Part shown: piece after piece, positions 1 to 64,000 of the stretch
Position numbering within the stretch: position 1 is the stretch's first letter
Layout of the letters: every line of letters begins with the position of its first letter
Source: Fidelibacterota bacterium
GTDB lineage: Bacteria; Fidelibacterota; UBA8477; JABMPR01
Reading direction: 5' to 3'
Assembly (NCBI GenBank): GCA_016844955.1
Contig: JAERTH010000083.1
Span: 15,712-79,711, forward strand
DNA: 64,000 nt
The notes under the pieces: model-generated
Database searches by the model: none
What the model saw: only the letters and a program-made list of their open reading frames with translations
Told to the model about the DNA's origin: nothing
Position numbers and translations under genes: made by a program

Positions 1-125
1 ACCACCATAGCTGGCAACGCTGCTGCCTGGAGGTTGTTTACCAACATACCAACGGCATAGGCCGACTTTTGCTTCAGGGAAATGCGATCTTCCGGGGCAG
101 TTTTGTATTGTGTGACTGCACTCAT
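1..125 (-). CDS. Partial CDS (5' end only, continues past left edge): putative MFS/GPH-type sugar:cation symporter
   Basis: Absent from the ORF track because it is open-ended. Minus-strand ATG at 125-123 is preceded by AAGGAG (139-134, overlapping the stop of the upstream GH gene). It translates to MSAVTQYKTAPEDRISLKQKSAYAVGMLVNNLQAAALPAMV..., which resembles the N-terminus and TM1 of glycoside-pentoside-hexuronide/MFS transporters. Same strand as, and contiguous with, the two GH genes. Confidence 0.4.
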   Translation of the reverse strand, partial: MSAVTQYKTAPEDRISLKQKSAYAVGMLVNNLQAAALPAMV

Positions 126-137
126 CTGCGTGACTCC

Positions 138-1382
138 TTAATTCTCTCGAGCTGACTGAATATTAGAAAAATGATTGTTGATTTGATCAGGGGTAACATC
201 AGTTGTATAGGGATTCAGGGAATGTATCTCTTGAAGTGTGTAATAAGCTGTTCTGGGTATTAAATCATAAAGTCCCAGTGAGTCACTGGGACCCTTGGCA
301 CAAATACCGAACCACTCCTCATTCATATTGTTATTCCCTGGTACAAAATCATGGGAATAACCACCATTGGACCAGGATGCATGGGTGTCGTGACTGTCCA
401 GGTTGGTCTGTTGACCATGTTTCCACCAGCCATCGCTGAACTGAAAGGTGAATCCGCCAATGGCATTGCCCAGTTTCCCCTGGCCGCTGGATTGAGTATA
501 GATTTCATGCCAGTTTTCCAGCAGGTATCTGGCCTGGGAGGCCTGATCTTCCTGCATTTCAATAGCATGGAAGGCATCTGCACCAAATTCAGTGAGCATA
601 ACAGGGATGCCTAATTTCTGGTCAACAGCCTGGAACAGATCATCAAAGGAAAGCCCACGGTACACATTGGTTCCAAAGACATCCAGATTCTCAATTTCCT
701 CAGCGATTATATCAAGGAACAATAGATCACCATTGGCAATGGCTACAGGTCGCTTGTCATCCAGTTCATGAATGGCGCTGATGGCTTCATTAAATAGCGA
801 ATATAGATGGCGAGCACGGTAAGTTTCTACTGATTCCCCCTCAGGGAGGTTTTCAGTCTCACCACCTTCCCAGAACAGTCCGAAATTATTTTCATTGCCC
901 AGAAGCCACATGAGCACGCCAGGAACCTCATGGAAACTTTCTACCATTTCGCTCACTTCGTCAAGCACTATCTGACGTACTGTTAAATCTGAGTAATTGA
1001 CTTTTCCCACCCACTGGCCATTTAGCTCCAGGCCATAACGGGCAAAGGAATGATTTAGAACCGTAAAAATCCCATACTCTTCGTAGATAAATTGCACCCA
1101 GCGGGGGGGGATATGAGAGTATTGGCGGATGGTATTGACGCCCATGTTTTTTAACAAAGGCATCTCATTGGCCAAAGCGGACAGAATAATCTCATCAGAT
1201 TGAGACCATAGATTGTAACTATAGTTGGTTCCAATGGGGAAGTAGTCCCAGTTCATGCCGAAAATCATATAGTCTTCACCATTTACCTGAAGCCGTTGTC
1301 CCTGACCATCGCTCACAACCCTAACTTCTGAAACAGGGTCAGTGGAGCAGGAAAAGCCTGATATCACAATCAGAAAACCCAT
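138..1382 (-). CDS. Clan GH-A (TIM-barrel) glycoside hydrolase lipoprotein, family not assignable by eye (GH2-TIM/GH5/GH158-like)
   Basis: 414-aa ORF with a lipoprotein-like N-terminus (MGFLIVISGFSCS). Acid/base-type motif 'WLLGNENN', nucleophile-region motif 'MLTEFGADAF', and 'GVNTIRQY'. Sits in a beta-glucan locus next to GH3. Confidence 0.7.
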   Translation of the reverse strand: MGFLIVISGFSCSTDPVSEVRVVSDGQGQRLQVNGEDYMIFGMNWDYFPIGTNYSYNLWSQSDEIILSALANEMPLLKNMGVNTIRQYSHIPPRWVQFIYEEYGIFTVLNHSFARYGLELNGQWVGKVNYSDLTVRQIVLDEVSEMVESFHEVPGVLMWLLGNENNFGLFWEGGETENLPEGESVETYRARHLYSLFNEAISAIHELDDKRPVAIANGDLLFLDIIAEEIENLDVFGTNVYRGLSFDDLFQAVDQKLGIPVMLTEFGADAFHAIEMQEDQASQARYLLENWHEIYTQSSGQGKLGNAIGGFTFQFSDGWWKHGQQTNLDSHDTHASWSNGGYSHDFVPGNNNMNEEWFGICAKGPSDSLGLYDLIPRTAYYTLQEIHSLNPYTTDVTPDQINNHFSNIQSAREN

Positions 1383-1440
1383 AATAGCTTGGGCTAATCT
1401 ACTAACCTTTCGGGCTGGGCTTGTTATATGGGTGGTGTTA

Positions 1441-3288
1441 CTAATAAGTCAATCCATACCCATAGCTAAAGAGTGGTGAATAATTGGAGTCTTTCCAATT
1501 GATTGGAATCTGATCCATGGAAGCCGGCCAGGTCACAGATAATTTTCCCGAAGGTGCATAATCGCCGAAAAGGACATCGGTAATTCCATTGCCCTCTGTT
1601 CCCGGTAACCAGGCTGCCAGTAAGGAGTTGGCATCTTCCAGTACATCATTGATAATCATGGGGCGACCTGAGAGCAGTACAACCACCATGGGAATACCGC
1701 TTGACTTCACTCTATTGATGACCTGAATGTCATCTTCATCAAGCTCAAGTTCAGCGCGGTCACCGTGCATCTCTGCATAGGGACTCTCACCCACAACCAC
1801 GATTACGGCATCAGCTCCTGAAATATCAGATCCAGTGAGGGAGTGAATAACCTGGGTTTCGCTTGAAACCATTTCCTGCACGCCTTCCAAAATGCTGGTG
1901 CCAGGGGTGATGTCACCCATTCCGCCCTGCCAGGCAATGCTCCAGCCACCACACTGCATCCCCACATTGTCAGCACCACGGCCAGTTACAACGATTTTAG
2001 ATAAATCTTTTGCAAGTGGGAGTGTGCCGTCATTCTTAAGCATCACAAGTGATTCACGCACGGCCTGTCTAGCTATTTCGCGATGTTCTGCAGATCCCAC
2101 GGTGGAGATCAAGCTACGATCATTGGCGTAGGCTGAATCCAGCAGACCCATACTTTTCTTCACATTCAGGATGCGGGTCACAGCATCATCAATCCGGGTC
2201 ATCTCAACGGAGCCTTCATTCACGGCTTCTTTTAATAATTTGATAAATTCACGATATCCTTCACCGCTACCACGGGTGATACCAGGCACCATAACCATAT
2301 CGACACCAGCATTGATACTGGTGATGATGTCACTTTTGTAATCGCCGGGAATTTCATCAATGCCTTGCCAGTCTGAGACAATGAAGCCCTCAAAACCCAA
2401 CTCATCCTTCAGAAGATCGGTGAGCAGTTGCCTGTGACCATGCAGTTTGACGCCATTCCAGCTGTTATAGGAAGCCATAATGGTTGCAGTTCCAGCCTCA
2501 ATGGCTTCAATGTAGGGGGGGAGGTGCAGGGTCCGCAGTGTTCCTTCATCGATGATGGCATCGCCGCGATCGATTTGACCATTGTTACCGGTTCCCCAGG
2601 TGGGGGCCCCATCTCCGATATAGTGTTTGGTACAGGCGGCAACGGCATCGGGTGCATTGAGGGCACTGCCCTGATAGCCTTCCACCATTGCCTGGCCTAA
2701 AAGTGAGATGAGCGCAGGATCTTCACCAAAGGATTCATACGCTCGACCCCAACGCTCATCTCTAGAATTTGCCACACAGGGGCTAAAGGTCCAATTGATA
2801 CCCGTTGCTCGAACTTCTTTTGCAGTCAGCGCTGCCAATGCCTTCACAAGCTCGGGGTTGCCCATGGCTCCCAGACCGATGTTGTGCGGAACGATGGTCG
2901 CTCCATAAACATTGTTGTGACCATGAATGGCATCGATTCCATACATCAGGGGGATTCCCAGACGTGTCTGAGACGCCAGGTCCTGATATTCATCCACCAT
3001 ATCAGCCCACGCAGCTGGTTCATTCACATCTGGGGCGGAACCTCCACCACTGAGAATGGAACCCAGATTGTAGTCCCGGATATCGCTTTCCCGTACAAGG
3101 TGGGCTCGTCCGGCCTGGGTCATTTGACCCACCTTCTCTGCCAGGGTCATGGATTGGACAATGGATTCCACCGATTTGCCATGGATTGATTCGGCTTTTA
3201 CGATGGGCTCGGTCGTATTGCAGCCGAGAATAACCAGCGTAGTTAACAGCATTAAAAATGAGAGGTGTTTATCTTGAAGTTTGAACAT
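1441..3288 (-). CDS. GH3 beta-glucosidase / exo-beta-1,3(4)-glucanase (BglX-like), lipoprotein
   Basis: 615-aa ORF. GH3 hallmarks: 'RLGIPLMYGIDAIHG', 'KHYIGDG', 'GFIVSDWQGID' (nucleophile Asp region). Signal/lipobox 'LVILGCN'. RBS GAGGAG lies upstream of ATG 3288. Confidence 0.9.
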   Translation of the reverse strand: MFKLQDKHLSFLMLLTTLVILGCNTTEPIVKAESIHGKSVESIVQSMTLAEKVGQMTQAGRAHLVRESDIRDYNLGSILSGGGSAPDVNEPAAWADMVDEYQDLASQTRLGIPLMYGIDAIHGHNNVYGATIVPHNIGLGAMGNPELVKALAALTAKEVRATGINWTFSPCVANSRDERWGRAYESFGEDPALISLLGQAMVEGYQGSALNAPDAVAACTKHYIGDGAPTWGTGNNGQIDRGDAIIDEGTLRTLHLPPYIEAIEAGTATIMASYNSWNGVKLHGHRQLLTDLLKDELGFEGFIVSDWQGIDEIPGDYKSDIITSINAGVDMVMVPGITRGSGEGYREFIKLLKEAVNEGSVEMTRIDDAVTRILNVKKSMGLLDSAYANDRSLISTVGSAEHREIARQAVRESLVMLKNDGTLPLAKDLSKIVVTGRGADNVGMQCGGWSIAWQGGMGDITPGTSILEGVQEMVSSETQVIHSLTGSDISGADAVIVVVGESPYAEMHGDRAELELDEDDIQVINRVKSSGIPMVVVLLSGRPMIINDVLEDANSLLAAWLPGTEGNGITDVLFGDYAPSGKLSVTWPASMDQIPINWKDSNYSPLFSYGYGLTY

Positions 3289-3347
3289 GTATTCTCCTCG
3301 GGAGGGTACTATTATTGGTAAAAATCTTTAAGACTAATACAATATTG

Positions 3348-3364
3348 TGGCAATTTGAATGCCA
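3348..3364 (-). promoter_or_regulatory. Sigma-54 (-24/-12) promoter candidate for the GH3-GH-transporter operon
   Basis: The minus strand reads TGGCAT-TCAAA-TTGCCA (3364->3348), against the consensus TGGCAC-N5-TTGCW. GG and GC are correctly spaced. The predicted TSS is about 50 nt upstream of the GH3 ATG (3288). A sigma-54 enhancer-binding response regulator is encoded about 3 kb away. Confidence 0.55.
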
Positions 3365-3422
3365 TCACATAGCCTGGCTTTATGAGCAGGTGCAAAACGA
3401 AAATATTTGTCCCCAAAACCTG

Positions 3423-3444
3423 GGCAAACTGAAACTCATTTGCC
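3423..3444. promoter_or_regulatory. Inverted repeat GGCAAA-N10-TTTGCC, possible enhancer (UAS) for the sigma-54 promoter
   Basis: 6-bp perfect arms (3423-3428 / 3439-3444). The centre is about 95 bp upstream of the predicted TSS of the GH3 promoter, a typical EBP-site distance. Confidence 0.25.
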
Positions 3445-3669
3445 ATGATTGATATCTGCTATATGAATCTATAGTGCTGCAGTAAAGACAACATAACCAA
3501 CAGCTAAGCTGATGAGCAGGATTGTTGAAATGGATGGTGAAATCCAAAAGTGGGAAGGTGATTGCCCTGAAAAAGTAAATTCAAGACCAATTGCTGCTGC
3601 GATATTTTGATATGTGAGAATATACAGCTTGTATTGTTTTGATATAAAAATTATTATCATTTCAATAAT

Positions 3670-5031
3670 ATGAATGAATCAGGAGATACCCGTAAGACCA
3701 CCTCTTTGTCCAGCTTGCAGACTTTCACAACGAGCTTGCCCTTCCTATTTATTGTAGGCATTTTAATTTTCCTGGTTTCCTTTGTTATATCTTCATTCCC
3801 CCTGGGTCGTAATCCCATAAAACAGAACCAGATACAACGTGTTTATTTTGCGGATAATATTGCCGCAGGACACTCCAGCATCATTCAAAAATTTAATGAG
3901 ATTCATGAGGGGGAAATTGAAGTAATAGCTATCGATCTTCCCTTTAGAAAATTTAATACCAATCAGCGTAAAGAGCTTATTGCCCGCAATCTGCGAAGTC
4001 GGGGGAGTCGGATAGATGTCTTTTCAGTGGATTTGATCTGGTTGCATAGGTTTACCAAATGGGCAGAACCTTTGACACCTTATTTCTCTCCAGCTTCAAT
4101 TGAAACCATGTTGCCGTCTTCACTGAACACCTGTTATGTGGATGGGGTGCTATATGCCATTCCCATGTACACAGATATCGGAGCATTGTATTACCGTGAG
4201 GATATCATAAAGTCACTACCTGATGGGGAAGCACTTCTTGAGCGCATCAAGCAATCCATTTCCTGGGAAGAGCTATTGGAAATCAAGCGCAAGCATTTTC
4301 CTCAAAAGCCCATATACATTCCTCAAGCGGATGCCTACGAAGGACTAATCTGCAATTTCAATGAAATTCTGGGAATACCGCTTCAGCACCGGGATACAGG
4401 CGAGATTTTAAATCTGACGGATGCGTTTGTGGTGAGGAAGACCCAGTTTTTTCGGGATATGTTTGTAAATGGTATAGCTCCACTGGAAGCTCTGGATATG
4501 ACTGAAGATGATTGCATCAGTTATGCACTGACCCACGATATCCCCTTTGTCAGAGGATGGCCCACCTTAAACAATGAAACCGACCCTCGTTTTGATCCCG
4601 AAATGTTTAAGAAGCTACGCATTGCACCCATGCCTCACTTTGAGGGAGAAAATTCAGCCCCTGTGTTTGGGGGCTGGAATATGATGCTGTCCCGCCATTC
4701 TCCAGTAAAGGAAGCGGCTATTTTGTTTATGCAATTTGCTTCCTCTGTGGAAGGGCAAACTATTTTCTACGAAGCGGAAGGACTATTGCCCATTCAAGAG
4801 ACCTTCTATGATACTGCCAGGACTGACAGGAAACGGGAGCGGCTCGCTAGCATTGAAAAGATGATGGCCAACGGCATTCATCGGCCTGCACTGGATCATT
4901 ACACTTTACTTTCAGATATCCTATCAGAACGACTGCATCTGATTTTGTCCGGTGAATTGGAAGTTGAAGCTGGATTGAAACTGGCGAAGGAAGAAATATC
5001 CATCGCCCTTCAGCGAGGCACATCATTTTGA
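3670..5031 (+). CDS. Membrane-anchored extracellular solute-binding protein (SBP family 1-like), probable sugar-sensing partner of the adjacent kinase
   Basis: 453-aa ORF with an N-terminal TM helix (LPFLFIVGILIFLVSFVISSF). SBP-like segments 'IDVFSVDLIWLHRFTKWAEPLTPYF' and 'GGWNMMLSRHS'. No ABC permease or ATPase is adjacent. The stop codon overlaps the start of the kinase gene. Confidence 0.65.
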   Translation: MNESGDTRKTTSLSSLQTFTTSLPFLFIVGILIFLVSFVISSFPLGRNPIKQNQIQRVYFADNIAAGHSSIIQKFNEIHEGEIEVIAIDLPFRKFNTNQRKELIARNLRSRGSRIDVFSVDLIWLHRFTKWAEPLTPYFSPASIETMLPSSLNTCYVDGVLYAIPMYTDIGALYYREDIIKSLPDGEALLERIKQSISWEELLEIKRKHFPQKPIYIPQADAYEGLICNFNEILGIPLQHRDTGEILNLTDAFVVRKTQFFRDMFVNGIAPLEALDMTEDDCISYALTHDIPFVRGWPTLNNETDPRFDPEMFKKLRIAPMPHFEGENSAPVFGGWNMMLSRHSPVKEAAILFMQFASSVEGQTIFYEAEGLLPIQETFYDTARTDRKRERLASIEKMMANGIHRPALDHYTLLSDILSERLHLILSGELEVEAGLKLAKEEISIALQRGTSF

Positions 5032-6503
5032 CAGTGCAGAACAGATTGCGTGAATATCATTTTGAAATTCGCCATGTATTGGTCTTGTTTATTATCGTGG
5101 TCGTTTTCCAAACAGCCCTTTCCTTTATTAATAATCAATCGACCAATCACATTTTCCAGCAAGCCATGGACTACTATCGCAGAGATTCGGCTGAACGAGT
5201 CGCAGACCTGACCACCACTGCCCTGGAGCTGCTCATCGAGCAGGGGCGCGTTGATGGTGAAGTGAACACAGCCAACGCTGATGATGCTATCCAATCGCTG
5301 GATAAACTCATGAGTCAACAGACCCTGCAGCGTAATGTGGATGAAGTATACCTTCTGGTTACACAGGGAGATAGTGTGCTGGCCTTAAGTCAAGGTCAGG
5401 ATATTTATAATCTGTATCTGGGAGGTGGGGTTGAAGGTGCCATCAATGGTGATTCCACTCCACTGAACGCCATTTCATATTTTGAAACGAACCGACAATT
5501 CGTTCTGGGAAGTGAGCAGGTCATCAGTTCTCTGGAGGGTGACAACACCTTCCATGTTCTGGTACCGTTTTACGATCGAGGTGAGATTGCCGGTGCAACC
5601 TATATGCGGGTTACTCCGGATATTGCCGGTTTTCTCGAGTTAATTGAATCTGCCTACAATCAATCCGGAATCCTGTTTACAGGCCTGATTCTCATGGGCT
5701 TTATGGCCATGTTCTTTATTTATTCATACACAGCCAAGGAGCGTGATCTGGTTCAACAGCAGCTGTTTGATCAGAGTTCAAAACAACTCAGGGAGCAGGT
5801 TGAGCACCAGAAGGAATCTCTTTTCACCAAGCGTATTTACCACACCCACCACAAAGCCGAAAAGGTGATGGGCTTCATCAAGGAAGATCTGCGCACACTC
5901 AACAATGACAATCTTGATGATACGCGTTATCGCGTCACCAAGTACGCCAACTTTGTATCCCGGGTGATTTATGATATGAAATCCTACGATCCACCCATTC
6001 ATGTGATCAGAAATCCCTTGTTTCGAACGGATATCAATGAGGTGATTAAATTTATTGTGGATAATATTTTTCAGCGTGTTTATCGTGAGGGAAAAACCAA
6101 TGCGGTAAATATTGAGCTGGATCTGGCTGAGAATTTACCCACTGTCCAGGTCAATGAATATGTGGTCTGGGAAATCATTGAACCACTTATTCAGAACTCC
6201 ATCGATCATAACTCTGAAATAAGCCTCACCATTATCCTGCGAACCTCAATGCCGGACGAGCATACTTTGCTGATTGAGATTCAAGACAATGGGAAGGGCT
6301 TTCCCGAGGAATTTTTGGATGTAGATGCTGATGGAGTAAAAGCGGTTTTTAAAGAACTGGTAAGCACCAAGGATACCGATCAGAATTCAGGTTATGGTTG
6401 TTATCTGGCCCAGGAAATCAGTCGCCGTTGCGGCTGGCAGGTCAGTGCACATAATGTTAAAGAAGGTGGCGCTTGTTTCACCATTCAGGCCAAGGTAGGA
6501 TAA
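5028..6503 (+). CDS. Sensor histidine kinase (two TM segments, extracytoplasmic sensor region, HATPase_c)
   Basis: 491-aa ORF. TM1 is 'VLVLFIIVVVFQTALSFI', TM2 is 'GILFTGLILMGFMAMFFIY'. H-box-like 'YHTHHKAEKVMGFIKEDL', N-box 'EPLIQNSIDHN', G-boxes 'DNGKGFPEEF' and 'GYGCYLAQEISRRCGW'. TTG (5028) or GTG (5034) start overlapping the SBP stop (5029-5031). Confidence 0.8.
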   Translation: MTVQNRLREYHFEIRHVLVLFIIVVVFQTALSFINNQSTNHIFQQAMDYYRRDSAERVADLTTTALELLIEQGRVDGEVNTANADDAIQSLDKLMSQQTLQRNVDEVYLLVTQGDSVLALSQGQDIYNLYLGGGVEGAINGDSTPLNAISYFETNRQFVLGSEQVISSLEGDNTFHVLVPFYDRGEIAGATYMRVTPDIAGFLELIESAYNQSGILFTGLILMGFMAMFFIYSYTAKERDLVQQQLFDQSSKQLREQVEHQKESLFTKRIYHTHHKAEKVMGFIKEDLRTLNNDNLDDTRYRVTKYANFVSRVIYDMKSYDPPIHVIRNPLFRTDINEVIKFIVDNIFQRVYREGKTNAVNIELDLAENLPTVQVNEYVVWEIIEPLIQNSIDHNSEISLTIILRTSMPDEHTLLIEIQDNGKGFPEEFLDVDADGVKAVFKELVSTKDTDQNSGYGCYLAQEISRRCGWQVSAHNVKEGGACFTIQAKVG

Positions 6504-6506
6504 CAC

Positions 6507-7952
6507 ATGGACAATGATCAGATACGGGTTTTACTCATTGAAGATGAGGAATATGATGTTCGCCGGATTCAGAGTACAATTTATCCATTCCGGGAACGAA
6601 TCAGTATCAAGGACATCGTGTCCACCGGTGAGGATGCACTCAATGCCGTTGATAAAAAGGGTCCCTTTGACGTAGCGATCCTGGATTATCAGATCTCTGG
6701 CGGACTCTATGGTGAACGGCTCATCAAGCGCATGAAGATTGCGGATCCCAGTCTGCAGATCATTGTGATTACAAAAATGACAATTAACCAGACCGACCTG
6801 CACTTTGCCAATCAGATGATGGAGAGTGGAGCCTACTGGTTTGGCACAAAATATCCTTCAGATATCGAAGATTTTATCTACCAGCCTACTGATTTCATAC
6901 TCACCATCATGAATGCTGCAGAAAAACGGAAACTGGAAGAGGACCGGCTAAAATCACAGAACCGGCTGGATCGTAAAATTGATCGAATCGTCCAGGAGAG
7001 ACCTCTGCTGGGCAATTCCCCGATCATTTTAAAGGTTAAAGAGCATATAGAGCGCTACGCAGCAACCAGTGCCAATGTTTTGATCTCTGGTGAATCAGGA
7101 TCTGGTAAAGAGCTCATTGCACGTAACATTCACTATCAATCCGCTCGTAAATACGAAAACTTTGTCACCGTTAATTGTGCCGCCATTCCGGATGAACTTA
7201 TTGAGAGCGAATTGTTCGGATTCGTGAAGGGCGCTTTTACCGGGGCCAAGGAAGATAAGCTGGGTTTATTTGAACAGGCCAACAGCGGAACCATCTTTCT
7301 GGATGAAATCTCTGAACTGCCCTATCAGGCACAAGCCAAACTGCTCCGTGTATTGGAAACGGGGGAGATGGATAAAATTGGCCGCAAGAAGAGCTACAAG
7401 GTGGATGTGCGGGTTATTTCCGCCACCAACAAGAACCTGAAAGATTTGATGAAACGGAATCATTTTCGCGAGGATCTCTATTATCGTCTCAATATCCTCA
7501 GAATTCAGGCACCCGCTGTGAGGGAACGCACTGAAGATATTAGACTTCTGATTGATTATTTTGTCGGTCACCATTGCCGTGATTTAAGTATCACTATCCC
7601 CAAAATCACTGATTCTGCCTGGAAAATACTGGAACTTTTTCACTGGCCTGGAAATGTGCGTCAGCTTAAAAATGTGGTGCAGCGAATGGTGATCTTATGT
7701 AATGATCGAATTACCAAAGATGTGGTTCATATGGCGCTTGATCTACAGGGTCAGGATTCCATATCATCTTTGGTAAACCCGGTTTTCTCAACCGAGAATA
7801 TCCTGCCCCTAAAAGATGTGGAACAGAGTTTTCGGCGTCAATATTTCGAGTTTGTCAGGCAGCACTGCAAAACCGACACTGAAGCCGCTGGAAAATTGGG
7901 TCTTGCCCCGCCAAATTTTCATCGGATGTGTAAGGAATTAGGTTTGAAATAG
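6507..7952 (+). CDS. Sigma-54-dependent response regulator (REC + AAA+ EBP + Fis-type HTH), NtrC family
   Basis: 481-aa ORF. REC domain 'VLLIEDEEYD...VAILDYQI'. Walker A 'GESGSGKE'. Sigma-54 contact motif 'GAFTGA'. 'FREDLYYRLNI'. C-terminal HTH 'AAGKLGLAPPNFHRMCKELGL'. Confidence 0.9.
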   Translation: MDNDQIRVLLIEDEEYDVRRIQSTIYPFRERISIKDIVSTGEDALNAVDKKGPFDVAILDYQISGGLYGERLIKRMKIADPSLQIIVITKMTINQTDLHFANQMMESGAYWFGTKYPSDIEDFIYQPTDFILTIMNAAEKRKLEEDRLKSQNRLDRKIDRIVQERPLLGNSPIILKVKEHIERYAATSANVLISGESGSGKELIARNIHYQSARKYENFVTVNCAAIPDELIESELFGFVKGAFTGAKEDKLGLFEQANSGTIFLDEISELPYQAQAKLLRVLETGEMDKIGRKKSYKVDVRVISATNKNLKDLMKRNHFREDLYYRLNILRIQAPAVRERTEDIRLLIDYFVGHHCRDLSITIPKITDSAWKILELFHWPGNVRQLKNVVQRMVILCNDRITKDVVHMALDLQGQDSISSLVNPVFSTENILPLKDVEQSFRRQYFEFVRQHCKTDTEAAGKLGLAPPNFHRMCKELGLK

Positions 7953-8089
7953 ATTAGAATCGTGTGAGGAATAGTTATTATAATAATAAGAAAATTATTC
8001 CAATAATAACGTGAATCACCAAATTTTGTGACCATCGCCAACTTCAACAGCCAATCCAGCAAATCCACTCTAAGAAAATATTTTAAGAT

Positions 8090-8133
8090 TTACAAATTGT
8101 AAGTCACTGTATTACAATAAGTAACAGTTGTAT
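8090..8133. promoter_or_regulatory. Cluster of TTACAA/TTGTAA inverted half-sites (candidate regulator/EBP binding sites)
   Basis: TTACAA-a-TTGTAA (8090-8102). TTGTAA-N9-TTACAA (8097-8117), extendable to ATTGTAA/TTACAAT. TTACAA-N10-TTGTAT (8112-8133). Located 145-190 bp upstream of the SSF start codon. Confidence 0.25.
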
Positions 8134-8175
8134 GCGTTAATGTCTGATCTTACTCAGATAAAAAAAAAGCATCCA

Positions 8176-8201
8176 TGGACTATATTCGGCACAAAGTGGT
8201 C
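8176..8201 (+). promoter_or_regulatory. Weak sigma-54-like -24/-12 candidates upstream of the SSF transporter operon
   Basis: TGGACT-ATATT-CGGCA (8176-8191) has GG-N10-GC spacing correct but 5 mismatches in flanking consensus positions. It overlaps cGGCAC-AAAGT-GGTC (8187-8201), which has a good -24 element but no GC at -12. Neither candidate is convincing alone. Confidence 0.2.
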
Positions 8202-8278
8202 TGGTAATTGAACCTGAGTACTTCGCAATTTATGAAAATATTTATTAATACGTATCGTTTACTGAACAAGGATCATTC

Positions 8279-9886
8279 ATGAGTGGCCTGGATTATGTTG
8301 TTATAGTCCTCTACTTTATCATGGTTTTGGGGATAGGTGTTTACTTCTCCCGTAGAACTTCTGATAGCACCGAATACTTCCTGGCCGGAAGGAATGTCGG
8401 GTGGGTAGCCATCGGTGCGTCTCTCTTTGCGTCCAATATTTCCAGTGAACATTTTATAGGCCTGGCTGGAACAGGTTCCAGCAGTGGTCTTGCTGTAGGT
8501 CATTTTGAATGGTTGGCTGCCTTTATCGTCCTCTTCCTGGGCTGGGTTTTTGTCCCCTTCTACTTAAAATCCGGTGTTTTTACCATGCCCGAATTTCTGG
8601 AAAGACGATATGGGCGGTCCAGTCGCATGTATTTAACTTCCGTATCAATTGTAGCTTATGTCATCACAAAAATATCTGTCACCCTGTTCGCTGGTGGATT
8701 GCTCCTGAACAAAATTCTGGGCTGGGATATGATGACTTCAGCTATTGTACTCATTATAGTCACGGGGATATACACGATAGCTGGTGGTTTGAGTGCAGTT
8801 ATCTATACAGAATTGATTCAGTCCATCATCCTGATCGGTGGCGCTATAGTTTTGACCGTGCTTGGTCTCAACGAAGTAGGGGGCTTCACAGGGTTACAGG
8901 CAAAATTGCCACCAGAATTCTTTGAAATGTTCAAGGGTATGAATCATCCGGATTTCCCCTGGACCGGTATTATCTTTGGGGCACCTATTCTGGGAATATG
9001 GTACTGGTGCACGGATCAATTCATCGTACAGCGAGTACTCAGTGCCAAAAATATCAACCATGCCCGTTCAGGTGCCATCCTGGCTGGTTTTCTTAAGATA
9101 TTGCCCGTATTTATTCTGGTATTGCCCGGTTTGATCGCAGCTGCACTTTTTGGTACCACAGGGGATGAAGCCTATCCTACACTGGTTACCAGCTATCTCT
9201 TACCCTCTGGTTTAAAGGGCATCGTCATCGCCAGCCTGCTGGCAGCACTCATGTCTTCACTGGCCAGTGTGTTCAACAGTACATCTACCTTATTTACTAT
9301 TGATTTTTATAAAAACTTTCGACCCGACTCCTCCGAGGTTGAGCTGGTCCTGGTGGGCCGATTAGCTACAACAGTCATGGTGATCCTGGGTGTGCTTGCA
9401 GTACCCTTGATCACCATGCTGAGTAGCCAATTATTTGTCTATCTGCAAAGTGTGCAGGCCTATATAAGTCCTCCTATCGCTGCTGTATTCATTATGGGAA
9501 TTTTCTGGCACAGGGCCAATTCCAGGGGGGCAATATCTGCCCTGGGAGCCGGAGCTGTGCTGGGTGCTCTACGCTTTGTACTTGAAATCCTGGTAAAACA
9601 GGGTGTGTCATTAGGGATGTTTGAATGGTATGCCACCATGAATTTTCTCCATTTTGCAGTCTTTCTCTTCATTATTTCGGTTGGGATAGTCTATGTGGTC
9701 AGCCTGGCTACACCCAGACCCAATCAGCAACAGATCACTGGTTTAACAATGGCTACAGCATCCGAAATGCAGACGGATATGAGTCGTCGCATGGATGTTC
9801 AGGATCCACTTTGGAATAGAATTAACATTATTGCATCTATTGTATTGGTAGTAAGCATACTCATACTCTGGGTGAAATTTGCATAG
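8279..9886 (+). CDS. Sodium:solute symporter family (SSF/SGLT-like) sugar transporter
   Basis: 535-aa polytopic membrane ORF. SSF-type N-terminus 'YFLAGRNVGWVAIGASLFASNISSEHFIGLAG'. About 13-14 hydrophobic segments. Confidence 0.9.
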   Translation: MSGLDYVVIVLYFIMVLGIGVYFSRRTSDSTEYFLAGRNVGWVAIGASLFASNISSEHFIGLAGTGSSSGLAVGHFEWLAAFIVLFLGWVFVPFYLKSGVFTMPEFLERRYGRSSRMYLTSVSIVAYVITKISVTLFAGGLLLNKILGWDMMTSAIVLIIVTGIYTIAGGLSAVIYTELIQSIILIGGAIVLTVLGLNEVGGFTGLQAKLPPEFFEMFKGMNHPDFPWTGIIFGAPILGIWYWCTDQFIVQRVLSAKNINHARSGAILAGFLKILPVFILVLPGLIAAALFGTTGDEAYPTLVTSYLLPSGLKGIVIASLLAALMSSLASVFNSTSTLFTIDFYKNFRPDSSEVELVLVGRLATTVMVILGVLAVPLITMLSSQLFVYLQSVQAYISPPIAAVFIMGIFWHRANSRGAISALGAGAVLGALRFVLEILVKQGVSLGMFEWYATMNFLHFAVFLFIISVGIVYVVSLATPRPNQQQITGLTMATASEMQTDMSRRMDVQDPLWNRINIIASIVLVVSILILWVKFA

Positions 9887-9925
9887 GTTTAACGATATGT
9901 TATTAACAATCAAGGAGGTTACACA

Positions 9926-12460
9926 ATGAAGACAATGTTACGCTTAACACTTGTTCTCACCCTTCTCGTAGTTATCGGACAGGCACAGGTCATCAATAAT
10001 TTTGATGCTGCTCCTGCTGACACCAACTATTGGGAATGGTACGAGCCAGTAACTGAAGGCGGGTTGGAAACCAATCCTGCTGGACATTATGCCATCAGCA
10101 CCGGTGCCGATCCTGAACTGGGTTGGATCGAAGTTAGCTATGTCACCGATATTGTACTGGAAGGTGATGGAGCTATGAAGGTAGATTATAGTATCCACAA
10201 CTCAGAAACCTGGGGTGGTTACTCCAAACTGCATCATTTTGAACCAGATACTCTAAGTTCTGTTACTTATGATTGGTCTCTTTATGACAGTTTGTCCTTC
10301 TCCTACTATAATGTTACACCACAGGACTCAACAGGTCGTGTGCATCTGAGACTCAATCTTGGAGATTATGGCGATATCGATGCACCTGACTATAGTGAAC
10401 TGGGTGAGTTCTGGTATTCTTTCCATTACATCTTGGATGAAGAACCAGGCTGGCACACCATCGAGATGGCACTAGAAAGTTCAGAATCCCAGAGTGGAAC
10501 TGCCTTTAACCATACAGGTTGGTCAGGAACCCCTGGAAACCTCGAGCTTGATACAGACAGAATCAAAAACTGGGCCTTTGAATTTTCCGTCAGTGGTAGT
10601 GGTGATGGCGATGTGGTCACAGGTAGTGTGATTTTTGATGATTTCAAACTGATTGCATCCAAGAACAGTCTTGAAAATGGCAGTTTTGAAACTGCCGATG
10701 CCAATGAAGATGACATGGGTTGGGGTTGGACACATGCTGGTGACGGCCAGGCTCATACAAACATTGTGATGGATGCTGACGTTGCCCGCACAGGTGACTA
10801 CTATGCTGAATTAGGTGTTGAGAATGGTTCAGCCTGGGGTGTTTTCTATACTGAGCAAACCATTCCTGCTTCACAGGGTGAAACCTGGGAATTGGGTGGA
10901 TACATTAAAGACATCTCCGAGACAGTAACCGGCGGAGCATTTGGTGGATATAAGATTGAAGCCAAGAATGATGCTGGAGACATTCTTTACACAACCGGTG
11001 ATGTACTGTTTGATATCACAACCGACTATCAAAAGTTTACTACCAGTGCAGTAATGCCTGAAAATACTACCAATGTAGCAGCCGTTCTGGTGGTGACCCG
11101 TTGGGATGGTTCCAATGTGAACTATGCTTTTGATGATATGTACCTCATGAGTGTTGGTGTGTTGGATCTTGAGCCACCTGTTGAAGTTGCCAATGTCAGC
11201 GCCATTGCTGGTACCAATTTCAACATGGTAACCTGGGATGAGAATGCTGGTGAAGAAGGCGAGACATATAACATTTATGCAAGTCGCTTCCCAATTACTG
11301 ACCTGAGTTCCAACAATGTTGATGTTGTTGCTTCTGGTCACCTTGAAGGTTCACCCACTGTTGTTCATTATCTCTATGCTCCTCTGAATGACGAAGTGCA
11401 GGAATTCTACTACGCCGTTGAATGTGTCGATGCATCAATGAATATTGGACCAGCCGGTGTTGCTGCAGCTACCTATACCAACACTGCTCTGGGTATTCCA
11501 ACTATTTCACTGGTTACACCAACCAACTTTGTTGCGGATGGATTTTTTGATGATTGGGCTGGCATCACACCTTTCCAGATTGGATTCACACCTGGATCAT
11601 GGGGCTATTCAAGTGTATGGCAAACTATAGATAATGATGAAGATTGTTCTGCATCCATCTACTTAGCCATGGATGATGAGTATCTCTATGTAGCCGCAGA
11701 TGTGCTGGATAACGTATACAATGGTTATCTAAATAGTGGCAACTGGTGGGATATGGATGCTTTACAGCTGTTTATAGGTCTATATAACCAACGTGGCGAG
11801 CGTCACAATGCATTGCTCCGTGGGGATGAACCAGATTATGGTTTAATTTTCGCTGACAGCAGCATTTTCCGTGACAATGGTGATCGTTACACACTTGCTG
11901 AAGATGATGATGGCATGTATTACTTTGAAGGTTTTAACCCCGATTATGTTATAGAAGCCATGATTCCTCTGGATTCTCTCGCTTCTGGTGGTGGTTTTAC
12001 TGATCAGGTCTATGCCCCCACAAATGGTGATCGCATTCTCATCGAGCCCATTCTTCATGACAATGATGGAACCTGGGAAGGAAATGTCCAGTCATCCTAT
12101 CTGAATGAAGATAATGCCTGGCAGACACCTGGCGTCTGGAACTACACCTTTGTTGGTGATATGGACGCAGTTGCCATCGATGACGTTGAGACTCCCTCTG
12201 CATATCGCCTGAACAACAATTATCCGAACCCCTTCAACCCAAGCACAGTTATTTCATATAAAATTGCAAACGCAGAACAGGTTCGCCTGAGTGTTTACAA
12301 TGTTCTTGGTCAGGAAGTTGCAGTTCTAGTGGATGAAGTTCAGAATGCTGGTGCGCATGAACTACAGTTCAATGCTGGAACATTGGCTTCAGGTATCTAT
12401 ATGTATAGATTAGAAGCTGGTGGCTATACAAGTACACAAAAAATGATCCTGATGAAATAG
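9926..12460 (+). CDS. Secreted non-catalytic carbohydrate-binding protein (CBM4_9-like + FN3-like + CBM9-like) with T9SS C-terminal sorting domain
   Basis: 844-aa ORF with RBS AAGGAGG and a signal peptide. CBM4_9-like 'ENGSFE...GYKIEAKN'. CBM9-like 'FFDDWAGITPF...YLYVAADVLDN...DALQLFIG'. CTD 'NNYPNPFNPSTVISYKI...GIYMYRLEAGGYTSTQKMILMK'. No catalytic motif recognised. Confidence 0.7.
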   Translation: MKTMLRLTLVLTLLVVIGQAQVINNFDAAPADTNYWEWYEPVTEGGLETNPAGHYAISTGADPELGWIEVSYVTDIVLEGDGAMKVDYSIHNSETWGGYSKLHHFEPDTLSSVTYDWSLYDSLSFSYYNVTPQDSTGRVHLRLNLGDYGDIDAPDYSELGEFWYSFHYILDEEPGWHTIEMALESSESQSGTAFNHTGWSGTPGNLELDTDRIKNWAFEFSVSGSGDGDVVTGSVIFDDFKLIASKNSLENGSFETADANEDDMGWGWTHAGDGQAHTNIVMDADVARTGDYYAELGVENGSAWGVFYTEQTIPASQGETWELGGYIKDISETVTGGAFGGYKIEAKNDAGDILYTTGDVLFDITTDYQKFTTSAVMPENTTNVAAVLVVTRWDGSNVNYAFDDMYLMSVGVLDLEPPVEVANVSAIAGTNFNMVTWDENAGEEGETYNIYASRFPITDLSSNNVDVVASGHLEGSPTVVHYLYAPLNDEVQEFYYAVECVDASMNIGPAGVAAATYTNTALGIPTISLVTPTNFVADGFFDDWAGITPFQIGFTPGSWGYSSVWQTIDNDEDCSASIYLAMDDEYLYVAADVLDNVYNGYLNSGNWWDMDALQLFIGLYNQRGERHNALLRGDEPDYGLIFADSSIFRDNGDRYTLAEDDDGMYYFEGFNPDYVIEAMIPLDSLASGGGFTDQVYAPTNGDRILIEPILHDNDGTWEGNVQSSYLNEDNAWQTPGVWNYTFVGDMDAVAIDDVETPSAYRLNNNYPNPFNPSTVISYKIANAEQVRLSVYNVLGQEVAVLVDEVQNAGAHELQFNAGTLASGIYMYRLEAGGYTSTQKMILMK

Positions 12461-12492
12461 GATCGTTGACGTTATAAGTAAATAAATATCAA

Positions 12493-12525
12493 GGGGGGGG
12501 AGATTAGACATTCCTCCCCCTTTTT
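12493..12525 (+). terminator. Rho-independent terminator/attenuator after the CBM protein gene
   Basis: Stem GGGGGAG (12496-12502) / CTCCCCC (14-20 of 125xx), 11-nt loop, followed by TTTTT (12521-12525). Only 17 nt separate it from the TonB-receptor start, so read-through is likely needed. Confidence 0.65.
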
Positions 12526-12542
12526 AAGTAGGTAACAGATAG

Positions 12543-15245
12543 ATGATGAAATTTCACTTGAGTAAACTCCGCCGAACATTCCTGACATCAGGCTTGTTTA
12601 TGATTTTAAGTAGTGGTTTGCTGGCGCAGACGACTGGCAAGATCGCTGGGACAATCGTTGATGAGGGAACCGGCGAACCTTTACCCGGTGCCAATATTGT
12701 ACTGGTTGATACCCGTATGGGTGCAGCTGCAGATATTGAAGGACGCTATTATATTCTGAATATTCGCCCCGGTCACTATGACCTACGGGTAGATATGATT
12801 GGATATGCCCCGGTTATCGTGGAAAATATCCCTGTTTCAATCAACAGGACGGTTCCAGTTGATGTCAAAATGACACCTGCCACCATCAGTGGTGAGGTTG
12901 TTGTGGTTGAGGTAGAACGAGCAGCCATGAAAAAGGACCAGACCGGAACCATTAAGAATATTTCTTCCGAACAACTGGAAATCCTACCGGTTGAGAACCT
13001 GGGGGCCGTTGTAGCCATGCAGGCAGGTGTAGTCGAAGGCCACTTCCGCGGTGGACGTTCAACTGAAGTTTCATATATGATTGATGGTGTGGCTGTGGAT
13101 GAGACCTTTGGTGGTCAATATGCTGCAGTTGACATTGAACCAGAGACTATCAAGGATCTGGAAGTCATCACCGGTACATTTAATGCCGAATATGGCCGTG
13201 CCATGAGTGGTGTTGTAAACGCCGTGACAAAAGATGGTAGCAAAAATTTTGAAGGCTCATTCTATACTGGATTAGCCAACTATTTAACCACGAATGATAC
13301 TATTTTTCCCGGGATTGATGAAGCGGGAGTGAACCGAAATGAGGACTATAAGTTTCAATTGAGCGGTCCCCTGGTCGGTGACAAAGTTACTTTCTTTTTT
13401 AATACGCGTTATCAGAATAATCGCAACCACTTGAACGCCCTGAGCCGATTTAAAGTGACCGATCTCAGTGACTATACATCTGAGCAGCCATCGGAGTGGA
13501 TAACTGAGAATACTGGAGACAGCGTTTATGTCCCCATGAATGGTTCTGAGAATCGCTCATTTCTGGGCAAAATTGCAATGAATATTTTCAGTGGTGGCAA
13601 GGTATCGATTATGCACTCCATCAATAGGGACAGATGGGATGGATACGATCATGGTTATAAATACAATCCAGATGGTGTGGCCAGCACATACAGAGAAACT
13701 GATTTTACTGTCCTGCAGTTAAATCACATGCTTTCAAATAGCCTGTTCTATGAAACCAAATTATCTAAGATGGTTAACTACAACGGGTACTACATTTTTG
13801 AAAATGTAGCCGATTCAGGTTACGTTAATGATGTCTATTCCAATAATTATGGCCCTGGTCTGTTCACCGGAGGTCAGAATAAGGACCATAGCGAACGCTG
13901 GATGACCGATCTGGCTGCCAAGTTTGATCTGACCTGGCAGATGAATTCACACCACAACATTAAAACCGGTGTTAACTATGTAAAACATGACCTGACCAAT
14001 GAGTGGTATCAAATTCGAAATCTCTGGGAGAATACGGAATTTGAGTCAGAACGCTATACACCCGTAACCTATGGTGATAGCTCAGTCTATGCAGACGTGT
14101 ACACCGTCAATCCAGTTGACTTCTCGGCCTATATTCAGGATAAAATGGAATATGATGAGATGGTTATCAATTTTGGATTACGCTATGACTGGTTTGACCC
14201 TGCAACCGTCTATCCTACCAACCTTAGAAACCCTGCGAATCAGCTACAGTTTGAAAACGACTCAAGCCGAACTTCACAATATCCTGAAACGCCGACAACT
14301 TCACAAATCAGCCCTCGTATTGGACTGGCTTATCAATTAGGAAATAAGGCCATTCTCCATTTTAGCTATGGCCACTTTTTCCAGTTGCCGCCCATGTATG
14401 CCATGTACCAGAATCATTCCTTCCTGATTGCACCCAGTGATTACGCAACAACCAATGGAAACTCAAACCTGAAATCTGAAAAGACAGTGGCCTACGAAAT
14501 AGGTCTCTGGCAGGAAGTGGGTCCAGGGATGGGACTGGAAGTATCGCTTTTCTATAAAGACATCTACAATCTGTTGAGTACAAAAGTGATCAGTACTTAT
14601 AACCAGATTGAATATGGCATGTATACCAATAAGGACTATGGAAATGTCAGGGGATTGGAAGTCAAATTTGATGTTTTCCAGGCACCTCTAAACTTCTGGG
14701 TGAATTACACACTTCAATACACTCGCGGTAATGCAGATTCACCGAATCAGTCCTTTGACCGAGCCGGTTCCAACCAGGATCCTGTGAACAAGTTTATTCC
14801 TATGAGTTGGGATCAACGCCACACGCTGAATGGGACGCTGGGCTATATTGGTGACAATTATGGAGTTTCCATCACTGGATACTTTAACTCCGGTGCACCA
14901 TACACCTTCTCACCCCAGGGAGAGAGCGTGTTGGCCCGTGTGAATCTGGATCCCAACAATGATTATCGTCCCATTAGATATCATGCTGATATGACGGCCT
15001 ATTATCATCTGAAACTCATGGGTAAAACCAGTCTACGCTTTGATCTCTCCATTTACAACCTGTTTGATCGTCTTAACGAGAACTGGGTCAGTGGCGAGAC
15101 CGGCCGAGCCTATACTGCTATCGTAACTGATGCCGAACTATCTAATTTTAAGAGTGACTTTAGTGAATATCGTGAACTTTATCAAGATCCCAGCGCATAC
15201 AGCGCTCCTCGCCAGATCAAACTGGGCGTGGGAATCAATTTCTAG
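12543..15245 (+). CDS. TonB-dependent outer-membrane receptor with N-terminal CarboxypepD_reg domain (SusC-like architecture, no SusD partner)
   Basis: 900-aa ORF with a signal peptide. 'GKIAGTIVDEGTGEPLPGANIVL' (CarboxypepD_reg). Plug region 'ISSEQLEILPVENLGAVVAMQAGV'. 'TFNAEYGRAMSGVVN'. C-terminal barrel strand ending '...KLGVGINF'. Confidence 0.9.
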   Translation: MMKFHLSKLRRTFLTSGLFMILSSGLLAQTTGKIAGTIVDEGTGEPLPGANIVLVDTRMGAAADIEGRYYILNIRPGHYDLRVDMIGYAPVIVENIPVSINRTVPVDVKMTPATISGEVVVVEVERAAMKKDQTGTIKNISSEQLEILPVENLGAVVAMQAGVVEGHFRGGRSTEVSYMIDGVAVDETFGGQYAAVDIEPETIKDLEVITGTFNAEYGRAMSGVVNAVTKDGSKNFEGSFYTGLANYLTTNDTIFPGIDEAGVNRNEDYKFQLSGPLVGDKVTFFFNTRYQNNRNHLNALSRFKVTDLSDYTSEQPSEWITENTGDSVYVPMNGSENRSFLGKIAMNIFSGGKVSIMHSINRDRWDGYDHGYKYNPDGVASTYRETDFTVLQLNHMLSNSLFYETKLSKMVNYNGYYIFENVADSGYVNDVYSNNYGPGLFTGGQNKDHSERWMTDLAAKFDLTWQMNSHHNIKTGVNYVKHDLTNEWYQIRNLWENTEFESERYTPVTYGDSSVYADVYTVNPVDFSAYIQDKMEYDEMVINFGLRYDWFDPATVYPTNLRNPANQLQFENDSSRTSQYPETPTTSQISPRIGLAYQLGNKAILHFSYGHFFQLPPMYAMYQNHSFLIAPSDYATTNGNSNLKSEKTVAYEIGLWQEVGPGMGLEVSLFYKDIYNLLSTKVISTYNQIEYGMYTNKDYGNVRGLEVKFDVFQAPLNFWVNYTLQYTRGNADSPNQSFDRAGSNQDPVNKFIPMSWDQRHTLNGTLGYIGDNYGVSITGYFNSGAPYTFSPQGESVLARVNLDPNNDYRPIRYHADMTAYYHLKLMGKTSLRFDLSIYNLFDRLNENWVSGETGRAYTAIVTDAELSNFKSDFSEYRELYQDPSAYSAPRQIKLGVGINF

Positions 15246-15254
15246 GAGTATGAA

Positions 15255-18200
15255 ATGAGAATGAACCAAAAACTTCCCTTGTTTCTCATGCTCCTCATGG
15301 TGCTGGGACTCGTACAATTAAATGCCCAGGGACGTCCCTATGAAGGTCCCACGGATAATGCTGGAGATCCAGCCTTTAATCGTGAAGGGTATATGACCGG
15401 TAATAGAGTGTTGATGTATTTTCAAAATTCAACCGAACTTTCATCCTGGCAAAAGCCCAATGTGTCTCGCTGGCCAAACAACTCCAGCGGCACCAAAATG
15501 ACCGATGGTATTGGTCTGCTCATAGGAGCCAAGGTCTTCATCGAAGATAATGGTGCTCCCGTAGATTCCATCCCAATACAGGGTTTGCTGGGGGATGTTT
15601 TAAATCAGGACCACCACACTCTCTATTATCTCCAGACCAGTTATCGAGAGGAGATGGATCGGGCACTTGTGGGTGATGTAATCTGGGGCTTGTTTCCCGT
15701 CGAAGGTTACTCAAACCTGCTTAGCGATTATCCTGCCATGAGCCACCTTGAAGAATCCTGGCCTGAAGCTGGATGGCCCGCTCTGAATGGTGCCTTGAAA
15801 TGGCCCGGTGAGTGGAATGGTCGGTTCGGCCGAGGTGTCACATACGCGGATATGGAAAGTTTCTTTGTCGTCAATGATGCCCAGGATCAGGAGAATCTGG
15901 GATTTGAAGATGCCATAAAATATTATCCTAAACCAGGTCATTTGATTCAAAGTGATGCTACACAACAACCAGGTGCCCCATGGGGTGGATTAGGTATTCG
16001 TGTTGCTACCCGCGGTTTTCAGTGGAATAACCCACAGGCCCGTGATGCCATCTTCTGGGAATACAATATTGCCAACACCTCGGACTATGACCTGCTGGAA
16101 GTTGCCTTTGGTTACTGGGTGGACAATGCCATTGGTCACAGTCAGTCTGGTGGTGGCGGCTCCAGTGATGGTGATGATGAAAAAGGGTATTTTGACGATG
16201 AACTTGATATGGCCTATTCCTGGGATGTTTCTGGTCGTGGTGTAGGTAATCTTAAAACTGGGACCCTGGGATTTGCCTACCTTGAAAGCCCTGGTGTACC
16301 CGATGATTTCATTGATAATGATGGTGATGGACTTACGGACGAAAAACGTGACAATGAACCCATAGCCATGGTTGGTGCCTATGATGGTATCGACGATTTA
16401 GCTAAATTCCTGGAGTTTTACAAATTGAACGAAGCAGATCTCCGTCCCCATTGGGATGCAGATGAAGACCAGGATTGGGAAGATGGTGTGGATGCCAACG
16501 GTGACGGTATCTACCAGGTTTCCGAGTACTATGGTGATGATGTTGGTCTGGATGGTGTGGGACCTGGAGAATTGAATTATTATGGTCCTGACCAGGGAGA
16601 AGGGGATCATATGCCTTCGTTCCAGGAAGGGGTTGGATGTGAACCTAATTTCAATCTCACCGATGTGTCTGAATCAGATATGATTGGTTTAACTGCCTTT
16701 CAGATGTTTCCCGTACCATCACACTCGCAGTCAAATACCACCCTCTGGTTTAAAAATGATCAGGCTATGTGGAATCTGGTCTCCAGTGATACACTGGAAG
16801 AGTATACCACCAATGTTTCCAATCTGATTGAGGTCTTTGCCTCCGGTCCTTTTCCTCTGGCACAGGGCTTAACCGAGCGTATTTCCATGAGTGAGTTACA
16901 CTCATATGATGATATCGATGGACTTAACTCTGATGAGCACAGAGCTCCTGCCCTTTATGAGTTGAAGAAAATTGTCCAGGTCATCTATGAAAAGGATTAT
17001 CGTTTTGCACAACCTCCCAAGATGCCCACACTCACAGCCACCGCTGATGATGGTCGGGTAATTCTAACCTGGGATGATATTGCTGATAAGCGTACACGTG
17101 ATCCCTTTGTAGGTAATATTAATGATTTCGAGGGTTACAAAATCTATCGCTCCACTGATAAATTCCTATCTGATCCTGAGATTATTACTGATGGATTTGG
17201 TCAGCCCACTTTTAAAACGCCGATTTATCAATGTGATTTAAAAGATGACATTCAGGGATTTACAGATTTTGGTCTGTTGAATGGTACTGCCTATTATCTG
17301 GGGAGTGAAACGGGTTTGTCTCACCGTTATATCGATAACAATGTTCAGAATGGTCGGACTTATTATTATGCATTGGTTGCCTATGACTTTGGAGCGCCCG
17401 ATGTTGGTCCCGGTATATCACCCTCTGAAAACAATGCTGTCATTGAGTTAGATGAAGCTGAGAATGTTCGCTCCGTCGGCAAAAACGTTGCTATCATGGT
17501 CCCACGTCAACAAGCTGCAGGGTATATCCCACCTGAGATTGTTCAGGAAGAGAATGATATGATTATAGGTAGTGGTACTATCACACCGGAAATCCTATCA
17601 ATCGGGGCCCTTGCCGAAAATCATGAATACCTCGTGACCTTCGATGTGGATACCATCAAACAAATGGATGGTTATGACTACGGCTTGTTTTACTCTACAT
17701 CAGGGTTTTCGATCTGGGATGTGACAGATACATCACGTCTGGTCTATTCGGAAGACAGCAGCTCATACTCTGGTGAGAATATCTACCACGTTGATCGCGA
17801 TTCCCTGGATGTTGGCCTGGGTTACTATCCATTCTATACACTGAATAACACAGACGTAAGTACTGACATCTTTGATGGGCTTCAGCTCTCAATTGATCTT
17901 GGGACTCAGTACGCCAAATATAGCTATCCAAAATCAGGTTGGCTGCAGGGGAGTGGCCTCATCAATGTCACACCTACTGTCTTTGAGTCAAGAATGTTGG
18001 CCTGGGATTATGAGATTATTTTTACTGATAATGATTCTGCCTATGTTGGCAAGGCGCGAGGTGGCTCTCCCAAGGATTATGATGGGGTAACCATCCAGAA
18101 TCCCTTGTGGCGTCAGGCCTACCCATTCTATGTTCAGAATACCACCTTTACCGATACGCTGGGTCAATATGAACAGTTTGATATGGTGATCGATGATCTC

Positions 18201-18761
18201 AATCAGAATGGCGTCTATGACATCCTGGAAGATAAAGTTCTCGTGGGTGTTACCGACAGTCGATTACGCTGGAAGGGAACAGTTTTCACCATTGATTTTA
18301 AATTCGTGACTGAAAACACGCTCCCTCAACCAGATGATGTGTATCGCGTCGTTTTTGACCGACCTTTCTTCAATACAGATTCTATTCGCTTCTCAGTAGA
18401 GGCCACTGACGATCTGGATCTTGACTATCTGAGAACCAAGATGGATAGTATACAGGTTGTACCCAACCCATATGTGGTGACCAATATGATGGAATCAGCG
18501 GTGGCGAACCCTTTCTTGAATCAGAGAAGACAGATCATGTTCACACATCTTCCTTCAGAATGTACCATTCATATCTTCACAGTGAGTGGAACCCTGGTTG
18601 ACAAATTGATCGTTGAGAATGCAGACCCCCAAAATGGCATTGCCCATTGGGACATGCTGACTCGAGAGGGATTGGAGATTGCGGCAGGTATGTACCTTTA
18701 TCACGTTGAATCCACCCAGACGGGTGAAGTTAAAACCGGCAAATTTGCCGTGATCAAATAG
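15255..18761 (+). CDS. Large secreted protein of unknown function (Ca-binding TSP3/dockerin-like Asp repeats, FN3-like domain, variant FlgD-Ig/T9SS-like C-terminal domain)
   Basis: 1168-aa ORF starting 9 nt after the TBDT stop, with a signal peptide. 'DNDGDGLTDEKRDN' and 'DADEDQDWEDGVDANGDG'. FN3-like 'GRVILTWDDIAD...FEGYKIYRS'. The C-terminus 'VVPNPYVV...CTIHIFTVSGTLV...GMYLYHVESTQTGEVKTGKFAVIK' deviates from the 'YPNPFNP' CTD seen in other cargo in this window. Confidence 0.6.
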   Translation: MRMNQKLPLFLMLLMVLGLVQLNAQGRPYEGPTDNAGDPAFNREGYMTGNRVLMYFQNSTELSSWQKPNVSRWPNNSSGTKMTDGIGLLIGAKVFIEDNGAPVDSIPIQGLLGDVLNQDHHTLYYLQTSYREEMDRALVGDVIWGLFPVEGYSNLLSDYPAMSHLEESWPEAGWPALNGALKWPGEWNGRFGRGVTYADMESFFVVNDAQDQENLGFEDAIKYYPKPGHLIQSDATQQPGAPWGGLGIRVATRGFQWNNPQARDAIFWEYNIANTSDYDLLEVAFGYWVDNAIGHSQSGGGGSSDGDDEKGYFDDELDMAYSWDVSGRGVGNLKTGTLGFAYLESPGVPDDFIDNDGDGLTDEKRDNEPIAMVGAYDGIDDLAKFLEFYKLNEADLRPHWDADEDQDWEDGVDANGDGIYQVSEYYGDDVGLDGVGPGELNYYGPDQGEGDHMPSFQEGVGCEPNFNLTDVSESDMIGLTAFQMFPVPSHSQSNTTLWFKNDQAMWNLVSSDTLEEYTTNVSNLIEVFASGPFPLAQGLTERISMSELHSYDDIDGLNSDEHRAPALYELKKIVQVIYEKDYRFAQPPKMPTLTATADDGRVILTWDDIADKRTRDPFVGNINDFEGYKIYRSTDKFLSDPEIITDGFGQPTFKTPIYQCDLKDDIQGFTDFGLLNGTAYYLGSETGLSHRYIDNNVQNGRTYYYALVAYDFGAPDVGPGISPSENNAVIELDEAENVRSVGKNVAIMVPRQQAAGYIPPEIVQEENDMIIGSGTITPEILSIGALAENHEYLVTFDVDTIKQMDGYDYGLFYSTSGFSIWDVTDTSRLVYSEDSSSYSGENIYHVDRDSLDVGLGYYPFYTLNNTDVSTDIFDGLQLSIDLGTQYAKYSYPKSGWLQGSGLINVTPTVFESRMLAWDYEIIFTDNDSAYVGKARGGSPKDYDGVTIQNPLWRQAYPFYVQNTTFTDTLGQYEQFDMVIDDLNQNGVYDILEDKVLVGVTDSRLRWKGTVFTIDFKFVTENTLPQPDDVYRVVFDRPFFNTDSIRFSVEATDDLDLDYLRTKMDSIQVVPNPYVVTNMMESAVANPFLNQRRQIMFTHLPSECTIHIFTVSGTLVDKLIVENADPQNGIAHWDMLTREGLEIAAGMYLYHVESTQTGEVKTGKFAVIK

Positions 18762-18772
18762 GGAGGTGAGAG

Positions 18773-19825
18773 ATGAAAAAAACAATCGTATTTCTTAGTT
18801 GTATCCTCCTGGTGATCACAATGGTCTCAGCTGAAGAAATCAACCGTGTTGGATCCACCAGTGCCAGTTTTCTTGAAATAGGGATGGGTAGTGCGCCTTC
18901 AGCCATGGGTGAGGCATATGTGGCCATGAGTGGTGACCTGTCTTCAGTATACTGGAATCCTGCAGGGGTTGCCTATCTGGAAAAAAGTGCTTTCACCATG
19001 ATGTACCAACCCTGGCTGGTTGACATTAACACTCTCTTTGCCAGTGGTGCCGTGGTGGTACCTACTATTGGTACCATCGCTATTTCCATGACTCAGGTGG
19101 GTTATGGTGAGATGCTGGTAACCAATCTGGCAAATCAGGATGGAACTGGTGAATTTTTTACGGCGAATGATTTTGCTGTTGGACTTACCTACGCCAGAAA
19201 AATTGCAAATTGGTTTTCCTTTGGTGCCACTGCCAAAATGATCAACTCTCAGATCTGGCACGAGAGTGCCTCGGCATTTGCCATGGATCTTGGGGTCATC
19301 GTCAAAACTCAATTCTTTGCACCGGGAGGTGAAAAAGGAAAAGGGTTGGATATTGGCATGAGTATTTCCAATTATGGAACCCGAATGCAGTATGATGGTA
19401 TTGATCTAATTCAACCCATTGACATCTCAATCGATGAAACTGGTAACTATGGAGATGTAATCGGTCAGTACAGAACCAATGAGTGGGAATTACCCCTCAT
19501 GTTCAGAATTGGCTTATCCTATAGCCCGATTCAAACCAGTTTTCAGACGCTGACCCTGGCAGTGGATGCCCTCCATCCCAATAATAATGCTGAGTCTATC
19601 AACCTGGGTGGACAGTGGGCATTGCGCGTGGCCAATAGTGGGAAATTCTATATCCGCGGTGGCTACAAAGCATTGTTCATGAAAGAATCCCAGTTTGGTC
19701 TCACCGCCGGTGGTGGTGTCGAGCTCTTTATGATGGGCAATCGATCAGTAATAGTTGATTATGCATTCAAAGAAGCCGGAATAATGGGTCGCACCCATGC
19801 GTACACCCTTGGGCTGACCTTCTAA
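18773..19825 (+). CDS. PorV/PorQ-family (FadL-like) outer-membrane beta-barrel protein
   Basis: 350-aa ORF with a signal peptide. N-terminal motif 'GSTSASFLEIGMGSAPSAMGEAYVAMSGDLSSVYWNPAGVA' matches my recollection of the PorV/PorQ family signature. Alternating beta-strand pattern. Aromatic C-terminal residue '...YTLGLTF'. Confidence 0.6.
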   Translation: MKKTIVFLSCILLVITMVSAEEINRVGSTSASFLEIGMGSAPSAMGEAYVAMSGDLSSVYWNPAGVAYLEKSAFTMMYQPWLVDINTLFASGAVVVPTIGTIAISMTQVGYGEMLVTNLANQDGTGEFFTANDFAVGLTYARKIANWFSFGATAKMINSQIWHESASAFAMDLGVIVKTQFFAPGGEKGKGLDIGMSISNYGTRMQYDGIDLIQPIDISIDETGNYGDVIGQYRTNEWELPLMFRIGLSYSPIQTSFQTLTLAVDALHPNNNAESINLGGQWALRVANSGKFYIRGGYKALFMKESQFGLTAGGGVELFMMGNRSVIVDYAFKEAGIMGRTHAYTLGLTF

Positions 19826-19828
19826 ATA

Positions 19829-21337
19829 ATGAAACATCTTTCTCTAAAAGCCGTCCTGATTATAATATTCGGGGCGGCTTTGTTGCTTTTATCCACCTGT
19901 GACAAACAACCAGAATTTGCCGGTAATGTCCTGGCGAAGGTTGGTGATCGTGTAATTACCAGTGAAGATTTTATGCGGCGGGCAGAATACACCATCCGTC
20001 CGGATTTCTGTGCCGGTGAAAATTATATCCACCGCAAAATTGTCTTAAACAGCCTCATTGCTGAAAAATTATTAGCGCTGGAATCGCCCAACTCCCCACT
20101 CCTGAATAACCCCGAATTCACAGCTTACATGCAGGGTCGGCAGGAACAGGCCATGCGCAAATGGCTATATAAGACGCAAGCCATGGATCAGGTTGAGATC
20201 GACACCAGTGAACTTCGCAGTGCTTTGCGAAAATCCATCCGAACCTATAACCTGCAATACTTGAACTTGCCTGATAGTCAGGCACTTGATGGCTGGAAAC
20301 ATGCACGGGCTGATGGGTATGATTTCGAAATACTCGCCCGAACCCTCACCGGTGCAGATACGATCCCGACCCATGAGATGTCCTGGTTCGAACGTGGGGA
20401 TGAATTGATTCATGATTATGTCTTCCAGAACGATCATAAAAAGGGTGCCCTGCTGGAGCCTCTGGAACTGGAGGATGGCAGCTTTATGATCATTAAGGTT
20501 GCAGGCTGGGTCGACCGTCCAGTGGTAAGCGGTCTTCAGTACGAACAGCATTACCAAGATGTTCAGGATCGCGTATCTCAGAAAAAAGCAGATGCCATTT
20601 ATAAGGATTACGTCACCAACATTATGGCTGGAAAATCACTTGAGCTGAACAAACCAATTTTTAGAGCTTACGCAAAACAGGCCGCTGATATTTATTTGAA
20701 GTCTCCTGAGGAGAAGGACCAGCTACTCAATAGTGCCATCTGGAACACAGAAGAACAAATCTATACTGAATCTCTCTCAGGTCATGCAGAAATACCTGGT
20801 GAAGCCACCATATTTAGTGTGGATGGTGAAGCCTGGTCGGTGGACCGCTTTGAGTCAGAACTGGCACTCCATCCGCTGGTGTTCAGAAAACGTAATATGA
20901 GCCACCGGGAGTTTCCAGAACAATTGAAATATGCCATGGCTGATCTGATTCGTGATAGGCAATTGACCAACGAGGCGTATAAACTCGGTTATGACGAGAT
21001 TCCTAACGTTAGACAACTTAAAAATATGTGGCAGGATCACTACGTCAGTCGACAGACTCGCAATGAATATGTGAGGTCCGAAATGTTGGCCAGTAAAGAC
21101 AGCACACAACGTTCAGAAGTTGCGGTGATTGAGATGTATATGAATCCTCTCATCGATCATCTCCAGAATAAATATGCTGAGGTAATCAGAATCAATACCG
21201 ACCTGTTTGAGAGTCTTGAATTGACGACTGTACCCATGATGGTGAGCAGTCGAAATGTACCCTTTCCCCTGGTTGTGCCTGCCTTTCCCAGATTGACTAC
21301 TGACAATGTCCTGGACTATGGTGAGCGGCTTGAATAG
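19829..21337 (+). CDS. Lipoprotein of unknown function (weak SurA/PpiD N-terminal chaperone-like start)
   Basis: 502-aa ORF. Lipobox-like 'LLLLSTCDK'. 'VLAKVGDRVITSEDFMRRAEY' resembles the N-terminal segment of SurA/PpiD-type chaperones. No parvulin motif seen. Confidence 0.3.
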   Translation: MKHLSLKAVLIIIFGAALLLLSTCDKQPEFAGNVLAKVGDRVITSEDFMRRAEYTIRPDFCAGENYIHRKIVLNSLIAEKLLALESPNSPLLNNPEFTAYMQGRQEQAMRKWLYKTQAMDQVEIDTSELRSALRKSIRTYNLQYLNLPDSQALDGWKHARADGYDFEILARTLTGADTIPTHEMSWFERGDELIHDYVFQNDHKKGALLEPLELEDGSFMIIKVAGWVDRPVVSGLQYEQHYQDVQDRVSQKKADAIYKDYVTNIMAGKSLELNKPIFRAYAKQAADIYLKSPEEKDQLLNSAIWNTEEQIYTESLSGHAEIPGEATIFSVDGEAWSVDRFESELALHPLVFRKRNMSHREFPEQLKYAMADLIRDRQLTNEAYKLGYDEIPNVRQLKNMWQDHYVSRQTRNEYVRSEMLASKDSTQRSEVAVIEMYMNPLIDHLQNKYAEVIRINTDLFESLELTTVPMMVSSRNVPFPLVVPAFPRLTTDNVLDYGERLE

Positions 21338-21353
21338 ATGCGTGTTAAATCGC

Positions 21354-23156
21354 ATGCCGTTGATGGTAGTCTGCCAGTTTATGCTGGTTGCCATGCTTCA
21401 GGGACAACAATATAGTGGCGCTGAGCTCCGCACCCTGGACAGTTTGCAGTATGGTCGTTTTGAAACCTCAATGCGCTCCTCCCAGGGAGATGGGTATCTC
21501 TCCAGCTTTTTTACCTACAATGATAAATATCCCGCCAGTAATTGGGCTGAAATAGATTTTGAAGTCCTCGGTCGTTGGCCCAACAATATCGATGTAAATA
21601 TTATCGATGAGCGGGGATCTCACCTGAGACAACATCCCACTGAGGTAAATGTCCACCTGGACTTCCATCGTTATGCATTTGAATGGACGCCTGATTATGT
21701 GGCCTGGTTCTTTGATGGTGAGGAGTTCTATCGTCAAACCGGTGACCATATCAGCACACTCTCGGAGCCAGGAAAACTGATGATGAACATCTGGACTCCA
21801 GCTTATACGGACTGGGTGGGGATCATGGATGATCGCATTCTCCCTCGATATGCACATTATGATTGGGTATCATACGCCAGCTACACACCGGATGCAGGTT
21901 CTGTGGGCACTGACTTGAATTTTACCCCCGTATGGACGGATTCATTTGATGTCTTTGATGAAAGCAGATGGGAAAAAAGCGATGGTCACACCTGGAATGG
22001 CAACAATGCGCTCCTGCTAGCAGAAAATATTGTTTATGAAAATGGTCACATGATTCTGTGTCTCACCCTGTCTGGAGAGGAGGGGATTCAAGATAATGAA
22101 GCCCCCGTTGCTCTCTCGGCCCGTGCTTTGACCATGGACTCCATTATTGTTCGTTATAGCGAATGGCTGGACCCAGTATCTGCTTCTACAGCGACTACCT
22201 TTGCTGTCCCCGGTACTTCTGTGCAATCAGCCACGCTGAATGAAGACAATATGACGGTTACCCTGAAATTGACACCCCCACTCACTGGTCCGGCAAATGT
22301 TTACGCCCTGGGTCTCAAGGATCTGGCATCCCCGGCCAATACCCAGATCGGAGCTCAGGTAGCGATTGATATGCCTGAACCGCTGGCTCTGCCCATTCGA
22401 ATTGATTGCGCTGGTCCGGGTCGCCAGGGTTTCTTACCCGATCAGCTCTGGAATTCCACTACCGAATATGGACATGAAGGTGGCAATTATCAGGAGGCCG
22501 TAAATTTTCCAGATTTGTCCAATACTGATCTGGATAGTGTAGTGGCGACTTCATTGAATCGCTACTCACGCTACCATGTAAGATTGGCACCGGGTGTATT
22601 CGACATCCAGCTCCATTTTGCTGAACACGCCTACCATGAGTCCGGTGTTCGGACCTTTGAACTCTTTGTTGAGGATTCCCTGGTGGTAGCCGAATTGGAC
22701 GTATTTGATCTGGCCGGGAATTCAGCTGTCTACACTGTAAATCTGGGTAACTGGCTTATTACGGACGGAACCCTGGATATTATTGGTGCCGCCCTCGAAT
22801 ATGGAGCAGGTTATGTCTATGCCGGTCCTGTAATTAATGCCATTGAAATTAATGGTGAGTACCTGGTGGGGCTGGATGAAATCGAGCTACCTGAGGAATT
22901 TGGGATGCAAATGATTTATCCCAATCCCTTTAACAGTACCACCCATTTGGATTTCACATTGCCCTTCACCCAATCGGTTAATTTTACATTGTATAATCTC
23001 AGGGGTGAGCAGATGATGGACATAGAAGACCATATCTATACTGCAGGACAACATACCCTGAGCTTGAATGCCGGTGATCTGGCAAGTGGGTTGTATATTG
23101 TTGAAATGCAGTGTCCAGCATTCCAACAAAATCGCAAAATCCTTTACCTGAAATAG
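21354..23156 (+). CDS. GH16 beta-glucanase (lichenase-like active site) + malectin-like domain + T9SS CTD
   Basis: The track ORF starts at 21306, overlapping the upstream gene. I prefer Met at 21354 (MPLMVVCQFMLVAMLQG signal). GH16 'YGRFETSMRS' and catalytic 'WAEIDFEVLG' (ExDxxE). Malectin-like 'IDCAGPG...FDIQLHFAEHAYHESGVRTFELFV'. CTD 'IYPNPFNSTT...GLYIVEMQ...RKILYLK'. Confidence 0.85.
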   Translation: MPLMVVCQFMLVAMLQGQQYSGAELRTLDSLQYGRFETSMRSSQGDGYLSSFFTYNDKYPASNWAEIDFEVLGRWPNNIDVNIIDERGSHLRQHPTEVNVHLDFHRYAFEWTPDYVAWFFDGEEFYRQTGDHISTLSEPGKLMMNIWTPAYTDWVGIMDDRILPRYAHYDWVSYASYTPDAGSVGTDLNFTPVWTDSFDVFDESRWEKSDGHTWNGNNALLLAENIVYENGHMILCLTLSGEEGIQDNEAPVALSARALTMDSIIVRYSEWLDPVSASTATTFAVPGTSVQSATLNEDNMTVTLKLTPPLTGPANVYALGLKDLASPANTQIGAQVAIDMPEPLALPIRIDCAGPGRQGFLPDQLWNSTTEYGHEGGNYQEAVNFPDLSNTDLDSVVATSLNRYSRYHVRLAPGVFDIQLHFAEHAYHESGVRTFELFVEDSLVVAELDVFDLAGNSAVYTVNLGNWLITDGTLDIIGAALEYGAGYVYAGPVINAIEINGEYLVGLDEIELPEEFGMQMIYPNPFNSTTHLDFTLPFTQSVNFTLYNLRGEQMMDIEDHIYTAGQHTLSLNAGDLASGLYIVEMQCPAFQQNRKILYLK

Positions 23157-23163
23157 AGACCCC

Positions 23164-24240
23164 ATGAAAAAAAATATATTCTACAAATCGCTCCTACTCA
23201 TACTTCTGGCAACATTTGTATCTGCCAAGGCTTATCGTGGAGCAGAGCTTCGCACCATAGATAGCTACCGTTATGGTCGCTTCGAGACCCGCATGAAATC
23301 AGCTCCAAATTCTGGAGTCGTATCCAGCATGTTCACCTATCACGAGTTGGGATCAGCCGGGGTTGAGGATTGGTGTGAGGTTGATATTGAATTTCTGGGT
23401 CGTTACACAGACAAGGTGCAATTCAATACCATCACCAATTGGGAAGAAAGCCATGAGCACCTCCATGAACTGGATTATGACCCCGCCACAGAATTCCACG
23501 TGTATGCTTTTGAATGGACCCCCAACTATGTAGCCTGGTTTGTAGATGGGGAAGAGGTATTCCGGCAAACCGGTGGGCATATTACCCTCATGGATCGGGC
23601 CGCCAAATTCATGATGAACATCTGGCCACCCAATTATCCTGACTGGGTCGGTAATTTCAATTCAGCCGATCTACCCAGCTATGCCATCTATGACTGGGCC
23701 CGCTACTATGCTTATGTACCAGGTACTGGCAACACGGGAACAGGCAATGACTTTATTCAACTCTGGCATGATGACTTTGAAAGTTGGAACACCAGCCGCT
23801 GGCAAAAGGCCACCCACACCTGGGACGGTAACAATTGCGACTTTATTCATGCCAATGCAGTCTTCCAGGGAGGTTTTTTCATTCTGTGTCTGACCACTCC
23901 CACTGCCACCGGTTACCGTGGACCGACCTTGCCCGTGGATAGCGAGCAGGGAGCCTTGCCCGAAAAGATTCATTTATCCCCGGCCTATCCCAATCCTTTT
24001 AACGGAACTACCAACTTCACTTTCGAACATCTCGAACCTGGATCTCTGACCATGGATATCATTGATACGCAAGGCCAAATCCTATCCAGCCGGGTATTTA
24101 ACAAATCTGCAGGTGGGTTTACCAGTTTGAGTTGGGATGGCAACAATGATCTGGGGCATGCCGTACCCAGCGGATCCTATATCTGTCGTGTGAGAGATAA
24201 AGATGGTGCCGTCAGTCGTAAACTACTGCTGCTAAAATGA
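23164..24240 (+). CDS. GH16 beta-1,3-1,4/1,3-glucanase (lichenase-like) + T9SS CTD
   Basis: 358-aa ORF with a signal peptide. 'YGRFETRMKS'. 'WCEVDIEFLGRYTDKVQFNTITNW' closely mirrors the Bacillus lichenase motif [22 protein letters not shown]. CTD 'AYPNPFNGTTNFTF...GSYICRVRD...RKLLLLK'. Confidence 0.85.
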   Translation: MKKNIFYKSLLLILLATFVSAKAYRGAELRTIDSYRYGRFETRMKSAPNSGVVSSMFTYHELGSAGVEDWCEVDIEFLGRYTDKVQFNTITNWEESHEHLHELDYDPATEFHVYAFEWTPNYVAWFVDGEEVFRQTGGHITLMDRAAKFMMNIWPPNYPDWVGNFNSADLPSYAIYDWARYYAYVPGTGNTGTGNDFIQLWHDDFESWNTSRWQKATHTWDGNNCDFIHANAVFQGGFFILCLTTPTATGYRGPTLPVDSEQGALPEKIHLSPAYPNPFNGTTNFTFEHLEPGSLTMDIIDTQGQILSSRVFNKSAGGFTSLSWDGNNDLGHAVPSGSYICRVRDKDGAVSRKLLLLK

Positions 24241-25046
24241 GTTTTCAGCGCATAGGCGCCGCTCACTTACTGCTCATGACTCTGAGCCTCATGTTGATTA
24301 TTCAATGTGAGGAAAACCCTGAACCAGAAGACGAAACCCCCAATCCTTATCAGCGTGAGGGTTGGACATTAACCTGGCATGATGAATTTAATGGGGATGT
24401 TGTTGATACCTCGAAATGGGTGATTGCTGATGGGTATTGGTCTCATAACGGGGAAGAACAATACTATGCACCGGATGATGTCTACCCGGAGGATGGGAAG
24501 CTACGTCTACGTTCTCAATATCGACCATACGGGGAGCAATCCTTCACTTCTGGTCATGTGCATTCCCACTATTACCAACGCTATGGTCGTATCGATATAA
24601 GTGCTCGACTACCAGGCACCAAGGGGATGTGGCCAGCGCTCTGGTTGCTACCCAAGAATCCAGGTTGGCCACCTGAGATAGACATTTTAGAACTACTTGG
24701 TCATGATCCAAACACCATTCATATGTCCGCACACTGGGGACCAGTGCCACATGGCGTTAAACCCTGGGATATAGAGCAGATTGCCACTGGCCATTTTACA
24801 GGACCAGATTTTACAGCAGATTTTCATCTTTTCAGCCTGGAATGGTATCCTGACAGTCTGAGATGGCTGGTAGATGATGTGGTCAGGTTTAAGAGTGAAA
24901 TTGGTATACCCCATGAGGAAATGTACTTGATCATGAATACAGCAATCGGTGGGTTTTGGCCTGGATCTCCAGACAATACCACCATTTTACCCCAATATCA
25001 TGATATAGAATATGTGAGAATTTATGAACAAGCTAAAGCAAATTAA
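24237..25046 (+). CDS. GH16 laminarinase-type endo-beta-1,3-glucanase, lipoprotein
   Basis: 269-aa ORF whose ATGA start overlaps the previous stop. 'GRIDISARLPGTKGMWPALWLLP' and catalytic 'WPPEIDILELLG' (GH16_3-like ExDxxE). Lipobox-like 'LIIQC'. No CTD. Confidence 0.85.
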   Translation: MSFQRIGAAHLLLMTLSLMLIIQCEENPEPEDETPNPYQREGWTLTWHDEFNGDVVDTSKWVIADGYWSHNGEEQYYAPDDVYPEDGKLRLRSQYRPYGEQSFTSGHVHSHYYQRYGRIDISARLPGTKGMWPALWLLPKNPGWPPEIDILELLGHDPNTIHMSAHWGPVPHGVKPWDIEQIATGHFTGPDFTADFHLFSLEWYPDSLRWLVDDVVRFKSEIGIPHEEMYLIMNTAIGGFWPGSPDNTTILPQYHDIEYVRIYEQAKAN

Positions 25047-26994
25047 AATTTTTTTGCTCATTCTGGTGGTGGCCACCAACCTTCAGGCGTTTATCCACGC
25101 TGAGGGAACAAATTTAGTAGACGCAGATGGCAACCCGGCACTACTAAGGGGTATGGGTCTGGGAGGCTGGCTGGTTCCTGAAGGCTACATGCTGCACACC
25201 CCAGGCATGGGATCTCCAACCAGTATCCGGGCACAAATAGTTGATGTTCTGGGAGAGCCCGGCGCTCAGGAGTTTTATGCTGCCTATCATGAAAATTATG
25301 TCACCCGTGAAGATATTGCCGAGTTGGCAGAATGGGGCTTTGACCATGTACGCATGCCATTCCACTACAATATGTTTTCACCAGCACGTGGTGTATGGAG
25401 CGAATGGGGCTTTGAGGTCACCGATTCTCTAATTGCCTGGTGTTCTGATGTAGGGATGCATGTGGTTCTGGACATGCATTGTGCCCCTGGCGGCCAGAAT
25501 GGGGGTCCTATCAGCGATAGCGATGGTACGGCAAGGTTGTGGCTGGCAGACTCAAATAAATCCCATACCATCGAAATCTGGGAGGCTATTGCAGAGCGTT
25601 ATGTGGATGAACCCTGGATAGGGGGGTATGATCTGCTCAATGAACCCGTCCTACCTGATGGAGTTACCGGACAGGATTTACGATCATTATACGTAAACAT
25701 TAGAAATGTCATTCGAGGTGTGGACAACAATCACCACCTGTTTATCGAGGGCAATTGGTATGCTACCGACTTTTCCGGTCTGACCCCCATTTTTGACTTA
25801 AATATGTCCTACAGCTTCCATAAATATTGGAGTACTAACGATTATGCATCTATTCAAGGGTTCATTGCCTTGAGTAATCAAACCAACACACCGCTCTGGA
25901 TGAGTGAAACGGGCGAAAACTCAAATACATGGTTTCACGACGCGGTTCAGCTCTTCGAAGCCAACAATATCGGGTGGTGCTGGTGGACCACCAAAAAAGT
26001 GGATACCATCACCTCGCCTTATTCTGCAAATCGACCCGCTGGTTACCAGCAACTCCTGGATTACTGGGGAGGATCTGGTCCCAAGCCAAGCGCTGCCGCG
26101 GCACAGGTGATTCTCACTGAATTGGCAGAGAATCTGAAGACGGAGAACTGTCGCTTCAGTCCTGGCATTGTGGCTTCCTGGTTCAGTCCTGTTTATGCCA
26201 GTGAAAATGTGCCTCTGAAAGCGCATAATATCCCGGGGACCATTCTGACAGCGGACTATGATATCGGCGCGCAGGGTGTTGCCTATCAGGACAATGTCTA
26301 TGAAACCACCCAATGGGACAATTACACCGCCTGGAACAGTGGTCATCAATATCGCAATGATGGCGTCGATCTGGAAATTGGCAGTTCTGGAATACCCAAT
26401 GTGGGCTGGACTGAAGTAGGGGAATGGTTGAAGTACACCTTCACCGCAGCTTCAAGTGGTCTGTATAGTATGAGTATTGAAATCGCCAGCCCTGATGGAG
26501 CAGGTCAATTGAGACTTTATCTTGACAATGAGTTATTGACCACGATTACAGATCCTCCAGATACAGGAGGGTGGTCTGATTATGAGCCCCTGGTGGTGGA
26601 AGGTCTAAGCATTGGTAGTGGTGAACATGAGCTACGGTTGGAAATTCTTGAATCCGGGTTCAATATGCGAGCAATGATGTTCACTCTGGATTCCGTGCAT
26701 ACTGATCCTGAGTTGCCTGAATCGTTTTACTTGGGACAAAATTTCCCCAACCCATTTAACAATGGCACCACTATTCAAGTGGATGTCTTTTCAGCAAGTC
26801 AGGTCCAGGTTGATATTCTTGATCTCAAGGGGCGTATCCAAAAAACATTCTTTCGTGATCAATTGACTGCTGACTATGAATTAAATTGGAACGGTTCAAA
26901 TGTTGATGGTGCATTTGTGCCTGCAGGTGTTTATTTATATCGGGCACAATCAGGGGATGTCCAGCAAACCAGAAAAATGTTGTACCTTCCTTGA
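25024..26994 (+). CDS. GH5 beta-glucanase (exo-beta-1,3-glucanase-like) + CBM6-like domain + T9SS CTD
   Basis: 656-aa ORF with a signal peptide. 'HVRMPFHYN'. 'LDMHCAPGGQNGGPISDSDG' compares with fungal Exg 'LDLHGAPGSQNGFDNSG'. Acid/base 'GGYDLLNEP'. Nucleophile region 'LWMSETGE'. CBM6-like 'ADYDIGAQGVAYQD...WLKYTFTA'. CTD 'NFPNPFNNGTT...GVYLYRAQSG...RKMLYLP'. Confidence 0.8.
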   Translation: MNKLKQIKIFLLILVVATNLQAFIHAEGTNLVDADGNPALLRGMGLGGWLVPEGYMLHTPGMGSPTSIRAQIVDVLGEPGAQEFYAAYHENYVTREDIAELAEWGFDHVRMPFHYNMFSPARGVWSEWGFEVTDSLIAWCSDVGMHVVLDMHCAPGGQNGGPISDSDGTARLWLADSNKSHTIEIWEAIAERYVDEPWIGGYDLLNEPVLPDGVTGQDLRSLYVNIRNVIRGVDNNHHLFIEGNWYATDFSGLTPIFDLNMSYSFHKYWSTNDYASIQGFIALSNQTNTPLWMSETGENSNTWFHDAVQLFEANNIGWCWWTTKKVDTITSPYSANRPAGYQQLLDYWGGSGPKPSAAAAQVILTELAENLKTENCRFSPGIVASWFSPVYASENVPLKAHNIPGTILTADYDIGAQGVAYQDNVYETTQWDNYTAWNSGHQYRNDGVDLEIGSSGIPNVGWTEVGEWLKYTFTAASSGLYSMSIEIASPDGAGQLRLYLDNELLTTITDPPDTGGWSDYEPLVVEGLSIGSGEHELRLEILESGFNMRAMMFTLDSVHTDPELPESFYLGQNFPNPFNNGTTIQVDVFSASQVQVDILDLKGRIQKTFFRDQLTADYELNWNGSNVDGAFVPAGVYLYRAQSGDVQQTRKMLYLP

Positions 26995-27098
26995 TTAAAA
27001 ACCAATGTTTTAAAATTTTCTGCAAAGGTTTTTGAGCAAATAGCGTCTCATCTGTTGACAGGTGCAGACACCGCAATAATCTGGGGAATTGGTATCGA

Positions 27099-28145
27099 AT
27101 GAAAGTGAAGCACAACAAAACAACAGGGTATATAGGATTGGCAGCAGTACTTGTACTGGTGCTATTGTTTATCCCATTCCCACAGGGGAGCACCCAGAAG
27201 GCTGTAGTCATGCCCTCTGCTGAGTTTCAAGTGACAGCAAGTGGGGCAGGCGGTTTTTCCAGTATTTTCACTGATTTGTGGAACAACCACATCTTGTCAT
27301 CAAAAGATTTTATACCCCAACGCGGTGGAGTGATCCAGTATGAGCGCAACCTGGAATTACGTTCTGAAACGGTTGATTCTGGAGATACACTGGGATGGCT
27401 GATTTCAAGTTCAGTCCTGGACAGAATCATCACCCTGGAAGGCAATATCAGCACCCTGAAAGCCAACCTTGAATTTGAACAGTCCGGAAGCAGGCAAACC
27501 GTAATTCAGGCTGCCAGACTACAGTTGGATTATGCCAGAACCCGCCACGCCGAGCAGCTGAAAATTTTGGATAGATCAGCCGCCATGTTGGAAAGCGGTA
27601 TCATCACCCAGGAAGAATTTGAGCAGGATCAACGGCGCGAGCGACTGAATGCTATTCGCATTTCTATTGCTGAAGCTGAACTGGGATCTGCCCTTTCGGG
27701 ATCAAAATCCAGCAAGCTGGATATCTACCGCACGCAGATAGCTGATGAGGAGCGTAAACTGGAGTTGGCTAGAGAAACGCTGGCTTCCATGACGCTCGTC
27801 AGTCCAATTTCTGGAAAACTAAATTACGCCGAGGATACCGATATACTGTTTACTCTGGGAAAATTGGACACAGTGCTTGTGTTGGTTCCCCTGGATGGGG
27901 CTACTTATAGCATGTCGGAGTGGACTTCTGACCTAAGCCTGTCGGGAACAGACTTTTCAGTGGTTCTGACACCTGATCAGGTGAAGGTGACGGAACAAAT
28001 TTTGGGATCTGGTACCAACCAGATGGTTCTTATCCGAGCCAGACTGCCCAACCCCCATGGCACATTAATTCCAGGTCAATTTTTAGAAGCCTCACTGAAG
28101 TTCAGAGCCAAAAGTGTATTTCAAATTCTGAAAGCCATGTTTTAG
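27099..28145 (+). CDS. Membrane-fusion-protein-like (HlyD-type coiled-coil periplasmic adaptor) protein
   Basis: 348-aa ORF with an N-terminal TM helix (IGLAAVLVLVLLFIPF). Long coiled-coil region (QAARLQLDYARTRHAEQLKILD...EEFEQDQRRERLNAIRISIAEAEL). Lipoyl/beta-barrel-type 'LVSPISGKLNY'. Confidence 0.5.
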   Translation: MKVKHNKTTGYIGLAAVLVLVLLFIPFPQGSTQKAVVMPSAEFQVTASGAGGFSSIFTDLWNNHILSSKDFIPQRGGVIQYERNLELRSETVDSGDTLGWLISSSVLDRIITLEGNISTLKANLEFEQSGSRQTVIQAARLQLDYARTRHAEQLKILDRSAAMLESGIITQEEFEQDQRRERLNAIRISIAEAELGSALSGSKSSKLDIYRTQIADEERKLELARETLASMTLVSPISGKLNYAEDTDILFTLGKLDTVLVLVPLDGATYSMSEWTSDLSLSGTDFSVVLTPDQVKVTEQILGSGTNQMVLIRARLPNPHGTLIPGQFLEASLKFRAKSVFQILKAMF

Positions 28146-28153
28146 GAAACAGC

Positions 28154-28921
28154 ATGCCCGGTCGCCAGGAAAGCAAATATGTTATTCCCGTGTATGCCAT
28201 GGATGATCTACGGGCCGCCGTAGCTCCCTATGTCCGCGCTGATAACCACCGAGCGCTTCAGCATTCCAACATCTATGAGATTCGCTCGATCTATTTTGAC
28301 AGTTTTGATCTAAAAGATTATTATGAGAAACATGCTGGTTTGCAGATGCGTAAGAAATTGCGGATGCGCGGCTACAATACTATGACTGAGGAGAGTGAAG
28401 TATTTCTAGAGATCAAATGGAAGAACAATCTGTTTATCTCCAAGGACCGTACACCGATTAAGTATAAGGATGCCCGGGCTATTCTGGCTGGCGGTGACCT
28501 GGATAATTATTTTCCGTATCGGAAGGACTTTCCCCAGGCCCGAGAAAAAGCCAGTAAGTTTCTGTTCTACTTGAAACGACACTCCCGAGTTCCTTTGAAC
28601 CTCGTGACTTACACCCGGGAAGCCTATATCGGTAAATTCAATCATTCCGATAGAGTTACTTTTGATTCCCATATCAGATCCATGATGTATCCGGGTCTGG
28701 ATGACCTCTTCGAGGAAGAGCGTCTCAGGACTTTTCTGGATAGAGAGTTTGTACTTGAATACAAATCAGAAAATCCCATGCCCGAATGGTTCAAAAAAAT
28801 TATCCGGCGTTTCAATTTGAGGAAACAGGCCTTTTCCAAATATGTCAGGGGCATTGACGCCCATTATCGCGCAGTGGGGGATTGCACCAAGCGTGAAATA
28901 GTTTCAATGAGTCATTACTAG
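28154..28921 (+). CDS. VTC-domain (CYTH-like, polyphosphate-polymerase-type tunnel) protein
   Basis: 255-aa ORF starting 8 nt after the previous gene. 'ESKYVIP...', 'IRSIYFDSFDL', 'LRMRGY' and 'FLEIKWKNN' are typical of bacterial VTC-domain proteins (PF09359) as I recall them. Followed by the canonical DUF4956 partner. Confidence 0.65.
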   Translation: MPGRQESKYVIPVYAMDDLRAAVAPYVRADNHRALQHSNIYEIRSIYFDSFDLKDYYEKHAGLQMRKKLRMRGYNTMTEESEVFLEIKWKNNLFISKDRTPIKYKDARAILAGGDLDNYFPYRKDFPQAREKASKFLFYLKRHSRVPLNLVTYTREAYIGKFNHSDRVTFDSHIRSMMYPGLDDLFEEERLRTFLDREFVLEYKSENPMPEWFKKIIRRFNLRKQAFSKYVRGIDAHYRAVGDCTKREIVSMSHY

Positions 28922-28929
28922 AAAGACAA

Positions 28930-29616
28930 ATGATGCAGTTACAAGACCTACAAACCGTTATGGACATGAATATCCGCACAGGGGATGTCTTGTTCAACCT
29001 CCTGGTTGCCTTCCTGTGTGGCTGGTTTATTGCCCAGACCTACAAGATCACCTTTGGTGGTGCCTCTTATTCAAAAAGTATATCCAATGCGCTGGTTGTG
29101 CTCGCCATGATCACATCAGTTGTGATTCTGGTGATTGGCAACAATCTAGCGCGGGCCTTTGGACTGGTAGGTGCCATGTCCATTATTAGGTTTCGCACCG
29201 CCGTGAAAGATCCCATGGATATTGTCTTCATATTCTTTTCGCTGGCAGTGGGTCTGGCAGCAGGGGTGGGTTTGGCCCAAATCGCCATCATTGGCACTTT
29301 GAGTGTCAGCGGCGTGTTACTGGTTATGAGCAAAGTAGGTTACGGCTCCAGTCGGAGTGATGAGAATTTGCTCCAATTTGCCTATAGTGGAGATCACAAT
29401 GGGGGAGAACCTCCCTATCTGGAAACGATTCAAAACCATTGCCGTCGCTTCACCATGATCAATGTCAGATCACTGGGAAGCAGCACCCAGTATGAAATCT
29501 CGTACTATGTCACACTACGAGATGCAACCAAGGGCAATGACCTGGTAAAAGACCTCTCTAAGTTGGAAGATGTTGATAAAATCAATCTGTATTCAGACGA
29601 GTCGCTTACCAACTAA
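28930..29616 (+). CDS. DUF4956-family integral membrane protein
   Basis: 228-aa ORF with 4 hydrophobic segments. Signature-like 'GLVGAMSIIRFRTAVKDPMDIVFIFFSLAVGLAAG'. Confidence 0.65.
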   Translation: MMQLQDLQTVMDMNIRTGDVLFNLLVAFLCGWFIAQTYKITFGGASYSKSISNALVVLAMITSVVILVIGNNLARAFGLVGAMSIIRFRTAVKDPMDIVFIFFSLAVGLAAGVGLAQIAIIGTLSVSGVLLVMSKVGYGSSRSDENLLQFAYSGDHNGGEPPYLETIQNHCRRFTMINVRSLGSSTQYEISYYVTLRDATKGNDLVKDLSKLEDVDKINLYSDESLTN

Positions 29617-29693
29617 ATCTTAAGGTATGCAGATAAATCACACCTGAAACTCGCTTGACGCATTCGGATATCTACTAATTTCAGGGTAAAACT

Positions 29694-29720
29694 CAGAAGC
29701 CCCGCGGTGCGGGGCTTCTG
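29694..29720. terminator. Strong GC-rich hairpin (possible bidirectional terminator) after the DUF4956 gene
   Basis: CAGAAGCCCCGC-ggt-GCGGGGCTTCTG, a perfect 12-bp stem. There is no T-run on the + strand. The minus-strand side is followed by GAGTTTT. Confidence 0.45.
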
Positions 29721-30004
29721 AATGTCAAGGAGGGATTGTTTATTATAAAGGAGAGAGTTCTTTATTTATCCCTACACTCATCATCGTCGCATATACTCTA
29801 GTCTTTGGATTTACCCCAATTCTACCAAAGATTCTTTTCACCCAGATACTAATCGGATAAAAGTGAGAAAATTGAGCAAGTCTGGTTAAAATTTGATACG
29901 TTTCATGCAACAACATCATTAATTCATAGATACCCTGATTCTTCCACACCCAAATTTGCACGACAGCTACCTGCATCAGGTGCTGCACCACAATTTTCTT
30001 TGCC

Positions 30005-30029
30005 AATTCATATCCAATTGATATGAATT
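30005..30029. promoter_or_regulatory. Perfect 10-bp inverted repeat AATTCATATC-N5-GATATGAATT (operator/UAS candidate)
   Basis: Read directly from the sequence. Its centre is about 118 bp upstream of the TGGCAC element at 30135. Confidence 0.3.
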
Positions 30030-30134
30030 ATATATCGATCTGAATAGATATTCATTGTTCGGAAAACCCTTCTGGTGTGAAAAATTTCTGTAAAATCATA
30101 AATAACAGGCAGTAAGAATTGTCAAATCCATCCT

Positions 30135-30149
30135 TGGCACATGCCTTGT
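30135..30149 (+). promoter_or_regulatory. Sigma-54-like promoter candidate upstream of the HlyD/ABC/FtsX operon
   Basis: TGGCAC-ATGCC-TTGT (30135-30149). The -24 element and the TTG are perfect, but the conserved -12 GC is GT. It lies about 100 nt upstream of ATG 30251. Confidence 0.3.
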
Positions 30150-30250
30150 GTTAAGAAACCACATGACATCTGCAGGAAGCATCACTAATCAGAACAATTG
30201 GATCGGTGGAAAAGCTTGCTGCATCCACAAAATGCAGGGATGAATTAACC

Positions 30251-31507
30251 ATGGATAAAAAAATTGAAAAAACAAGCTGGCAGAAATACAAATCTGTAGT
30301 CTACCCCACCGTTTTCATGATGCTGGTCATTGTGGCCTTTGCTATGAGTACGCGTCGAGGCGAATCACTAAAGATTAATGGTCAACGTATACAGCTGAGC
30401 ACGGTTGAAAGAGGTGAGTTTCAGGAATTTATTGCATTGAGTGGAAGTGTGGTGCCTCTTAAAACCTATTACCTGGATGCCATTGAAGGGGGCAGAGTGG
30501 AGATGCGTTACATTGAAGCAGGCACCTTTGTTGAAAAGGGTGATCCCATCCTCAGTCTGGCCAATACCAATTTGCTGCTGGACATTATGTATCGTGAAGC
30601 CGAACTCTTTCAGCAGAGCAATAATTTGAGAAATACGAAACTCGCCATGCAGCAGAATCGACTCACCATCCAATCCCAACTCCTGGATCTTGATTACCAG
30701 ATTCGCCAATCCAAACGCGTCTATCAGAGAAATGAAAAGCTGGCCGAGAAAAAAATGATTTCAAACGAGGAATACGAAGCCAGCCTGGATGACTACCAGT
30801 TTCTGGAAAAGAAACGTGACCTGACACTCTTGTCTTTTGGACAGGATTCCATCTACCGGGAAGTCCAGATCGAGCAACTGGAGAGTGGCTTGAAGCGCAT
30901 GCAGGACAATATGGAAATTGTGAAGCAAAATTTAGATAATCTTGTCATCAAAGCACCAGTATCAGGTCAATTAACTGCACTAAATGCTGAAATTGGTGAA
31001 TCCAAGAATCGTGGGGAGCGACTGGGGCAGATAGATATTCTGGATGGTTTTAAAGTCTCTACCCCAGTCGATGAGCATTTTATTACGCGAGTAGACCTGG
31101 GACAGACTGCAATTTTTACCTTAAGTAATCAAGAATACACTATTACACTGACAAAAATTTATCCAGAAGTACTCAATGGACAATTCAGAATCGAGCTTGA
31201 ATTCACTGAAGTGGAACCCGCTGAAATCCGTAGAGGGCAGACCCTGCACTTGCGTCTGGAATTGGGAAATTCAAACCAGGCCCTCCTGTTAAGAAGGGGT
31301 GGATTTTACCAGGAGACAGGTGGCCAATGGGTCTATGTCATGGCTGAGGACAATCGCTCAGCAGTTAAACGCAACATCAAATTGGGCCGCCAGAACCAGG
31401 ATTACTACGAAGTGCTGGAAGGGCTGGAACCTGGAGATCGTGTCATCACCAGTAACTACGGACAGTTCGGGGATTATGAACTACTCACATTTGCCGAAGA
31501 AGTTTAA
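30251..31507 (+). CDS. HlyD-family periplasmic adaptor (MacA-like)
   Basis: The track ORF begins at GTG 30206. I prefer ATG 30251 (MDKKIEKTSWQKYK + TM 'VVYPTVFMMLVIVAFAM'). Lipoyl-like 'VEKGDPILSL' and 'IKAPVSGQLTALNAEIGE', plus a coiled-coil region. Confidence 0.8.
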   Translation: MDKKIEKTSWQKYKSVVYPTVFMMLVIVAFAMSTRRGESLKINGQRIQLSTVERGEFQEFIALSGSVVPLKTYYLDAIEGGRVEMRYIEAGTFVEKGDPILSLANTNLLLDIMYREAELFQQSNNLRNTKLAMQQNRLTIQSQLLDLDYQIRQSKRVYQRNEKLAEKKMISNEEYEASLDDYQFLEKKRDLTLLSFGQDSIYREVQIEQLESGLKRMQDNMEIVKQNLDNLVIKAPVSGQLTALNAEIGESKNRGERLGQIDILDGFKVSTPVDEHFITRVDLGQTAIFTLSNQEYTITLTKIYPEVLNGQFRIELEFTEVEPAEIRRGQTLHLRLELGNSNQALLLRRGGFYQETGGQWVYVMAEDNRSAVKRNIKLGRQNQDYYEVLEGLEPGDRVITSNYGQFGDYELLTFAEEV

Positions 31508-31535
31508 CACGCAATAATTATTGAAGGAGAAAATC

Positions 31536-32225
31536 ATGATAAAAACTGAAAAGCTCAACAAAGTATTTAGATCCGAGGAAATTGAAACCACTGCCCTCAA
31601 TGAAATTGACCTGGCTATTAAAGCAGGTGAATTTGTATCCATTATGGGACCATCTGGTTGTGGTAAATCTACCCTGATGAATGTGCTGGGGCTTCTGGAC
31701 AATCCCACATCTGGTCAATACCACTTCCTGGGTGAAGAGGTAGGCTCGTACAACGAACGTCAGCGGGCTGATTTTCGGAAAGCCAATATTGGTTTTGTTT
31801 TTCAGAGCTTCAACCTGATTGATGAATTGAGTGTCTATGAGAATGTTGAATTGCCACTGCTTTATCTGGGAGTGCAGGCAGCAGAGCGTAAGGAACGTGT
31901 GAATGCCATGTTAGAAAAAATGGGTGTTGGCCATAGAAACGGACATTACCCACAGCAACTCTCAGGAGGACAGCAGCAGCGTGTTGCTGTTTCCAGAGCT
32001 CTGGTTACTGATCCAAAAATTGTACTGGCTGATGAACCCACTGGAAATCTGGATTCACAACATGGTGATGAGGTCATGAATCTATTGAAAGATTTGAACC
32101 AGCAGGGGACAACCATCGTGATGGTGACCCACTCACCAGCATATGCTGCCTATGGCAACCGAACCGTCAATTTGTTTGATGGTAAAATTGCAGACGAGAC
32201 CCTTAATGGAAATTTCCATGTTTAA
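31536..32225 (+). CDS. ABC transporter ATP-binding protein (MacB/LolD-type)
   Basis: The track start TTG 31521 contains the RBS (AAGGAGA), so ATG 31536 is preferred. Walker A 'GPSGCGKST', Q-loop, signature 'LSGGQQQRVAVSRAL', Walker B 'VLADEPTGNLD'. Confidence 0.9.
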   Translation: MIKTEKLNKVFRSEEIETTALNEIDLAIKAGEFVSIMGPSGCGKSTLMNVLGLLDNPTSGQYHFLGEEVGSYNERQRADFRKANIGFVFQSFNLIDELSVYENVELPLLYLGVQAAERKERVNAMLEKMGVGHRNGHYPQQLSGGQQQRVAVSRALVTDPKIVLADEPTGNLDSQHGDEVMNLLKDLNQQGTTIVMVTHSPAYAAYGNRTVNLFDGKIADETLNGNFHV

Positions 32226-32270
32226 TCCCAATAGCTGTAATTACTCACCACCAAATATGGAGTATCGATT

Positions 32271-34703
32271 ATGTGGTTAAGTTACTTAAAAGTGGCATTC
32301 CGATCCTTGATCAAACAACGACTCTATGCCTTTATCAATATTGCCGGTTTGGCCATTGGCGTTAGCACGTGTATTCTCATACTCATGTATGTTCGCTATG
32401 AGCAAAGCTATGACCGGTTTCATCCTCAAGCAAATCAGATCCAGCGGCTGAATCTCGCAGGAAAATTAGGGGACAATGAGTTTAGAATGACCAACTCAAC
32501 AGCCCCTGCCGGGCCAGCGATGTTGGAAGAATATCCTGAAGTTATCAATTATGTTCGTATCAGGAACACCGGCTTCCCTGTTTTGCGCTATGAAGATAAA
32601 GTGTTCTCCGAGGAACACTGGTGGCAGGCTGATTCCACTATTTTCGAGGTCTTCAATATCCCCATGACAATTGGGGATCCGAAAACGGCCCTGACACAAC
32701 CATTTTCAGTCGTCATCACAGAAAAAATGGCCAGGAAATATTTCGGTGATGAAGATCCCATCGGCAAGGTATTAAACTCGGATAACCGCTCCGATTGGAC
32801 AGTGACTGGTGTTGTACAAGAAATGCCTCCAAATTCTCATTGGCACTTTGAGTTTCTGGGAGCCATGGTCACCTATGGAGACTCTCGGAGTACCATGTGG
32901 CTCAATAACAATTTCCAGACCTATCTATTGCTGCAAGAGGGGGCAAGCCCAGACGAGCTACAAGCCAAGTTTCGTGATTTGATACAGCGCAATGTTGGTC
33001 CAGAACTCCAACGCTTCATGGGGATAAGCATGGATCAACTTGAAGCGCGCGGCGATGCCTATGAGCTCTTTCTGACCCCACTGGTGGATATTCATCTGTA
33101 CTCTGACCTTCAAGGGGAAATTGAGGTGAATGGTGATGGAAAAACAGTGAGAATCTTTGGCTTTATTGCTGTCTTTATACTTCTATTGGCCTGTATCAAC
33201 TATATGAATCTCTCCACTGCAAGATCAATGAGCCGGGCCCGGGAGATTGGGATTCGCAAGACACTGGGCTCAAAACGAGGACAGATTATTGTACAATTCC
33301 TGGCTGAGTCAATTTTTGTGACATTCATAGCATTCAGTCTGGCCTTATTGTTGGTTAAAATTCTCCTACCCTGGTTTTCCGGACTCATTGATACTCCCCT
33401 TAACCTGGAATTGTCGGATATTCCATGGGTGTATTTATGGGTCATTCCTGTGGGTCTTCTGGCTGGTAGCTACCCGGCATTTCTACTGTCCTCATTCAAT
33501 CCACTCAGGGTTTTGAAGGGCAAACCAACTGCAGGAAAGGGCGGAAATTGGTTGAGAAACGGTCTCGTGATCTTTCAATTCTCAGTTTCAATCACCTTAT
33601 TGATCGGAACCATGATTATTAAAGACCAGCTGGATTATATGCAGACCAAAGACCTGGGACTTAAGCCTGAAAATCTGATCGTCGTGAATAAAACTGATGA
33701 CATTGGTCGGACTATCCAGGGCTTTAAAACTGCACTTCGTGATAACCCGGGTACAATTTTGGTATCCAATAGTACGGTAATACCTGGAAACCCTGATGGG
33801 GTGAATGGAAATGCCACCGGAATGATGATAAATGATGAAGAGGTCGTTCGCCTGCTGGCCCAATTCTTTGTGGATTATGATTATGCCAATGTCTATGGTC
33901 TTGACATGGCCGAGGGACGCTTTTTCTCACGTGATTGGGGCACTGATACCCTGGCAGCAGTGATCAATGAAGCCACAGTGAAAGCATACGGAATCACGGA
34001 CCCCATCGGCAAGGAGTTGCTCACTTTTCAGCGGGGGCCGGACAGAGTACCTGTGAAAATTATAGGTGTTGTGGAGGATTACCATTTTGAGGCACCCCAA
34101 TTGGAAATTCGTCCCTTGGCCATGTTTCTCATACCAGATCAGTTTAGCAGGACTCGGGTCAATTGGGGGAAATTTGTCACCATAAAAATTGATCCTGATC
34201 AGATGACTTCAAGTCTGGCTCATATAGAGTCCTCATGGAAACGGTTTGCTGGAGAACAGGCTCTGGAATTCGATTATTTTGATGAATTCTACAATGAATT
34301 GTTTAGTGCAGAACAGCAAGCATCCAACATCATTATGCTTTTTGCAGCTCTGGCCATCTTTATCGCCTGCCTGGGGCTTTTAGGCCTGGCAGCTTACACG
34401 GCGGAGCGTCGTACCAAGGAAATTGGCATACGCAAAGTACTGGGAGCTTCGGTTATCACCATCCTGATAATGTTATCCAAGGATACCATGAGAATGGTGG
34501 TGGTTTCCATCCTGATAGCCATTCCTATTTCCTATTACGCCATGCAGGAATGGTTAGCTAATTTTGCCTACCGGGTGGATATCAGTCTAATCATCTTCGT
34601 CGGTGCCTCGTTGTTGGCTGTGGTCATCGCCATTATCACCGTAGTTCTGCAATCCCTTCAGGCAGCAGTTGTCAATCCCGTCAAGTCTCTAAGATACGAG
34701 TAA
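32271..34703 (+). CDS. ABC transporter permease, duplicated FtsX/MacB-type (two periplasmic core + FtsX modules)
   Basis: 810-aa ORF with 'FRSLIKQRLYAFINIAGLAIG' at the N-terminus. Two FtsX-like repeats, each with '(E)IGIRK(T/V)LG(S/A)' (aa ~325 and ~715). Confidence 0.9.
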   Translation: MWLSYLKVAFRSLIKQRLYAFINIAGLAIGVSTCILILMYVRYEQSYDRFHPQANQIQRLNLAGKLGDNEFRMTNSTAPAGPAMLEEYPEVINYVRIRNTGFPVLRYEDKVFSEEHWWQADSTIFEVFNIPMTIGDPKTALTQPFSVVITEKMARKYFGDEDPIGKVLNSDNRSDWTVTGVVQEMPPNSHWHFEFLGAMVTYGDSRSTMWLNNNFQTYLLLQEGASPDELQAKFRDLIQRNVGPELQRFMGISMDQLEARGDAYELFLTPLVDIHLYSDLQGEIEVNGDGKTVRIFGFIAVFILLLACINYMNLSTARSMSRAREIGIRKTLGSKRGQIIVQFLAESIFVTFIAFSLALLLVKILLPWFSGLIDTPLNLELSDIPWVYLWVIPVGLLAGSYPAFLLSSFNPLRVLKGKPTAGKGGNWLRNGLVIFQFSVSITLLIGTMIIKDQLDYMQTKDLGLKPENLIVVNKTDDIGRTIQGFKTALRDNPGTILVSNSTVIPGNPDGVNGNATGMMINDEEVVRLLAQFFVDYDYANVYGLDMAEGRFFSRDWGTDTLAAVINEATVKAYGITDPIGKELLTFQRGPDRVPVKIIGVVEDYHFEAPQLEIRPLAMFLIPDQFSRTRVNWGKFVTIKIDPDQMTSSLAHIESSWKRFAGEQALEFDYFDEFYNELFSAEQQASNIIMLFAALAIFIACLGLLGLAAYTAERRTKEIGIRKVLGASVITILIMLSKDTMRMVVVSILIAIPISYYAMQEWLANFAYRVDISLIIFVGASLLAVVIAIITVVLQSLQAAVVNPVKSLRYE

Positions 34704-34727
34704 TTCATAGTTCCATAAACCCTGCAC

Positions 34728-34762
34728 AATCCCCTCATCATGAAAGTGGTGGGGGGATTTTT
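34728..34762 (+). terminator. Rho-independent terminator of the ABC efflux operon
   Basis: 13-bp stem AATCCCCTCATCA / TGGTGGGGGGATT (2 G-U pairs), loop TGAAAG, followed by a T-run (34758-34762). Confidence 0.65.
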
Positions 34763-35091
34763 AATTCAATGTATAAACCACGCTGGCCCCAGAGGGATCC
34801 CCTTGATGACAATCAAATTGTTGTCGTCCGGGAGCCTTTCTATAACTTCCTATCTTGTAATTAGTTGCTAATAGTTTAATATTATCAATTAAAGAAATTC
34901 AGTCGTTACCCGATCTTAAGATATGAATCTTAAAATCGGTGGGAGTGGGGAAACACTATATCAATTCAGAATCAATCAGGTGGGTATTGTCCTATAGTAT
35001 TGCAGGCGTGGAATGCAGTCTCAATGGCGGGCTATGCTCACTCAAATCTATCAGCATTTAATTATCACCCGAAACTTTGGAGGAATTCACA

Positions 35092-36465
35092 ATGAAACGA
35101 ACAGCTCTAGTAATTAGCCTTTTAGTAGTAGCTCTGGTCCTGAGCACCACTGCCCAGACTATCAGCACCCAGGGTGTCCTCAGGGATAGTGATGGACATT
35201 CCGTAGAGGATGGTGACTATACCATGACCTTTTCCATCTACGGAGCTGAAACAGGTGGAACCCTCCTGTGGGGTCCAGGAACTCAAACCGTTACTGTAGA
35301 GAATGGCATCTATCATGTCGTTCTAGGTGAAGATTCACCCATAACCTCCTTTAATTCGGATGGTAGCAATTATTTGGAGATTTCTGTTGAAAATGAGACC
35401 ATGACACCGCGTCTGCGTCTGAATGTTTCACCTTACGAGCTATCTGAATTATCAGGGTCAAGTAATACCGTACCAGGGAGTGGCAATGTTGGTATCGGAA
35501 CCACCAATCCTCAAGCCAAGCTCAGTATTGTGGCTCCTGGTGACAATGTAGATTTGCTCCATTTTGATGAAAATTCAGATTCGGAAAAAGAATTTAGTTT
35601 CCAGGGGATGTTCAGCCCTGCTGGTGGTGCTAATGGTCTGAAGTTAAGATCGCAGTGGGTGGATAAGATCATGTTCTGGCGCGGAGATGGAAATGTCGGT
35701 ATTGGCACCCAGGATCCTGCCGCTAAGTTGCATGTTGAAGGAACGATATACTCCCCCAATCAATTCTCCACACGAACCACCAATATTGGTCAGTCCATGG
35801 AAAAGGGTACTTCGGCTCGAACAACCCTACGCTTTGACTCAGATAGCTATCGTATCTATGCCGGTGGTACAGGCGGTGTTGGCTCTGTTTTGACTGCTTT
35901 AGAGTCTGGAAAAGTTGGAATAGGTACTACTACTCCGGATCAGAAGTTGGTCGTTAATGGTGGCTCAGATGTAACCGTTTCAAGTGGTGCATACATCCAA
36001 ACAGGATTAACCAGCGGATCAAATATCGGGATTGATGACAACGAGATCATGGCACGTAACAATGGCTCAACCTCGACGCTGTATTTAAACACAGAGGGTG
36101 GAACCGTTAATGTCGGGGGGGATGCCCAATTCGAGTCCGAGATTGAGGTCCAGCATGGTAGCAGTTTTACCAAACCTTTTCAATTCGTACGCTACAGCGG
36201 AAGTGGTGAAAATTGTACTATTGCAACCACCTATAGCGAAGATGACTGGATTGCTGCTGTGGTTGGTTTTGATGCCGGATCTGGTGATATCGATGAAGGG
36301 GGAACTGAGGATCTGTGGCAGATAAATTGTGCTGTTGCCTCAGATGGCAATTGGGAAATCTTCTGTGATGCACCCACCCATAACAATTATCCAGATTGGC
36401 AAATATACGTAATGTTTGTCAGTACAAAACTTGGATCAGCCACCACTGGTTACAAATCTCACTGA
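35092..36465 (+). CDS. Tail-fibre-like secreted protein, paralogue 1 (cassette 1 small partner)
   Basis: The track ORF starts at TTG 35077, which contains the RBS GGAGGA, so ATG 35092 is preferred. Signal peptide present. Conserved N-domain 'QGVLRDSDGHSVEDGDYTMTFSIY..ETGGTLLW'. Three 'GNVGIGTxxPxxKL' repeats. Unique Cys-containing C-terminal globular region. No T9SS CTD. Confidence 0.65.
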   Translation: MKRTALVISLLVVALVLSTTAQTISTQGVLRDSDGHSVEDGDYTMTFSIYGAETGGTLLWGPGTQTVTVENGIYHVVLGEDSPITSFNSDGSNYLEISVENETMTPRLRLNVSPYELSELSGSSNTVPGSGNVGIGTTNPQAKLSIVAPGDNVDLLHFDENSDSEKEFSFQGMFSPAGGANGLKLRSQWVDKIMFWRGDGNVGIGTQDPAAKLHVEGTIYSPNQFSTRTTNIGQSMEKGTSARTTLRFDSDSYRIYAGGTGGVGSVLTALESGKVGIGTTTPDQKLVVNGGSDVTVSSGAYIQTGLTSGSNIGIDDNEIMARNNGSTSTLYLNTEGGTVNVGGDAQFESEIEVQHGSSFTKPFQFVRYSGSGENCTIATTYSEDDWIAAVVGFDAGSGDIDEGGTEDLWQINCAVASDGNWEIFCDAPTHNNYPDWQIYVMFVSTKLGSATTGYKSH

Positions 36466-36529
36466 TCAATGATACTAAGCTTTATTGTCTATAACTCAAT
36501 TTGCTTGATGTCTTGACAGGAGAATTACC

Positions 36530-39500
36530 ATGACGGATAAAATGAGATTAAAGAGCAAGGTTCTGCCTGGAGTGTTTACTACGATGATGTTTCTCGTGGT
36601 AGCATTAACCTGGGCACAGACCAGCTCTTCTGAATATCAGATTACTCAACACAGTGATGTCCATGGGGGACAGGCCGTGTTGACCAACACAATTAATAAT
36701 CCCGCAGGACCAGCCAGCATGACCATAACTGCTGGACAGGTTGTGGTCGGGAAAGCGGAGGCTCCCCACTTTTCAACAGATCTGGGATTGTGGAGTTTTT
36801 ACATCAAAGAACCTGATGCACCACTCGTGAATGCATCTGATGGAGAAAGTGAGCATCCCGCATACATCACCATATCGGCAGTTCAGGACGTTCTGAGTCC
36901 ACCTGCCACCGGTGAAATATCGGATGCCTCGGATTTTCCAGCTGGAAATTGGGTCCTGACCAGGGATGGTGTCTGGAAAGCCAACATCCCCGTTGAAGAC
37001 CCTGCGTTTAATGATGACCAGAGTATTTACCCCGGTCAGCTCTATAACTATGGAGTGACTGTGAGTAATAAATTTGGTGCCAGCCTGGAAGGCTTTGATG
37101 CTGGATTTACCCTGCCCAATGGTAAAATTGCCGGGCGGGTATTTACTCCAGGTCCAACTCCAGGGGCTCCCTGGAATCCAGCCGGAAATCCGGTGGCTGA
37201 TGTAGAAGTATCCCTGTCACCCATACGTGGAAAATCTGCCCGCCTGGATGGGGAGAATGATTTCATTGGGATAGATGGTGACTACGAGGTAGAAATCGAC
37301 CAATCCTATTCAGTAGAATTATGGATCAACATTGATGCAACTCCTCAGTTGAGCACAATCGCTGATTGGGGTGAGAGACTCCAGGTTTACCATGATAACA
37401 CAGACCTAACTGCAAATGTTGGAGGTGTTGAAGTAAGCGTTGCGTTACCATCACAACAGAATTGGCATCATCTGGCTTGCGTTCTGGATACCAACGAGAT
37501 CATCCTGTATCTGGATGGTGATTCGGTAAAATCAGCCGCTGTAGCTCTCATGCCTGAAAGCGCAGATCTCCGGTTTGGTAAGAACCGAACCCTGGGACAG
37601 TTTTTTGATGGCTGGCTGGATGATATCCGTGTCTGGAAAACTGCCCGCAGCAAAGATGAAATTTCTAAAAATAAGGATCGAGCGCTCTTTGGTGATGAGG
37701 CCGGACTCATTGGGTATTGGAAATTTGATGAAGGGGTGAATGATATCTCTTATGATGCAACAGCTCCCAGAGAGTTGGCATCGCTGGAAGGGGCCGTATG
37801 GAGCTCGGAGATACCTGCTGTACGCCTATCGGCGTTCACGGATGTTCATGGCTTTTACGAAATCAGAAATGTCTGGTATGATGCCTCTGATGACAATGGC
37901 ACGACCTACACGGTTACACCTTTCAAGAAAAATCACGATTTTTTCTCACCGAACAACTCAGAAGCAACCATCAGTCGCAACAGTCCTGAAGCGCCGGAAG
38001 TTAAATTTATCGATGAATCTTTATTCACGGTAAGTGGATACCTGGTTTATGATGGAACCAATTGTCCGGTTGTGCATGCCGAGATTCTGGCCGATTCAAT
38101 GAGTACTCGCCCAGAGACTTTCACCGATGCATATGGTAAGTTCACGCTTGATTTTGAGCCCAATGATGGTGCTGCATTAACCGTCCGATTTGGTGGCAAT
38201 TTTGTCTACGATACCACGACTTATGAGGGTTCTGATGATATCGATATAGACACATCCTATGTGGGAGCTCATACCTTCCACCTAGACGGTGTTGAGCAAA
38301 GCTATATTGTTGAAAACATCGAGGCAGATATTGCTGATGCCGATTTCATGGATGTTCATACGAAGTCCATCTTTTTGAATATTGGTGGTGGAACTTGCAT
38401 GTTTCCCATTGGTGATGCTTCAGTGGACCTCAGGGTAGCAGGGCAGGGAGAAGGGTTTTGTTATGAGGTAGATGACATCTCAGTAATTACGGGTGATGGA
38501 TACCAGGAGATCGATGGCTTACCACCCCTGTCCTACGAAATGATTGTGACACATACCAATCCGGATATTGAATTTGATCCAATGCAGTTGAGTCTTTACG
38601 ATTCAAGTCGGCATGTGGAATACATGTATAATTCAGACCTGCAGTTGACGTTTTCAGACTTCCCCTGGGGCGAAGACTGCGCTGTGATAGCTCAGCATGT
38701 AGCAGACAGTTTGAAAGCAACTGTATATGAGGAGTACGGTGGCTATGATGGTATTGATGCCAATCGATGTCCCATAAAAATCTTCGATGTTGAAATATTG
38801 GATGATTGGAGTGGAATTTATACCGAACGCGAACCTTTTGGATCAGATAATGGTGAGTTCTGGTACCATTTTCAGGCCGGAAATCCTAATATTCTGGGTG
38901 GGGGAGAACATCCCTATCAAAAACGCCTGCAAATTGTCGTCATCGATGAACTTGGACGCTATGCCTCGGATGATGTCTGGGCCATAATCGAAGGTCGCAC
39001 CGCTACTGACGGTACCGACTTCGCGTCCATGCCTGCCAGAACCTCTGAACTTCCTTTATTTGTCCTGCGTGACCCACCGGGAGATGAGAGTTACTCGTTC
39101 CTCTCAGAGGACCAAACTATCTGTAGAACCATTGGTCTGGAGATCGAGGATGAAGAGGCTGATGATAATTACACCACTGTGAGTCTGGGAGCGGATTTTG
39201 GCCTGGAGACTGGTGTTTCGTCGCCCTTTGGGAGTCTGTTGTGGTCCAGTGAGTTGGATGCCACGCTGGATTTCAATCCCACATGGGGTGGATACCAGAC
39301 AGATCTGTCACTGGAAGAAACAGAGGTGTGTATCACAACCTCAGAAATTTTTTCCACTGACGATGGAGGTCTGATTGTAGGGGGGGAGGGTGATGTGTAT
39401 GTCGGCGCGACGCTCAACCTGACTTATAGTCGTATTATGGATTTATATGTTGAGGACTGTGAAGTGGTGATTGACACCAGTCATGGGATCAATGACATGG

Positions 39501-42500
39501 ATGGATTTCATTCCTTCTATGTATATTCCGATTATCACATTCGCTACACGCTGATTCCTGACCTTATTGAACTCAGGAACCATGCTGAGCCAGAGGACTC
39601 CACACGCTTTGACCAGTCTATTACGTACTGGACAACCCTGCTTGAAACCAATGAGGCTGCCAAGGCCAGTGCAGTCCCCACCAATGCTGAATCCAATTCG
39701 GGTGAAGCACTGACCAACATCTCCTTTGATGCGTTGGCCAATTATGAGTATTCAACCACCACAGACAGTGCTGTTACCAATCAGACTGCAGTTACCATAT
39801 CTACCTATGATGCATTTGGAATGGATATTGGAGTCACCTGGAGTGGGATCGGCGTAGTCGGTGGATTCAATGATACCGATACAGAAACCGAAACCAATGA
39901 TACAACGGATGTGGCGAGTTATAGTCGGACTGTTGGCTTTTTCCTCAGTGATGATGATCCAGGTGATGCCTTTACTGTGGATGTCAAACGTGATACAGTC
40001 TGGGGAATGCCCGTGTTTGATCTGGTGGCCGGTCAAACCTCCAACCCGTGGGAAGCTGGCACCTTCAAACGCCAATGGTGCTCCATCGATGTGGATCCCG
40101 CATCTTCATTGGATAATGAACCGGATGAGGATGCCATACTAAACCTGACCCTGGGTAATTTGAGTGAAACTGGCGAGACGTGGACCTATGCTCTTGCAGC
40201 CTGGAACGAAACCAATCCAGACGGAGCCATCATACGTGTTAACGGGACGCCCATCACTGGAACCGATCTTATTTTCGAGATCGAAGCCGGAACCAGCTCC
40301 ATGGCAACCCTGGTCATCGAACGTGGGCCGGAGGCCTACCATTACGAGGGGTTGACGCTTGAATTTGCACCGCCTGGTGAGGTGGAGATTGCCGATGCCC
40401 TGGGTCGTGATCCTCAGAATTCGGCCACCACTGAATTCGATGTCCATTTTATTGCTCCTTGTTCAGAAGTATCGCTCACAACCCCTGAAGCAGATGGCTG
40501 GGTCATCAATCAAGCCAATGCTGATTCAGCTGGATCAGATAGCCTGCAGATTGTGTTTGCAGGTTATGACCGCACTGATACCGAGCTGGAGGATATTGTC
40601 CTTGAATATTCACGTCTAAATGAAGAGACCTGGTTCAATGGGATCGTGTTGGAGGGGATTGATACGCTGGAACAGGATTTTTGGACCATGTACTGGAATA
40701 CTACTGGAGTGTCTGAAGGCACCTATATGATTCGCGCACATGCGGGTTGCCGATTACGAGATAGCTTTTCCGAAACACGCATCGGTATCATTGATCGAAC
40801 CTCGCCCCAGATTCTGGGGGTACCTGCTCCTGTTGACCATGTTCTGAATGGAAATGATCAGATCATTCTGGCCATGACTGAATCAATTGATTGTGAACAG
40901 GTTTATCCCAATACAGGTGAACTGTTTTTCGCCCATACGGGTGAGGCTATCGCTGCTGAGGTTACTTGTAATGACAATGAGATTATCATTACACCAGCAG
41001 CATCCGTCTCCAACAGGGAGATCGAGAATCAGTTGCTCAGAGCCCAGGTGCAGTTTGTAAGGGATATGGTTGGTAATCCATTGTGGGATGTCACAGGAGA
41101 GGTCCTGGATACAGTAGCCTGGGAGTTTACAGTCGATCGCAATCCATTGCATTGGAATGTACCTGCCCACGATCAGATCGCCTATCTGGGTGAGGAAACC
41201 ATCATTCCCATCACGTTGAATAATAATGGCGCTGATGCAGCTTACTTCGAATTTGGAAATCTATTCCCATTGCCGGAGTGGGTGGTTGCTGAACCAGCTT
41301 ATGGTGAGGTGAATTCAGGTGGCAGTATGACAGTCTATCTCACCCTGGATCCTTATTTGAATCTCGGGGAGTATGATGCCCGCATCTTTGCGGAAACCCC
41401 TCTGGGGGATGAACCTCTGGATTTGACGGTTCATGCCATTTGTCGGCCACCAGAGTGGACCGTTGATGCAAGTCAGTTTCAGCATAACATGACCATCACC
41501 AGCCAACTCAGCATTCAAGGTGACGCCTCAATCGATGTTTATGATCGTGTGGGTGCCTTTGTTGATGGTGAGTGTCGGGGAGTGGCAGATGTTGAACACC
41601 TGGAGTCCACTGATTCAGTTGGTGTGGATTCCCTGGGTAACGCCATCTACGAAACCACGCATTTCTACCGCACATTTCTCACTGCATATAGCCCGGAGCC
41701 AGTAGGCGAAACGTTGGAGTTCCGCATCTGGGATGCTTCGGACTGTGAAGAATTGTGGGAAATCCAGCAACCCATTCCCTTCATGGCCAATACCATACAG
41801 GGTAGCCTGGATGATCCCTTCGTGTTGAATGCATCGGGGGCCATCGCCCAGCATATCGATCTATCGCAGGGGTGGACCTGGTTCAGTTTCAATCTCCAAT
41901 ATGGAGAGATGAACTTCAATGATGTCTTTGAGTTGTTAGGAGCATCAACCGGTGATCGCATTATCGCTGCTGATACATCGGCCTATGCCCAGTACTCTGA
42001 GAGCACTGGATGGGTTGGTCCACTCACCAGTCTGCCTGTCACCAATGTGGATATGTATCAGGCCGACATGCTGGAAGCAGCCAGCTTCCCCTTTGTGGGT
42101 TTTGTCATTGATCCGGATATCACCTCTATTGAGATGGAATCAGGTTGGAATCGCATCAGCTACACCCCCCAGGTGAATATGGAAACAGTTGAAGCCCTGT
42201 CAGGGATAACTCCATCCCCCGAGGACCAGATCAAGAGCCAGTACGGCTTCGCACAGTATGATGCCACCTATGGCTGGTATGGATCATTGGACTATCTGGA
42301 ACCAGGTGTGGGTTACATGATGCATCTGGCCCAGGCCGATACGCTGATCTATCCATCTGGAGTTGGCAGGTCCTCAGATCCTCTTTATGAAGAGGATCTA
42401 CCTGAGCAAGAACTGCGAGTTGATTGTCCCTGGACTGTCGATGAGAATCACTACCTGGACAATATGACTATCACAGCTCTATTGGAAAGTGATACACTGG

Positions 42501-43066
42501 GTCTTAATAATCCAGACGATGCCGTCGCTGCTTTTGTGGGTGATGCGTGTCGCGGTGTAGCCCGACCAGTCTATGTCCCGGAAATTGAATCTTATCGCAT
42601 TTATATCATGATTTATGGTGATCAGAGTGAGCAGATCAATTTCAGAATTTGGCAGGCGGAGGGTGATCTTACCTATCAGAGTGGAACTAGCTTTGACTTT
42701 CAGGCAGATCAACGCCTGGGTGGTCTGGTTGACCCCATCATGATTACAAGAACTCCACTGGGGATAGGGGACAAGGGCTATATACCAGAAGTCTTCAGTC
42801 TCAGCCAGAACTATCCAAACCCATTCAATCCGGTTACAACCATGGGATTTGGATTGCCTGAGGACGGTCACGTGAGTATTCGCATCTATAATATCCGTGG
42901 TCAGCAGATACGGACTTTGCTGGATGAAGACCTCACAGCCGGCTATCGTTTTGTCATCTGGAACAGTCAGAATGATGTTGGACACAAGGTGCCATCAGGT
43001 ATTTACCTCACTGTTATGGAGAGTGGTTCTTTCCGTGAGGTAAAAAAGATGGTGATGCTGAAATAG
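36530..43066 (+). CDS. Giant (2178 aa) multidomain LamG-containing T9SS cargo protein, paralogue 1
   Basis: Signal peptide. FN3-like 'PDAPLVNASDGE...YNYGVTVSN'. CarboxypepD_reg-like 'NGKIAGRVFTP'. LamG/ConA-like '...NWHHLACV...LYLDGD...FDGWLDDIRVWKTARS...GYWKFDEG'. Unassigned core beginning 'LPLFVLRDPPGDESYSF'. Big_5/SbsA-like 'IIDRTSPQILGVPAPVD'. Two 'WTVD...CRGVA...FRIW' modules. CTD 'QNYPNPFNPVTT...GIYLTVMESGSFREVKKMVMLK'. Confidence 0.85.
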   Translation: MTDKMRLKSKVLPGVFTTMMFLVVALTWAQTSSSEYQITQHSDVHGGQAVLTNTINNPAGPASMTITAGQVVVGKAEAPHFSTDLGLWSFYIKEPDAPLVNASDGESEHPAYITISAVQDVLSPPATGEISDASDFPAGNWVLTRDGVWKANIPVEDPAFNDDQSIYPGQLYNYGVTVSNKFGASLEGFDAGFTLPNGKIAGRVFTPGPTPGAPWNPAGNPVADVEVSLSPIRGKSARLDGENDFIGIDGDYEVEIDQSYSVELWINIDATPQLSTIADWGERLQVYHDNTDLTANVGGVEVSVALPSQQNWHHLACVLDTNEIILYLDGDSVKSAAVALMPESADLRFGKNRTLGQFFDGWLDDIRVWKTARSKDEISKNKDRALFGDEAGLIGYWKFDEGVNDISYDATAPRELASLEGAVWSSEIPAVRLSAFTDVHGFYEIRNVWYDASDDNGTTYTVTPFKKNHDFFSPNNSEATISRNSPEAPEVKFIDESLFTVSGYLVYDGTNCPVVHAEILADSMSTRPETFTDAYGKFTLDFEPNDGAALTVRFGGNFVYDTTTYEGSDDIDIDTSYVGAHTFHLDGVEQSYIVENIEADIADADFMDVHTKSIFLNIGGGTCMFPIGDASVDLRVAGQGEGFCYEVDDISVITGDGYQEIDGLPPLSYEMIVTHTNPDIEFDPMQLSLYDSSRHVEYMYNSDLQLTFSDFPWGEDCAVIAQHVADSLKATVYEEYGGYDGIDANRCPIKIFDVEILDDWSGIYTEREPFGSDNGEFWYHFQAGNPNILGGGEHPYQKRLQIVVIDELGRYASDDVWAIIEGRTATDGTDFASMPARTSELPLFVLRDPPGDESYSFLSEDQTICRTIGLEIEDEEADDNYTTVSLGADFGLETGVSSPFGSLLWSSELDATLDFNPTWGGYQTDLSLEETEVCITTSEIFSTDDGGLIVGGEGDVYVGATLNLTYSRIMDLYVEDCEVVIDTSHGINDMDGFHSFYVYSDYHIRYTLIPDLIELRNHAEPEDSTRFDQSITYWTTLLETNEAAKASAVPTNAESNSGEALTNISFDALANYEYSTTTDSAVTNQTAVTISTYDAFGMDIGVTWSGIGVVGGFNDTDTETETNDTTDVASYSRTVGFFLSDDDPGDAFTVDVKRDTVWGMPVFDLVAGQTSNPWEAGTFKRQWCSIDVDPASSLDNEPDEDAILNLTLGNLSETGETWTYALAAWNETNPDGAIIRVNGTPITGTDLIFEIEAGTSSMATLVIERGPEAYHYEGLTLEFAPPGEVEIADALGRDPQNSATTEFDVHFIAPCSEVSLTTPEADGWVINQANADSAGSDSLQIVFAGYDRTDTELEDIVLEYSRLNEETWFNGIVLEGIDTLEQDFWTMYWNTTGVSEGTYMIRAHAGCRLRDSFSETRIGIIDRTSPQILGVPAPVDHVLNGNDQIILAMTESIDCEQVYPNTGELFFAHTGEAIAAEVTCNDNEIIITPAASVSNREIENQLLRAQVQFVRDMVGNPLWDVTGEVLDTVAWEFTVDRNPLHWNVPAHDQIAYLGEETIIPITLNNNGADAAYFEFGNLFPLPEWVVAEPAYGEVNSGGSMTVYLTLDPYLNLGEYDARIFAETPLGDEPLDLTVHAICRPPEWTVDASQFQHNMTITSQLSIQGDASIDVYDRVGAFVDGECRGVADVEHLESTDSVGVDSLGNAIYETTHFYRTFLTAYSPEPVGETLEFRIWDASDCEELWEIQQPIPFMANTIQGSLDDPFVLNASGAIAQHIDLSQGWTWFSFNLQYGEMNFNDVFELLGASTGDRIIAADTSAYAQYSESTGWVGPLTSLPVTNVDMYQADMLEAASFPFVGFVIDPDITSIEMESGWNRISYTPQVNMETVEALSGITPSPEDQIKSQYGFAQYDATYGWYGSLDYLEPGVGYMMHLAQADTLIYPSGVGRSSDPLYEEDLPEQELRVDCPWTVDENHYLDNMTITALLESDTLGLNNPDDAVAAFVGDACRGVARPVYVPEIESYRIYIMIYGDQSEQINFRIWQAEGDLTYQSGTSFDFQADQRLGGLVDPIMITRTPLGIGDKGYIPEVFSLSQNYPNPFNPVTTMGFGLPEDGHVSIRIYNIRGQQIRTLLDEDLTAGYRFVIWNSQNDVGHKVPSGIYLTVMESGSFREVKKMVMLK

Positions 43067-43103
43067 TGTATGGGTAATCCATACAGTTGACATAATGGTA
43101 CTT

Positions 43104-43130
43104 CAGGGGTCGAATAACTTTCGGCCCCTG
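43104..43130 (+). terminator. Hairpin after giant gene 1 (terminator-like, no T-run)
   Basis: CAGGGGTCGA-ataactt-TCGGCCCCTG (10-bp stem, 1 G-U pair). The core GGGGTCGA...TCGGCCCC is shared with the hairpin after giant gene 2. Confidence 0.4.
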
Positions 43131-43328
43131 GGTATCAGTCCAAAACCCCAGGTGTGTTATGCTTCAAAAGGCTCAGCAAGACAGGCGTGAGTACGTCGAC
43201 ATACTCAGTTTATCAGGGCAGAATGGCACACCATAAATGGGATTGTTGAGGGAGAAAGAACGGGCTTGCCTCGGGGAAGTCGAAATGTATCTTGCCCCTG
43301 ACTTACAAAATATAAAAATGGAATTACG

Positions 43329-44648
43329 ATGAAAACATCACTCAAAATACTGTTTCTCACCCTACTTATCTCTACAGTCTGGGCACAGTACCCGGCGCAA
43401 TGGACAGTGGATGCCCACGCCTTCGAGCACACCATGACATTAACCGGTGAACTGTTTATAAATGATGAACTTCAACTGGAAGCGACCAACGCTGTCGCCG
43501 CCTTTCACAATGATGAATGTCGCGGAGTCGTGGAAGGAACCACGGTTGGTGATGAGGTAATTTTTTTCCTACTCATTTATGGAAACACAGTAGGTGACAG
43601 CCTCGAATTTCGGGCCTGGGATGCCACCATAGGCAACGTGGTGCTCCTGGATGAAGAAATGTTATTTTCCAGTGGAGCAGCCCTGGGTGAAGTTGACGCT
43701 CCCTACCAACTCTCCGGGACCAACAGTCTGAGCTACATTGAAGCTTTTGCCGATGTATTTGAACAAGCCGAAGATACTGATGAGAGTGTACCCTTTGATA
43801 TCCTGGGGAATGATGTTTATGACCGCAGTCTGGCCATGGTCGTGACCTTCCCCATAGAGCCCCAACATGGGATGTTGTTTGAAAATGTTGATCAAACTTT
43901 CACATTTGTATCAGATCTGAACTTTTTCGGTCAGGATTCCTTTCAATACCGGGTTGCTCATGAATACGGTGCTGATTCAGCCTGGGTGCAAGTGAATATT
44001 ACCCCCATAGATGATCCTTTGGGAGCATTCCATCTCCAAAGCCCTCATGACAATAGTATGTTTGAACATGGTGGTAGCAGTTTTCAGGAATTCACCTGGG
44101 AAATCCCCGAGGAACTTGATGGCGACCCTATAAGCTATTCGCTGAATGTTTATGATGGAGTGACTTTAGACTCATCCTACAGTACAGATGCAAATACTTT
44201 TACAGTCAACCTTGAAGACCACAACCGTGACACCTGGCTGGACTGGCATGTCGTTGCTTATGATGGCTGGGGGTGGACCGTGTCTGCCGATACGTTCTCA
44301 ATCCAGATTTCAAGTCTGCTAAATACGGATCCAATTTCATACCTACCCGAGCGTTTTTCTTTGGGTCAGAATTATCCCAACCCATTTAATCCTGCGACAA
44401 AGATCTCCTACGAACTACCAGAAGCTGCGATCATTATACTGCAGGTATTTGATATTCATGGGAAATGTATGGCGAATGAGATGCTTGGGACTAAAGCTCA
44501 GGGAAGTCATCTGCATACTTTCGATCTAAGCAATCCGGAGTATTCAAATCTACGATCCGGGATTTATCTGTATCGCTTATCCGCGCTAACTTTGAATAGT
44601 AATACTCAACTATTCAAAGCCACCAGGCGGATGTTAATCCTTAAGTAG
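43329..44648 (+). CDS. Secreted protein: 'WTVD-CRG' module + cadherin-like Ig domain + FN3-like domain + T9SS CTD
   Basis: 439-aa ORF with a signal peptide. N-terminal 'QYPAQWTVDAHAFEHTMTLTG...AVAAFHNDECRGVVEG...LEFRAWDA' is homologous to the module repeated in the giants. 'DESVPFDILGNDVYD...GQDSFQYRV...VNITPIDDP' (bacterial cadherin-like). CTD 'QNYPNPFNPATKISYEL...GIYLYRLSA...RRMLILK'. Confidence 0.8.
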   Translation: MKTSLKILFLTLLISTVWAQYPAQWTVDAHAFEHTMTLTGELFINDELQLEATNAVAAFHNDECRGVVEGTTVGDEVIFFLLIYGNTVGDSLEFRAWDATIGNVVLLDEEMLFSSGAALGEVDAPYQLSGTNSLSYIEAFADVFEQAEDTDESVPFDILGNDVYDRSLAMVVTFPIEPQHGMLFENVDQTFTFVSDLNFFGQDSFQYRVAHEYGADSAWVQVNITPIDDPLGAFHLQSPHDNSMFEHGGSSFQEFTWEIPEELDGDPISYSLNVYDGVTLDSSYSTDANTFTVNLEDHNRDTWLDWHVVAYDGWGWTVSADTFSIQISSLLNTDPISYLPERFSLGQNYPNPFNPATKISYELPEAAIIILQVFDIHGKCMANEMLGTKAQGSHLHTFDLSNPEYSNLRSGIYLYRLSALTLNSNTQLFKATRRMLILK

Positions 44649-44685
44649 TTTCCTGGAAAACTCCAGATAGTTGGATAAAAACAAC

Positions 44686-44718
44686 CAGGGGCCAACATAA
44701 CAGCCCCTGTTTGTATTT
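44686..44718 (+). terminator. Rho-independent terminator
   Basis: CAGGGGC-caacataaca-GCCCCTG followed by TTTGTATTT. Confidence 0.6.
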
Positions 44719-44882
44719 AAAAGCCCTCACCCTAAACCAGTGTCTGAGCTCGTCCGCAATTTAAAGCTGGGTAATCTCCAAATCCCACAGGTCTTCAATT
44801 GGGGATTAAAGTTACCAACTCTGGTATGAGGCTAGCCAAAATCCTTAAACCAGCTCATGAGCTTTTCATTGTCTATAACCTG

Positions 44883-44919
44883 GCCAAAAAACAAAGAACC
44901 CTGCACCTGGCAGGGTTCT
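44883..44919 (-). terminator. Rho-independent terminator of the BNR-propeller gene
   Basis: Perfect 10-bp stem AGAACCCTGC/GCAGGGTTCT (44895-44919) with a 5-nt loop. On the minus strand it is followed by TTGTTTTTTGG. Confidence 0.7.
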
Positions 44920-44943
44920 TAATTACAGCCTTTTGAGAAGTAA

Positions 44944-47331
44944 CTATTTGAGCAACATCATCTTCCGTGTTTCAACATTTGATCCCATGGATAGTCGATA
45001 AAAATAGACACCACTGGCTACGGGAGTACCATTAAAATCCTGGCCCTTCCACTGGTATGTGTAATGGCCGGCTGTCTGGAATCCAGCCTTCAGAACAGCG
45101 ATTTGCTGACCCAGTAAATTATGGACGGTGAGTTGACTGTAGCCATCCCCAGACAATTCATAGCTGATTGACGTGGTGGGGTTAAACGGGTTCGGGAAAT
45201 TTTGTGCCAACGAGAATGCCTGGGGTTTGAAACTTGACCACTTATCAATGGAGACTGTTGGTAATGAGTTGTGCCCAAAGAGGCCAAGATCTGTACCTGC
45301 CAGTAACTCATCATAAAAAAGCATATTGATGCGGGTTCCTACAGGATATTCATATCCAAGACTCCAGGCACTGCCCGAGAGTGGAAGGGAATAGATTTCG
45401 TTAGCTACTGCCACGTAAACTGTATCAAGTCCGATTGTAACCGCTGTGGCTTCAGCACCGCTTACAAAAGGAAACCCACTCACTGGCATGACGGTCCAAA
45501 GATTGGAGCTGTTGATGGGCTTGTAATAGGCTGTTGGGTGATTCGCACCCGCATCGGTTCCCACTGCGTATAGTGTATCCGTGCTTGGCGAGAGTTCCAT
45601 ATCCCAGAGGGTCACCACGATAACAGAACCAGTACTTGTGTTACTGGAACTCATATCCTGGGAAACAGTCCAGGAAGCGCCGGATTTCACAGCACGATAT
45701 ACACTGTAGCCCTGTGGTGAACCAAGATCATATATTGCGCTCATATAGGCCACTGTATCTGAGCCTTCAATATTGAAAACGATATCCGAGATATCCACAT
45801 CCTGCCCGGCTGAACTTGCTATGAGTAGCAACTGATCCCAATTGGTACCACCATCATGGGAGTAGAACACGCCTCCTTTATCGTTACCCTGGATCTCAAA
45901 ACCCGCGAAAACTACATTGGGATCACTCTCAAGCACTTCAATGGCAAGACATTTAGTCCCTACATTTGAATAATTGTAGGGAGCATTCTCCGGTGTGAAT
46001 ACCCGATTCCAGGTTGAGCCCTCATCTTCTGTCTTGTAGACCCTGACATTTCCAACATAAACATCATTGCTGTCTGATGGATTTAGCGCTGCAGAATAAT
46101 ATGGAGATCCATCACCATTGGGAAAAATAGCATTGGTCCACAGAGCGCCTGTGAGATAATCATCAACACGACGAATACCAGATTTAGAGGCAACCCATCC
46201 CGTCATTTTTGAGGCGGTCTGATCAAAGTCATTTACCTGAACCGCTTCTACACCGTTATTAATCTCGAAGATGCTAGCCCCCTGATCCTCAGAGACACCA
46301 ATACCTTGATCCGTGGTCATATAAACCATGTTGCCATTTATCGGATCCGTAAAAACTGTTCCATCGTTTGGGTGGGTCTCAAAGCCACCAGGATTTCCAA
46401 AAGTCTGCCAGGATCCAGACGCACCATTGGAGTGATTGTACATTTTAGCATGATACACTGTGTATGTCGTTGAATCACCACTAAAGGCAAAATCTTGACC
46501 TGTCACACCACCTTGACTGCTGGCAGCATAGGTCCAGGTGAGTTCATCATCTGTCTGGCCAATATATTTATCGCTCATATCTGAAGCGGAAACAAATAAG
46601 CGTCCACTGGGGGCAATGCCAAAAGCCACCCAACCCATGCTACTGCTTAGGCCAGTAGTGCTGACGGTGGAAAAAGTGGTAGCACTGCTCAGGGAGGAAA
46701 GTGGATCTGAGGTTTTCACAATCGTGGGGGAGGCTCCGTCAGTGAAGATGTAAACCTTCTCATCGATGGGATTCACGTCAATAGCCATAAAACCCCCGGG
46801 TGAACTGAAGCTCAACGGTGAGGCAGAATCCCAGGAAAGCCCACCGCTGGCATCCAGATCACCAAAATGAAGATCACTACCGTCAACCATGAGAATGCGA
46901 TCTCCATAAATTTCCAGAGCGTTGATACTCAATCCAGTGTATAAAACAGAACTGGTTGCAGAAGCAGGCTCCGTCTTGATGACTGAGTTTGGTGTTTGAA
47001 TGAAATAGAGCATCCCGGATGTTTCATGGGCTGCAATCTTTTGTATACCAGATCCATAGCCGGCTGTGGCATCAGCTCCAGGCATAACTTGAAAAGCACC
47101 ATAGACCTGAGAACTGGTATTTGAATGAACATCTGCAAAAAAAAGAGAGTTGGCACTTTCAGTTGCAATAAAAATTCTACTTGTATCAGCATTTAGTGAA
47201 ATGCCGGTGATATCATTAATTCTTCCACCATAAACAGCTTCTACATTGGGGGCGTCTAACTGGCCAAAAGCCAACTGGGATGTTAGGAACAGTCCCATCA
47301 GAACGATTTTTTGTGTGTCAATAGATTTCAT
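44944..47331 (-). CDS. BNR/Asp-box (sortilin-VPS10/GH74-like) beta-propeller protein with T9SS CTD
   Basis: 795-aa ORF with RBS AGGAG and a signal peptide. Asp-boxes 'SHDGGTNWDQL', 'TEDEGSTWNRV' and 'SEDQGASIFEI'. CTD 'QNFPNPFNPTTSISYEL...GVYFYRLSMGSNVETRKMMLLK'. Confidence 0.75.
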   Translation of the reverse strand: MKSIDTQKIVLMGLFLTSQLAFGQLDAPNVEAVYGGRINDITGISLNADTSRIFIATESANSLFFADVHSNTSSQVYGAFQVMPGADATAGYGSGIQKIAAHETSGMLYFIQTPNSVIKTEPASATSSVLYTGLSINALEIYGDRILMVDGSDLHFGDLDASGGLSWDSASPLSFSSPGGFMAIDVNPIDEKVYIFTDGASPTIVKTSDPLSSLSSATTFSTVSTTGLSSSMGWVAFGIAPSGRLFVSASDMSDKYIGQTDDELTWTYAASSQGGVTGQDFAFSGDSTTYTVYHAKMYNHSNGASGSWQTFGNPGGFETHPNDGTVFTDPINGNMVYMTTDQGIGVSEDQGASIFEINNGVEAVQVNDFDQTASKMTGWVASKSGIRRVDDYLTGALWTNAIFPNGDGSPYYSAALNPSDSNDVYVGNVRVYKTEDEGSTWNRVFTPENAPYNYSNVGTKCLAIEVLESDPNVVFAGFEIQGNDKGGVFYSHDGGTNWDQLLLIASSAGQDVDISDIVFNIEGSDTVAYMSAIYDLGSPQGYSVYRAVKSGASWTVSQDMSSSNTSTGSVIVVTLWDMELSPSTDTLYAVGTDAGANHPTAYYKPINSSNLWTVMPVSGFPFVSGAEATAVTIGLDTVYVAVANEIYSLPLSGSAWSLGYEYPVGTRINMLFYDELLAGTDLGLFGHNSLPTVSIDKWSSFKPQAFSLAQNFPNPFNPTTSISYELSGDGYSQLTVHNLLGQQIAVLKAGFQTAGHYTYQWKGQDFNGTPVASGVYFYRLSMGSNVETRKMMLLK

Positions 47332-47779
47332 TGGTTATCTCCTGTTTGGGATTCACACCATGTGAATCAGGTATAAATCTAAACATATGGCAGGCAAGCT
47401 GTGTGACTTGAATCATGATAGAAATAGTGTTGTATAGAATATGAACCAAATTGCACCACTACCCGGCTTTGGAAAATTCCTCGTTGTTCCGAAAAGTATA
47501 CACTTATGTCATTTTTTCAGACGAGTCTAATCATTATGTAGATTTTTAGCGCTCATTATTCATTATCCTGGTTCCCAAACAACTGGATCAAGACGATTTA
47601 TTGTCCATCAATGCAATTGGGTATCATTTGTAAATAGAGTAGAAATAGCGAACTACAAAAATGATAAATTGTATCACCAAATAGATATAAATAACAAACA
47701 CTTAGATAGTCTTGTTGGGCACAATCTTTGACCTATATTGTATGAAATAATGACAATTAGCAATTAAAGGGGAAAGTGC

Positions 47780-49087
47780 ATGTATCGTTCAAGTTGTAAA
47801 GTGATTGTAGTGTTTTTGTTTATTGTTTCAAGTCTGTTGGGCCAAAATCTTAGCATGCAAGGGGTTGCTCGAGACAATTCTGGACAATCCCTGCCTGATG
47901 GTTCTTATAGTTTTACTTTTCGTCTGTATACAACAGAAACAGGTGGGACCGCAGAATGGACAGAGAATCAGAATCTGGATGTTTTGAATGGAGTTTTTAG
48001 TACTGTCCTGGGTGAGATTATTGATGGAGAAAGCAGTATGGTCGATCTCGATTTCAATGATGAGTATTGGCTAAGTATCGAGATTGAAGGGAATGGACAG
48101 CTGGAGCCCCGCACCAAGTTGATCCTGTCACCTTATGCTATTATGGCAGGGCTTTCAGGAACGACGAATGTGGTACCCGAGTCTGGTAATGTTGGTATTG
48201 GGACTGACACTCCCGCGGAATTGCTCCACGTTAAAGGGGCAACCCTCGTGGAAGTAAATTCTGTTGAAACGGATATCAGTACTCTTCCGGGGCTGACCAT
48301 CGCTAACATGGCACGTTCAGGTGGAAATCAGATCTCCGGTAATCGCAGTAAACTGGGTTTCAAGCAATGGATGTCCTGGGATGATTACGTAGAAGCCGGT
48401 GCCATCGTCACAGGAAACAATACCAATAATTACAATCTTGGATACATGGCATTTCATACCAACAATGAGCATGCTGGCGGACTGCTTGAAAGGATGAGAA
48501 TCGACTGGAACGGGAATGTAGGCATCGGGACCAGTAGTCCAGAATATCCCCTTCATATTGCAAGACCCAACGCTTCACTGCGGCTCACCATGGAACGAAC
48601 AGACAACACACATGAAGCTTTTCTTCAGTTTCGTACTGGAGGTGTAAACAAGGCTCTTTTTGGGTTCGATAATGACATGAACGATCTCAGTATCTATACC
48701 TATGACTATGGTCGAGTGATCACCTTTGAGAGTGCCACGGGTGAAGTGGGTATCGGTGATGCAACCCCGGATGCCAAGCTGGATGTTGCAGGCTCACTGG
48801 ATATAGATTCATGGAAAACACAGGATCTTTCTGCCAATGGTTATGTGAAGATGGGTGGACTCATCATGCAGTGGGGTGTATTTGAGTGTACTCTGGATGA
48901 CACACAGACTGAAAGTTTTCCAATTGCCTTCCCCAATGCCTGTTTCGGTGTTTATTCAAACCGCAAGGAATCAAATGTGGAATCGCCCATCACTGTAAAC
49001 TCATGGAGTACGACAAGTTTCACTGTTAACAGAGATGATGGCATTGGTGGGTCTGAGACAGTCAATTGGTTTGCAGTCGGGCATTAA
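47780..49087 (+). CDS. Tail-fibre-like secreted protein, paralogue 2 (cassette 2 small partner) with phage-fibre-tip-like C-terminus
   Basis: 435-aa ORF with a signal peptide. N-domain 'QGVARDNSGQSLPDGSYSFTFRLY..ETGGTAEW'. Three GNVGIGT-type repeats. C-terminus 'GGLIMQWGVFECT...ESFPIAFPNACFGVYSN...TTSFTVNR' resembles the 'LIIQWG...FPIAFPN.C' tip domain of phage tail-fibre proteins. No CTD. Confidence 0.7.
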   Translation: MYRSSCKVIVVFLFIVSSLLGQNLSMQGVARDNSGQSLPDGSYSFTFRLYTTETGGTAEWTENQNLDVLNGVFSTVLGEIIDGESSMVDLDFNDEYWLSIEIEGNGQLEPRTKLILSPYAIMAGLSGTTNVVPESGNVGIGTDTPAELLHVKGATLVEVNSVETDISTLPGLTIANMARSGGNQISGNRSKLGFKQWMSWDDYVEAGAIVTGNNTNNYNLGYMAFHTNNEHAGGLLERMRIDWNGNVGIGTSSPEYPLHIARPNASLRLTMERTDNTHEAFLQFRTGGVNKALFGFDNDMNDLSIYTYDYGRVITFESATGEVGIGDATPDAKLDVAGSLDIDSWKTQDLSANGYVKMGGLIMQWGVFECTLDDTQTESFPIAFPNACFGVYSNRKESNVESPITVNSWSTTSFTVNRDDGIGGSETVNWFAVGH

Positions 49088-49142
49088 ACAACCTCTGACC
49101 AAAATTCTGATAATTCAAATCTATTTTTTTTCAGGGGATGCT

Positions 49143-52100
49143 ATGAATAAATCATTTCAAGCGGGATATCGACGTCTAAGGCAGTCTTTGATCCTGTTGC
49201 TCTTGCCCACAATTGCACTTACCCAGGATTACCAGGTTGATCTTCAGATCGTCTCCGGAGGTGCTGGTACCATGAGTGGTTCCCTTCCTTTTAATGGGGA
49301 ACTCATCTCTGGAAATGTTAGTGTGATTGTTAATCAACCGATTATGACAACCCAGACCATGTCAGGTGGAATTTATAAAATAGACCTGGGGTATTGGTCT
49401 CAAATGCTGAGAACACCCGGTACACCTATTGTTAAGGCAAGCTATGACATATATCCGGATCAGGTTAAATTGGAATGGCGCTATGATCCAAATGATCCTC
49501 CCGGAACAGAGAAACACAAGATCTATCGAAATTATAGTTCAAATCCTGCTTACATTTACGAGACACCTTCAGGAGATACCAGCTATACGGACACTGAGCT
49601 TCCAGCGGGTCATCAGTATGAATACCTGGTTCGTGGCAGCAATCGCATTCAATCTGCTACAACCTACCAGCCCCTTACCCATGCAGGGATTTCTTTTGGA
49701 AAAACCAGCAGCAATGGATCCATTGGTGGATTCATTAAAACAACTTTGAATACACCCATACCTAATGTGAGAGTCACTGCCATGAACGCGGCCGGGAGCG
49801 GTCCGGCCTGGGGGCAGTCTGTCTATTTGGATGGCCTCGAGAACTCAGTCACCATAGCTGATGCAGATGCCTTTGAATTGTTTGATGCGGCTGTTTCTGA
49901 TGCCAGAACCCTGGAAATGTGGTTTAGGCCTGAGGTATCCGGACTCCAGACGCTGATCTCCAAGGGAAGCCAATGGGAGGTGGGTATCAATGTCGATGGC
50001 CTCAACTATGTTTATTTAAACATGAATGATGAACCCATCTTCACTACGGATATCCTTCAATCCCAGGCAATCAGTATTAATGAATGGAATCATGTAGCCC
50101 TGGTGAGAGATGCTACTACCCTGCGAGTTTATATCAACGGCTGGCTGGCAACCATCAATGGCGGAGATGAGAGCGTCACTGTGTCCAATCAGATTGGGAC
50201 GAGTGCCTCTGTCTCCCTGGGCGATGGGGCAGATCATCATTTTTACCGTGGTCTCGTCGATGAGCTCCGTTGCTGGAGCGAGGCGCGCGATGAGATGTTC
50301 ATGGAACCCTATTCCGATGTAAACAACAGTGGTGCCTTTGAGGACTCATCTGATTTCTTTACCGATATCAATGGTGATGGCTTCTGGGGATCCAGTGATT
50401 CAACGGCCATCAAGCGTGACTATGACCGACTTTTCGACTACATGGTTGAAGGGATTATTGCCGAACCCACACTTGAGGCTTGCTTTCACATGGATATGGG
50501 CTCCGGACAAACTCTGATCAATTCAGTCGATATCGAGAACAATGGAAGCCTTATGGGAGGCTGGTCTACCACCCAGGCTCCGGTTTATCCCTGTGTCTAT
50601 ACAGATGCCAATGGCGGCTATACGATCAAGAACTTGAACTTTGGGAGTGGTAGGACATTTCGGGTGGTTCCCTTAAAGGCCTTTCATGAATTTGACAACC
50701 CCCATCAGGATGTCTCACTCAGCATTTATACACCAGCCAATTACACCACACATTTTAATGTGGTCAACATGATTTCCATTTCTGGTTATGTGACTTACTC
50801 AGAGGTTGGAACCAATGGATCAGCCTGTGGTGAACCCGATGTGGAAATCTGGGTTGATGGTGCCAATATGGGTGAAAGAACCGATGCAGACGGATTTTAC
50901 ATGCTCGAGGTGGAACCCGGTCGTACAGTGACGATTGTTCCCCACAAAGGAGGTCGGGAGCCGGGACATTTTTCGCCCCAGACTAAGACTTTCTTCAGTG
51001 TAGTATCTCCTCAAAGCAAGGATTTTGTAGATTCAAAACTACGTACCATACGAGGTAGTGTAACCGGTGGTGCCTGCGAATATCCTGTAGGTCCCAGTGG
51101 GATTGCTACCATCACCCTGAGTGCTGACGATGGTTGTTTCAGTTTAGACACCCCCGTTGATGCAGCGGGAAATTATGAGTTTGCCAATATTGCACCCATG
51201 GCATACTCACTTGGCGTGGGTATTGATACTGATGTTAGCAATATTCCCAATTTGCTTGAAATGAACACGTATTTCCAGAATAATGGTGCAACCATAGATC
51301 TTGAATCATCATTTGATCCAATAGATTCTGTCTGGATCACTGAAGAAGATACGGTAAAATTCAATTATCGGTCACCCATACAATTGAGGGTTGAAGGTTG
51401 GACCACCAACCCGTTGAATGATTACTACTTTGAACAGAATGGTGCTGACACACTGGATGTTTATGTTTATGAGCATTACTATGGGGGAGAGTGTCCCATG
51501 GATTCCGGTATTGTCCATATCAAGGATTGGATATCGGATCGCTATGTAGATGGTGATGCTGAAGATGGTGTTGCATTCAATTTCGCCCAGGACAGGGACG
51601 ACTATGATATTCCTAGCCTCAGGTATGGCCTCATACCGGGATTCCCTCGCTTTGAGGGTGATCACAGAAAGAATATTGAACTCATGGCTACTGATCCGTC
51701 AGGCAACATAAGTACGGATTCTGAAGCGTACCGGGCAGTTGTCCTTGGACAAAAATCGAATCAACTAAATTTTGCTACGACAGCACCTGAAATCCCTTTG
51801 TTGATTTTGAGACGCCCTCCCGGTGATGGTAGTTGGGCCAGCTTTTCTGAATCCAACACTTCATCTACCTCATTCTCCATGAGTTTGGGAAGCGCGGATA
51901 GCGAAGAAGGCAGCATTACTGCCAGCCTGGGTGTAGAAACCGAGATCAATGTTGCTCCCTGGGGAGTTGGGATGTCCTTCGATATTGATGCCCAATATGA
52001 TATAGAATCAGGTTTTTCTACTACCGCTTCACTTCAGAACAGCAGTACTATGCAATGGACAACCACAACATCAACAGAGTATACTACGGCCACCGCAGTA

Positions 52101-55100
52101 GAGCTCATGGGTGATCTGGGTACCGTTTTTGTGGGGGGAGCTATGAACTTGCTCTATGGTTCTACTAATATGCTCAGCTTGGTTGAGGATGATGGTGAAT
52201 ACGATTATCTAGTTACTCACCCCGTCATTTTCATGCCAAACGGTTTTGAAACAACCTACATCTATACGAGAGGTTATATTGAAGACTCTTTGTTGCCCGA
52301 ACTTGAGTTCCTGTCAGCAACCGACAGCAATCTGGTTAGGAGTATAGATCGCTGGAATTACATTTTGAATTACGAAGACTCGCTGCGGTGGATAACTCCT
52401 TCTGATTCTAATTTTAGCTTTAATGGCGGTGGTCAATCTATGACAGTCACCCACACTTCAGAAGGCAGTGAATCCCTGGTGTTTGAAGAAACACTTGATT
52501 TGGAATCATCATTTGCTGAAACCATGGGTCTGGAAGTATCTGGAGTTGGTGTAAGTGGAACCTCAAAAGTGACCACAAGCTTCCACCTTGGAAGCTCTGA
52601 GGAAGAAACATGGACGAATACGACCACCACCTCTTATACGCTCATGGATGATGATGGTAATGCTGAGTACGGTTACGATGATTATACGGTTGATGTCGGG
52701 AGCGATCCTGTCTATGGAACACCTGTTTTTAGGGTGATAGCCGGAAATTCATCCTGCCCTTATGAGGAATGGCGCAATGAAGTGGATTCGGTGGTTACCA
52801 CACCTCGGGATGAGCCAGGTATGAATTGGATATCACCCAGCACGGTGGTCAATGTTCCCCCCGATGATCCGGCAGAGTTGTGGATCGGTTTGAGTAATCT
52901 ATCCAGTCTTGATGAATCGAGGGTCTATTTCCTGTCCTATCTCAGCTCAAGTAATACTTATGGGGCACAGATTCTGATCAATGGTGAAGATGCTGATGAA
53001 TCCGCACCCATTCCCTTTGAATTAGAATATCTGGGGAATGATTCCGCGCTAATCACCGTTTCACGACCCGAGGGTTCGGATACCTATGAATTTGATGGTC
53101 TGATGATCAAATTCGCTCCGGAATGTGAAACCAATTACGCAGGTGTTACGCAAGGTTATACTGCATCTTTTGATGTCCGTTTCGCCAGACCCTGTACTGA
53201 GGCCGATATTTATCAACCCGTTGAAAATTGGGTCGTTAATACCATCACAGGTGATACAATGACCGTGGTTGTACAGGACTACGATCTGGGACAATCATAC
53301 TTTGATGAGCTGTTTGTGCAGTACTCAGCCATGGGAAGCGAAGACTGGTTTGCAGTGGATACTCTCATTGCAGACACGCTACGCCACTATGACTATCTGT
53401 ACAGTCAACTCAAGTGGGATGTCGGCTTATTGGAGGATGGCGTTTATGACATACGATTGATGTCGCGCTGTCTTGATGGCCTGCTGAACAATATGATGGA
53501 TCCGGTTCGAGGTGTTTTGGATCGACAAATCCCTGAAGTCCTGGGATCACCTGAACCCCTGGATGAAGTGCTGAATTTCAACGATGAGATTGCACTTAAC
53601 TTTACCGAGTCAATTAATCCGGAATCAGTGGATGCTGTGAACGTTACTCTGTATGATCTCAGCATGGATCAAACCATCACCGATTTTGATCTATCTGTTT
53701 CAGAAGAACGTCTGGTAATCAACCCAACCCTGCAAAACCGATTTATTGAGAATCATGCCTTAATGGCTACAGTGAAGGGACATGAAGATCTCTACGGGAA
53801 TCCGGGAGATTCTACATCCTGGCAATTCATTGTGGATCGTAATCCCGTGGCCTGGAGTACTTCGGATTTGGAACATATTGCCTTCCAGGGAGAGCCTGAA
53901 CCTGTTGTTCTACAGTTGAATAACACCGGGTCCACGGCACAACCCTTTTTCTTCTCAGGAACAGCAGACCAGAATGGCACACCCTTGCCTGAATGGCTCA
54001 CTGTTTCTCCCTTAGAAGGATCACTCAATCCAGGTGGCTCATTTGATATTACCATTGATGTGGCTTCCGATTTGAATAGTGGTGAATATGATGTCGTCAT
54101 CTATGCCGTAACACCAGAAGGCTATGAACCCTTTGTGCTGCATGTGGTTTCCATGTGTCCATATCCTGACTGGAGTTTCGATTTTACTGAATATGAATAC
54201 TCCATGAATGTCACAGCCAATGTGTATCAGATGTCAACTTTGTCAGATGACATCTATGACCGGGTGGCTGCCTATGTCGGTGATGAGTGTCGTGGCTGGG
54301 CACAACTGGAGTACGTCCCTGAACTGGATGATTATCAGGCCTTTATCACTGTCTTCAGTAATGAATGGAGTGGGGAAGAAGTCCAATTCCATATCTGGGA
54401 TCGCACCGAATGTTCTGAATACTGGCAGGCTGACACCAGCGTGACCTTTATTGAAGGGGAAGCCTACGGAAGTCCCATGGAGCCTATCGCCTTGAACGCC
54501 ACTGGAGAACTGGGTCAAAATATCGATCTTCACAGTGGTTTCACCTGGATGTCACTCAATCTGGATGCAGATGATATGAGTATGGCTTCGATTCTTGAAG
54601 GTATTGAAGCAACCCCTGGAGATCGCATTATCGGGCATGAAGCTTTTGCTCAATATTCTGATTCTTCCGGATGGTCTGGAACGCTTACCTCCCTTGACAA
54701 CTACTCAATGTACCAGCTTGATCTGGAAAATGCCGATGAACTCATTCATGTGGGTTTGCCAGTTCAGCCAGATATCACCAATATTGAAATCGCCTCAGGT
54801 TGGAATTGGATTTCCTATCTTCCTGTTGAGAATATCAATGTGAATCACGCCTTGTCCTCACTGCTGAATAGCACGGATGATTTGATTAAAAATCAGTCAC
54901 AGTATGCTCAATTCGTGGATGGCGTTGGCTGGTTGGGAAGCTTGAATCGCATGCACCCTGGAATGGGATACAAGTTGGAGTCCTTTGAAGGTGGTATGCT
55001 GAATTACCCCCCCAGTGAAAGTATCACCCTGGGCCGTTCAATCGCATCAAATGACCCCGTTGAATTGCCTGAGTTACCCTGGACCCTCGAGGAAATGCCT

Positions 55101-55718
55101 CATTTTCAGAATAATATGACTATTACAGCGTTGCTGGAAAGTGATACCATCGGTGTCAACAATCCTGGTGATGCTGTCGTGGCATTTGCGGGTGAAGAAG
55201 TACGTGGGATTGCCAGGCCAATCTACATCCCCGAGCTGCATGCCTATCGTGTCTTCCTTATGATTCAGGGTGATTCCGGGGAAGAAATCAGTCTGAAAAT
55301 CTGGGACTCCGAGAATGATGTCCAGTACCAGGCTACCCGGTCAATGAACTTCCAGGCGGATGCTGTGCATGGAACGCCTCTGAATCCTTATATGCTGGCC
55401 AGAGCGCCACTTGGAATCGGAGATAAGGGCTATGTGCCAGATGTGTATTCACTGGCTCAGAACTATCCCAATCCTTTCAATCCAACGACCAATATTGGAT
55501 TTGGACTACCAGAAGATACCGAAGTATCCATACAGATCTACAATCTCAGGGGGCAATTGGTTACAAATCTTATGGAAGGACCGCTGACAGCTGGTTATCG
55601 CTACATCAAATGGTCCGGTCTAAATGATAATCAGCATCGACTACCCTCAGGTGTATATCTGGTGGTCATGAATACTGAGTCATTTAGAGATGTGAAAAAG
55701 ATGGTACTGCTGAAATAA
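49143..55718 (+). CDS. Giant (2191 aa) multidomain LamG-containing T9SS cargo protein, paralogue 2
   Basis: The track ORF starts at 49035, inside the upstream gene. Met at 49143 (MNKSFQAGYRRLRQSLILLLLPTIALTQ) gives a signal peptide. Collinear with paralogue 1: FN3-like, 'NGSIGGFIKT', LamG ('WNHVALV...VYINGW...YRGLVDELRCWSEAR'), core 'IPLLILRRPPGDGSW', 'LDRQIPEVLGSPEPLD', two WTVD/CRG-type modules. The CTD has 68/107 identical residues to paralogue 1 in my by-eye alignment. Confidence 0.85.
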   Translation: MNKSFQAGYRRLRQSLILLLLPTIALTQDYQVDLQIVSGGAGTMSGSLPFNGELISGNVSVIVNQPIMTTQTMSGGIYKIDLGYWSQMLRTPGTPIVKASYDIYPDQVKLEWRYDPNDPPGTEKHKIYRNYSSNPAYIYETPSGDTSYTDTELPAGHQYEYLVRGSNRIQSATTYQPLTHAGISFGKTSSNGSIGGFIKTTLNTPIPNVRVTAMNAAGSGPAWGQSVYLDGLENSVTIADADAFELFDAAVSDARTLEMWFRPEVSGLQTLISKGSQWEVGINVDGLNYVYLNMNDEPIFTTDILQSQAISINEWNHVALVRDATTLRVYINGWLATINGGDESVTVSNQIGTSASVSLGDGADHHFYRGLVDELRCWSEARDEMFMEPYSDVNNSGAFEDSSDFFTDINGDGFWGSSDSTAIKRDYDRLFDYMVEGIIAEPTLEACFHMDMGSGQTLINSVDIENNGSLMGGWSTTQAPVYPCVYTDANGGYTIKNLNFGSGRTFRVVPLKAFHEFDNPHQDVSLSIYTPANYTTHFNVVNMISISGYVTYSEVGTNGSACGEPDVEIWVDGANMGERTDADGFYMLEVEPGRTVTIVPHKGGREPGHFSPQTKTFFSVVSPQSKDFVDSKLRTIRGSVTGGACEYPVGPSGIATITLSADDGCFSLDTPVDAAGNYEFANIAPMAYSLGVGIDTDVSNIPNLLEMNTYFQNNGATIDLESSFDPIDSVWITEEDTVKFNYRSPIQLRVEGWTTNPLNDYYFEQNGADTLDVYVYEHYYGGECPMDSGIVHIKDWISDRYVDGDAEDGVAFNFAQDRDDYDIPSLRYGLIPGFPRFEGDHRKNIELMATDPSGNISTDSEAYRAVVLGQKSNQLNFATTAPEIPLLILRRPPGDGSWASFSESNTSSTSFSMSLGSADSEEGSITASLGVETEINVAPWGVGMSFDIDAQYDIESGFSTTASLQNSSTMQWTTTTSTEYTTATAVELMGDLGTVFVGGAMNLLYGSTNMLSLVEDDGEYDYLVTHPVIFMPNGFETTYIYTRGYIEDSLLPELEFLSATDSNLVRSIDRWNYILNYEDSLRWITPSDSNFSFNGGGQSMTVTHTSEGSESLVFEETLDLESSFAETMGLEVSGVGVSGTSKVTTSFHLGSSEEETWTNTTTTSYTLMDDDGNAEYGYDDYTVDVGSDPVYGTPVFRVIAGNSSCPYEEWRNEVDSVVTTPRDEPGMNWISPSTVVNVPPDDPAELWIGLSNLSSLDESRVYFLSYLSSSNTYGAQILINGEDADESAPIPFELEYLGNDSALITVSRPEGSDTYEFDGLMIKFAPECETNYAGVTQGYTASFDVRFARPCTEADIYQPVENWVVNTITGDTMTVVVQDYDLGQSYFDELFVQYSAMGSEDWFAVDTLIADTLRHYDYLYSQLKWDVGLLEDGVYDIRLMSRCLDGLLNNMMDPVRGVLDRQIPEVLGSPEPLDEVLNFNDEIALNFTESINPESVDAVNVTLYDLSMDQTITDFDLSVSEERLVINPTLQNRFIENHALMATVKGHEDLYGNPGDSTSWQFIVDRNPVAWSTSDLEHIAFQGEPEPVVLQLNNTGSTAQPFFFSGTADQNGTPLPEWLTVSPLEGSLNPGGSFDITIDVASDLNSGEYDVVIYAVTPEGYEPFVLHVVSMCPYPDWSFDFTEYEYSMNVTANVYQMSTLSDDIYDRVAAYVGDECRGWAQLEYVPELDDYQAFITVFSNEWSGEEVQFHIWDRTECSEYWQADTSVTFIEGEAYGSPMEPIALNATGELGQNIDLHSGFTWMSLNLDADDMSMASILEGIEATPGDRIIGHEAFAQYSDSSGWSGTLTSLDNYSMYQLDLENADELIHVGLPVQPDITNIEIASGWNWISYLPVENINVNHALSSLLNSTDDLIKNQSQYAQFVDGVGWLGSLNRMHPGMGYKLESFEGGMLNYPPSESITLGRSIASNDPVELPELPWTLEEMPHFQNNMTITALLESDTIGVNNPGDAVVAFAGEEVRGIARPIYIPELHAYRVFLMIQGDSGEEISLKIWDSENDVQYQATRSMNFQADAVHGTPLNPYMLARAPLGIGDKGYVPDVYSLAQNYPNPFNPTTNIGFGLPEDTEVSIQIYNLRGQLVTNLMEGPLTAGYRYIKWSGLNDNQHRLPSGVYLVVMNTESFRDVKKMVLLK

Positions 55719-55757
55719 TTACAAGCACTAGATCCCTACAATTAGTAGATGTAAAAA

Positions 55758-55795
55758 GCGGGGTCGATTAACCATCGGCCCCGCTTCGTTCTATT
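55758..55795 (+). terminator. Terminator hairpin after giant gene 2
   Basis: GCGGGGTCGA-ttaacca-TCGGCCCCGC (10-bp stem, 1 G-U pair) followed by TTCGTTCTATT. Confidence 0.55.
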
Positions 55796-56388
55796 AAATC
55801 ATAATACCATAGCGGTGGCTGAGCCCGTCCTTAATAGAAAAAGCTGGCTACATACCACATCTCACCCTCGCTTTCCGACCCCTTCACCTGTGTCTACAAA
55901 CCCTGACAGATAAGTCATTTTATTCTGACAAATGTTTCCTTTGATTTAAACCAACCTAAATCAAACCAGAAAATATCTATGCTATAATCACTGATTACCC
56001 AATCAGGAATGGGTCAGGCTCAATATCCTGAAATTATAATATGAATATAAATAAGGAGATAAAAAGATGATCAATATTATCTCCATAAAGATAATAAAAA
56101 TAATGTCGTAGCAGATCATTTTAGGTTCAGTATTTGCATGGTATCGCGTAAGTATCAACTATTGACATATACTAAGGAATTGGAATTGGGCGATGAGACA
56201 TGGCGCTTAATGTCTTATCCCATTATGAATTGATCACCTGAAGTGGAGGCTTCATTTGAAGCCAAAAGATGGGTATGAGCTAAAGCGTCTATACGGCAAG
56301 AGCCAATCTGATAAATCCATCTGCCATTAGTTCCAGCGGGGATGAAACAAGAACTTACGAAAAAAATACCATCATAAGGGAGTTTGTC

Positions 56389-58659
56389 ATGAAACGATTA
56401 GCAAGTATTGTGTTCCTAACTGTAATTATTACTCAGATACTCAGTGCGCAAAGCATTACTGTACAGGGAGTTTTGCGTGATCCAGCAGGTCGGACTGTTG
56501 TTGATGGTAGCCATATGGTCATCTTTCGGCTCTATGATGCAGAAAGCGGTGGCACTGAACTCTGGTCAGAACATCATGGATCCGTCTTAACCACACACGG
56601 TGTATTCGCCGCAAACCTGGGCCAGACAAACTCACTGGCGTCTCTAAGTTTTACTGATAACTATTGGTTGGGGATCCAGGTTGATGATGGCACCGAAATA
56701 TCTCAGCGTATGCAATTGCAAAGCGCACCAAACGCAACTGCTGTGACCGGTTCTGCCAATATTGTGCCTTCCACTGGTAATGTGGGTATTGGTACGCTTA
56801 ACCCCACGCGACAACTGGAAGTCAACGGTTCAGGTCTTCAGCGAATCAAAGTCGCCTCATCCAATGATCAAGCTGGAATCAGCTTTGAATCAGATGGTGC
56901 AGGAGAAGCAACCATCTTAAGTCCAAGTGGAACCGACGATATACGTTTTTACGTTGGCGAGGCTGATCGAGTGGCTGTTACCTCAAATGGAAGGGTTGGA
57001 ATAGGAACAACAGAACCTGTTGAAGCGCTCCATGTAGCGGGTGGTTCTTATTTTGAAGCAACCCTGCGTCTTATGAACGATGGTGGATATAATGAAATCG
57101 ACTTTAACAATACCGGCAACCTCCATATCAAATCCAAGGGAACTGACGACTCCAACCCACTGAGCATCTTAACTATGGAGCCAACTGGGAATGTTGGAGT
57201 AGGTACTGATACACCTTCAGAAAAACTGGATGTTGCTGGAAACCTCAAGATTTCCAACGGAGGTGTTTTACTTTTCGCAGATGGATCATCATTGGCCACC
57301 AGCTCATTGAGCGGTTCTGCGTCTGCTGTTGCGACTCCTGGCAATGCCCTGATAACTGCCGACTCAGATGAAGCTGGAGCGGGGGAAATTCAAATGAAAA
57401 CAGGAGTAAACACTCGGGCCGTCATCACTCATGAGGGGAATATGGGTATCAATGACTTGCTACCAGATGCAAAACTATCAATTGATGCTGATGCAGATGA
57501 ATCCCTGCTGAGTGTTCATTCCTCGCATGCATCAGATTCCAAAATCTTTGAGGTGGAGCAGGAAAACAGTGATGGAAAGGTCAGTGTAAGAACTGGATCA
57601 GGGGAAACCATCTCACAGCTTAGTGGGTTTGCCTCAACACCAACCTACTTCCAATCAAAGCTGGGTATTGGAACGGCCACACCTGGGAGTGAGCTCACCG
57701 TATCCGGTGGCAACCTGTATATGGATAATCTTGGCCATGGAGGCTCCGCCACTATTGATGTGGCCATAGGAGATGGTGACACTGGTTTTAGATCATCAGG
57801 TGATGGTGAATTGCTCGCTGTTTCCAATGGAACTGATATCATGAGTTTCAGGAATCAATCCGTGGGAATCGGCGTGGCAATACCCACCACCGTTCTGGAT
57901 GTACGCGGCAATTTTCGGATTGATCGCGATGCCACTTACGATGTTTGGCTTCAGGGTGGGGGTGATGCATCTGGAAATGGTCGGAATTTAGCCCTGCTTG
58001 GAGAGAAGGCTTCGGATAGGTTAATTCTTAATCATGCTGGAGAGTATACAGGGGGAACACGATTCGATGGAACGGTTAGTATCGGAAACAATGCCTCAGC
58101 AGCGCTGCTTGACGTGGGAACAGGTGCTCCTCATAATGGAAATGGTGGATTTAAGATTATGTCCACTGGAACATCAGCTGCTGGCCTGGCAGCCAATGTT
58201 GGCTATCGATCCGTGTATCTTTATGCCAGCACCACTGAAACCAAACTGGATGCTTACGATTATGAAACTGATACGCCTCTGGATGTAGGTATTGCCAGCA
58301 ATGGCGGCAACGTGGGTATTGGGACCTCAAATCCAGCTTCAAAATTAGATGTTGCTGGTAGAATCACTCGGCATGGACATGCAATGTCCGCTTCAGGTAC
58401 TGCAAGTCATGGTGATATCATTACCGTCCCTTGGGGAACACGAGATGATTGGAGCATATTTGTTTCAGTAAACTCTATGGGTATAGATGAAACGGGTAGT
58501 CTTGGCGACAATGCCATGATGATGATCAGGTGTTACACATCAGTTGCTGCAGTGGATAAATGGGAAGTACACGCCCAATATTTATATCGTATGAGTAGTG
58601 ACAATAGCAGTGGTGCATGGCACAGTGGCACCGCCAATTATATGTTGGTAGCCAAGTAG
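56389..58659 (+). CDS. Tail-fibre-like secreted protein, paralogue 3 (cassette 3 small partner, expanded repeat shaft)
   Basis: 756-aa ORF with a signal peptide. N-domain 'QGVLRDPAGRTVVDGSHMVIFRLYDAESGGTELW'. Seven GNVGIGT-type repeats (e.g. TGNVGIGTLNPTRQLEV, GGNVGIGTSNPASKLDV). Unique C-terminal domain. No CTD. Confidence 0.7.
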   Translation: MKRLASIVFLTVIITQILSAQSITVQGVLRDPAGRTVVDGSHMVIFRLYDAESGGTELWSEHHGSVLTTHGVFAANLGQTNSLASLSFTDNYWLGIQVDDGTEISQRMQLQSAPNATAVTGSANIVPSTGNVGIGTLNPTRQLEVNGSGLQRIKVASSNDQAGISFESDGAGEATILSPSGTDDIRFYVGEADRVAVTSNGRVGIGTTEPVEALHVAGGSYFEATLRLMNDGGYNEIDFNNTGNLHIKSKGTDDSNPLSILTMEPTGNVGVGTDTPSEKLDVAGNLKISNGGVLLFADGSSLATSSLSGSASAVATPGNALITADSDEAGAGEIQMKTGVNTRAVITHEGNMGINDLLPDAKLSIDADADESLLSVHSSHASDSKIFEVEQENSDGKVSVRTGSGETISQLSGFASTPTYFQSKLGIGTATPGSELTVSGGNLYMDNLGHGGSATIDVAIGDGDTGFRSSGDGELLAVSNGTDIMSFRNQSVGIGVAIPTTVLDVRGNFRIDRDATYDVWLQGGGDASGNGRNLALLGEKASDRLILNHAGEYTGGTRFDGTVSIGNNASAALLDVGTGAPHNGNGGFKIMSTGTSAAGLAANVGYRSVYLYASTTETKLDAYDYETDTPLDVGIASNGGNVGIGTSNPASKLDVAGRITRHGHAMSASGTASHGDIITVPWGTRDDWSIFVSVNSMGIDETGSLGDNAMMMIRCYTSVAAVDKWEVHAQYLYRMSSDNSSGAWHSGTANYMLVAK

Positions 58660-58718
58660 GATCGATTTACTGATCTCAATTCTAGTAAGTCTTTAACCTT
58701 GTGAACAAAGGTGATCCC

Positions 58719-61700
58719 ATGAAATCTTTCCATCAATATCTGCTATCAGCAGTCCTCATTGTCCTGCCCCTGGCGCTGTGGCCCCAATATGAATGCCAGC
58801 CAGAATGGTCCGTGGATAACTTTAACAGCTCTCTGGGTTTTGCTGAGGGTCAATCCACCAGCAACAACTCAAGTTTCAGCGTGGTCTACTCCGCTGTGGG
58901 TGCCACTGACCTCTATCTTAGCGAAACCAGTCCCAGCTGGGGCTTTTACTCCTATTATCAAACAGAACCCATCCCGCCCCGGGTCAATGCCTCTGATGGT
59001 GATCATGATGACCGCATCGAAATCACCTGGGAAATCACAGATGATGACCAGGGACCCCCAGTCACCGGGGAATTGGCCAAGCTCTTTCGCAATGGCAATC
59101 TTCTGACCACTATCCCCGTTGATCAAACTGCCTACCAGGACTACAATGTTTTTCCCGGTGAGTTTTATGAGTATGAAGTCGTGGTGGAAAATGACTACGG
59201 AGAGAGCTATACAGAGGGCGATGTAGGCTTTTTGAATCCCAACGGTTTAATCCTCGGGAAAATCAAAACTCCCAACCTGGTTCCTGTGCCCAATGTTGAG
59301 GTTAGGCTCACTCCCAACCTGGGCCGTGCCCTTGAATTCGACGGTTTGTCTGATTTTGTAGTGTTTGATACACTGACCGTTCTACCTGTTGATAGCCAAT
59401 ACACCATGGAGGGCTGGTTTAGAGCATTTCCCGATGCCCGGATTCAGACCTTTATCAGCTTAACTGATATTGGTACCCTATCTGGAGATTTGTATGTCTG
59501 GATTGGTCTGAATGCCGCCGGACAAGTCAGTTTTACCCACACAAAGATTGCCGGTTCTGAAAATCCTGCTGAATTGCATAGCCCTGAGTCTTTTAATGAC
59601 CTGGAATGGCATCATTGGGCTGCCACGCATTCAGGCAGTGAAATGATGCTTTATGTAGATGGTGACCTGGTGGCTAGTCAGGCCGAAAACAACCCTATCC
59701 TGAGTTTGGTGAACCTGGGTATGGGGAAATGGACACCTCAGGATGACTCAGGATATTTACACGGCCGTCTGGATGATATACGCTTCTGGAATATTGCACA
59801 AGATCGTGAAACCATCCGTTTGAACGACCAACGAACCATGAACGGTGAGGAAACCGGGTTGGTCGCGTATTGGAAATTTGACGAAGTTTTAGGTACCAAG
59901 ATTTTTGACCTCACAGACAATGATTATGACGGTGTTATCTGTAGTGTATCACGTACTGACCAGAAAGCGCCAGTCTGGGTAAGTGGGCTAAGCGATGAGG
60001 ATGGCAACTATGCCATAAAAGGCATTTATTATGGTGCCGGAACTACTTTTGACGTGACTCCCATCAAAGAGACACCCATCGGTCGCGCCCTGGAGTTTGA
60101 TGGTGAAGATGACTTCATCCAGTTTGACTTTAAACGTCTGGACTTTTCAGCTGGGTATACTGCGGAATGCTGGTTTAAGACAGCAGCCGGGTATGATATG
60201 ACGCTTTTTTGCGCAACGGATCCCGTGTCCGGCAGTGTCAAATCACAAATTCGTGTTCTCGGTGACGGTACAGTGTTGATTAGACACGGAGGTACTGGAG
60301 ATTATGTACTCAGTAGCACCGATGTATATCACGATGAAATGTGGCATCATGTAGCGGTTACCCATACCGGCGAAAATCTATCCCTCTACGTAGATGCAGA
60401 ACTTGTGGCAACTGCAACAAACACTGATCTCTATAATGAGGAAGTGGAGTATGTGATAGCTCGAGATACCCCTGATATTAGTAGTGGATATTATCAAGGT
60501 CGCCTCGATGAATTTCGAGTGTGGGACTATGGACGAATCGAGACTCAAATTTCCGGCACCATGCCCCAAACCCTGGTCGGTGATGAATCTGGACTTGTTG
60601 CCTACTGGAACCTGAACGAAGGTTCTGGAGATCTCATTGAAGATAAGAGTGGGCATTCCAATAGTGGCGTGCTGATGAACACCGTGGTTGATACCTGGGT
60701 GGAAGACATTCCACTCAATGAATATTTTACCCATATATTTGATGTTGAGAGCCGTCAAGCTATCCTGAATCCCAGCAATACGGCTGTTGATCGAGTAGAA
60801 TTTACCGATATCTCACAGATTGCCATTAGTGGTTTTGTTCGTTTTGAAGGCACTGACTGTTTTGCCGGTGGCGTTGAGATTCTGGTTGATGGCGAGTCAC
60901 AAATTCCACCCATTCTGACTGATGATGCAGGTAAATATATAGCCGAATTTGAACCCGGACGCACGGGTGCCATCCTAACTGCAGTGCTAGATGATCACTC
61001 CTTTATTCCGCCCTTTATTGAGCTACCAACCATTAATACCCCCATGACCGGGATCACCTTTTATGATCAGCAAAAGTTTGACCTGAGTGGAAAAGTGGTC
61101 GGTGGGAACTGTGAGTATCCGATTACTCCATCCCAGGGCCAGATTGAGGTAACCATTTCAAGTATCAGCGGTTGTATCGAAGTCATGACCGTCCCAGATG
61201 AAATTACAGGTGAATTCCTGGTTGAAGATCTGCCGCCACAAATCTACAACGTATCCATTGACCATCCAGATCCCGATATTGATGCATTTTTTACCGGAGA
61301 TACCGTATCCTTGAAAGCGGGTGATAATGGTCAGGACTTCATATATATGGCCAGTCCCAATGTTGTCATTAGCGGATTTCCAACCAATGCATGCGGGTTG
61401 CGGATTCAGGAGGAACTGGTTGATGTAACTGTGGACATTCAAGTCTTCGAAATATATGTAAATCGAGGAGACACCAACACGTGTCCTGTTGACTCAGGTA
61501 GTCTGCTTATTGTAGACAACATGGGTGATGCTGGAGAATCAGAACTAGCTTTTCAGAATGGTGCGGCTGCTTATACCATACCCGGTGGTGGGTATCCCAA
61601 CATTCTGGGTGGGGGAGAATATCCCTATCAAAAGAGCATCCAGGTGGTGGCCACAAATGCAGCAACTGATGAAAATGTCAGTGTTACAGAATGGGCTTAT

Positions 61701-64000
61701 GTCCTGGGTAATCGTCCACGTGAGACCGTATTTACTACCGCTACTCCTGAAATTCCACTCCTCATCCTCCGGGATCCACCTGGGGATGGCAGCTACTCTT
61801 ACCTCTCTCAAGAAACCTCATCATCCTATACATTTGGGATGGGTATCAATGTGGGAAGTGGTGTGGAATCCTTTGCTGCCGTGCATCTTGGCGCGGATGT
61901 TATCGTTTCAGCCGGTGCCTGGGGCATTCCAGATGTGGAAGTTGAAACCACCATGGATGTGACTGCTACCATGGGACTCAATGTGAGTGCGGGAGCTTAT
62001 GAAGAGCAAACCTGGTCTATTTCCACTTCAGAAACATTTCAAACCTCAGATGGAGATGCAATAGTAGGTTCGGGAGGTGATGTCTTCATCGGTGGAGCCA
62101 TGAATATCGCATATGGTGTAACTGATATTTTGGAAATTAATGAAGGCTGTGATCCTGTCATCACCCAGAATATAATTCTGGCTCCCAATGGATTTGAAAC
62201 GACCTATATCTATAGTGAAAATCATATCGTAGAATCTGTTATACCATCACTCTGGACCATTGCAGATACTGCATCGGCAGAGCTGTGGGAGCAGGTTATT
62301 CAACGCAATACAGAGTTGAAAGAGGCTGCCACTTTTGAGCATAACTACTCATTTGATGGTGCCGCCGGGACTTTTGAATTTTCAGAAACGGAAGAAGTTA
62401 CTTCCAGCCTGACCCTGGAATTTGAGATGGAAATCTATGGATCAGTAGCTGTAGAAGTCGGTGCTGAAGCCAATGGTGTGGGGGTCTCAGGTGGTGTCAT
62501 GGTTTCCTTTCAGACCTCAATGGGTGTCAGTGAAACTTCTGAGATTACCAACTCCAATACCGTCGGATATGTGCTGGCTGATGATGATCCAGGCGATTTC
62601 TTCAGCGTGGATGTCCTCTGGGATGGAGCGTATGGAACCCCTGTGTTCGCAACCGTGAGTGGAGCCAGTAGCTGCCCCTACGAACCGGATACTGCGCCTC
62701 GAGAAGGCGTTCAACTTTCTGCTGATGAAACCATTGCTATCAATGTACCCCCTGATGAACCTGCAGTATTCTCATTGCTGCTGGGGAATACCAGTCAGAC
62801 AGATGAATCAGGAGATTATGCCATTTCAATTCTGCAGGAAACCAATCCTCACGGTGCCGTATTTGCCGTGAATGGAATTCCCTTTGCTGATCAATTCCCA
62901 ATTTTTCTGGAAGCAGGAATGCAAACGCCAGTTACCCTGACCATCGAGCGTGGTCCTGAAGCATACGTTTATGAGGGGCTGGAAGTCCAACTCAGCTCTA
63001 TATGTGATGGAGACATTTCCGAATCCATCAGTTTTGCTGTGGAGTATTCCGTCCCTTGTAGTGAAGTGTCCATTGCCGTTCCTGAAGACAATTGGCTCAT
63101 CACAGGTGGTGATAGTGATAGCCTGTGGGTCACCCTCAGTGGATATGACAATACCGATGAGAATCTGACTCATATTGAACTACAATACCGACCTGTCCTG
63201 GATGTTTTGGTGAATGCCAGGGCTGGGGAGTATACTCAGCCGAATATAGGTCCGTACTATATTGAACCTGAGCTCGGGGATGTGTCATACTTCGAGAACC
63301 TCAGCAAGACACTACATTTTGATTCAAATCGTCATCATGAGGCTCTCGAAGGACGTCGATCCTATATAAATGAAGCAAGTGAGGCTTTTCAATCAGACAA
63401 TTCCACGCGGGAAAACGACTGGTTTATTGCAGCTACTATTCCCATAGACAGCCTGGTGGAGGACTATTATCTGATTCCCTGGAATGTGAGTCCTGATATC
63501 ATTCTGGATGGAACCTATGAAATCCGCGCATCAGCTGTCTGCGATGCTGGTCTGGTTCCAGGGCGGTCGGAGGTTTTGTCCGGTATCATTGATAGAACAG
63601 GACCCCTGGTTGTAGGTCTGCCCACACCGGTTGATGGAATTCTTGGTCCTGATGATCAGATCATTGTCACCTTGAATGAAAACATTGATTGTGAGAACAT
63701 CAATATAGGTGCTGGTGACATAATGTTGTTCAATACGGTAACGGGGAATCCGGTTGACTTTACCTATACTTGTGGTGGCAACCTCATTAGTATTGAACCC
63801 AATATTCAGAATCACTTTATAGAGAACCAAACCCTGAGGGCAGAGGTCCACAACCTGAGTGATGTCTATGGAAATGAACGTACAGCTCCAATTGAATGGG
63901 AATTCTATGTGAATCGCAATCCCATCGAATGGGTGGGTACCGATATTTCCAATATCGTCATTTACGAAGATGAAACCTTCGGGACCACCAGACAATTGGT
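58719..64000 (+). CDS. Giant LamG-containing protein, paralogue 3 (partial: >1760 aa, runs off right edge; two LamG modules)
   Basis: Absent from the ORF track because there is no stop codon within the window. ATG 58719 gives MKSFHQYLLSAVLIVLPLALWPQ (signal). I translated segments at 58719-59430, 60240-60302, 61560-61860 and 63960-64000 in this frame without stops. All + strand track ORFs in this region are in another frame. Motifs: 'PRVNASDGDHDDRIEITW', 'NGLILGKIKTP', LamG1 '...GRLDDIRFWNIAQ...AYWKFDE', LamG2 '...GRLDEFRVWDYG...AYWNLNEGSG', 'IPLLILRDPPGDGSYSY', 'IIDRTGPLVVGLPTPVD', 'YVNRNPIEW'. Confidence 0.8.
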   Translation, partial: MKSFHQYLLSAVLIVLPLALWPQYECQPEWSVDNFNSSLGFAEGQSTSNNSSFSVVYSAVGATDLYLSETSPSWGFYSYYQTEPIPPRVNASDGDHDDRIEITWEITDDDQGPPVTGELAKLFRNGNLLTTIPVDQTAYQDYNVFPGEFYEYEVVVENDYGESYTEGDVGFLNPNGLILGKIKTPNLVPVPNVEVRLTPNLGRALEFDGLSDFVVFDTLTVLPVDSQYTMEGWFRAFPDARIQTFISLTDIGTLSGDLYVWIGLNAAGQVSFTHTKIAGSENPAELHSPESFNDLEWHHWAATHSGSEMMLYVDGDLVASQAENNPILSLVNLGMGKWTPQDDSGYLHGRLDDIRFWNIAQDRETIRLNDQRTMNGEETGLVAYWKFDEVLGTKIFDLTDNDYDGVICSVSRTDQKAPVWVSGLSDEDGNYAIKGIYYGAGTTFDVTPIKETPIGRALEFDGEDDFIQFDFKRLDFSAGYTAECWFKTAAGYDMTLFCATDPVSGSVKSQIRVLGDGTVLIRHGGTGDYVLSSTDVYHDEMWHHVAVTHTGENLSLYVDAELVATATNTDLYNEEVEYVIARDTPDISSGYYQGRLDEFRVWDYGRIETQISGTMPQTLVGDESGLVAYWNLNEGSGDLIEDKSGHSNSGVLMNTVVDTWVEDIPLNEYFTHIFDVESRQAILNPSNTAVDRVEFTDISQIAISGFVRFEGTDCFAGGVEILVDGESQIPPILTDDAGKYIAEFEPGRTGAILTAVLDDHSFIPPFIELPTINTPMTGITFYDQQKFDLSGKVVGGNCEYPITPSQGQIEVTISSISGCIEVMTVPDEITGEFLVEDLPPQIYNVSIDHPDPDIDAFFTGDTVSLKAGDNGQDFIYMASPNVVISGFPTNACGLRIQEELVDVTVDIQVFEIYVNRGDTNTCPVDSGSLLIVDNMGDAGESELAFQNGAAAYTIPGGGYPNILGGGEYPYQKSIQVVATNAATDENVSVTEWAYVLGNRPRETVFTTATPEIPLLILRDPPGDGSYSYLSQETSSSYTFGMGINVGSGVESFAAVHLGADVIVSAGAWGIPDVEVETTMDVTATMGLNVSAGAYEEQTWSISTSETFQTSDGDAIVGSGGDVFIGGAMNIAYGVTDILEINEGCDPVITQNIILAPNGFETTYIYSENHIVESVIPSLWTIADTASAELWEQVIQRNTELKEAATFEHNYSFDGAAGTFEFSETEEVTSSLTLEFEMEIYGSVAVEVGAEANGVGVSGGVMVSFQTSMGVSETSEITNSNTVGYVLADDDPGDFFSVDVLWDGAYGTPVFATVSGASSCPYEPDTAPREGVQLSADETIAINVPPDEPAVFSLLLGNTSQTDESGDYAISILQETNPHGAVFAVNGIPFADQFPIFLEAGMQTPVTLTIERGPEAYVYEGLEVQLSSICDGDISESISFAVEYSVPCSEVSIAVPEDNWLITGGDSDSLWVTLSGYDNTDENLTHIELQYRPVLDVLVNARAGEYTQPNIGPYYIEPELGDVSYFENLSKTLHFDSNRHHEALEGRRSYINEASEAFQSDNSTRENDWFIAATIPIDSLVEDYYLIPWNVSPDIILDGTYEIRASAVCDAGLVPGRSEVLSGIIDRTGPLVVGLPTPVDGILGPDDQIIVTLNENIDCENINIGAGDIMLFNTVTGNPVDFTYTCGGNLISIEPNIQNHFIENQTLRAEVHNLSDVYGNERTAPIEWEFYVNRNPIEWVGTDISNIVIYEDETFGTTRQL

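Follow-up and report, generated by a model that had tools for sequence, protein, structure and literature searches.

An undescribed twin-hairpin domain in a large family of giant T9SS-secreted proteins, with a possible role in barrel formation

Three giant proteins encoded in a 64,000-nucleotide stretch of Fidelibacterota DNA (referred to here, at its full length, as the window) share a conserved block. Within the block, the first 340 residues constitute an extracellular domain without earlier description or name, which is widespread in at least six phyla and by which a very large family of giants secreted through the T9SS is defined. Two very long hairpins extend from the compact body of this domain, and they may contribute the strands of a multi-copy β-barrel.

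Three giants and their shared block

The giants were located from the ORF listing and by translation.

36530..43066, + strand: giant 1 (P0001), 2178 aa
49035-55718, + strand: giant 2 (P0002), likely true start at Met37 = 49143
start near 58701/58719, + strand: giant 3 (P0003), running off the window; whole open frame of 2382 aa, from a search of the window's own genome

They are collinear end to end with identities of 29–30 % and are, by their sequences, paralogues. This genome holds four giants in all, three in the window and a fourth elsewhere. From its signal peptide P0001 leads through LamG (residues 254-379) and CarboxypepD_reg-like sandwiches to the twin-hairpin core, followed by β-sandwiches, Big_5/Ig-like domains, C-terminal modules and a T9SS sorting domain, whose Por_Secre_tail match (residues 2095-2175) stays with 26.5 bits narrowly below the cut-off of 27 (Pfam, NCBIfam for both domains). 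A T9SS sorting domain is present on the giants, and the T9SS parts PorU and SprA are encoded in the same genome; on these features we judge the giants to be secreted surface proteins and T9SS cargo.

A preliminary description had reported the block at 39049-40500 (P0001), 51795-53240 (P0002) and 61755-63105 (P0003). Translation recovers it, together with its quoted motifs, in all three proteins.

from 39047, + strand: LRDPPGD-type motif PLFVLRDPPGDESYSF of P0001, from residue 840; 'PCSE' at residues 1311-1314, described block end 40500
from 51795, + strand: LRDPPGD-type motif PLLILRRPPGDGSW of P0002, from residue 921; 'PC[ST]E' at about residue 1387, described block end 53240
from 61755, + strand: LRDPPGD-type motif PLLILRDPPGDGSYSY of P0003, from residue 1019; 'PC[ST]E' at about residue 1459, described block end 63105

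What had been taken for a single core of about 480 residues consists instead of two parts in the AlphaFold2 model of P0001, the novel domain at residues 834-1179 and a β-sandwich at about 1179-1309. The end at 40500 coincides with the start of a second sandwich. The domain itself was delimited as follows.

39029..40066, + strand: giant 1, residues 834-1179 (AlphaFold2, profile search)
51783..52802, + strand: giant 2, 26 % identity to the giant 1 domain, genome search E 4e-92
61743..62696, + strand: giant 3, 35 % identity to the giant 1 domain, genome search E 4e-115

A module retained while its neighbours are exchanged

Among 1.84 billion representative proteins the domain profile finds at least 2,748 protein clusters, and the domain is met only within large proteins of 1,500–7,800 aa. 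Every complete family protein inspected is T9SS cargo; the profile search returned no stand-alone short version, the short matches inspected being truncated gene fragments. N-terminal domains (LamG, TSP_3, FG-GAP, β-helix) are swapped among members while the twin-hairpin module stays, so that the suspected importance of the block is supported in so far as it contains the family-defining module. The module sits mid-chain, about 850–1000 residues from both ends, and its patchy occurrence (12 of 41 related genomes) would be expected of accessory surface or weapon genes. No significant match on the core came from Pfam, NCBIfam, PHROGs or a search of PDB sequences, in agreement with the earlier statement that no family could be assigned.

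We aligned 82 cores, three from the window and 79 from genome loci, covering at least six phyla; 21 columns proved invariant and about 70 nearly so, most of them outside the Ser/Thr-rich stretches. Compared with 30 distant full-length homologues, P0001 reaches its conservation maximum at residues 1141-1320 (40–47 %), the last third of the block, and is of average conservation at residues 841-1140 (22–33 %). The claim that the block is the best-conserved part of the proteins is correct only in part; P0001 and P0002 are more alike in their C-terminal 400 residues (45–58 %) than in the block (19–36 %).

Could this conservation be an artefact of low-complexity Ser/Thr/Gly composition, as the preliminary description had itself considered? 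The hairpin tips are compositionally biased and NCBIfam 'serine-rich protein' models match 8 of the 82 members, but the 21 invariant columns are for the most part D, P, G, W, N, F and E sited outside the biased stretches, profile search E-values reach 1e-124, the body of the domain is confident in AlphaFold2 and co-variation is structured. We give the artefact practically no credence, since the invariant motifs and the co-variation refute it.

Anatomy of the domain

The AlphaFold2 model of residues 834-1179 (mean pLDDT 67.8, pTM 0.65; whole-core model, pLDDT 75.6) has three β-hairpins of roughly 20 residues per strand and a helix-turn-helix. Its elements in giant 1, with model or profile numbering in brackets, are listed below.

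39047..39085, + strand, residues 840-852: N-terminal strand with the invariant 'L[IV]LRDPPGD.S' (invariant columns P9, L13, P16, P17, G18, D19, S21)
39092..39355, + strand, residues 855-942: hairpin A (AlphaFold2 strands 22-41 and 94-109; co-variation)
39131-39313, + strand, residues 868-928: seg1, the amphipathic extension of hairpin A, with alternating hydrophobic and acidic columns
39395..39529, + strand, residues 956-1000: hairpin B with 'GDVY.G.A.N' and 'GF.TT..YS' (AlphaFold2 strands 123-142 and 145-167)
39530..39667, + strand, residues 1001-1046: helix-turn-helix with an invariant Trp, column W201 (AlphaFold2 helices 168-185 and 188-213)
39743..39946, + strand, residues 1072-1139: hairpin C (AlphaFold2 strands 239-261 and 284-306)
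39785-39898, + strand, residues 1086-1123: seg2, the amphipathic Gly-rich tip of hairpin C by column pattern, with Ser/Thr-rich tracts on either side
39947..40057, + strand, residues 1140-1176: most conserved motif block 'L.DDD.GD.FTVDV..D.VYGTPVF.L..GQSSCPWE' (pLDDT 84-94)
40064..40801, + strand, residues about 1179-1309 and 1315-1424: two β-sandwiches after the core (AlphaFold2)

The DPPGD strand, hairpin B, the helix-turn-helix and the acidic DDD.GD...YGTPVF...CPWE block form a compact body, from which the very long hairpins A and C extend adjacent to each other as a single sheet. Low confidence is limited to the two amphipathic tips, where pLDDT falls below 50 (model residues 35-95 in hairpin A and 253-290 at the tip of hairpin C); block means in hairpin B are mostly 76-92, with one at 62. 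Family-wide conservation peaks in the DDD.GD...CPWE block, which has five invariant acidic residues (invariant columns D308, D310, D313, D322, F330, G335, E342), and a disulfide between Cys865 and Cys934 is probable at the base of hairpin A. Both sandwiches (residues 400-645 of the whole-core model) are mostly above pLDDT 90. With this larger model Foldseek matches only Ig/MG/FN3 arrays (C5 and ECAM among them) at TM 0.14.

Co-variation among 331 homologues (Neff 288) speaks for both the extended hairpins and the pairing of A with C. The DPPGD loop with helix 2 gives the strongest coupled pair (profile positions 10-204), followed by the Cys-Cys pair of hairpin A. Hairpin A appears as one continuous antiparallel ladder in a single register (16-58 / 62-103, z 9.1-12.4), hairpin B as a ladder with z 7.9 and the helix pair with z 6.3; hairpin C is likewise recovered. 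Arm C2 pairs with arm A1 along a stretch of about 40 residues (z 8.8 and 5.9). Most coupled pairs between these hairpins involve the polar face (52-253 and 78-243, for example), which fits in-plane strand neighbours and not face-to-face packing.

Amphipathic tips and a possible barrel

In the outermost 15–20 residues of each arm of hairpins A and C hydrophobic residues alternate with acidic ones or with Ser/Thr/Gly, and the turns are Gly-rich and uncharged. The alternation is kept column-wise across phyla although residue identity varies. In 37 of 120 homologues seg1 is the site of the protein's most β-amphipathic 29-residue window; the top windows of P0001 and P0002 themselves sit at other places, and 13-residue amphipathic strands are frequent all over these β-rich giants. 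The impression that the Ser/Thr-rich stretches recall the insertion hairpins of β-pore-forming toxins proved apt in that they belong to the tips of two long amphipathic hairpins; it did not lead to placement in either the aerolysin/ETX-MTX2 or the MACPF family.

Multi-copy barrels built by strand donation are known from secretins, MACPF/CDC/gasdermin pores, TolC and trimeric autotransporters. The tips here look greasy on one side only, much as the barrel-building strands of pore-forming toxins and secretin channels do, and a sheet of four strands, greasy on one of its faces, cannot stay in contact with water. With confidence somewhat short of even, we propose the domain to be an oligomerising, barrel-forming and possibly membrane-inserting module that would donate four strands per protomer. 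Once exported via T9SS, several copies would most likely associate to join their strands in a common β-barrel, and its hydrophobic belt would be placed in a membrane, which could be that of a target cell or the outer membrane of the producer itself.

The last step of this scheme involves fibre genes found ahead of each giant.

35077..36465, + strand: fibre gene ahead of giant 1 (sequence read, Pfam)
47780-49087: fibre paralogue ahead of giant 2 (sequence read)
56389-58659: fibre paralogue ahead of giant 3 (sequence read)

Each encoded protein has a Sec signal peptide and no T9SS sorting domain, and their sequences suggest MAT-like fibres. In 52 of 79 loci from other phyla a homologue of the fibre N-terminal domain (about 150 aa) is encoded just ahead of the giant; the fourth giant of this genome is likewise preceded by one, making four of four copies. 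The trimeric MAT-like fibre would probably dock onto the barrel assembly.

We counted for the barrel proposal the AlphaFold2 hairpins, the co-variation, the amphipathic pattern, the likeness to barrel formers, T9SS, the fibre pairing and the patchy distribution. Counted against it were Foldseek TM values to secretins of 0.21 or less, 3Di scores possibly inflated by long hairpins, hhalign probabilities of 0.3 % or less, a weak closing ladder, the commonness of amphipathic strands, the lack of a stand-alone version and a mid-protein site odd for a toxin head. The candidate barrel-closing ladder, between the second seg1 arm and the first seg2 arm, has z 4.8, scarcely above the next-nearest-strand signals (z 4.2 and 3.2), and inter-protomer closure accordingly stays hypothetical.

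A serious rival, albeit on the unlikely side, is a non-membrane module, in which the hairpins make an oligomeric collar or stalk, or a platform on which the trimeric fibre encoded upstream docks, and bury their hydrophobic faces in protein contacts. The domain is embedded midway along a β-sandwich chain, its four arms all co-vary mutually at comparable strength as expected of a compact bundle, and the acidic face with the invariant Asp cluster could hold Ca2+ for rigidity. The fibre gene stands immediately upstream in those 52 loci, with the partner of the MAT N-terminal domain given as unknown (PMC10769870), and GhpA sets the precedent of an oligomeric T9SS giant with heptameric hollow stems (bioRxiv 10.1101/2024.01.29.577165). 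On the other hand, the chiefly polar-face couplings between hairpins speak against a two-layer bundle with a hydrophobic core, the uncharged Gly-rich tips and flanking Ser/Thr tracts resemble membrane hairpins more than protein interfaces, and the weak database matches point to pore formers and outer-membrane barrels.

Comparison with known systems

Foldseek listed toxin structures weakly (E 0.048-0.088), but the closest fold neighbours are secretins. All 11 matches with E <= 0.001 are secretin barrel protomers (GspD, BfpB, RcpA, InvG, PulD) and come from five separate systems for secretion or pili, with E 1.8e-5 to 5e-4, probability 0.84-1.0 (PulD 0.38) and alignments over about 320-360 columns for the 346-residue query. 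Secretins form giant barrels by self-assembly of many protomers, each of which supplies four outer strands, and their channel domain (GspD, InvG, PulD, BfpB, RcpA, PilQ, pIV) has in common with the domain here strands of about 20 residues, long hairpins and helices. That the domain is a homologue of this channel domain reused in a secreted protein is nevertheless quite improbable: TM values of 0.13-0.21 (0.21 or less means no global fold match) come with rmsd 19-33 Å, Pfam Secretin matches none of the 82 members, hhalign against a 12-secretin alignment gives a probability of 0.07 %, and the N0-N3 ring domains are absent. This genome's true secretins are ordinary proteins of 430–650 aa. Secretins are periplasm-facing outer-membrane proteins, whereas the domain lies mid-chain in T9SS cargo leaving the cell.

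Aerolysin-type pore formers (CEL_III_C, ETX_MTX2, Aerolysin, monalysin and the Cry78Aa C-terminal domain) recur among the sub-threshold matches, as do outer-membrane barrels. A genuine, very divergent aerolysin/ETX-MTX2 member fused into a surface giant is improbable, even though four independent models match: CEL_III_C 6 of 82 members (best E 0.0017), ETX_MTX2 five, monalysin two and Aerolysin one (E 0.0036). The only near-significant PDB sequence match, E 0.02-0.047 over hairpin C, is the C-terminal domain of Cry78Aa, which is aerolysin-type (PMC9363482); hairpin C has the classic layout of an amphipathic hairpin between Ser/Thr tracts, and aerolysin (E 0.048) and parasporin-2 (E 0.088) are among the Foldseek matches. 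Elongated strands are also shared, as is a lectin-type targeting domain in the same protein (LamG here, many members there). All these matches, however, are below family cut-offs and restricted to a compositionally biased hairpin, Foldseek TM is 0.16, and hhalign against an ETX_MTX2-family protein gives 0.1 %, a weak test with a single sequence. Topology differs too, with two amphipathic hairpins and a central helix-turn-helix in place of one hairpin per protomer, and aerolysin-type toxins measure 30–50 kDa, compared with host proteins of 1,500–7,800 aa. Profile-profile comparison with this ETX/MTX2 sequence and with MACPF, at 0.3 % or less, gave no support for placing the domain in either toxin family.

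MACPF/CDC and gasdermin pores have two membrane-hairpin regions and hence four strands per protomer, which makes them a working analogy for a large barrel. The MACPF signature, (Y/W)G(T/S)H(F/Y)x6GG, sits between the two hairpin regions. Here a helix-turn-helix separates two amphipathic hairpin regions and 'YGTPVF...GQ' superficially resembles the signature, but this look-alike follows the second hairpin. Two Bacteroidota MACPF alignments give 0.3 % and 0.1 % in hhalign and match each other at 91 % as positive control; MACPF is absent from the Pfam listing for the 82 members, which gives the 25 families matched by most, and the 50 Foldseek PDB matches listed contain no MACPF/CDC or gasdermin structure. 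Disfavoured by hhalign, Pfam, Foldseek and motif position, a divergent MACPF/CDC-type domain has very little probability.

The grappling hook GhpA of Aureispira is a giant type-A T9SS substrate from the same bacterial lineages (Saprospiria) that forms an extracellular hollow oligomer, heptameric in its stems (bioRxiv 10.1101/2024.01.29.577165). The GhpA stem consists of Ig-like repeats, and the twin-hairpin domain is not described there; our profile searches of PDB sequences gave no significant chain, GhpA perhaps being absent from those searched. Mosaic adhesive trimer (MAT) fibres of Bdellovibrio resemble the fibre genes and not the giants' block, sharing a conserved N-terminal domain, repetitive shaft and variable tips, with the surface partner of the N-terminal domain given as unknown (PMC10769870); the giants are a separate protein.

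TolC and trimeric autotransporter anchors gave no sequence or fold match (Pfam; Foldseek matches listed). Their barrels insert from the periplasm, a route that sets them apart from the domain here. They nevertheless have four amphipathic strands per chain, and with a trimeric fibre as partner a 12-stranded trimer is conceivable by analogy.

The conserved block of the giant proteins

The three giant proteins of the window, P0001, P0002 and P0003, are collinear paralogues that are 29-30 % identical end to end.

Giant 1, P0001: 36530-43066, 2178 aa
Giant 2, P0002: 49035-55718
Giant 3, P0003: 58701 to the window end, whole ORF 2382 aa

For giants 2 and 3 the start of the longest ORF is probably too early. 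In giant 2 the ORF opens with an ATG at 49035 and shares 53 nt with the fibre gene, and a sequence resembling a signal peptide runs from Met37 (49143); in giant 3 (58701) a signal peptide starts at Met7 (58719).

A preliminary description had pointed to a block of about 480 residues shared by all three giants, and the motifs quoted for it are indeed found at 39049-40500, 51795-53240 and 61755-63105. An alignment of the three window cores with 79 cores from public-genome loci contains 21 columns that are invariant and about 70 that nearly are. The conservation of the block is therefore not compositional, and these columns rule out low-complexity bias as its source. The additional claim that the block is the best-conserved part of the proteins holds for its last third in comparison with distant homologues: against 30 of these, all full-length, conservation peaks at P0001 residues 1141-1320 (40-47 %). 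It fails between P0001 and P0002, where the C-terminal 400 residues are more alike (45-58 %) than the block (19-36 %).

Predicted structure and co-variation

The block contains a new domain, the twin-hairpin domain, which spans P0001 residues 834-1179 (window 39029-40066). An AlphaFold2 model of P0001 780-1440, based on 82 aligned sequences (pLDDT 75.6), comprises in order the tail of a sandwich domain, the novel region (model residues 55-400) and two confident beta-sandwiches (400-645). The novel region modelled alone (P0001 834-1179) reaches a pLDDT of 67.8 and a pTM of 0.65. The predicted elements are listed below; strand order and domain packing are read from DSSP strings and co-variation only.

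Predicted elements of the domain (model residues)
7-13: short strand with LRDPPGD
22-41 / 94-109: hairpin A; 35-95 below pLDDT 50
123-142 / 145-167: hairpin B
168-185, 188-213: helix-turn-helix
239-261 / 284-306: hairpin C; tip 253-290 below pLDDT 50
314-321, 328-336: two short strands, bearing DDD.GD.FTVDV..D.VYGTPVF..GQSSCPWE

Information independent of the model scores comes from mean-field DCA on 331 non-redundant domain sequences (Neff 288, which is modest).

Co-varying ladders and pairs
Hairpin A, profile positions 16-58 / 62-103, single continuous register: z 9.1 to 12.4
First arm of A paired with second arm of C, over about 40 residues that take in the amphipathic parts: z 8.8 and 5.9
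Hairpin B: z 7.9
Hairpin C: z 6.4
Helix pair: z 6.3

The co-variation supports an extended sheet. Couplings between hairpins A and C mainly join positions on the polar face, which fits neighbouring strands of one sheet. The second strongest coupling of all joins two cysteines at the base of hairpin A (P0001 C865-C934, window 39122-39124 and 39329-39331), as would suit an extracellular protein with a disulfide there. Both cysteines are missing from P0002 and P0003, so the paralogues differ in this probable disulfide staple.

The domain is built on two long co-varying hairpins, A and C, and both of their low-confidence tips are conserved amphipathic hairpins. Examined column by column in the 82 sequences, the extension of hairpin A has about eight hydrophobic positions per arm alternating with D/E/S/T/K, and its turn is uncharged and Gly-rich. 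The tip of hairpin C follows the column pattern F.F.V-NG-V.V..I.F with Gly on the opposite face, and lies between flanks of about 16 Ser/Thr/Asn/Glu residues each. Among all 29-residue windows of a protein, the one in the extension of hairpin A is the most beta-amphipathic in 37 of 120 homologues, where roughly 2 % would be expected by chance per 50-residue bin, a rough estimate from about 45 bins rather than a computed control. When single sequences are scanned, amphipathic strands of 13 residues turn up everywhere in these beta-rich proteins, and per-sequence amphipathicity alone therefore does not single out the tips.

Family size, distribution and architecture

How widespread is the domain? 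A word-indexed search returned 206 relatives and a genome scan at least 554 loci. The profile of the twin-hairpin domain alone matches at least 2,748 clusters (50 % identity; E <= 1e-3) in 1.84 billion representative proteins, 1,320 of them at E <= 1e-30; the domain carries no name in any database. It occurs in Neomarinimicrobiota/Fidelibacterota (Marinimicrobia), Calditrichota, Cloacimonadota, Ignavibacteriae (Ignavibacteriota), Latescibacterota and other lineages, and in Bacteroidota, especially Saprospiraceae and Lewinellaceae but also Haliscomenobacteraceae, Chitinophagales and Rhodothermales. Two cultured strains possess the core: Phaeodactylibacter luteus KCTC 42180, with three strong copies and one weaker match, and Neolewinella aquimaris DSM 105137, with three copies. 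The carriers, some of which are known predators, are bacteria abundant in the sea and in wastewater, and the giants are among their largest secreted proteins. The core was also seen outside the usual T9SS phyla, in a Thermoanaerobaculia MAG (L061/L070; labelled Acidobacteriota) and in one Halioglobus-labelled MAG (L046; labelled Gammaproteobacteria), which could reflect mis-binning or real transfer.

Among the related genomes the distribution is patchy. The core is present in 12 of 41, namely in 11 of the 23 genomes of the same genus versus one of the 18 more distant Marinimicrobia genomes sampled, and the window's own genome holds four copies. Such strain-variable presence points to gain and loss or to horizontal transfer.

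Among the 150 matches listed, the domain always resides inside larger proteins, which reach 7,786 aa. In a search for a stand-alone short form, the short matches inspected were truncated gene fragments, and the shortest complete architectures, at about 1,600 aa, have no LamG. The N-terminal partners differ across the family (LamG, TSP_3, FG-GAP, beta-helix/BACON) while the core, the sandwiches after it and the sorting domain stay, making the module the constant of the family.

Secretion and fibre partners

Sequence criteria identify the giants as type-A T9SS cargo. The sorting domain (PF18962 / TIGR04183) of P0002 scores 33.4 and 31 bits, above the cut-offs, and that of P0001 26.5 and 22.7 bits, just below them; the C-terminus of giant 3, beyond the window, aligns with profile positions 999-1093 of the PorU model, which are its CTD-like end. 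The same genome encodes a PorU sortase (700 bits, cut-off 420) and, in a 2210-aa ORF, an SprA N-terminal domain (121 bits). Directly after giant 3, beyond the window, lies a further T9SS cargo ORF of 2349 aa without the twin-hairpin core (contig C83, about 81567-88613; L094:7568-14614). It contains at least four copies of the 'W.VD...CRG' module, which giants 1 and 2 also have near their C-termini.

A gene for a MAT-like fibre stands directly upstream of each giant; the fibres carry a Sec signal peptide and lack a sorting domain. This pairing is not confined to the window: on contig C81 of the same genome a 517-aa fibre (L093:809-2359) precedes a 2141-aa giant that has the core (L093:2384-8806), and of 79 loci from other phyla, 52 encode homologues of the fibre N-terminal domain immediately upstream of the giant, often in tandem. 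Many Saprospiraceae and Lewinellaceae loci (L022, L027, L032, L034, L058, L065, L069 and others) additionally have ORFs of about 1,320-1,370 aa upstream of the fibre genes. These form one single-linkage cluster present in 37 of 79 loci, the sole member read being TPR sensor-kinase-like; no counterpart was noted alongside the fibre-giant cassettes of the window.

Possible roles of the domain

The greasy face of the hairpins would have to be buried. The most economical solution may be a barrel of several protomers with four strands per chain, whose belt would lie in a membrane, either that of a target or that of the producer. GhpA is a precedent for a T9SS giant that oligomerises outside the cell. 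A ladder that would close the ring between protomers, pairing the second arm of the hairpin A extension with the first arm of the hairpin C tip, has z 4.8 versus 4.2 and 3.2 for next-nearest-strand pairs; as this is not clearly higher, we treat barrel closure as hypothetical and do not use it as evidence. The main rival explanation is a non-membrane role, as a collar or as a platform on which the fibres dock. Even as a merely structural collar, the domain would be a new module for oligomerisation that deserves a Pfam entry.

In the boldest interpretation the domain would be the founding member of a new superfamily, self-assembling formers of beta-barrels with four strands per protomer, which would be exported by the T9SS, work with the upstream MAT-like trimeric fibre, and be unrelated in sequence to secretins, MACPF/CDC, gasdermins and aerolysins. 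We offer it tentatively and regard it as rather unlikely. One version of this superfamily would be a fibre-aimed, contact-dependent device perforating the membranes of other cells. In another version the domain would serve the fibres, which carry a Sec signal but are not known to have a route across the outer membrane, as their long-sought anchor or exit pore in that membrane.

If the module does build membrane barrels, it would represent a new pore or channel architecture and point to a contact-dependent system of attack or attachment. The conserved pairing of giant and MAT-like fibre also amounts to a proposal for the seat of the fibres, a question left open by work on Bdellovibrio, according to which the surface element bound by their N-terminal domain is unknown (PMC10769870).

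Comparison with known families and folds

The impression that the block belongs to no assignable family is borne out by the databases. Pfam and NCBIfam recognise only LamG, CarboxypepD_reg-like, Big_5 and T9SS sorting domains in the window giants and leave the block empty; PHROGs, a viral structure library and phage tblastn yielded nothing, and neither phmmer nor profile searches found anything significant among all PDB sequences. In Foldseek the whole core retrieves generic Ig/MG/FN3 arrays only (C5, ECAM; TM 0.14), which is due to the flanking sandwiches and uninformative on the novel region. The idea of an alpha-2-macroglobulin was abandoned, as no thioester motif is seen in the sequence and the TM is negligible.

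The isolated domain gives 11 PDB matches at E <= 0.001, all of them secretin barrel protomers: GspD (8jvb, E 1.8e-5), then BfpB, RcpA, InvG and PulD, down to 5e-4. Their Foldseek probability is 0.84-1.0 (PulD 0.38), yet the TM is just 0.13-0.21 and the rmsd about 20-33 A. The Secretin HMM PF00263 has no Pfam match in the 82 members, and hhalign against secretins gives 0.07 %, with a thin target profile of 12 close secretins from related genomes. Secretins possess N0-N3 periplasmic domains and reside in the outer membrane of the producer, features not found here, whereas this domain is flanked by LamG, CarboxypepD_reg-like and Ig-like sandwiches and a T9SS sorting domain.

MACPF/CDC proteins have two hairpin-forming regions per protomer, as here, a likeness that alone is not family-specific. 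The MACPF signature is located between the two hairpin regions, but 'YGTPVF..L..GQ' sits after the second hairpin. The MACPF idea, which rested on the 'YGTPVF' motif and the order of elements, was rejected by hhalign: against two Bacteroidota MACPF alignments it gives 0.3 % and 0.1 %, and these two, as a working positive control, match each other at 91 %. MACPF is also missing from the Pfam families listed for the 82 members. The comparison with Tc toxins and adhesins proposed in the preliminary description likewise led to no sequence or fold match, neither family appearing in Pfam, NCBIfam, the PDB HMM search or the 50 Foldseek PDB matches listed.

The proposed likeness to aerolysin and ETX/MTX2 finds no profile-profile match either, hhalign against one ETX_MTX2 protein giving 0.1 %, a weak test on a single sequence. 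The corresponding HMMs (PF03318, PF01117, PF18054, NF033381) have zero matches in the window proteins. Foldseek places aerolysin (3g4n, E 0.048) and parasporin-2 (E 0.088) far behind the secretins, and an aerolysin TM of 0.16 does not indicate the elongated five-stranded pore-forming fold. Weak per-protein Pfam matches among the 82 members, to CEL_III_C in six (best E 0.0017), ETX_MTX2 in five (best E 0.51), Aerolysin in one (E 0.0036) and to outer-membrane barrel families, are thematically consistent, comprising pore formers and outer-membrane barrels; NCBIfam adds a weak match to monalysin in two of the 82 (E 0.1). The sole near-significant PDB sequence match (E 0.02) falls on hairpin C and is to the C-terminal domain of Cry78Aa, which is of the aerolysin pore-forming type (PMC9363482). 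Hairpin C is amphipathic with Ser/Thr-rich flanks as in aerolysin and ETX/MTX2, but these have one amphipathic insertion hairpin, whereas here the extension of hairpin A provides a second. By the tests run here, in which the hhalign target profiles are thin, the domain lies outside the secretin, aerolysin-type, ETX/MTX2 and MACPF families; what it has in common with them is a design of long amphipathic hairpins.

Follow-up and report, generated by a model that had tools for sequence, protein, structure and literature searches.

[quoted passage not shown] (Nat Microbiol 2024; PMC10769870), whose Supplementary Table S3 already includes members from the FCB group. The B. bacteriovorus fibres (Bd2133, Bd1334, Bd3182, Bd2439, Bd2734 and Bd2740; PDB 8OND, 8OML and 8OJN) constitute a prey-recognition repertoire of several paralogues per genome, in which a conserved beta-rich N-domain (~100–130 aa) comes directly after the signal peptide and is succeeded by beta-helix shaft modules with the motif G-N-[VL]-G-[IL]-G-T..P..KL.V and by unrelated, independently folding C-terminal tips that are exchanged between paralogues. 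The Discussion of that paper leaves open the cell-side partner of the conserved N-domain and the route of the fibres to the surface. Also comparable are the fibres of phage tails and R-type pyocins (4MTM; R2 pyocin 6CT8/6CL6; PF21882), with their constant shafts and exchangeable receptor-binding tips; the trimeric autotransporter adhesins of the YadA family, which are likewise trimeric and fibrous with modular heads; and the T9SS giants SprB and GhpA of Bacteroidota (GhpA being the grappling-hook protein from Aureispira), very large Sec- and T9SS-dependent proteins with dedicated partner genes. SprB and GhpA act in surface adhesion and carry ~6000 aa of Ig-like repeats, GhpA being partnered with PorP/PorE homologues (bioRxiv 10.1101/2024.01.29.577165).

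Our window, the whole 64,000-nt stretch of DNA analysed, comes from a Marinimicrobia-type (Neomarinimicrobiota) bacterium and holds three fibre genes, c1, c2 and c3, all for secreted proteins and all with a signal peptide and an intact reading frame (Table 1). Judged by their sequences they belong to the broad MAT superfamily, with the same succession of parts as the Bdellovibrio proteins: c1 consists of a Sec signal peptide, a MAT-type N-domain, three shaft modules and a tip, and c1–c3 have the variable C-terminal tip, S74 or non-S74 and mosaic between paralogues, that distinguishes the superfamily. They differ from the Bdellovibrio MATs in being shorter (435–756 aa vs. ~1000 aa), in a host not known to be predatory, in tips outside those described (one Gp53-like_C and two unannotated families), and in that each has a giant T9SS cargo gene as its partner, a pairing unreported for Bdellovibrio. 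The fibre architecture is thus already known, and the fibre–giant context is the new part; our reading of the literature, incomplete in coverage and so weak evidence of absence, found no pairing of a MAT fibre with a T9SS giant. Relative to the YadA family the polarity of c1–c3 is reversed, with the base N-terminal and the tip C-terminal, and neither YadA_anchor nor another barrel was matched in Pfam or NCBIfam, while YadA_head repeats do occur in some proteins of the N-domain superfamily. Conserved orthologues of c1 and c3 occur in several populations: those of c1, from Marinimicrobia metagenomes, are 58–70% identical, and that of c3 (P0162, 762 aa, from a Marinimicrobia MAG) shows 51% identity over its whole length and 66% over its tip.

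Table 1. Fibre genes, giant genes and terminator-like hairpins in the window (coordinates are window positions)
Feature	Coordinates	Strand	Description
Terminator-like hairpin	34728..34759	+	14 pairs; between MacB gene and c1; upstream bound of module 1
Fibre gene c1	35077..36465	+	462 aa from TTG start; from ORF list and translation
c1 start of the gene caller	35092		ATG; 457 aa
c1 N-domain	35152..35448	+	~100 aa, directly after signal peptide; hmmsearch with N-domain profile, 126.7 bits
c1 shaft	35476..35967	+	3 GNVGIGT..P..KL.V motifs (aa 134–155, 203–224, 276–297), each beginning a ~70-aa module; motif HMM 36–40 bits each
Tip 1	36121..36465	+	aa ~349–462; small all-beta domain; junction set by chimera L027/P0161
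Giant 1	36530..43066	+	2178 aa; Pfam Laminin_G_3 (1.3e-18), Por_Secre_tail
Fibre gene c2	47780..49087	+	435 aa; the interval of the preliminary description
c2 N-domain	47840..48148	+	N-domain profile 131.4 bits
c2 shaft	48179..48799	+	3 motifs (aa 134–155, 243–264, 319–340); motif HMM 37–40 bits
Tip 2	48800..49087	+	aa ~341–435; Gp53-like_C
Giant 2	49143..55718	+	2191 aa from ATG 49143 (mechanical ORF start 49035); Pfam LamG, Big_5, Por_Secre_tail
Terminator-like hairpin	55756..55786	+	13 pairs, 8 of them G-C; just after giant 2; downstream bound of module 2
Fibre gene c3	56389..58659	+	756 aa; 7 shaft motifs and tip 3
c3 N-domain	56449..56745	+	within fibre gene c3
Tip 3	58366..58659	+	aa ~660–756; orphan domain, one known orthologue
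Giant 3	58719..64000	+	at least 1760 aa; open frame to window end (C-terminus beyond window)

A preliminary description, made from the DNA alone, had aligned the three proteins over their first ~130 aa, and pairwise BLASTP of this region agrees (34–37% identity, E 1e-24 to 1e-27), the domain itself spanning ~100 aa. The same region (residues ~10–109) matches the NCBIfam model NF053851, Bdello_MAT_N, at E 1e-5 for c1 (residues 15–109), 6e-3 for c2 and 8e-4 for c3; these scores, of 16–25 bits, fall well below the curated cut-off of 60 bits, and we accordingly class c1–c3, as far as sequence goes, as homologues rather than members of that Bdellovibrio subfamily. The model was matched by 90 of the 91 representatives of the c1–c3 N-domain family (best E 5e-20). 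The N-domain marks an enormous family of more than 50,000 sequence clusters for which Pfam has no model: we counted 53,737 representative clusters, with the domain nearly always at residues ~22–122. Many members of the superfamily occur in tandem arrays of fibre genes only. Neither 50,697 phage genomes nor a pattern scan of IMG/VR yielded the domain.

The shaft motif GNVGIGT..P..KL.V was detected by HMM three times in c1, three times in c2 and seven times in c3 (four strong copies and three degenerate ones in register), exactly the counts previously read by eye; the HMM was built from the strong copies, so that only the degenerate ones are independent detections. As a control, just one of 600 shuffled proteins reached 5 bits. 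The best PDB matches of the shafts were two crystallised trimeric beta-helix shafts from Bdellovibrio, namely 8OND (Bd2133; E 8.6e-11 for c3, 3.5e-9 for c2 and 1.1e-4 for c1) and 8OML (Bd1334; E 1.6e-6 for c2), and the motif falls where one of the beta-helix subdomains described in Bd2133 meets the next. By homology to these solved trimers, c1–c3 are predicted to be homotrimeric fibres. PHROG tail-fibre families also match the shaft motifs, together with tip 2.

Beyond the last repeat the proteins part ways, as the preliminary description had judged. Neither tips 1 and 2 nor tips 2 and 3 showed any similarity (Smith-Waterman z –0.2 and 1.1). Tips 1 and 3 gave a borderline colinear match on DDW..DE.G..C..WE[IV], with a z of 2.7 that was reached by 22 of 1000 shuffles, and profile comparison by hhalign (13 sequences for tip 1, two for tip 3) gave E 0.034 at a probability of 1.5%, a match short of significance. 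Over four tests, one by Smith-Waterman against shuffled sequences and three by hhalign with profiles of 2, 6 and 13 sequences, p ranged from ~0.02 to 0.16 and the hhalign probability was at most 1.5%, and we do not claim homology between these two tips. At the sequence level the three tips appear unrelated, a common fold of tips 1 and 3 being possible.

Searches of the tips against phage receptor-binding and tail-fibre families returned a match for tip 2 only, the copy whose end had been likened to a phage tail-fibre tip. Tip 2 matches Pfam Gp53-like_C (PF21882) at E 1.1e-16, its 61.6 bits clearing the curated cut-off of 24.9; it also matches PDB 4MTM, the R2 pyocin fibre 6CT8/6CL6, and 30 phage records at 32–36% identity, the E values for the phage and pyocin homologues running from 1e-5 to 1e-16. 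On these matches we identify tip 2 as a genuine phage tail-fibre/R-pyocin receptor-binding 'foot' domain. Tip 1 had no match in Pfam, PHROG or phages. A word-index search yielded none of its homologues, which were recovered by full-length queries and from metagenome loci, giving a family of 13 members. Its confident AlphaFold2 model has eight strands (pLDDT 82.6, pTM 0.71) and found nothing at E ≤0.001 in Foldseek searches of PDB and BFVD. The weak top Foldseek matches of the model were H-type lectins (TM 0.36–0.50) and phage fibre tips, which we mention only as a lead. This tip had been called Cys-rich, wrongly: it has three Cys, of which none is invariant among the 13 homologues and one, at the FCD position, is nearly so. 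Likewise the ~120–150 aa allotted to the tips were too many for tip 1, whose module is really ~114 aa (residues ~349–462); the preceding 50 aa are assigned to the shaft because a chimeric relative has them too. Tip 3 matched no phage sequence and no known family, jackhmmer retrieved only c3 and P0162, and the AlphaFold2 model from these two sequences was unusable (pLDDT 37.7). Among relatives linked to a giant gene (see below), tips are S74 in four (L004, L007, L008 and L010) and Lcl_C in one (L013), and the wider N-domain family carries S74, YadA_head, Collar, Gp10_C, collagen and PRD1_P5_C.

Exchange of tips between fibre bodies was seen directly, at a single junction in a relative. In this relative, L027/P0161, the body is of c1 type, with 68% identity to c1 against 34% to c2, and the tip is of c2 type (73% identical to that of c2, with no identity to that of c1); the crossover lies directly after GGTV.[VM]GG, and the chimera occurs on at least 24 contigs. 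Mosaicism is also found around c3: P0164 has the first ~500 aa in common with it (51% identity) but ends in an S74 domain, P0167 and P0168 do the same at 39–42% identity, and a c3-like mid-shaft module appears in L003, L029 and P0166. Natural populations thus show tips passing from one fibre body to another, and among the tips that do so is a receptor-binding domain of phage/pyocin type borne by a cellular fibre. The preliminary picture, in which chromosomal genes with signal peptides encode fibres whose base and shaft are conserved and whose receptor-binding tips can be exchanged, is upheld by the resemblance of the shafts to 8OND and 8OML, by tip 2, by the tip swap in the relative, and by neighbours unlike those of a prophage, namely GH16, GH5 and GH3 enzymes, a TonB-dependent receptor, a MacAB-like exporter and T9SS cargo.

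Each fibre gene stands directly upstream of a giant gene, with gaps of 55–65 bp in all three pairs and no terminator-like site in any of these gaps; strong hairpins lie on the flanks of the modules (Table 1). Giant 1 comprises a signal peptide, LamG and Ig-like domains, an uncharacterised core of ~1000 aa and a T9SS type A C-terminal sorting domain; giant 2 is 30% identical to it over 2270 aa and also has the sorting domain; and giant 3 is, of the three, the best match to the giants of loci from Bacteroidota and Ignavibacteriota. Searched against PDB, as single sequences and as a 14-sequence profile, the giants matched only LamG, Ig-like and sorting domains, with no recognisable fibre-binding domain. 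GhpA and SprB, considered as relatives, were set apart by architecture alone, the giants here having ~2200 aa, LamG, a unique ~1000-aa core, a type A sorting domain and a MAT-like fibre partner. For the fibres themselves, Pfam and NCBIfam searches that admitted E values as high as 1 returned no T9SS sorting domain (Por_Secre_tail/TIGR04183 or CHU_C). The MacAB-like exporter upstream of c1 was considered as their export route but rejected as a part of the module, since its synteny is confined to close relatives and a strong terminator separates it from c1.

The pair recurs far beyond this genome, in keeping with the label of 'partner' that the fibres had been given. A homologous giant lies directly downstream of the fibre gene in 20 of 53 informative loci, a sample biased by having been gathered with peptide patterns from the window; these 20 include Neomarinimicrobiota, Cyclobacteriaceae, Lewinellaceae, Bacteroidia, Ignavibacteriae and Melioribacteraceae, and the pair is thus conserved across Marinimicrobia, Bacteroidota and Ignavibacteriota. 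In L002 a c1 orthologue precedes a giant 1 orthologue that is 72% identical. In a neighbour-joining tree all giant-linked N-domains share one clade, which has modest support as a clean group: 36 of 100 bootstrap replicates recovered it with no more than one intruder. For 22 of the 24 giant-linked N-domains the nearest N-domain from another locus is also giant-linked (label shuffles averaged 7.6 and never exceeded 17), and the N-domain subtype agrees with the giant subtype in 16 of 18 loci. Each fibre gene and its ~2200-aa T9SS cargo gene therefore appear to form a two-gene unit that is conserved across FCB phyla.

We think it likely that c1–c3 are paralogous fibres of the broad MAT superfamily, with modular, recombining tips, each paired with a T9SS giant that would serve as platform or carrier. 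Each fibre protein would be exported by its Sec signal peptide and, by homology, would assemble as a homotrimer of a ~100-aa N-terminal base, three to seven beta-helical shaft modules, each presumably opened by the GNVGIGT..P..KL.V motif, and a C-terminal tip. The tip would fold independently and confer binding specificity, and would move by recombination just past the last shaft module. The fibre would be displayed on the cell surface, where the giant, anchored by the T9SS, might be a docking platform and/or export carrier for the fibre N-domain; this part for the giant is proposed because the fibre lacks a T9SS sorting domain of its own. The fibre would function as an adhesin for glycans carried by particles, algae or other cells. 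Surface display, trimerisation and ligand binding are here extended to c1–c3 by analogy, from their homology to the Bdellovibrio proteins.

A more specific version, which we put forward only tentatively and expect to be wrong more often than right, is that in a large FCB clade the cognate giant T9SS cargo is the 'surface element' that holds MAT-type fibres through docking of the N-domain, perhaps with co-carriage through the T9SS, a route suggested by the missing sorting domain of the fibre. If docking is real, giant and fibre would together make a modular adhesin of two parts, the first a constant platform and the second a plug-in with exchangeable tips. A subclade in T9SS-bearing phyla that is tied to one kind of giant surface protein offers in any case a testable candidate anchor or carrier for MAT-type fibres.

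Fibres and giants might instead be independent adhesins, co-transcribed and co-inherited for the same task (such as attachment to particles or prey), with the N-domain attaching, as it is presumed to do in Bdellovibrio, to a general component of the envelope (LPS or an outer-membrane protein). Most members of the very large N-domain superfamily, those of Bdellovibrio included, have no giant neighbour, which means that the N-domain cannot need a giant in general, and the many tandem arrays made of fibre genes only point the same way. Bdellovibrio, which is not known to possess a T9SS, brings its MATs to the surface without one. Synteny and subtype co-variation could moreover be explained by linkage alone: co-variation of adjacent genes is expected from co-inheritance and is no proof of contact. 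We nonetheless consider independent adhesins rather unlikely, in view of the distinct subgroup formed by the giant-linked N-domains, of adjacency that persists across at least three phyla and down to a giant identity of ~27–30% despite the free exchange of tips and shaft modules, and of fibres that have no recognised outer-membrane export signal in an organism with a T9SS.

It is very improbable that the proteins are periplasmic or released soluble lectins in which the N-domain is merely a stable oligomerisation cap. Their bearing a Sec signal peptide only, with no lipobox, T9SS sorting domain or autotransporter barrel, would suit such lectins, but c1–c3 are homologous to surface-displayed MAT fibres, phage-type receptor-binding tips make sense only outside the cell, and the partner is consistently a surface-directed T9SS cargo. 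Least credible of all, and rejected, is that these are prophage or tailocin remnants, leftover chromosomal tail-fibre genes with no cellular function: the phage/pyocin domain of tip 2 and the PHROG matches of shaft and tip 2 are what such remnants would show, but all three proteins begin with a signal peptide and a cellular N-domain (absent from the phage genomes and IMG/VR) instead of a baseplate-attachment domain, no phage or tailocin cluster and no phage structural, integrase or lysis genes lie among the glycoside hydrolases, ABC exporter and T9SS cargo nearby, the reading frames are intact with c1 and c3 conserved in several populations, and G+C content is uniform over the region.

The paired fibre and giant genes belong to an abundant, uncultured marine group, Marinimicrobia, and in this genome the three fibre–giant modules adjoin a beta-glucan utilisation locus, an adjacency that hints that they help the cell attach to algae, particles or other cells.

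The three paralogous fibre proteins of the window (c1, c2 and c3) each begin with a typical Sec signal peptide, and in all of them a Gln directly follows the hydrophobic segment (..TTA/QTIS, ..LLG/QNLS, ..LSA/QSIT), in agreement with the 'Q-rule' that describes signal peptidase I substrates of Bacteroidetes. The shared N-terminus proposed in the preliminary description was borne out by pairwise alignment, in which the ~130 first residues are homologous (34-37% identity, E 1e-24 to 1e-27). Its count of three, three and seven shaft repeats was likewise reproduced by a motif HMM for G-N-V-G-I-G-T..P..KL.V, with four strong copies in c3 and three degenerate ones that lie in register, at a spacing of ~70 aa. 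Because the same motif marks the borders of successive beta-helix subdomains in Bd2133 (PMC10769870), each ~70-110-aa unit of c1-c3 most likely represents one beta-helix module.

Bdello_MAT_N, the NCBIfam model titled 'mosaic adhesive trimer family chimeric fiber protein', matches the N-terminal region of all three, with scores under its cut-off, and the top PDB matches, through the shaft motifs, are the Bdellovibrio mosaic adhesive trimer (MAT) crystals Bd2133 (8OND) and Bd1334 (8OML). MATs are defined by a signal peptide and then a conserved ~130-aa beta-rich N-domain; they form a meandering trimeric fibre with diverse tips (S74 chaperone-proteases or various folds other than S74), their paralogues exchange tips, and FCB-group proteins are already among them in Supplementary Table S3 (PMC10769870). 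When 1.84 billion representative proteins were searched with a profile of the N-domain only, 53,737 clusters matched with E up to 1e-3 and 27,948 with E up to 1e-10, almost always with the domain at position ~22-122 of proteins of 140-1540 aa. Bdello_MAT_N matched 90 of 91 representatives of this family (best E 5e-20), whose C-terminal domains included Peptidase_S74 (14), YadA_head (6), DUF5907 (5) and one each of Collar, Gp10_C, collagen, PRD1_P5_C and others; most had C-terminal parts with nothing known to Pfam. Despite the 53,737 representative clusters (50% identity), the N-domain has no Pfam-A model, its sole family model being the NCBIfam one tuned to Bdellovibrio. Judged by sequence, all three fibre proteins fall within the broad MAT superfamily. 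The exchangeable tips had been called a hallmark of phage and tailocin receptor-binding proteins; that architecture stands, but it is the known one of the existing MAT family, FCB bacteria included. The N-domain had no match in 50,697 phage genomes, nor in IMG/VR by pattern scan, and from this we infer that the base of c1-c3 is cellular, the shaft and some tips being common to phage fibres.

Tip 2, the C-terminal domain of c2, had been likened to a phage fibre tip, and is confidently Gp53-like_C (Pfam E 1.1e-16), with PDB matches to 4MTM and the R2 pyocin fibre (6CT8/6CL6) and 32-36% identity to 30 phage records that, where annotated, are tail fibre or tail proteins. It shows no similarity to tip 1 or tip 3 after the last motif, as first described. 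Tips 1 and 3 likewise count as unrelated in sequence, although they may share a fold: a weak colinear pattern (DDW...DE.G...C...WE[IV]) is seen, with p ~0.02 by shuffles, but the strongest profile-profile comparison gave E 0.034 at a probability of 1.5%, and homology is not demonstrated. Neither had a Pfam, PHROG or phage match. From a 13-sequence alignment, tip 1 is confidently predicted to be an eight-stranded all-beta domain (pLDDT 82.6, pTM 0.71). Foldseek searches of PDB and BFVD with this model gave no hit that reached E 0.001; the weak leaders, H-type lectins (3WMP, 2CCV, 2CGY; TM 0.36-0.50) and phage fibre tips, may serve as a lead and give no assignment.

N-domain scans of GTDB genomes and JGI metagenomes yielded 101 loci (L-numbers; related proteins have P-numbers). 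The closest matches (77-82% identity) were MAGs of Candidatus Neomarinimicrobiota, which places the window in a Marinimicrobia-type organism. Tip 1 is retained by the c1 orthologues (58-70% identical) but not by one relative, L027, identical to P0161 and present on at least 24 contigs: over 348 aa its body shares 68% identity with c1 (34% with c2), whereas its final 103 aa are 73% identical to the c2 tip and unrelated to tip 1, the crossover lying directly after 'GGTV.[VM]GG'. In P0162, a c3 orthologue, tip 3 is retained (66% identity over that region). P0164, 51% identical to the first ~500 aa of c3, carries a Peptidase_S74 domain, and P0167 and P0168 are similar cases at 39-42%. A c3-like mid-shaft module (37-39%) occurs in some c1-type fibres (L003, L029, P0166, P0169), and two shaft modules have been lost from the L002 orthologue. 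Mosaicism at the levels of both shaft and tip is thus real.

Each fibre gene is followed on the same strand, 55-65 bp 3', by a giant gene. The giants are mutually ~30% identical; each has a signal peptide and matches LamG in profile searches, and giants 1 and 2 add Ig-like domains and a type IX secretion (T9SS) type A sorting domain, although in giant 3 the C-terminal end is beyond the window. Their ~1000-aa core had no Pfam or PDB match. No terminator-like hairpin was found in the fibre-giant gaps; strong ones precede c1 and follow giant 2. The N-terminal domain (residues 21-135) of the 439-aa cargo after giant 1 is homologous to a domain occurring twice near the giants' C-terminus (aa 1640-1773 and 1968-2043 in giant 1), and the same gene comes after the giant in relatives L103-L106.

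Coordinates of features, in window positions unless a locus is named
Feature	Position	Strand	Remarks
Fibre gene c1	35077-36465	+	462 aa; 457 aa from ATG at 35092
c1 N-domain	35152-35448
Fibre gene c2	47780-49087	+	435 aa; copy under study
c2 N-domain	47840-48148
Fibre gene c3	56389-58659	+	756 aa
c3 N-domain	56449-56745
Giant 1	36530-43066	+	2178 aa
Giant 2	49143-55718	+	2191 aa
Giant 3	58719 to past window end	+	at least 1760 aa
Big_9/cadherin-like T9SS cargo	43329-44648		439 aa
Weak Sortilin-Vps10 match, T9SS sorting domain	44944-47331	-	795 aa; between modules 1 and 2
Beta-glucan/laminarin utilisation-like locus	138-26994		GH2, GH3, solute-binding protein, histidine kinase + sigma-54 response regulator, SSF symporter, CBM9 protein, TonB-dependent receptor, three GH16 genes, GH5+CBM6
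PorV-like protein	18773-19825		within that locus
VTC-domain and DUF4956 protein pair	28154-29616
MacAB-like exporter	30206-34703		HlyD, ABC ATPase, MacB/FtsX
14-pair terminator hairpin	34728-34759		between exporter and c1
L004 giant, two ORFs	11526-14396, 14402-17896		together 11526-17896
Regulator regions upstream of g3-type modules	L008 232-3018; L013 582-6212; L034 1441-4539; L035 8444-9154
ORFs overlapping giant stop codon	L007 18970-20298; L008 12536-13750; L034 16381-17367; L041 19417-20283

In 20 of the 53 informative loci, from Neomarinimicrobiota, Cyclobacteriaceae, Lewinellaceae, Bacteroidia, Ignavibacteriae and Melioribacteraceae, the fibre gene(s) are immediately followed by a homologous giant (2050-2460 aa); in the others no giant comes next, and several of these bear 2-5 fibre genes in tandem. 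Neighbour-joining of the N-domains grouped every giant-linked copy in one clade with one intruder, the bootstrap for a clean split being modest (36/100 replicates). Of the 24 linked N-domains, 22 had a giant-linked copy as their nearest neighbour outside their own locus (label shuffles: mean 7.6, maximum 17), a strong association of linkage with N-domain type. In 16 of 18 loci the subtype of the N-domain (c1- or c3-like) also agreed with that of the giant (g1- or g3-like), and giant-linked fibres bear freely varying tips (S74, Lcl_C, Gp53-like, tip 1, tip 3 or unknown).

In the giant-unlinked MAT-like arrays (2-5 paralogues; L045, L048, L055, L059, L060, L062, L069, L083) the N-domain stands right behind the signal peptide in each member. 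The giant behind the S74-tipped fibre of L004 is split by a frameshift, stop codon or assembly error. A LuxR-type response regulator precedes five g3-type modules (Bacteroidota MAGs L008 and L013, metagenome contigs L034-L036), most of them also with a dedicated HisKA_2 sensor kinase (TPR or 7TMR-DISM). A conserved ORF without a Pfam match overlaps the giant's stop codon in L007, L008, L034, L036 and L041; in the window, the gene downstream of giant 3 is out of view.

We conclude that c1-c3 belong to the MAT superfamily, joining a base that stays constant to a modular shaft and to tips that can be exchanged, and that fibre and giant T9SS cargo form a conserved two-gene unit; this overall description of the modules is probably correct. 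By homology, c1-c3 would be displayed on the cell as homotrimeric fibres with a length of a few tens of nm, and their C-terminal tip may bind a ligand, either glycan or protein. They showed no T9SS sorting domain, lipobox or barrel. In fibres with S74-type tips, which are cleaved off at the C-terminus (PMC10769870), a sorting signal at that end would have no place. In the simplest model suggested by this context, which we offer only tentatively, T9SS would direct the giant to the surface and the fibre N-domain would dock on its cognate giant, which would act as platform, and possibly carrier, for the fibre. The main rival holds that fibre and giant are merely co-regulated adhesins and that the N-domain attaches to some general component of the envelope, as must be the case in Bdellovibrio. 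What the MAT N-domain binds is an open question (PMC10769870), to which the pairing is directly relevant. New here are the Marinimicrobia members of the superfamily, their tips (one Gp53-like, two from families without annotation), a tip swap documented in nature, with its junction mapped, and, above all, the cross-phylum conserved pairing with a giant T9SS protein, of which we found no report in the literature searched (coverage incomplete).

The beta-glucan/laminarin utilisation-like locus, several of whose products bear T9SS sorting domains, shows the region to be ordinary chromosome of a T9SS-bearing glycan degrader. The VTC/DUF4956 pair has no evident link to the fibre modules. The MacAB-like exporter directly upstream of c1 is syntenic in close relatives (L003, L028, L103-L106), not in other phyla. 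In L103-L106 an orthologue of the 795-aa protein lies directly upstream of a single chimeric fibre gene; module order has therefore been rearranged among related genomes.
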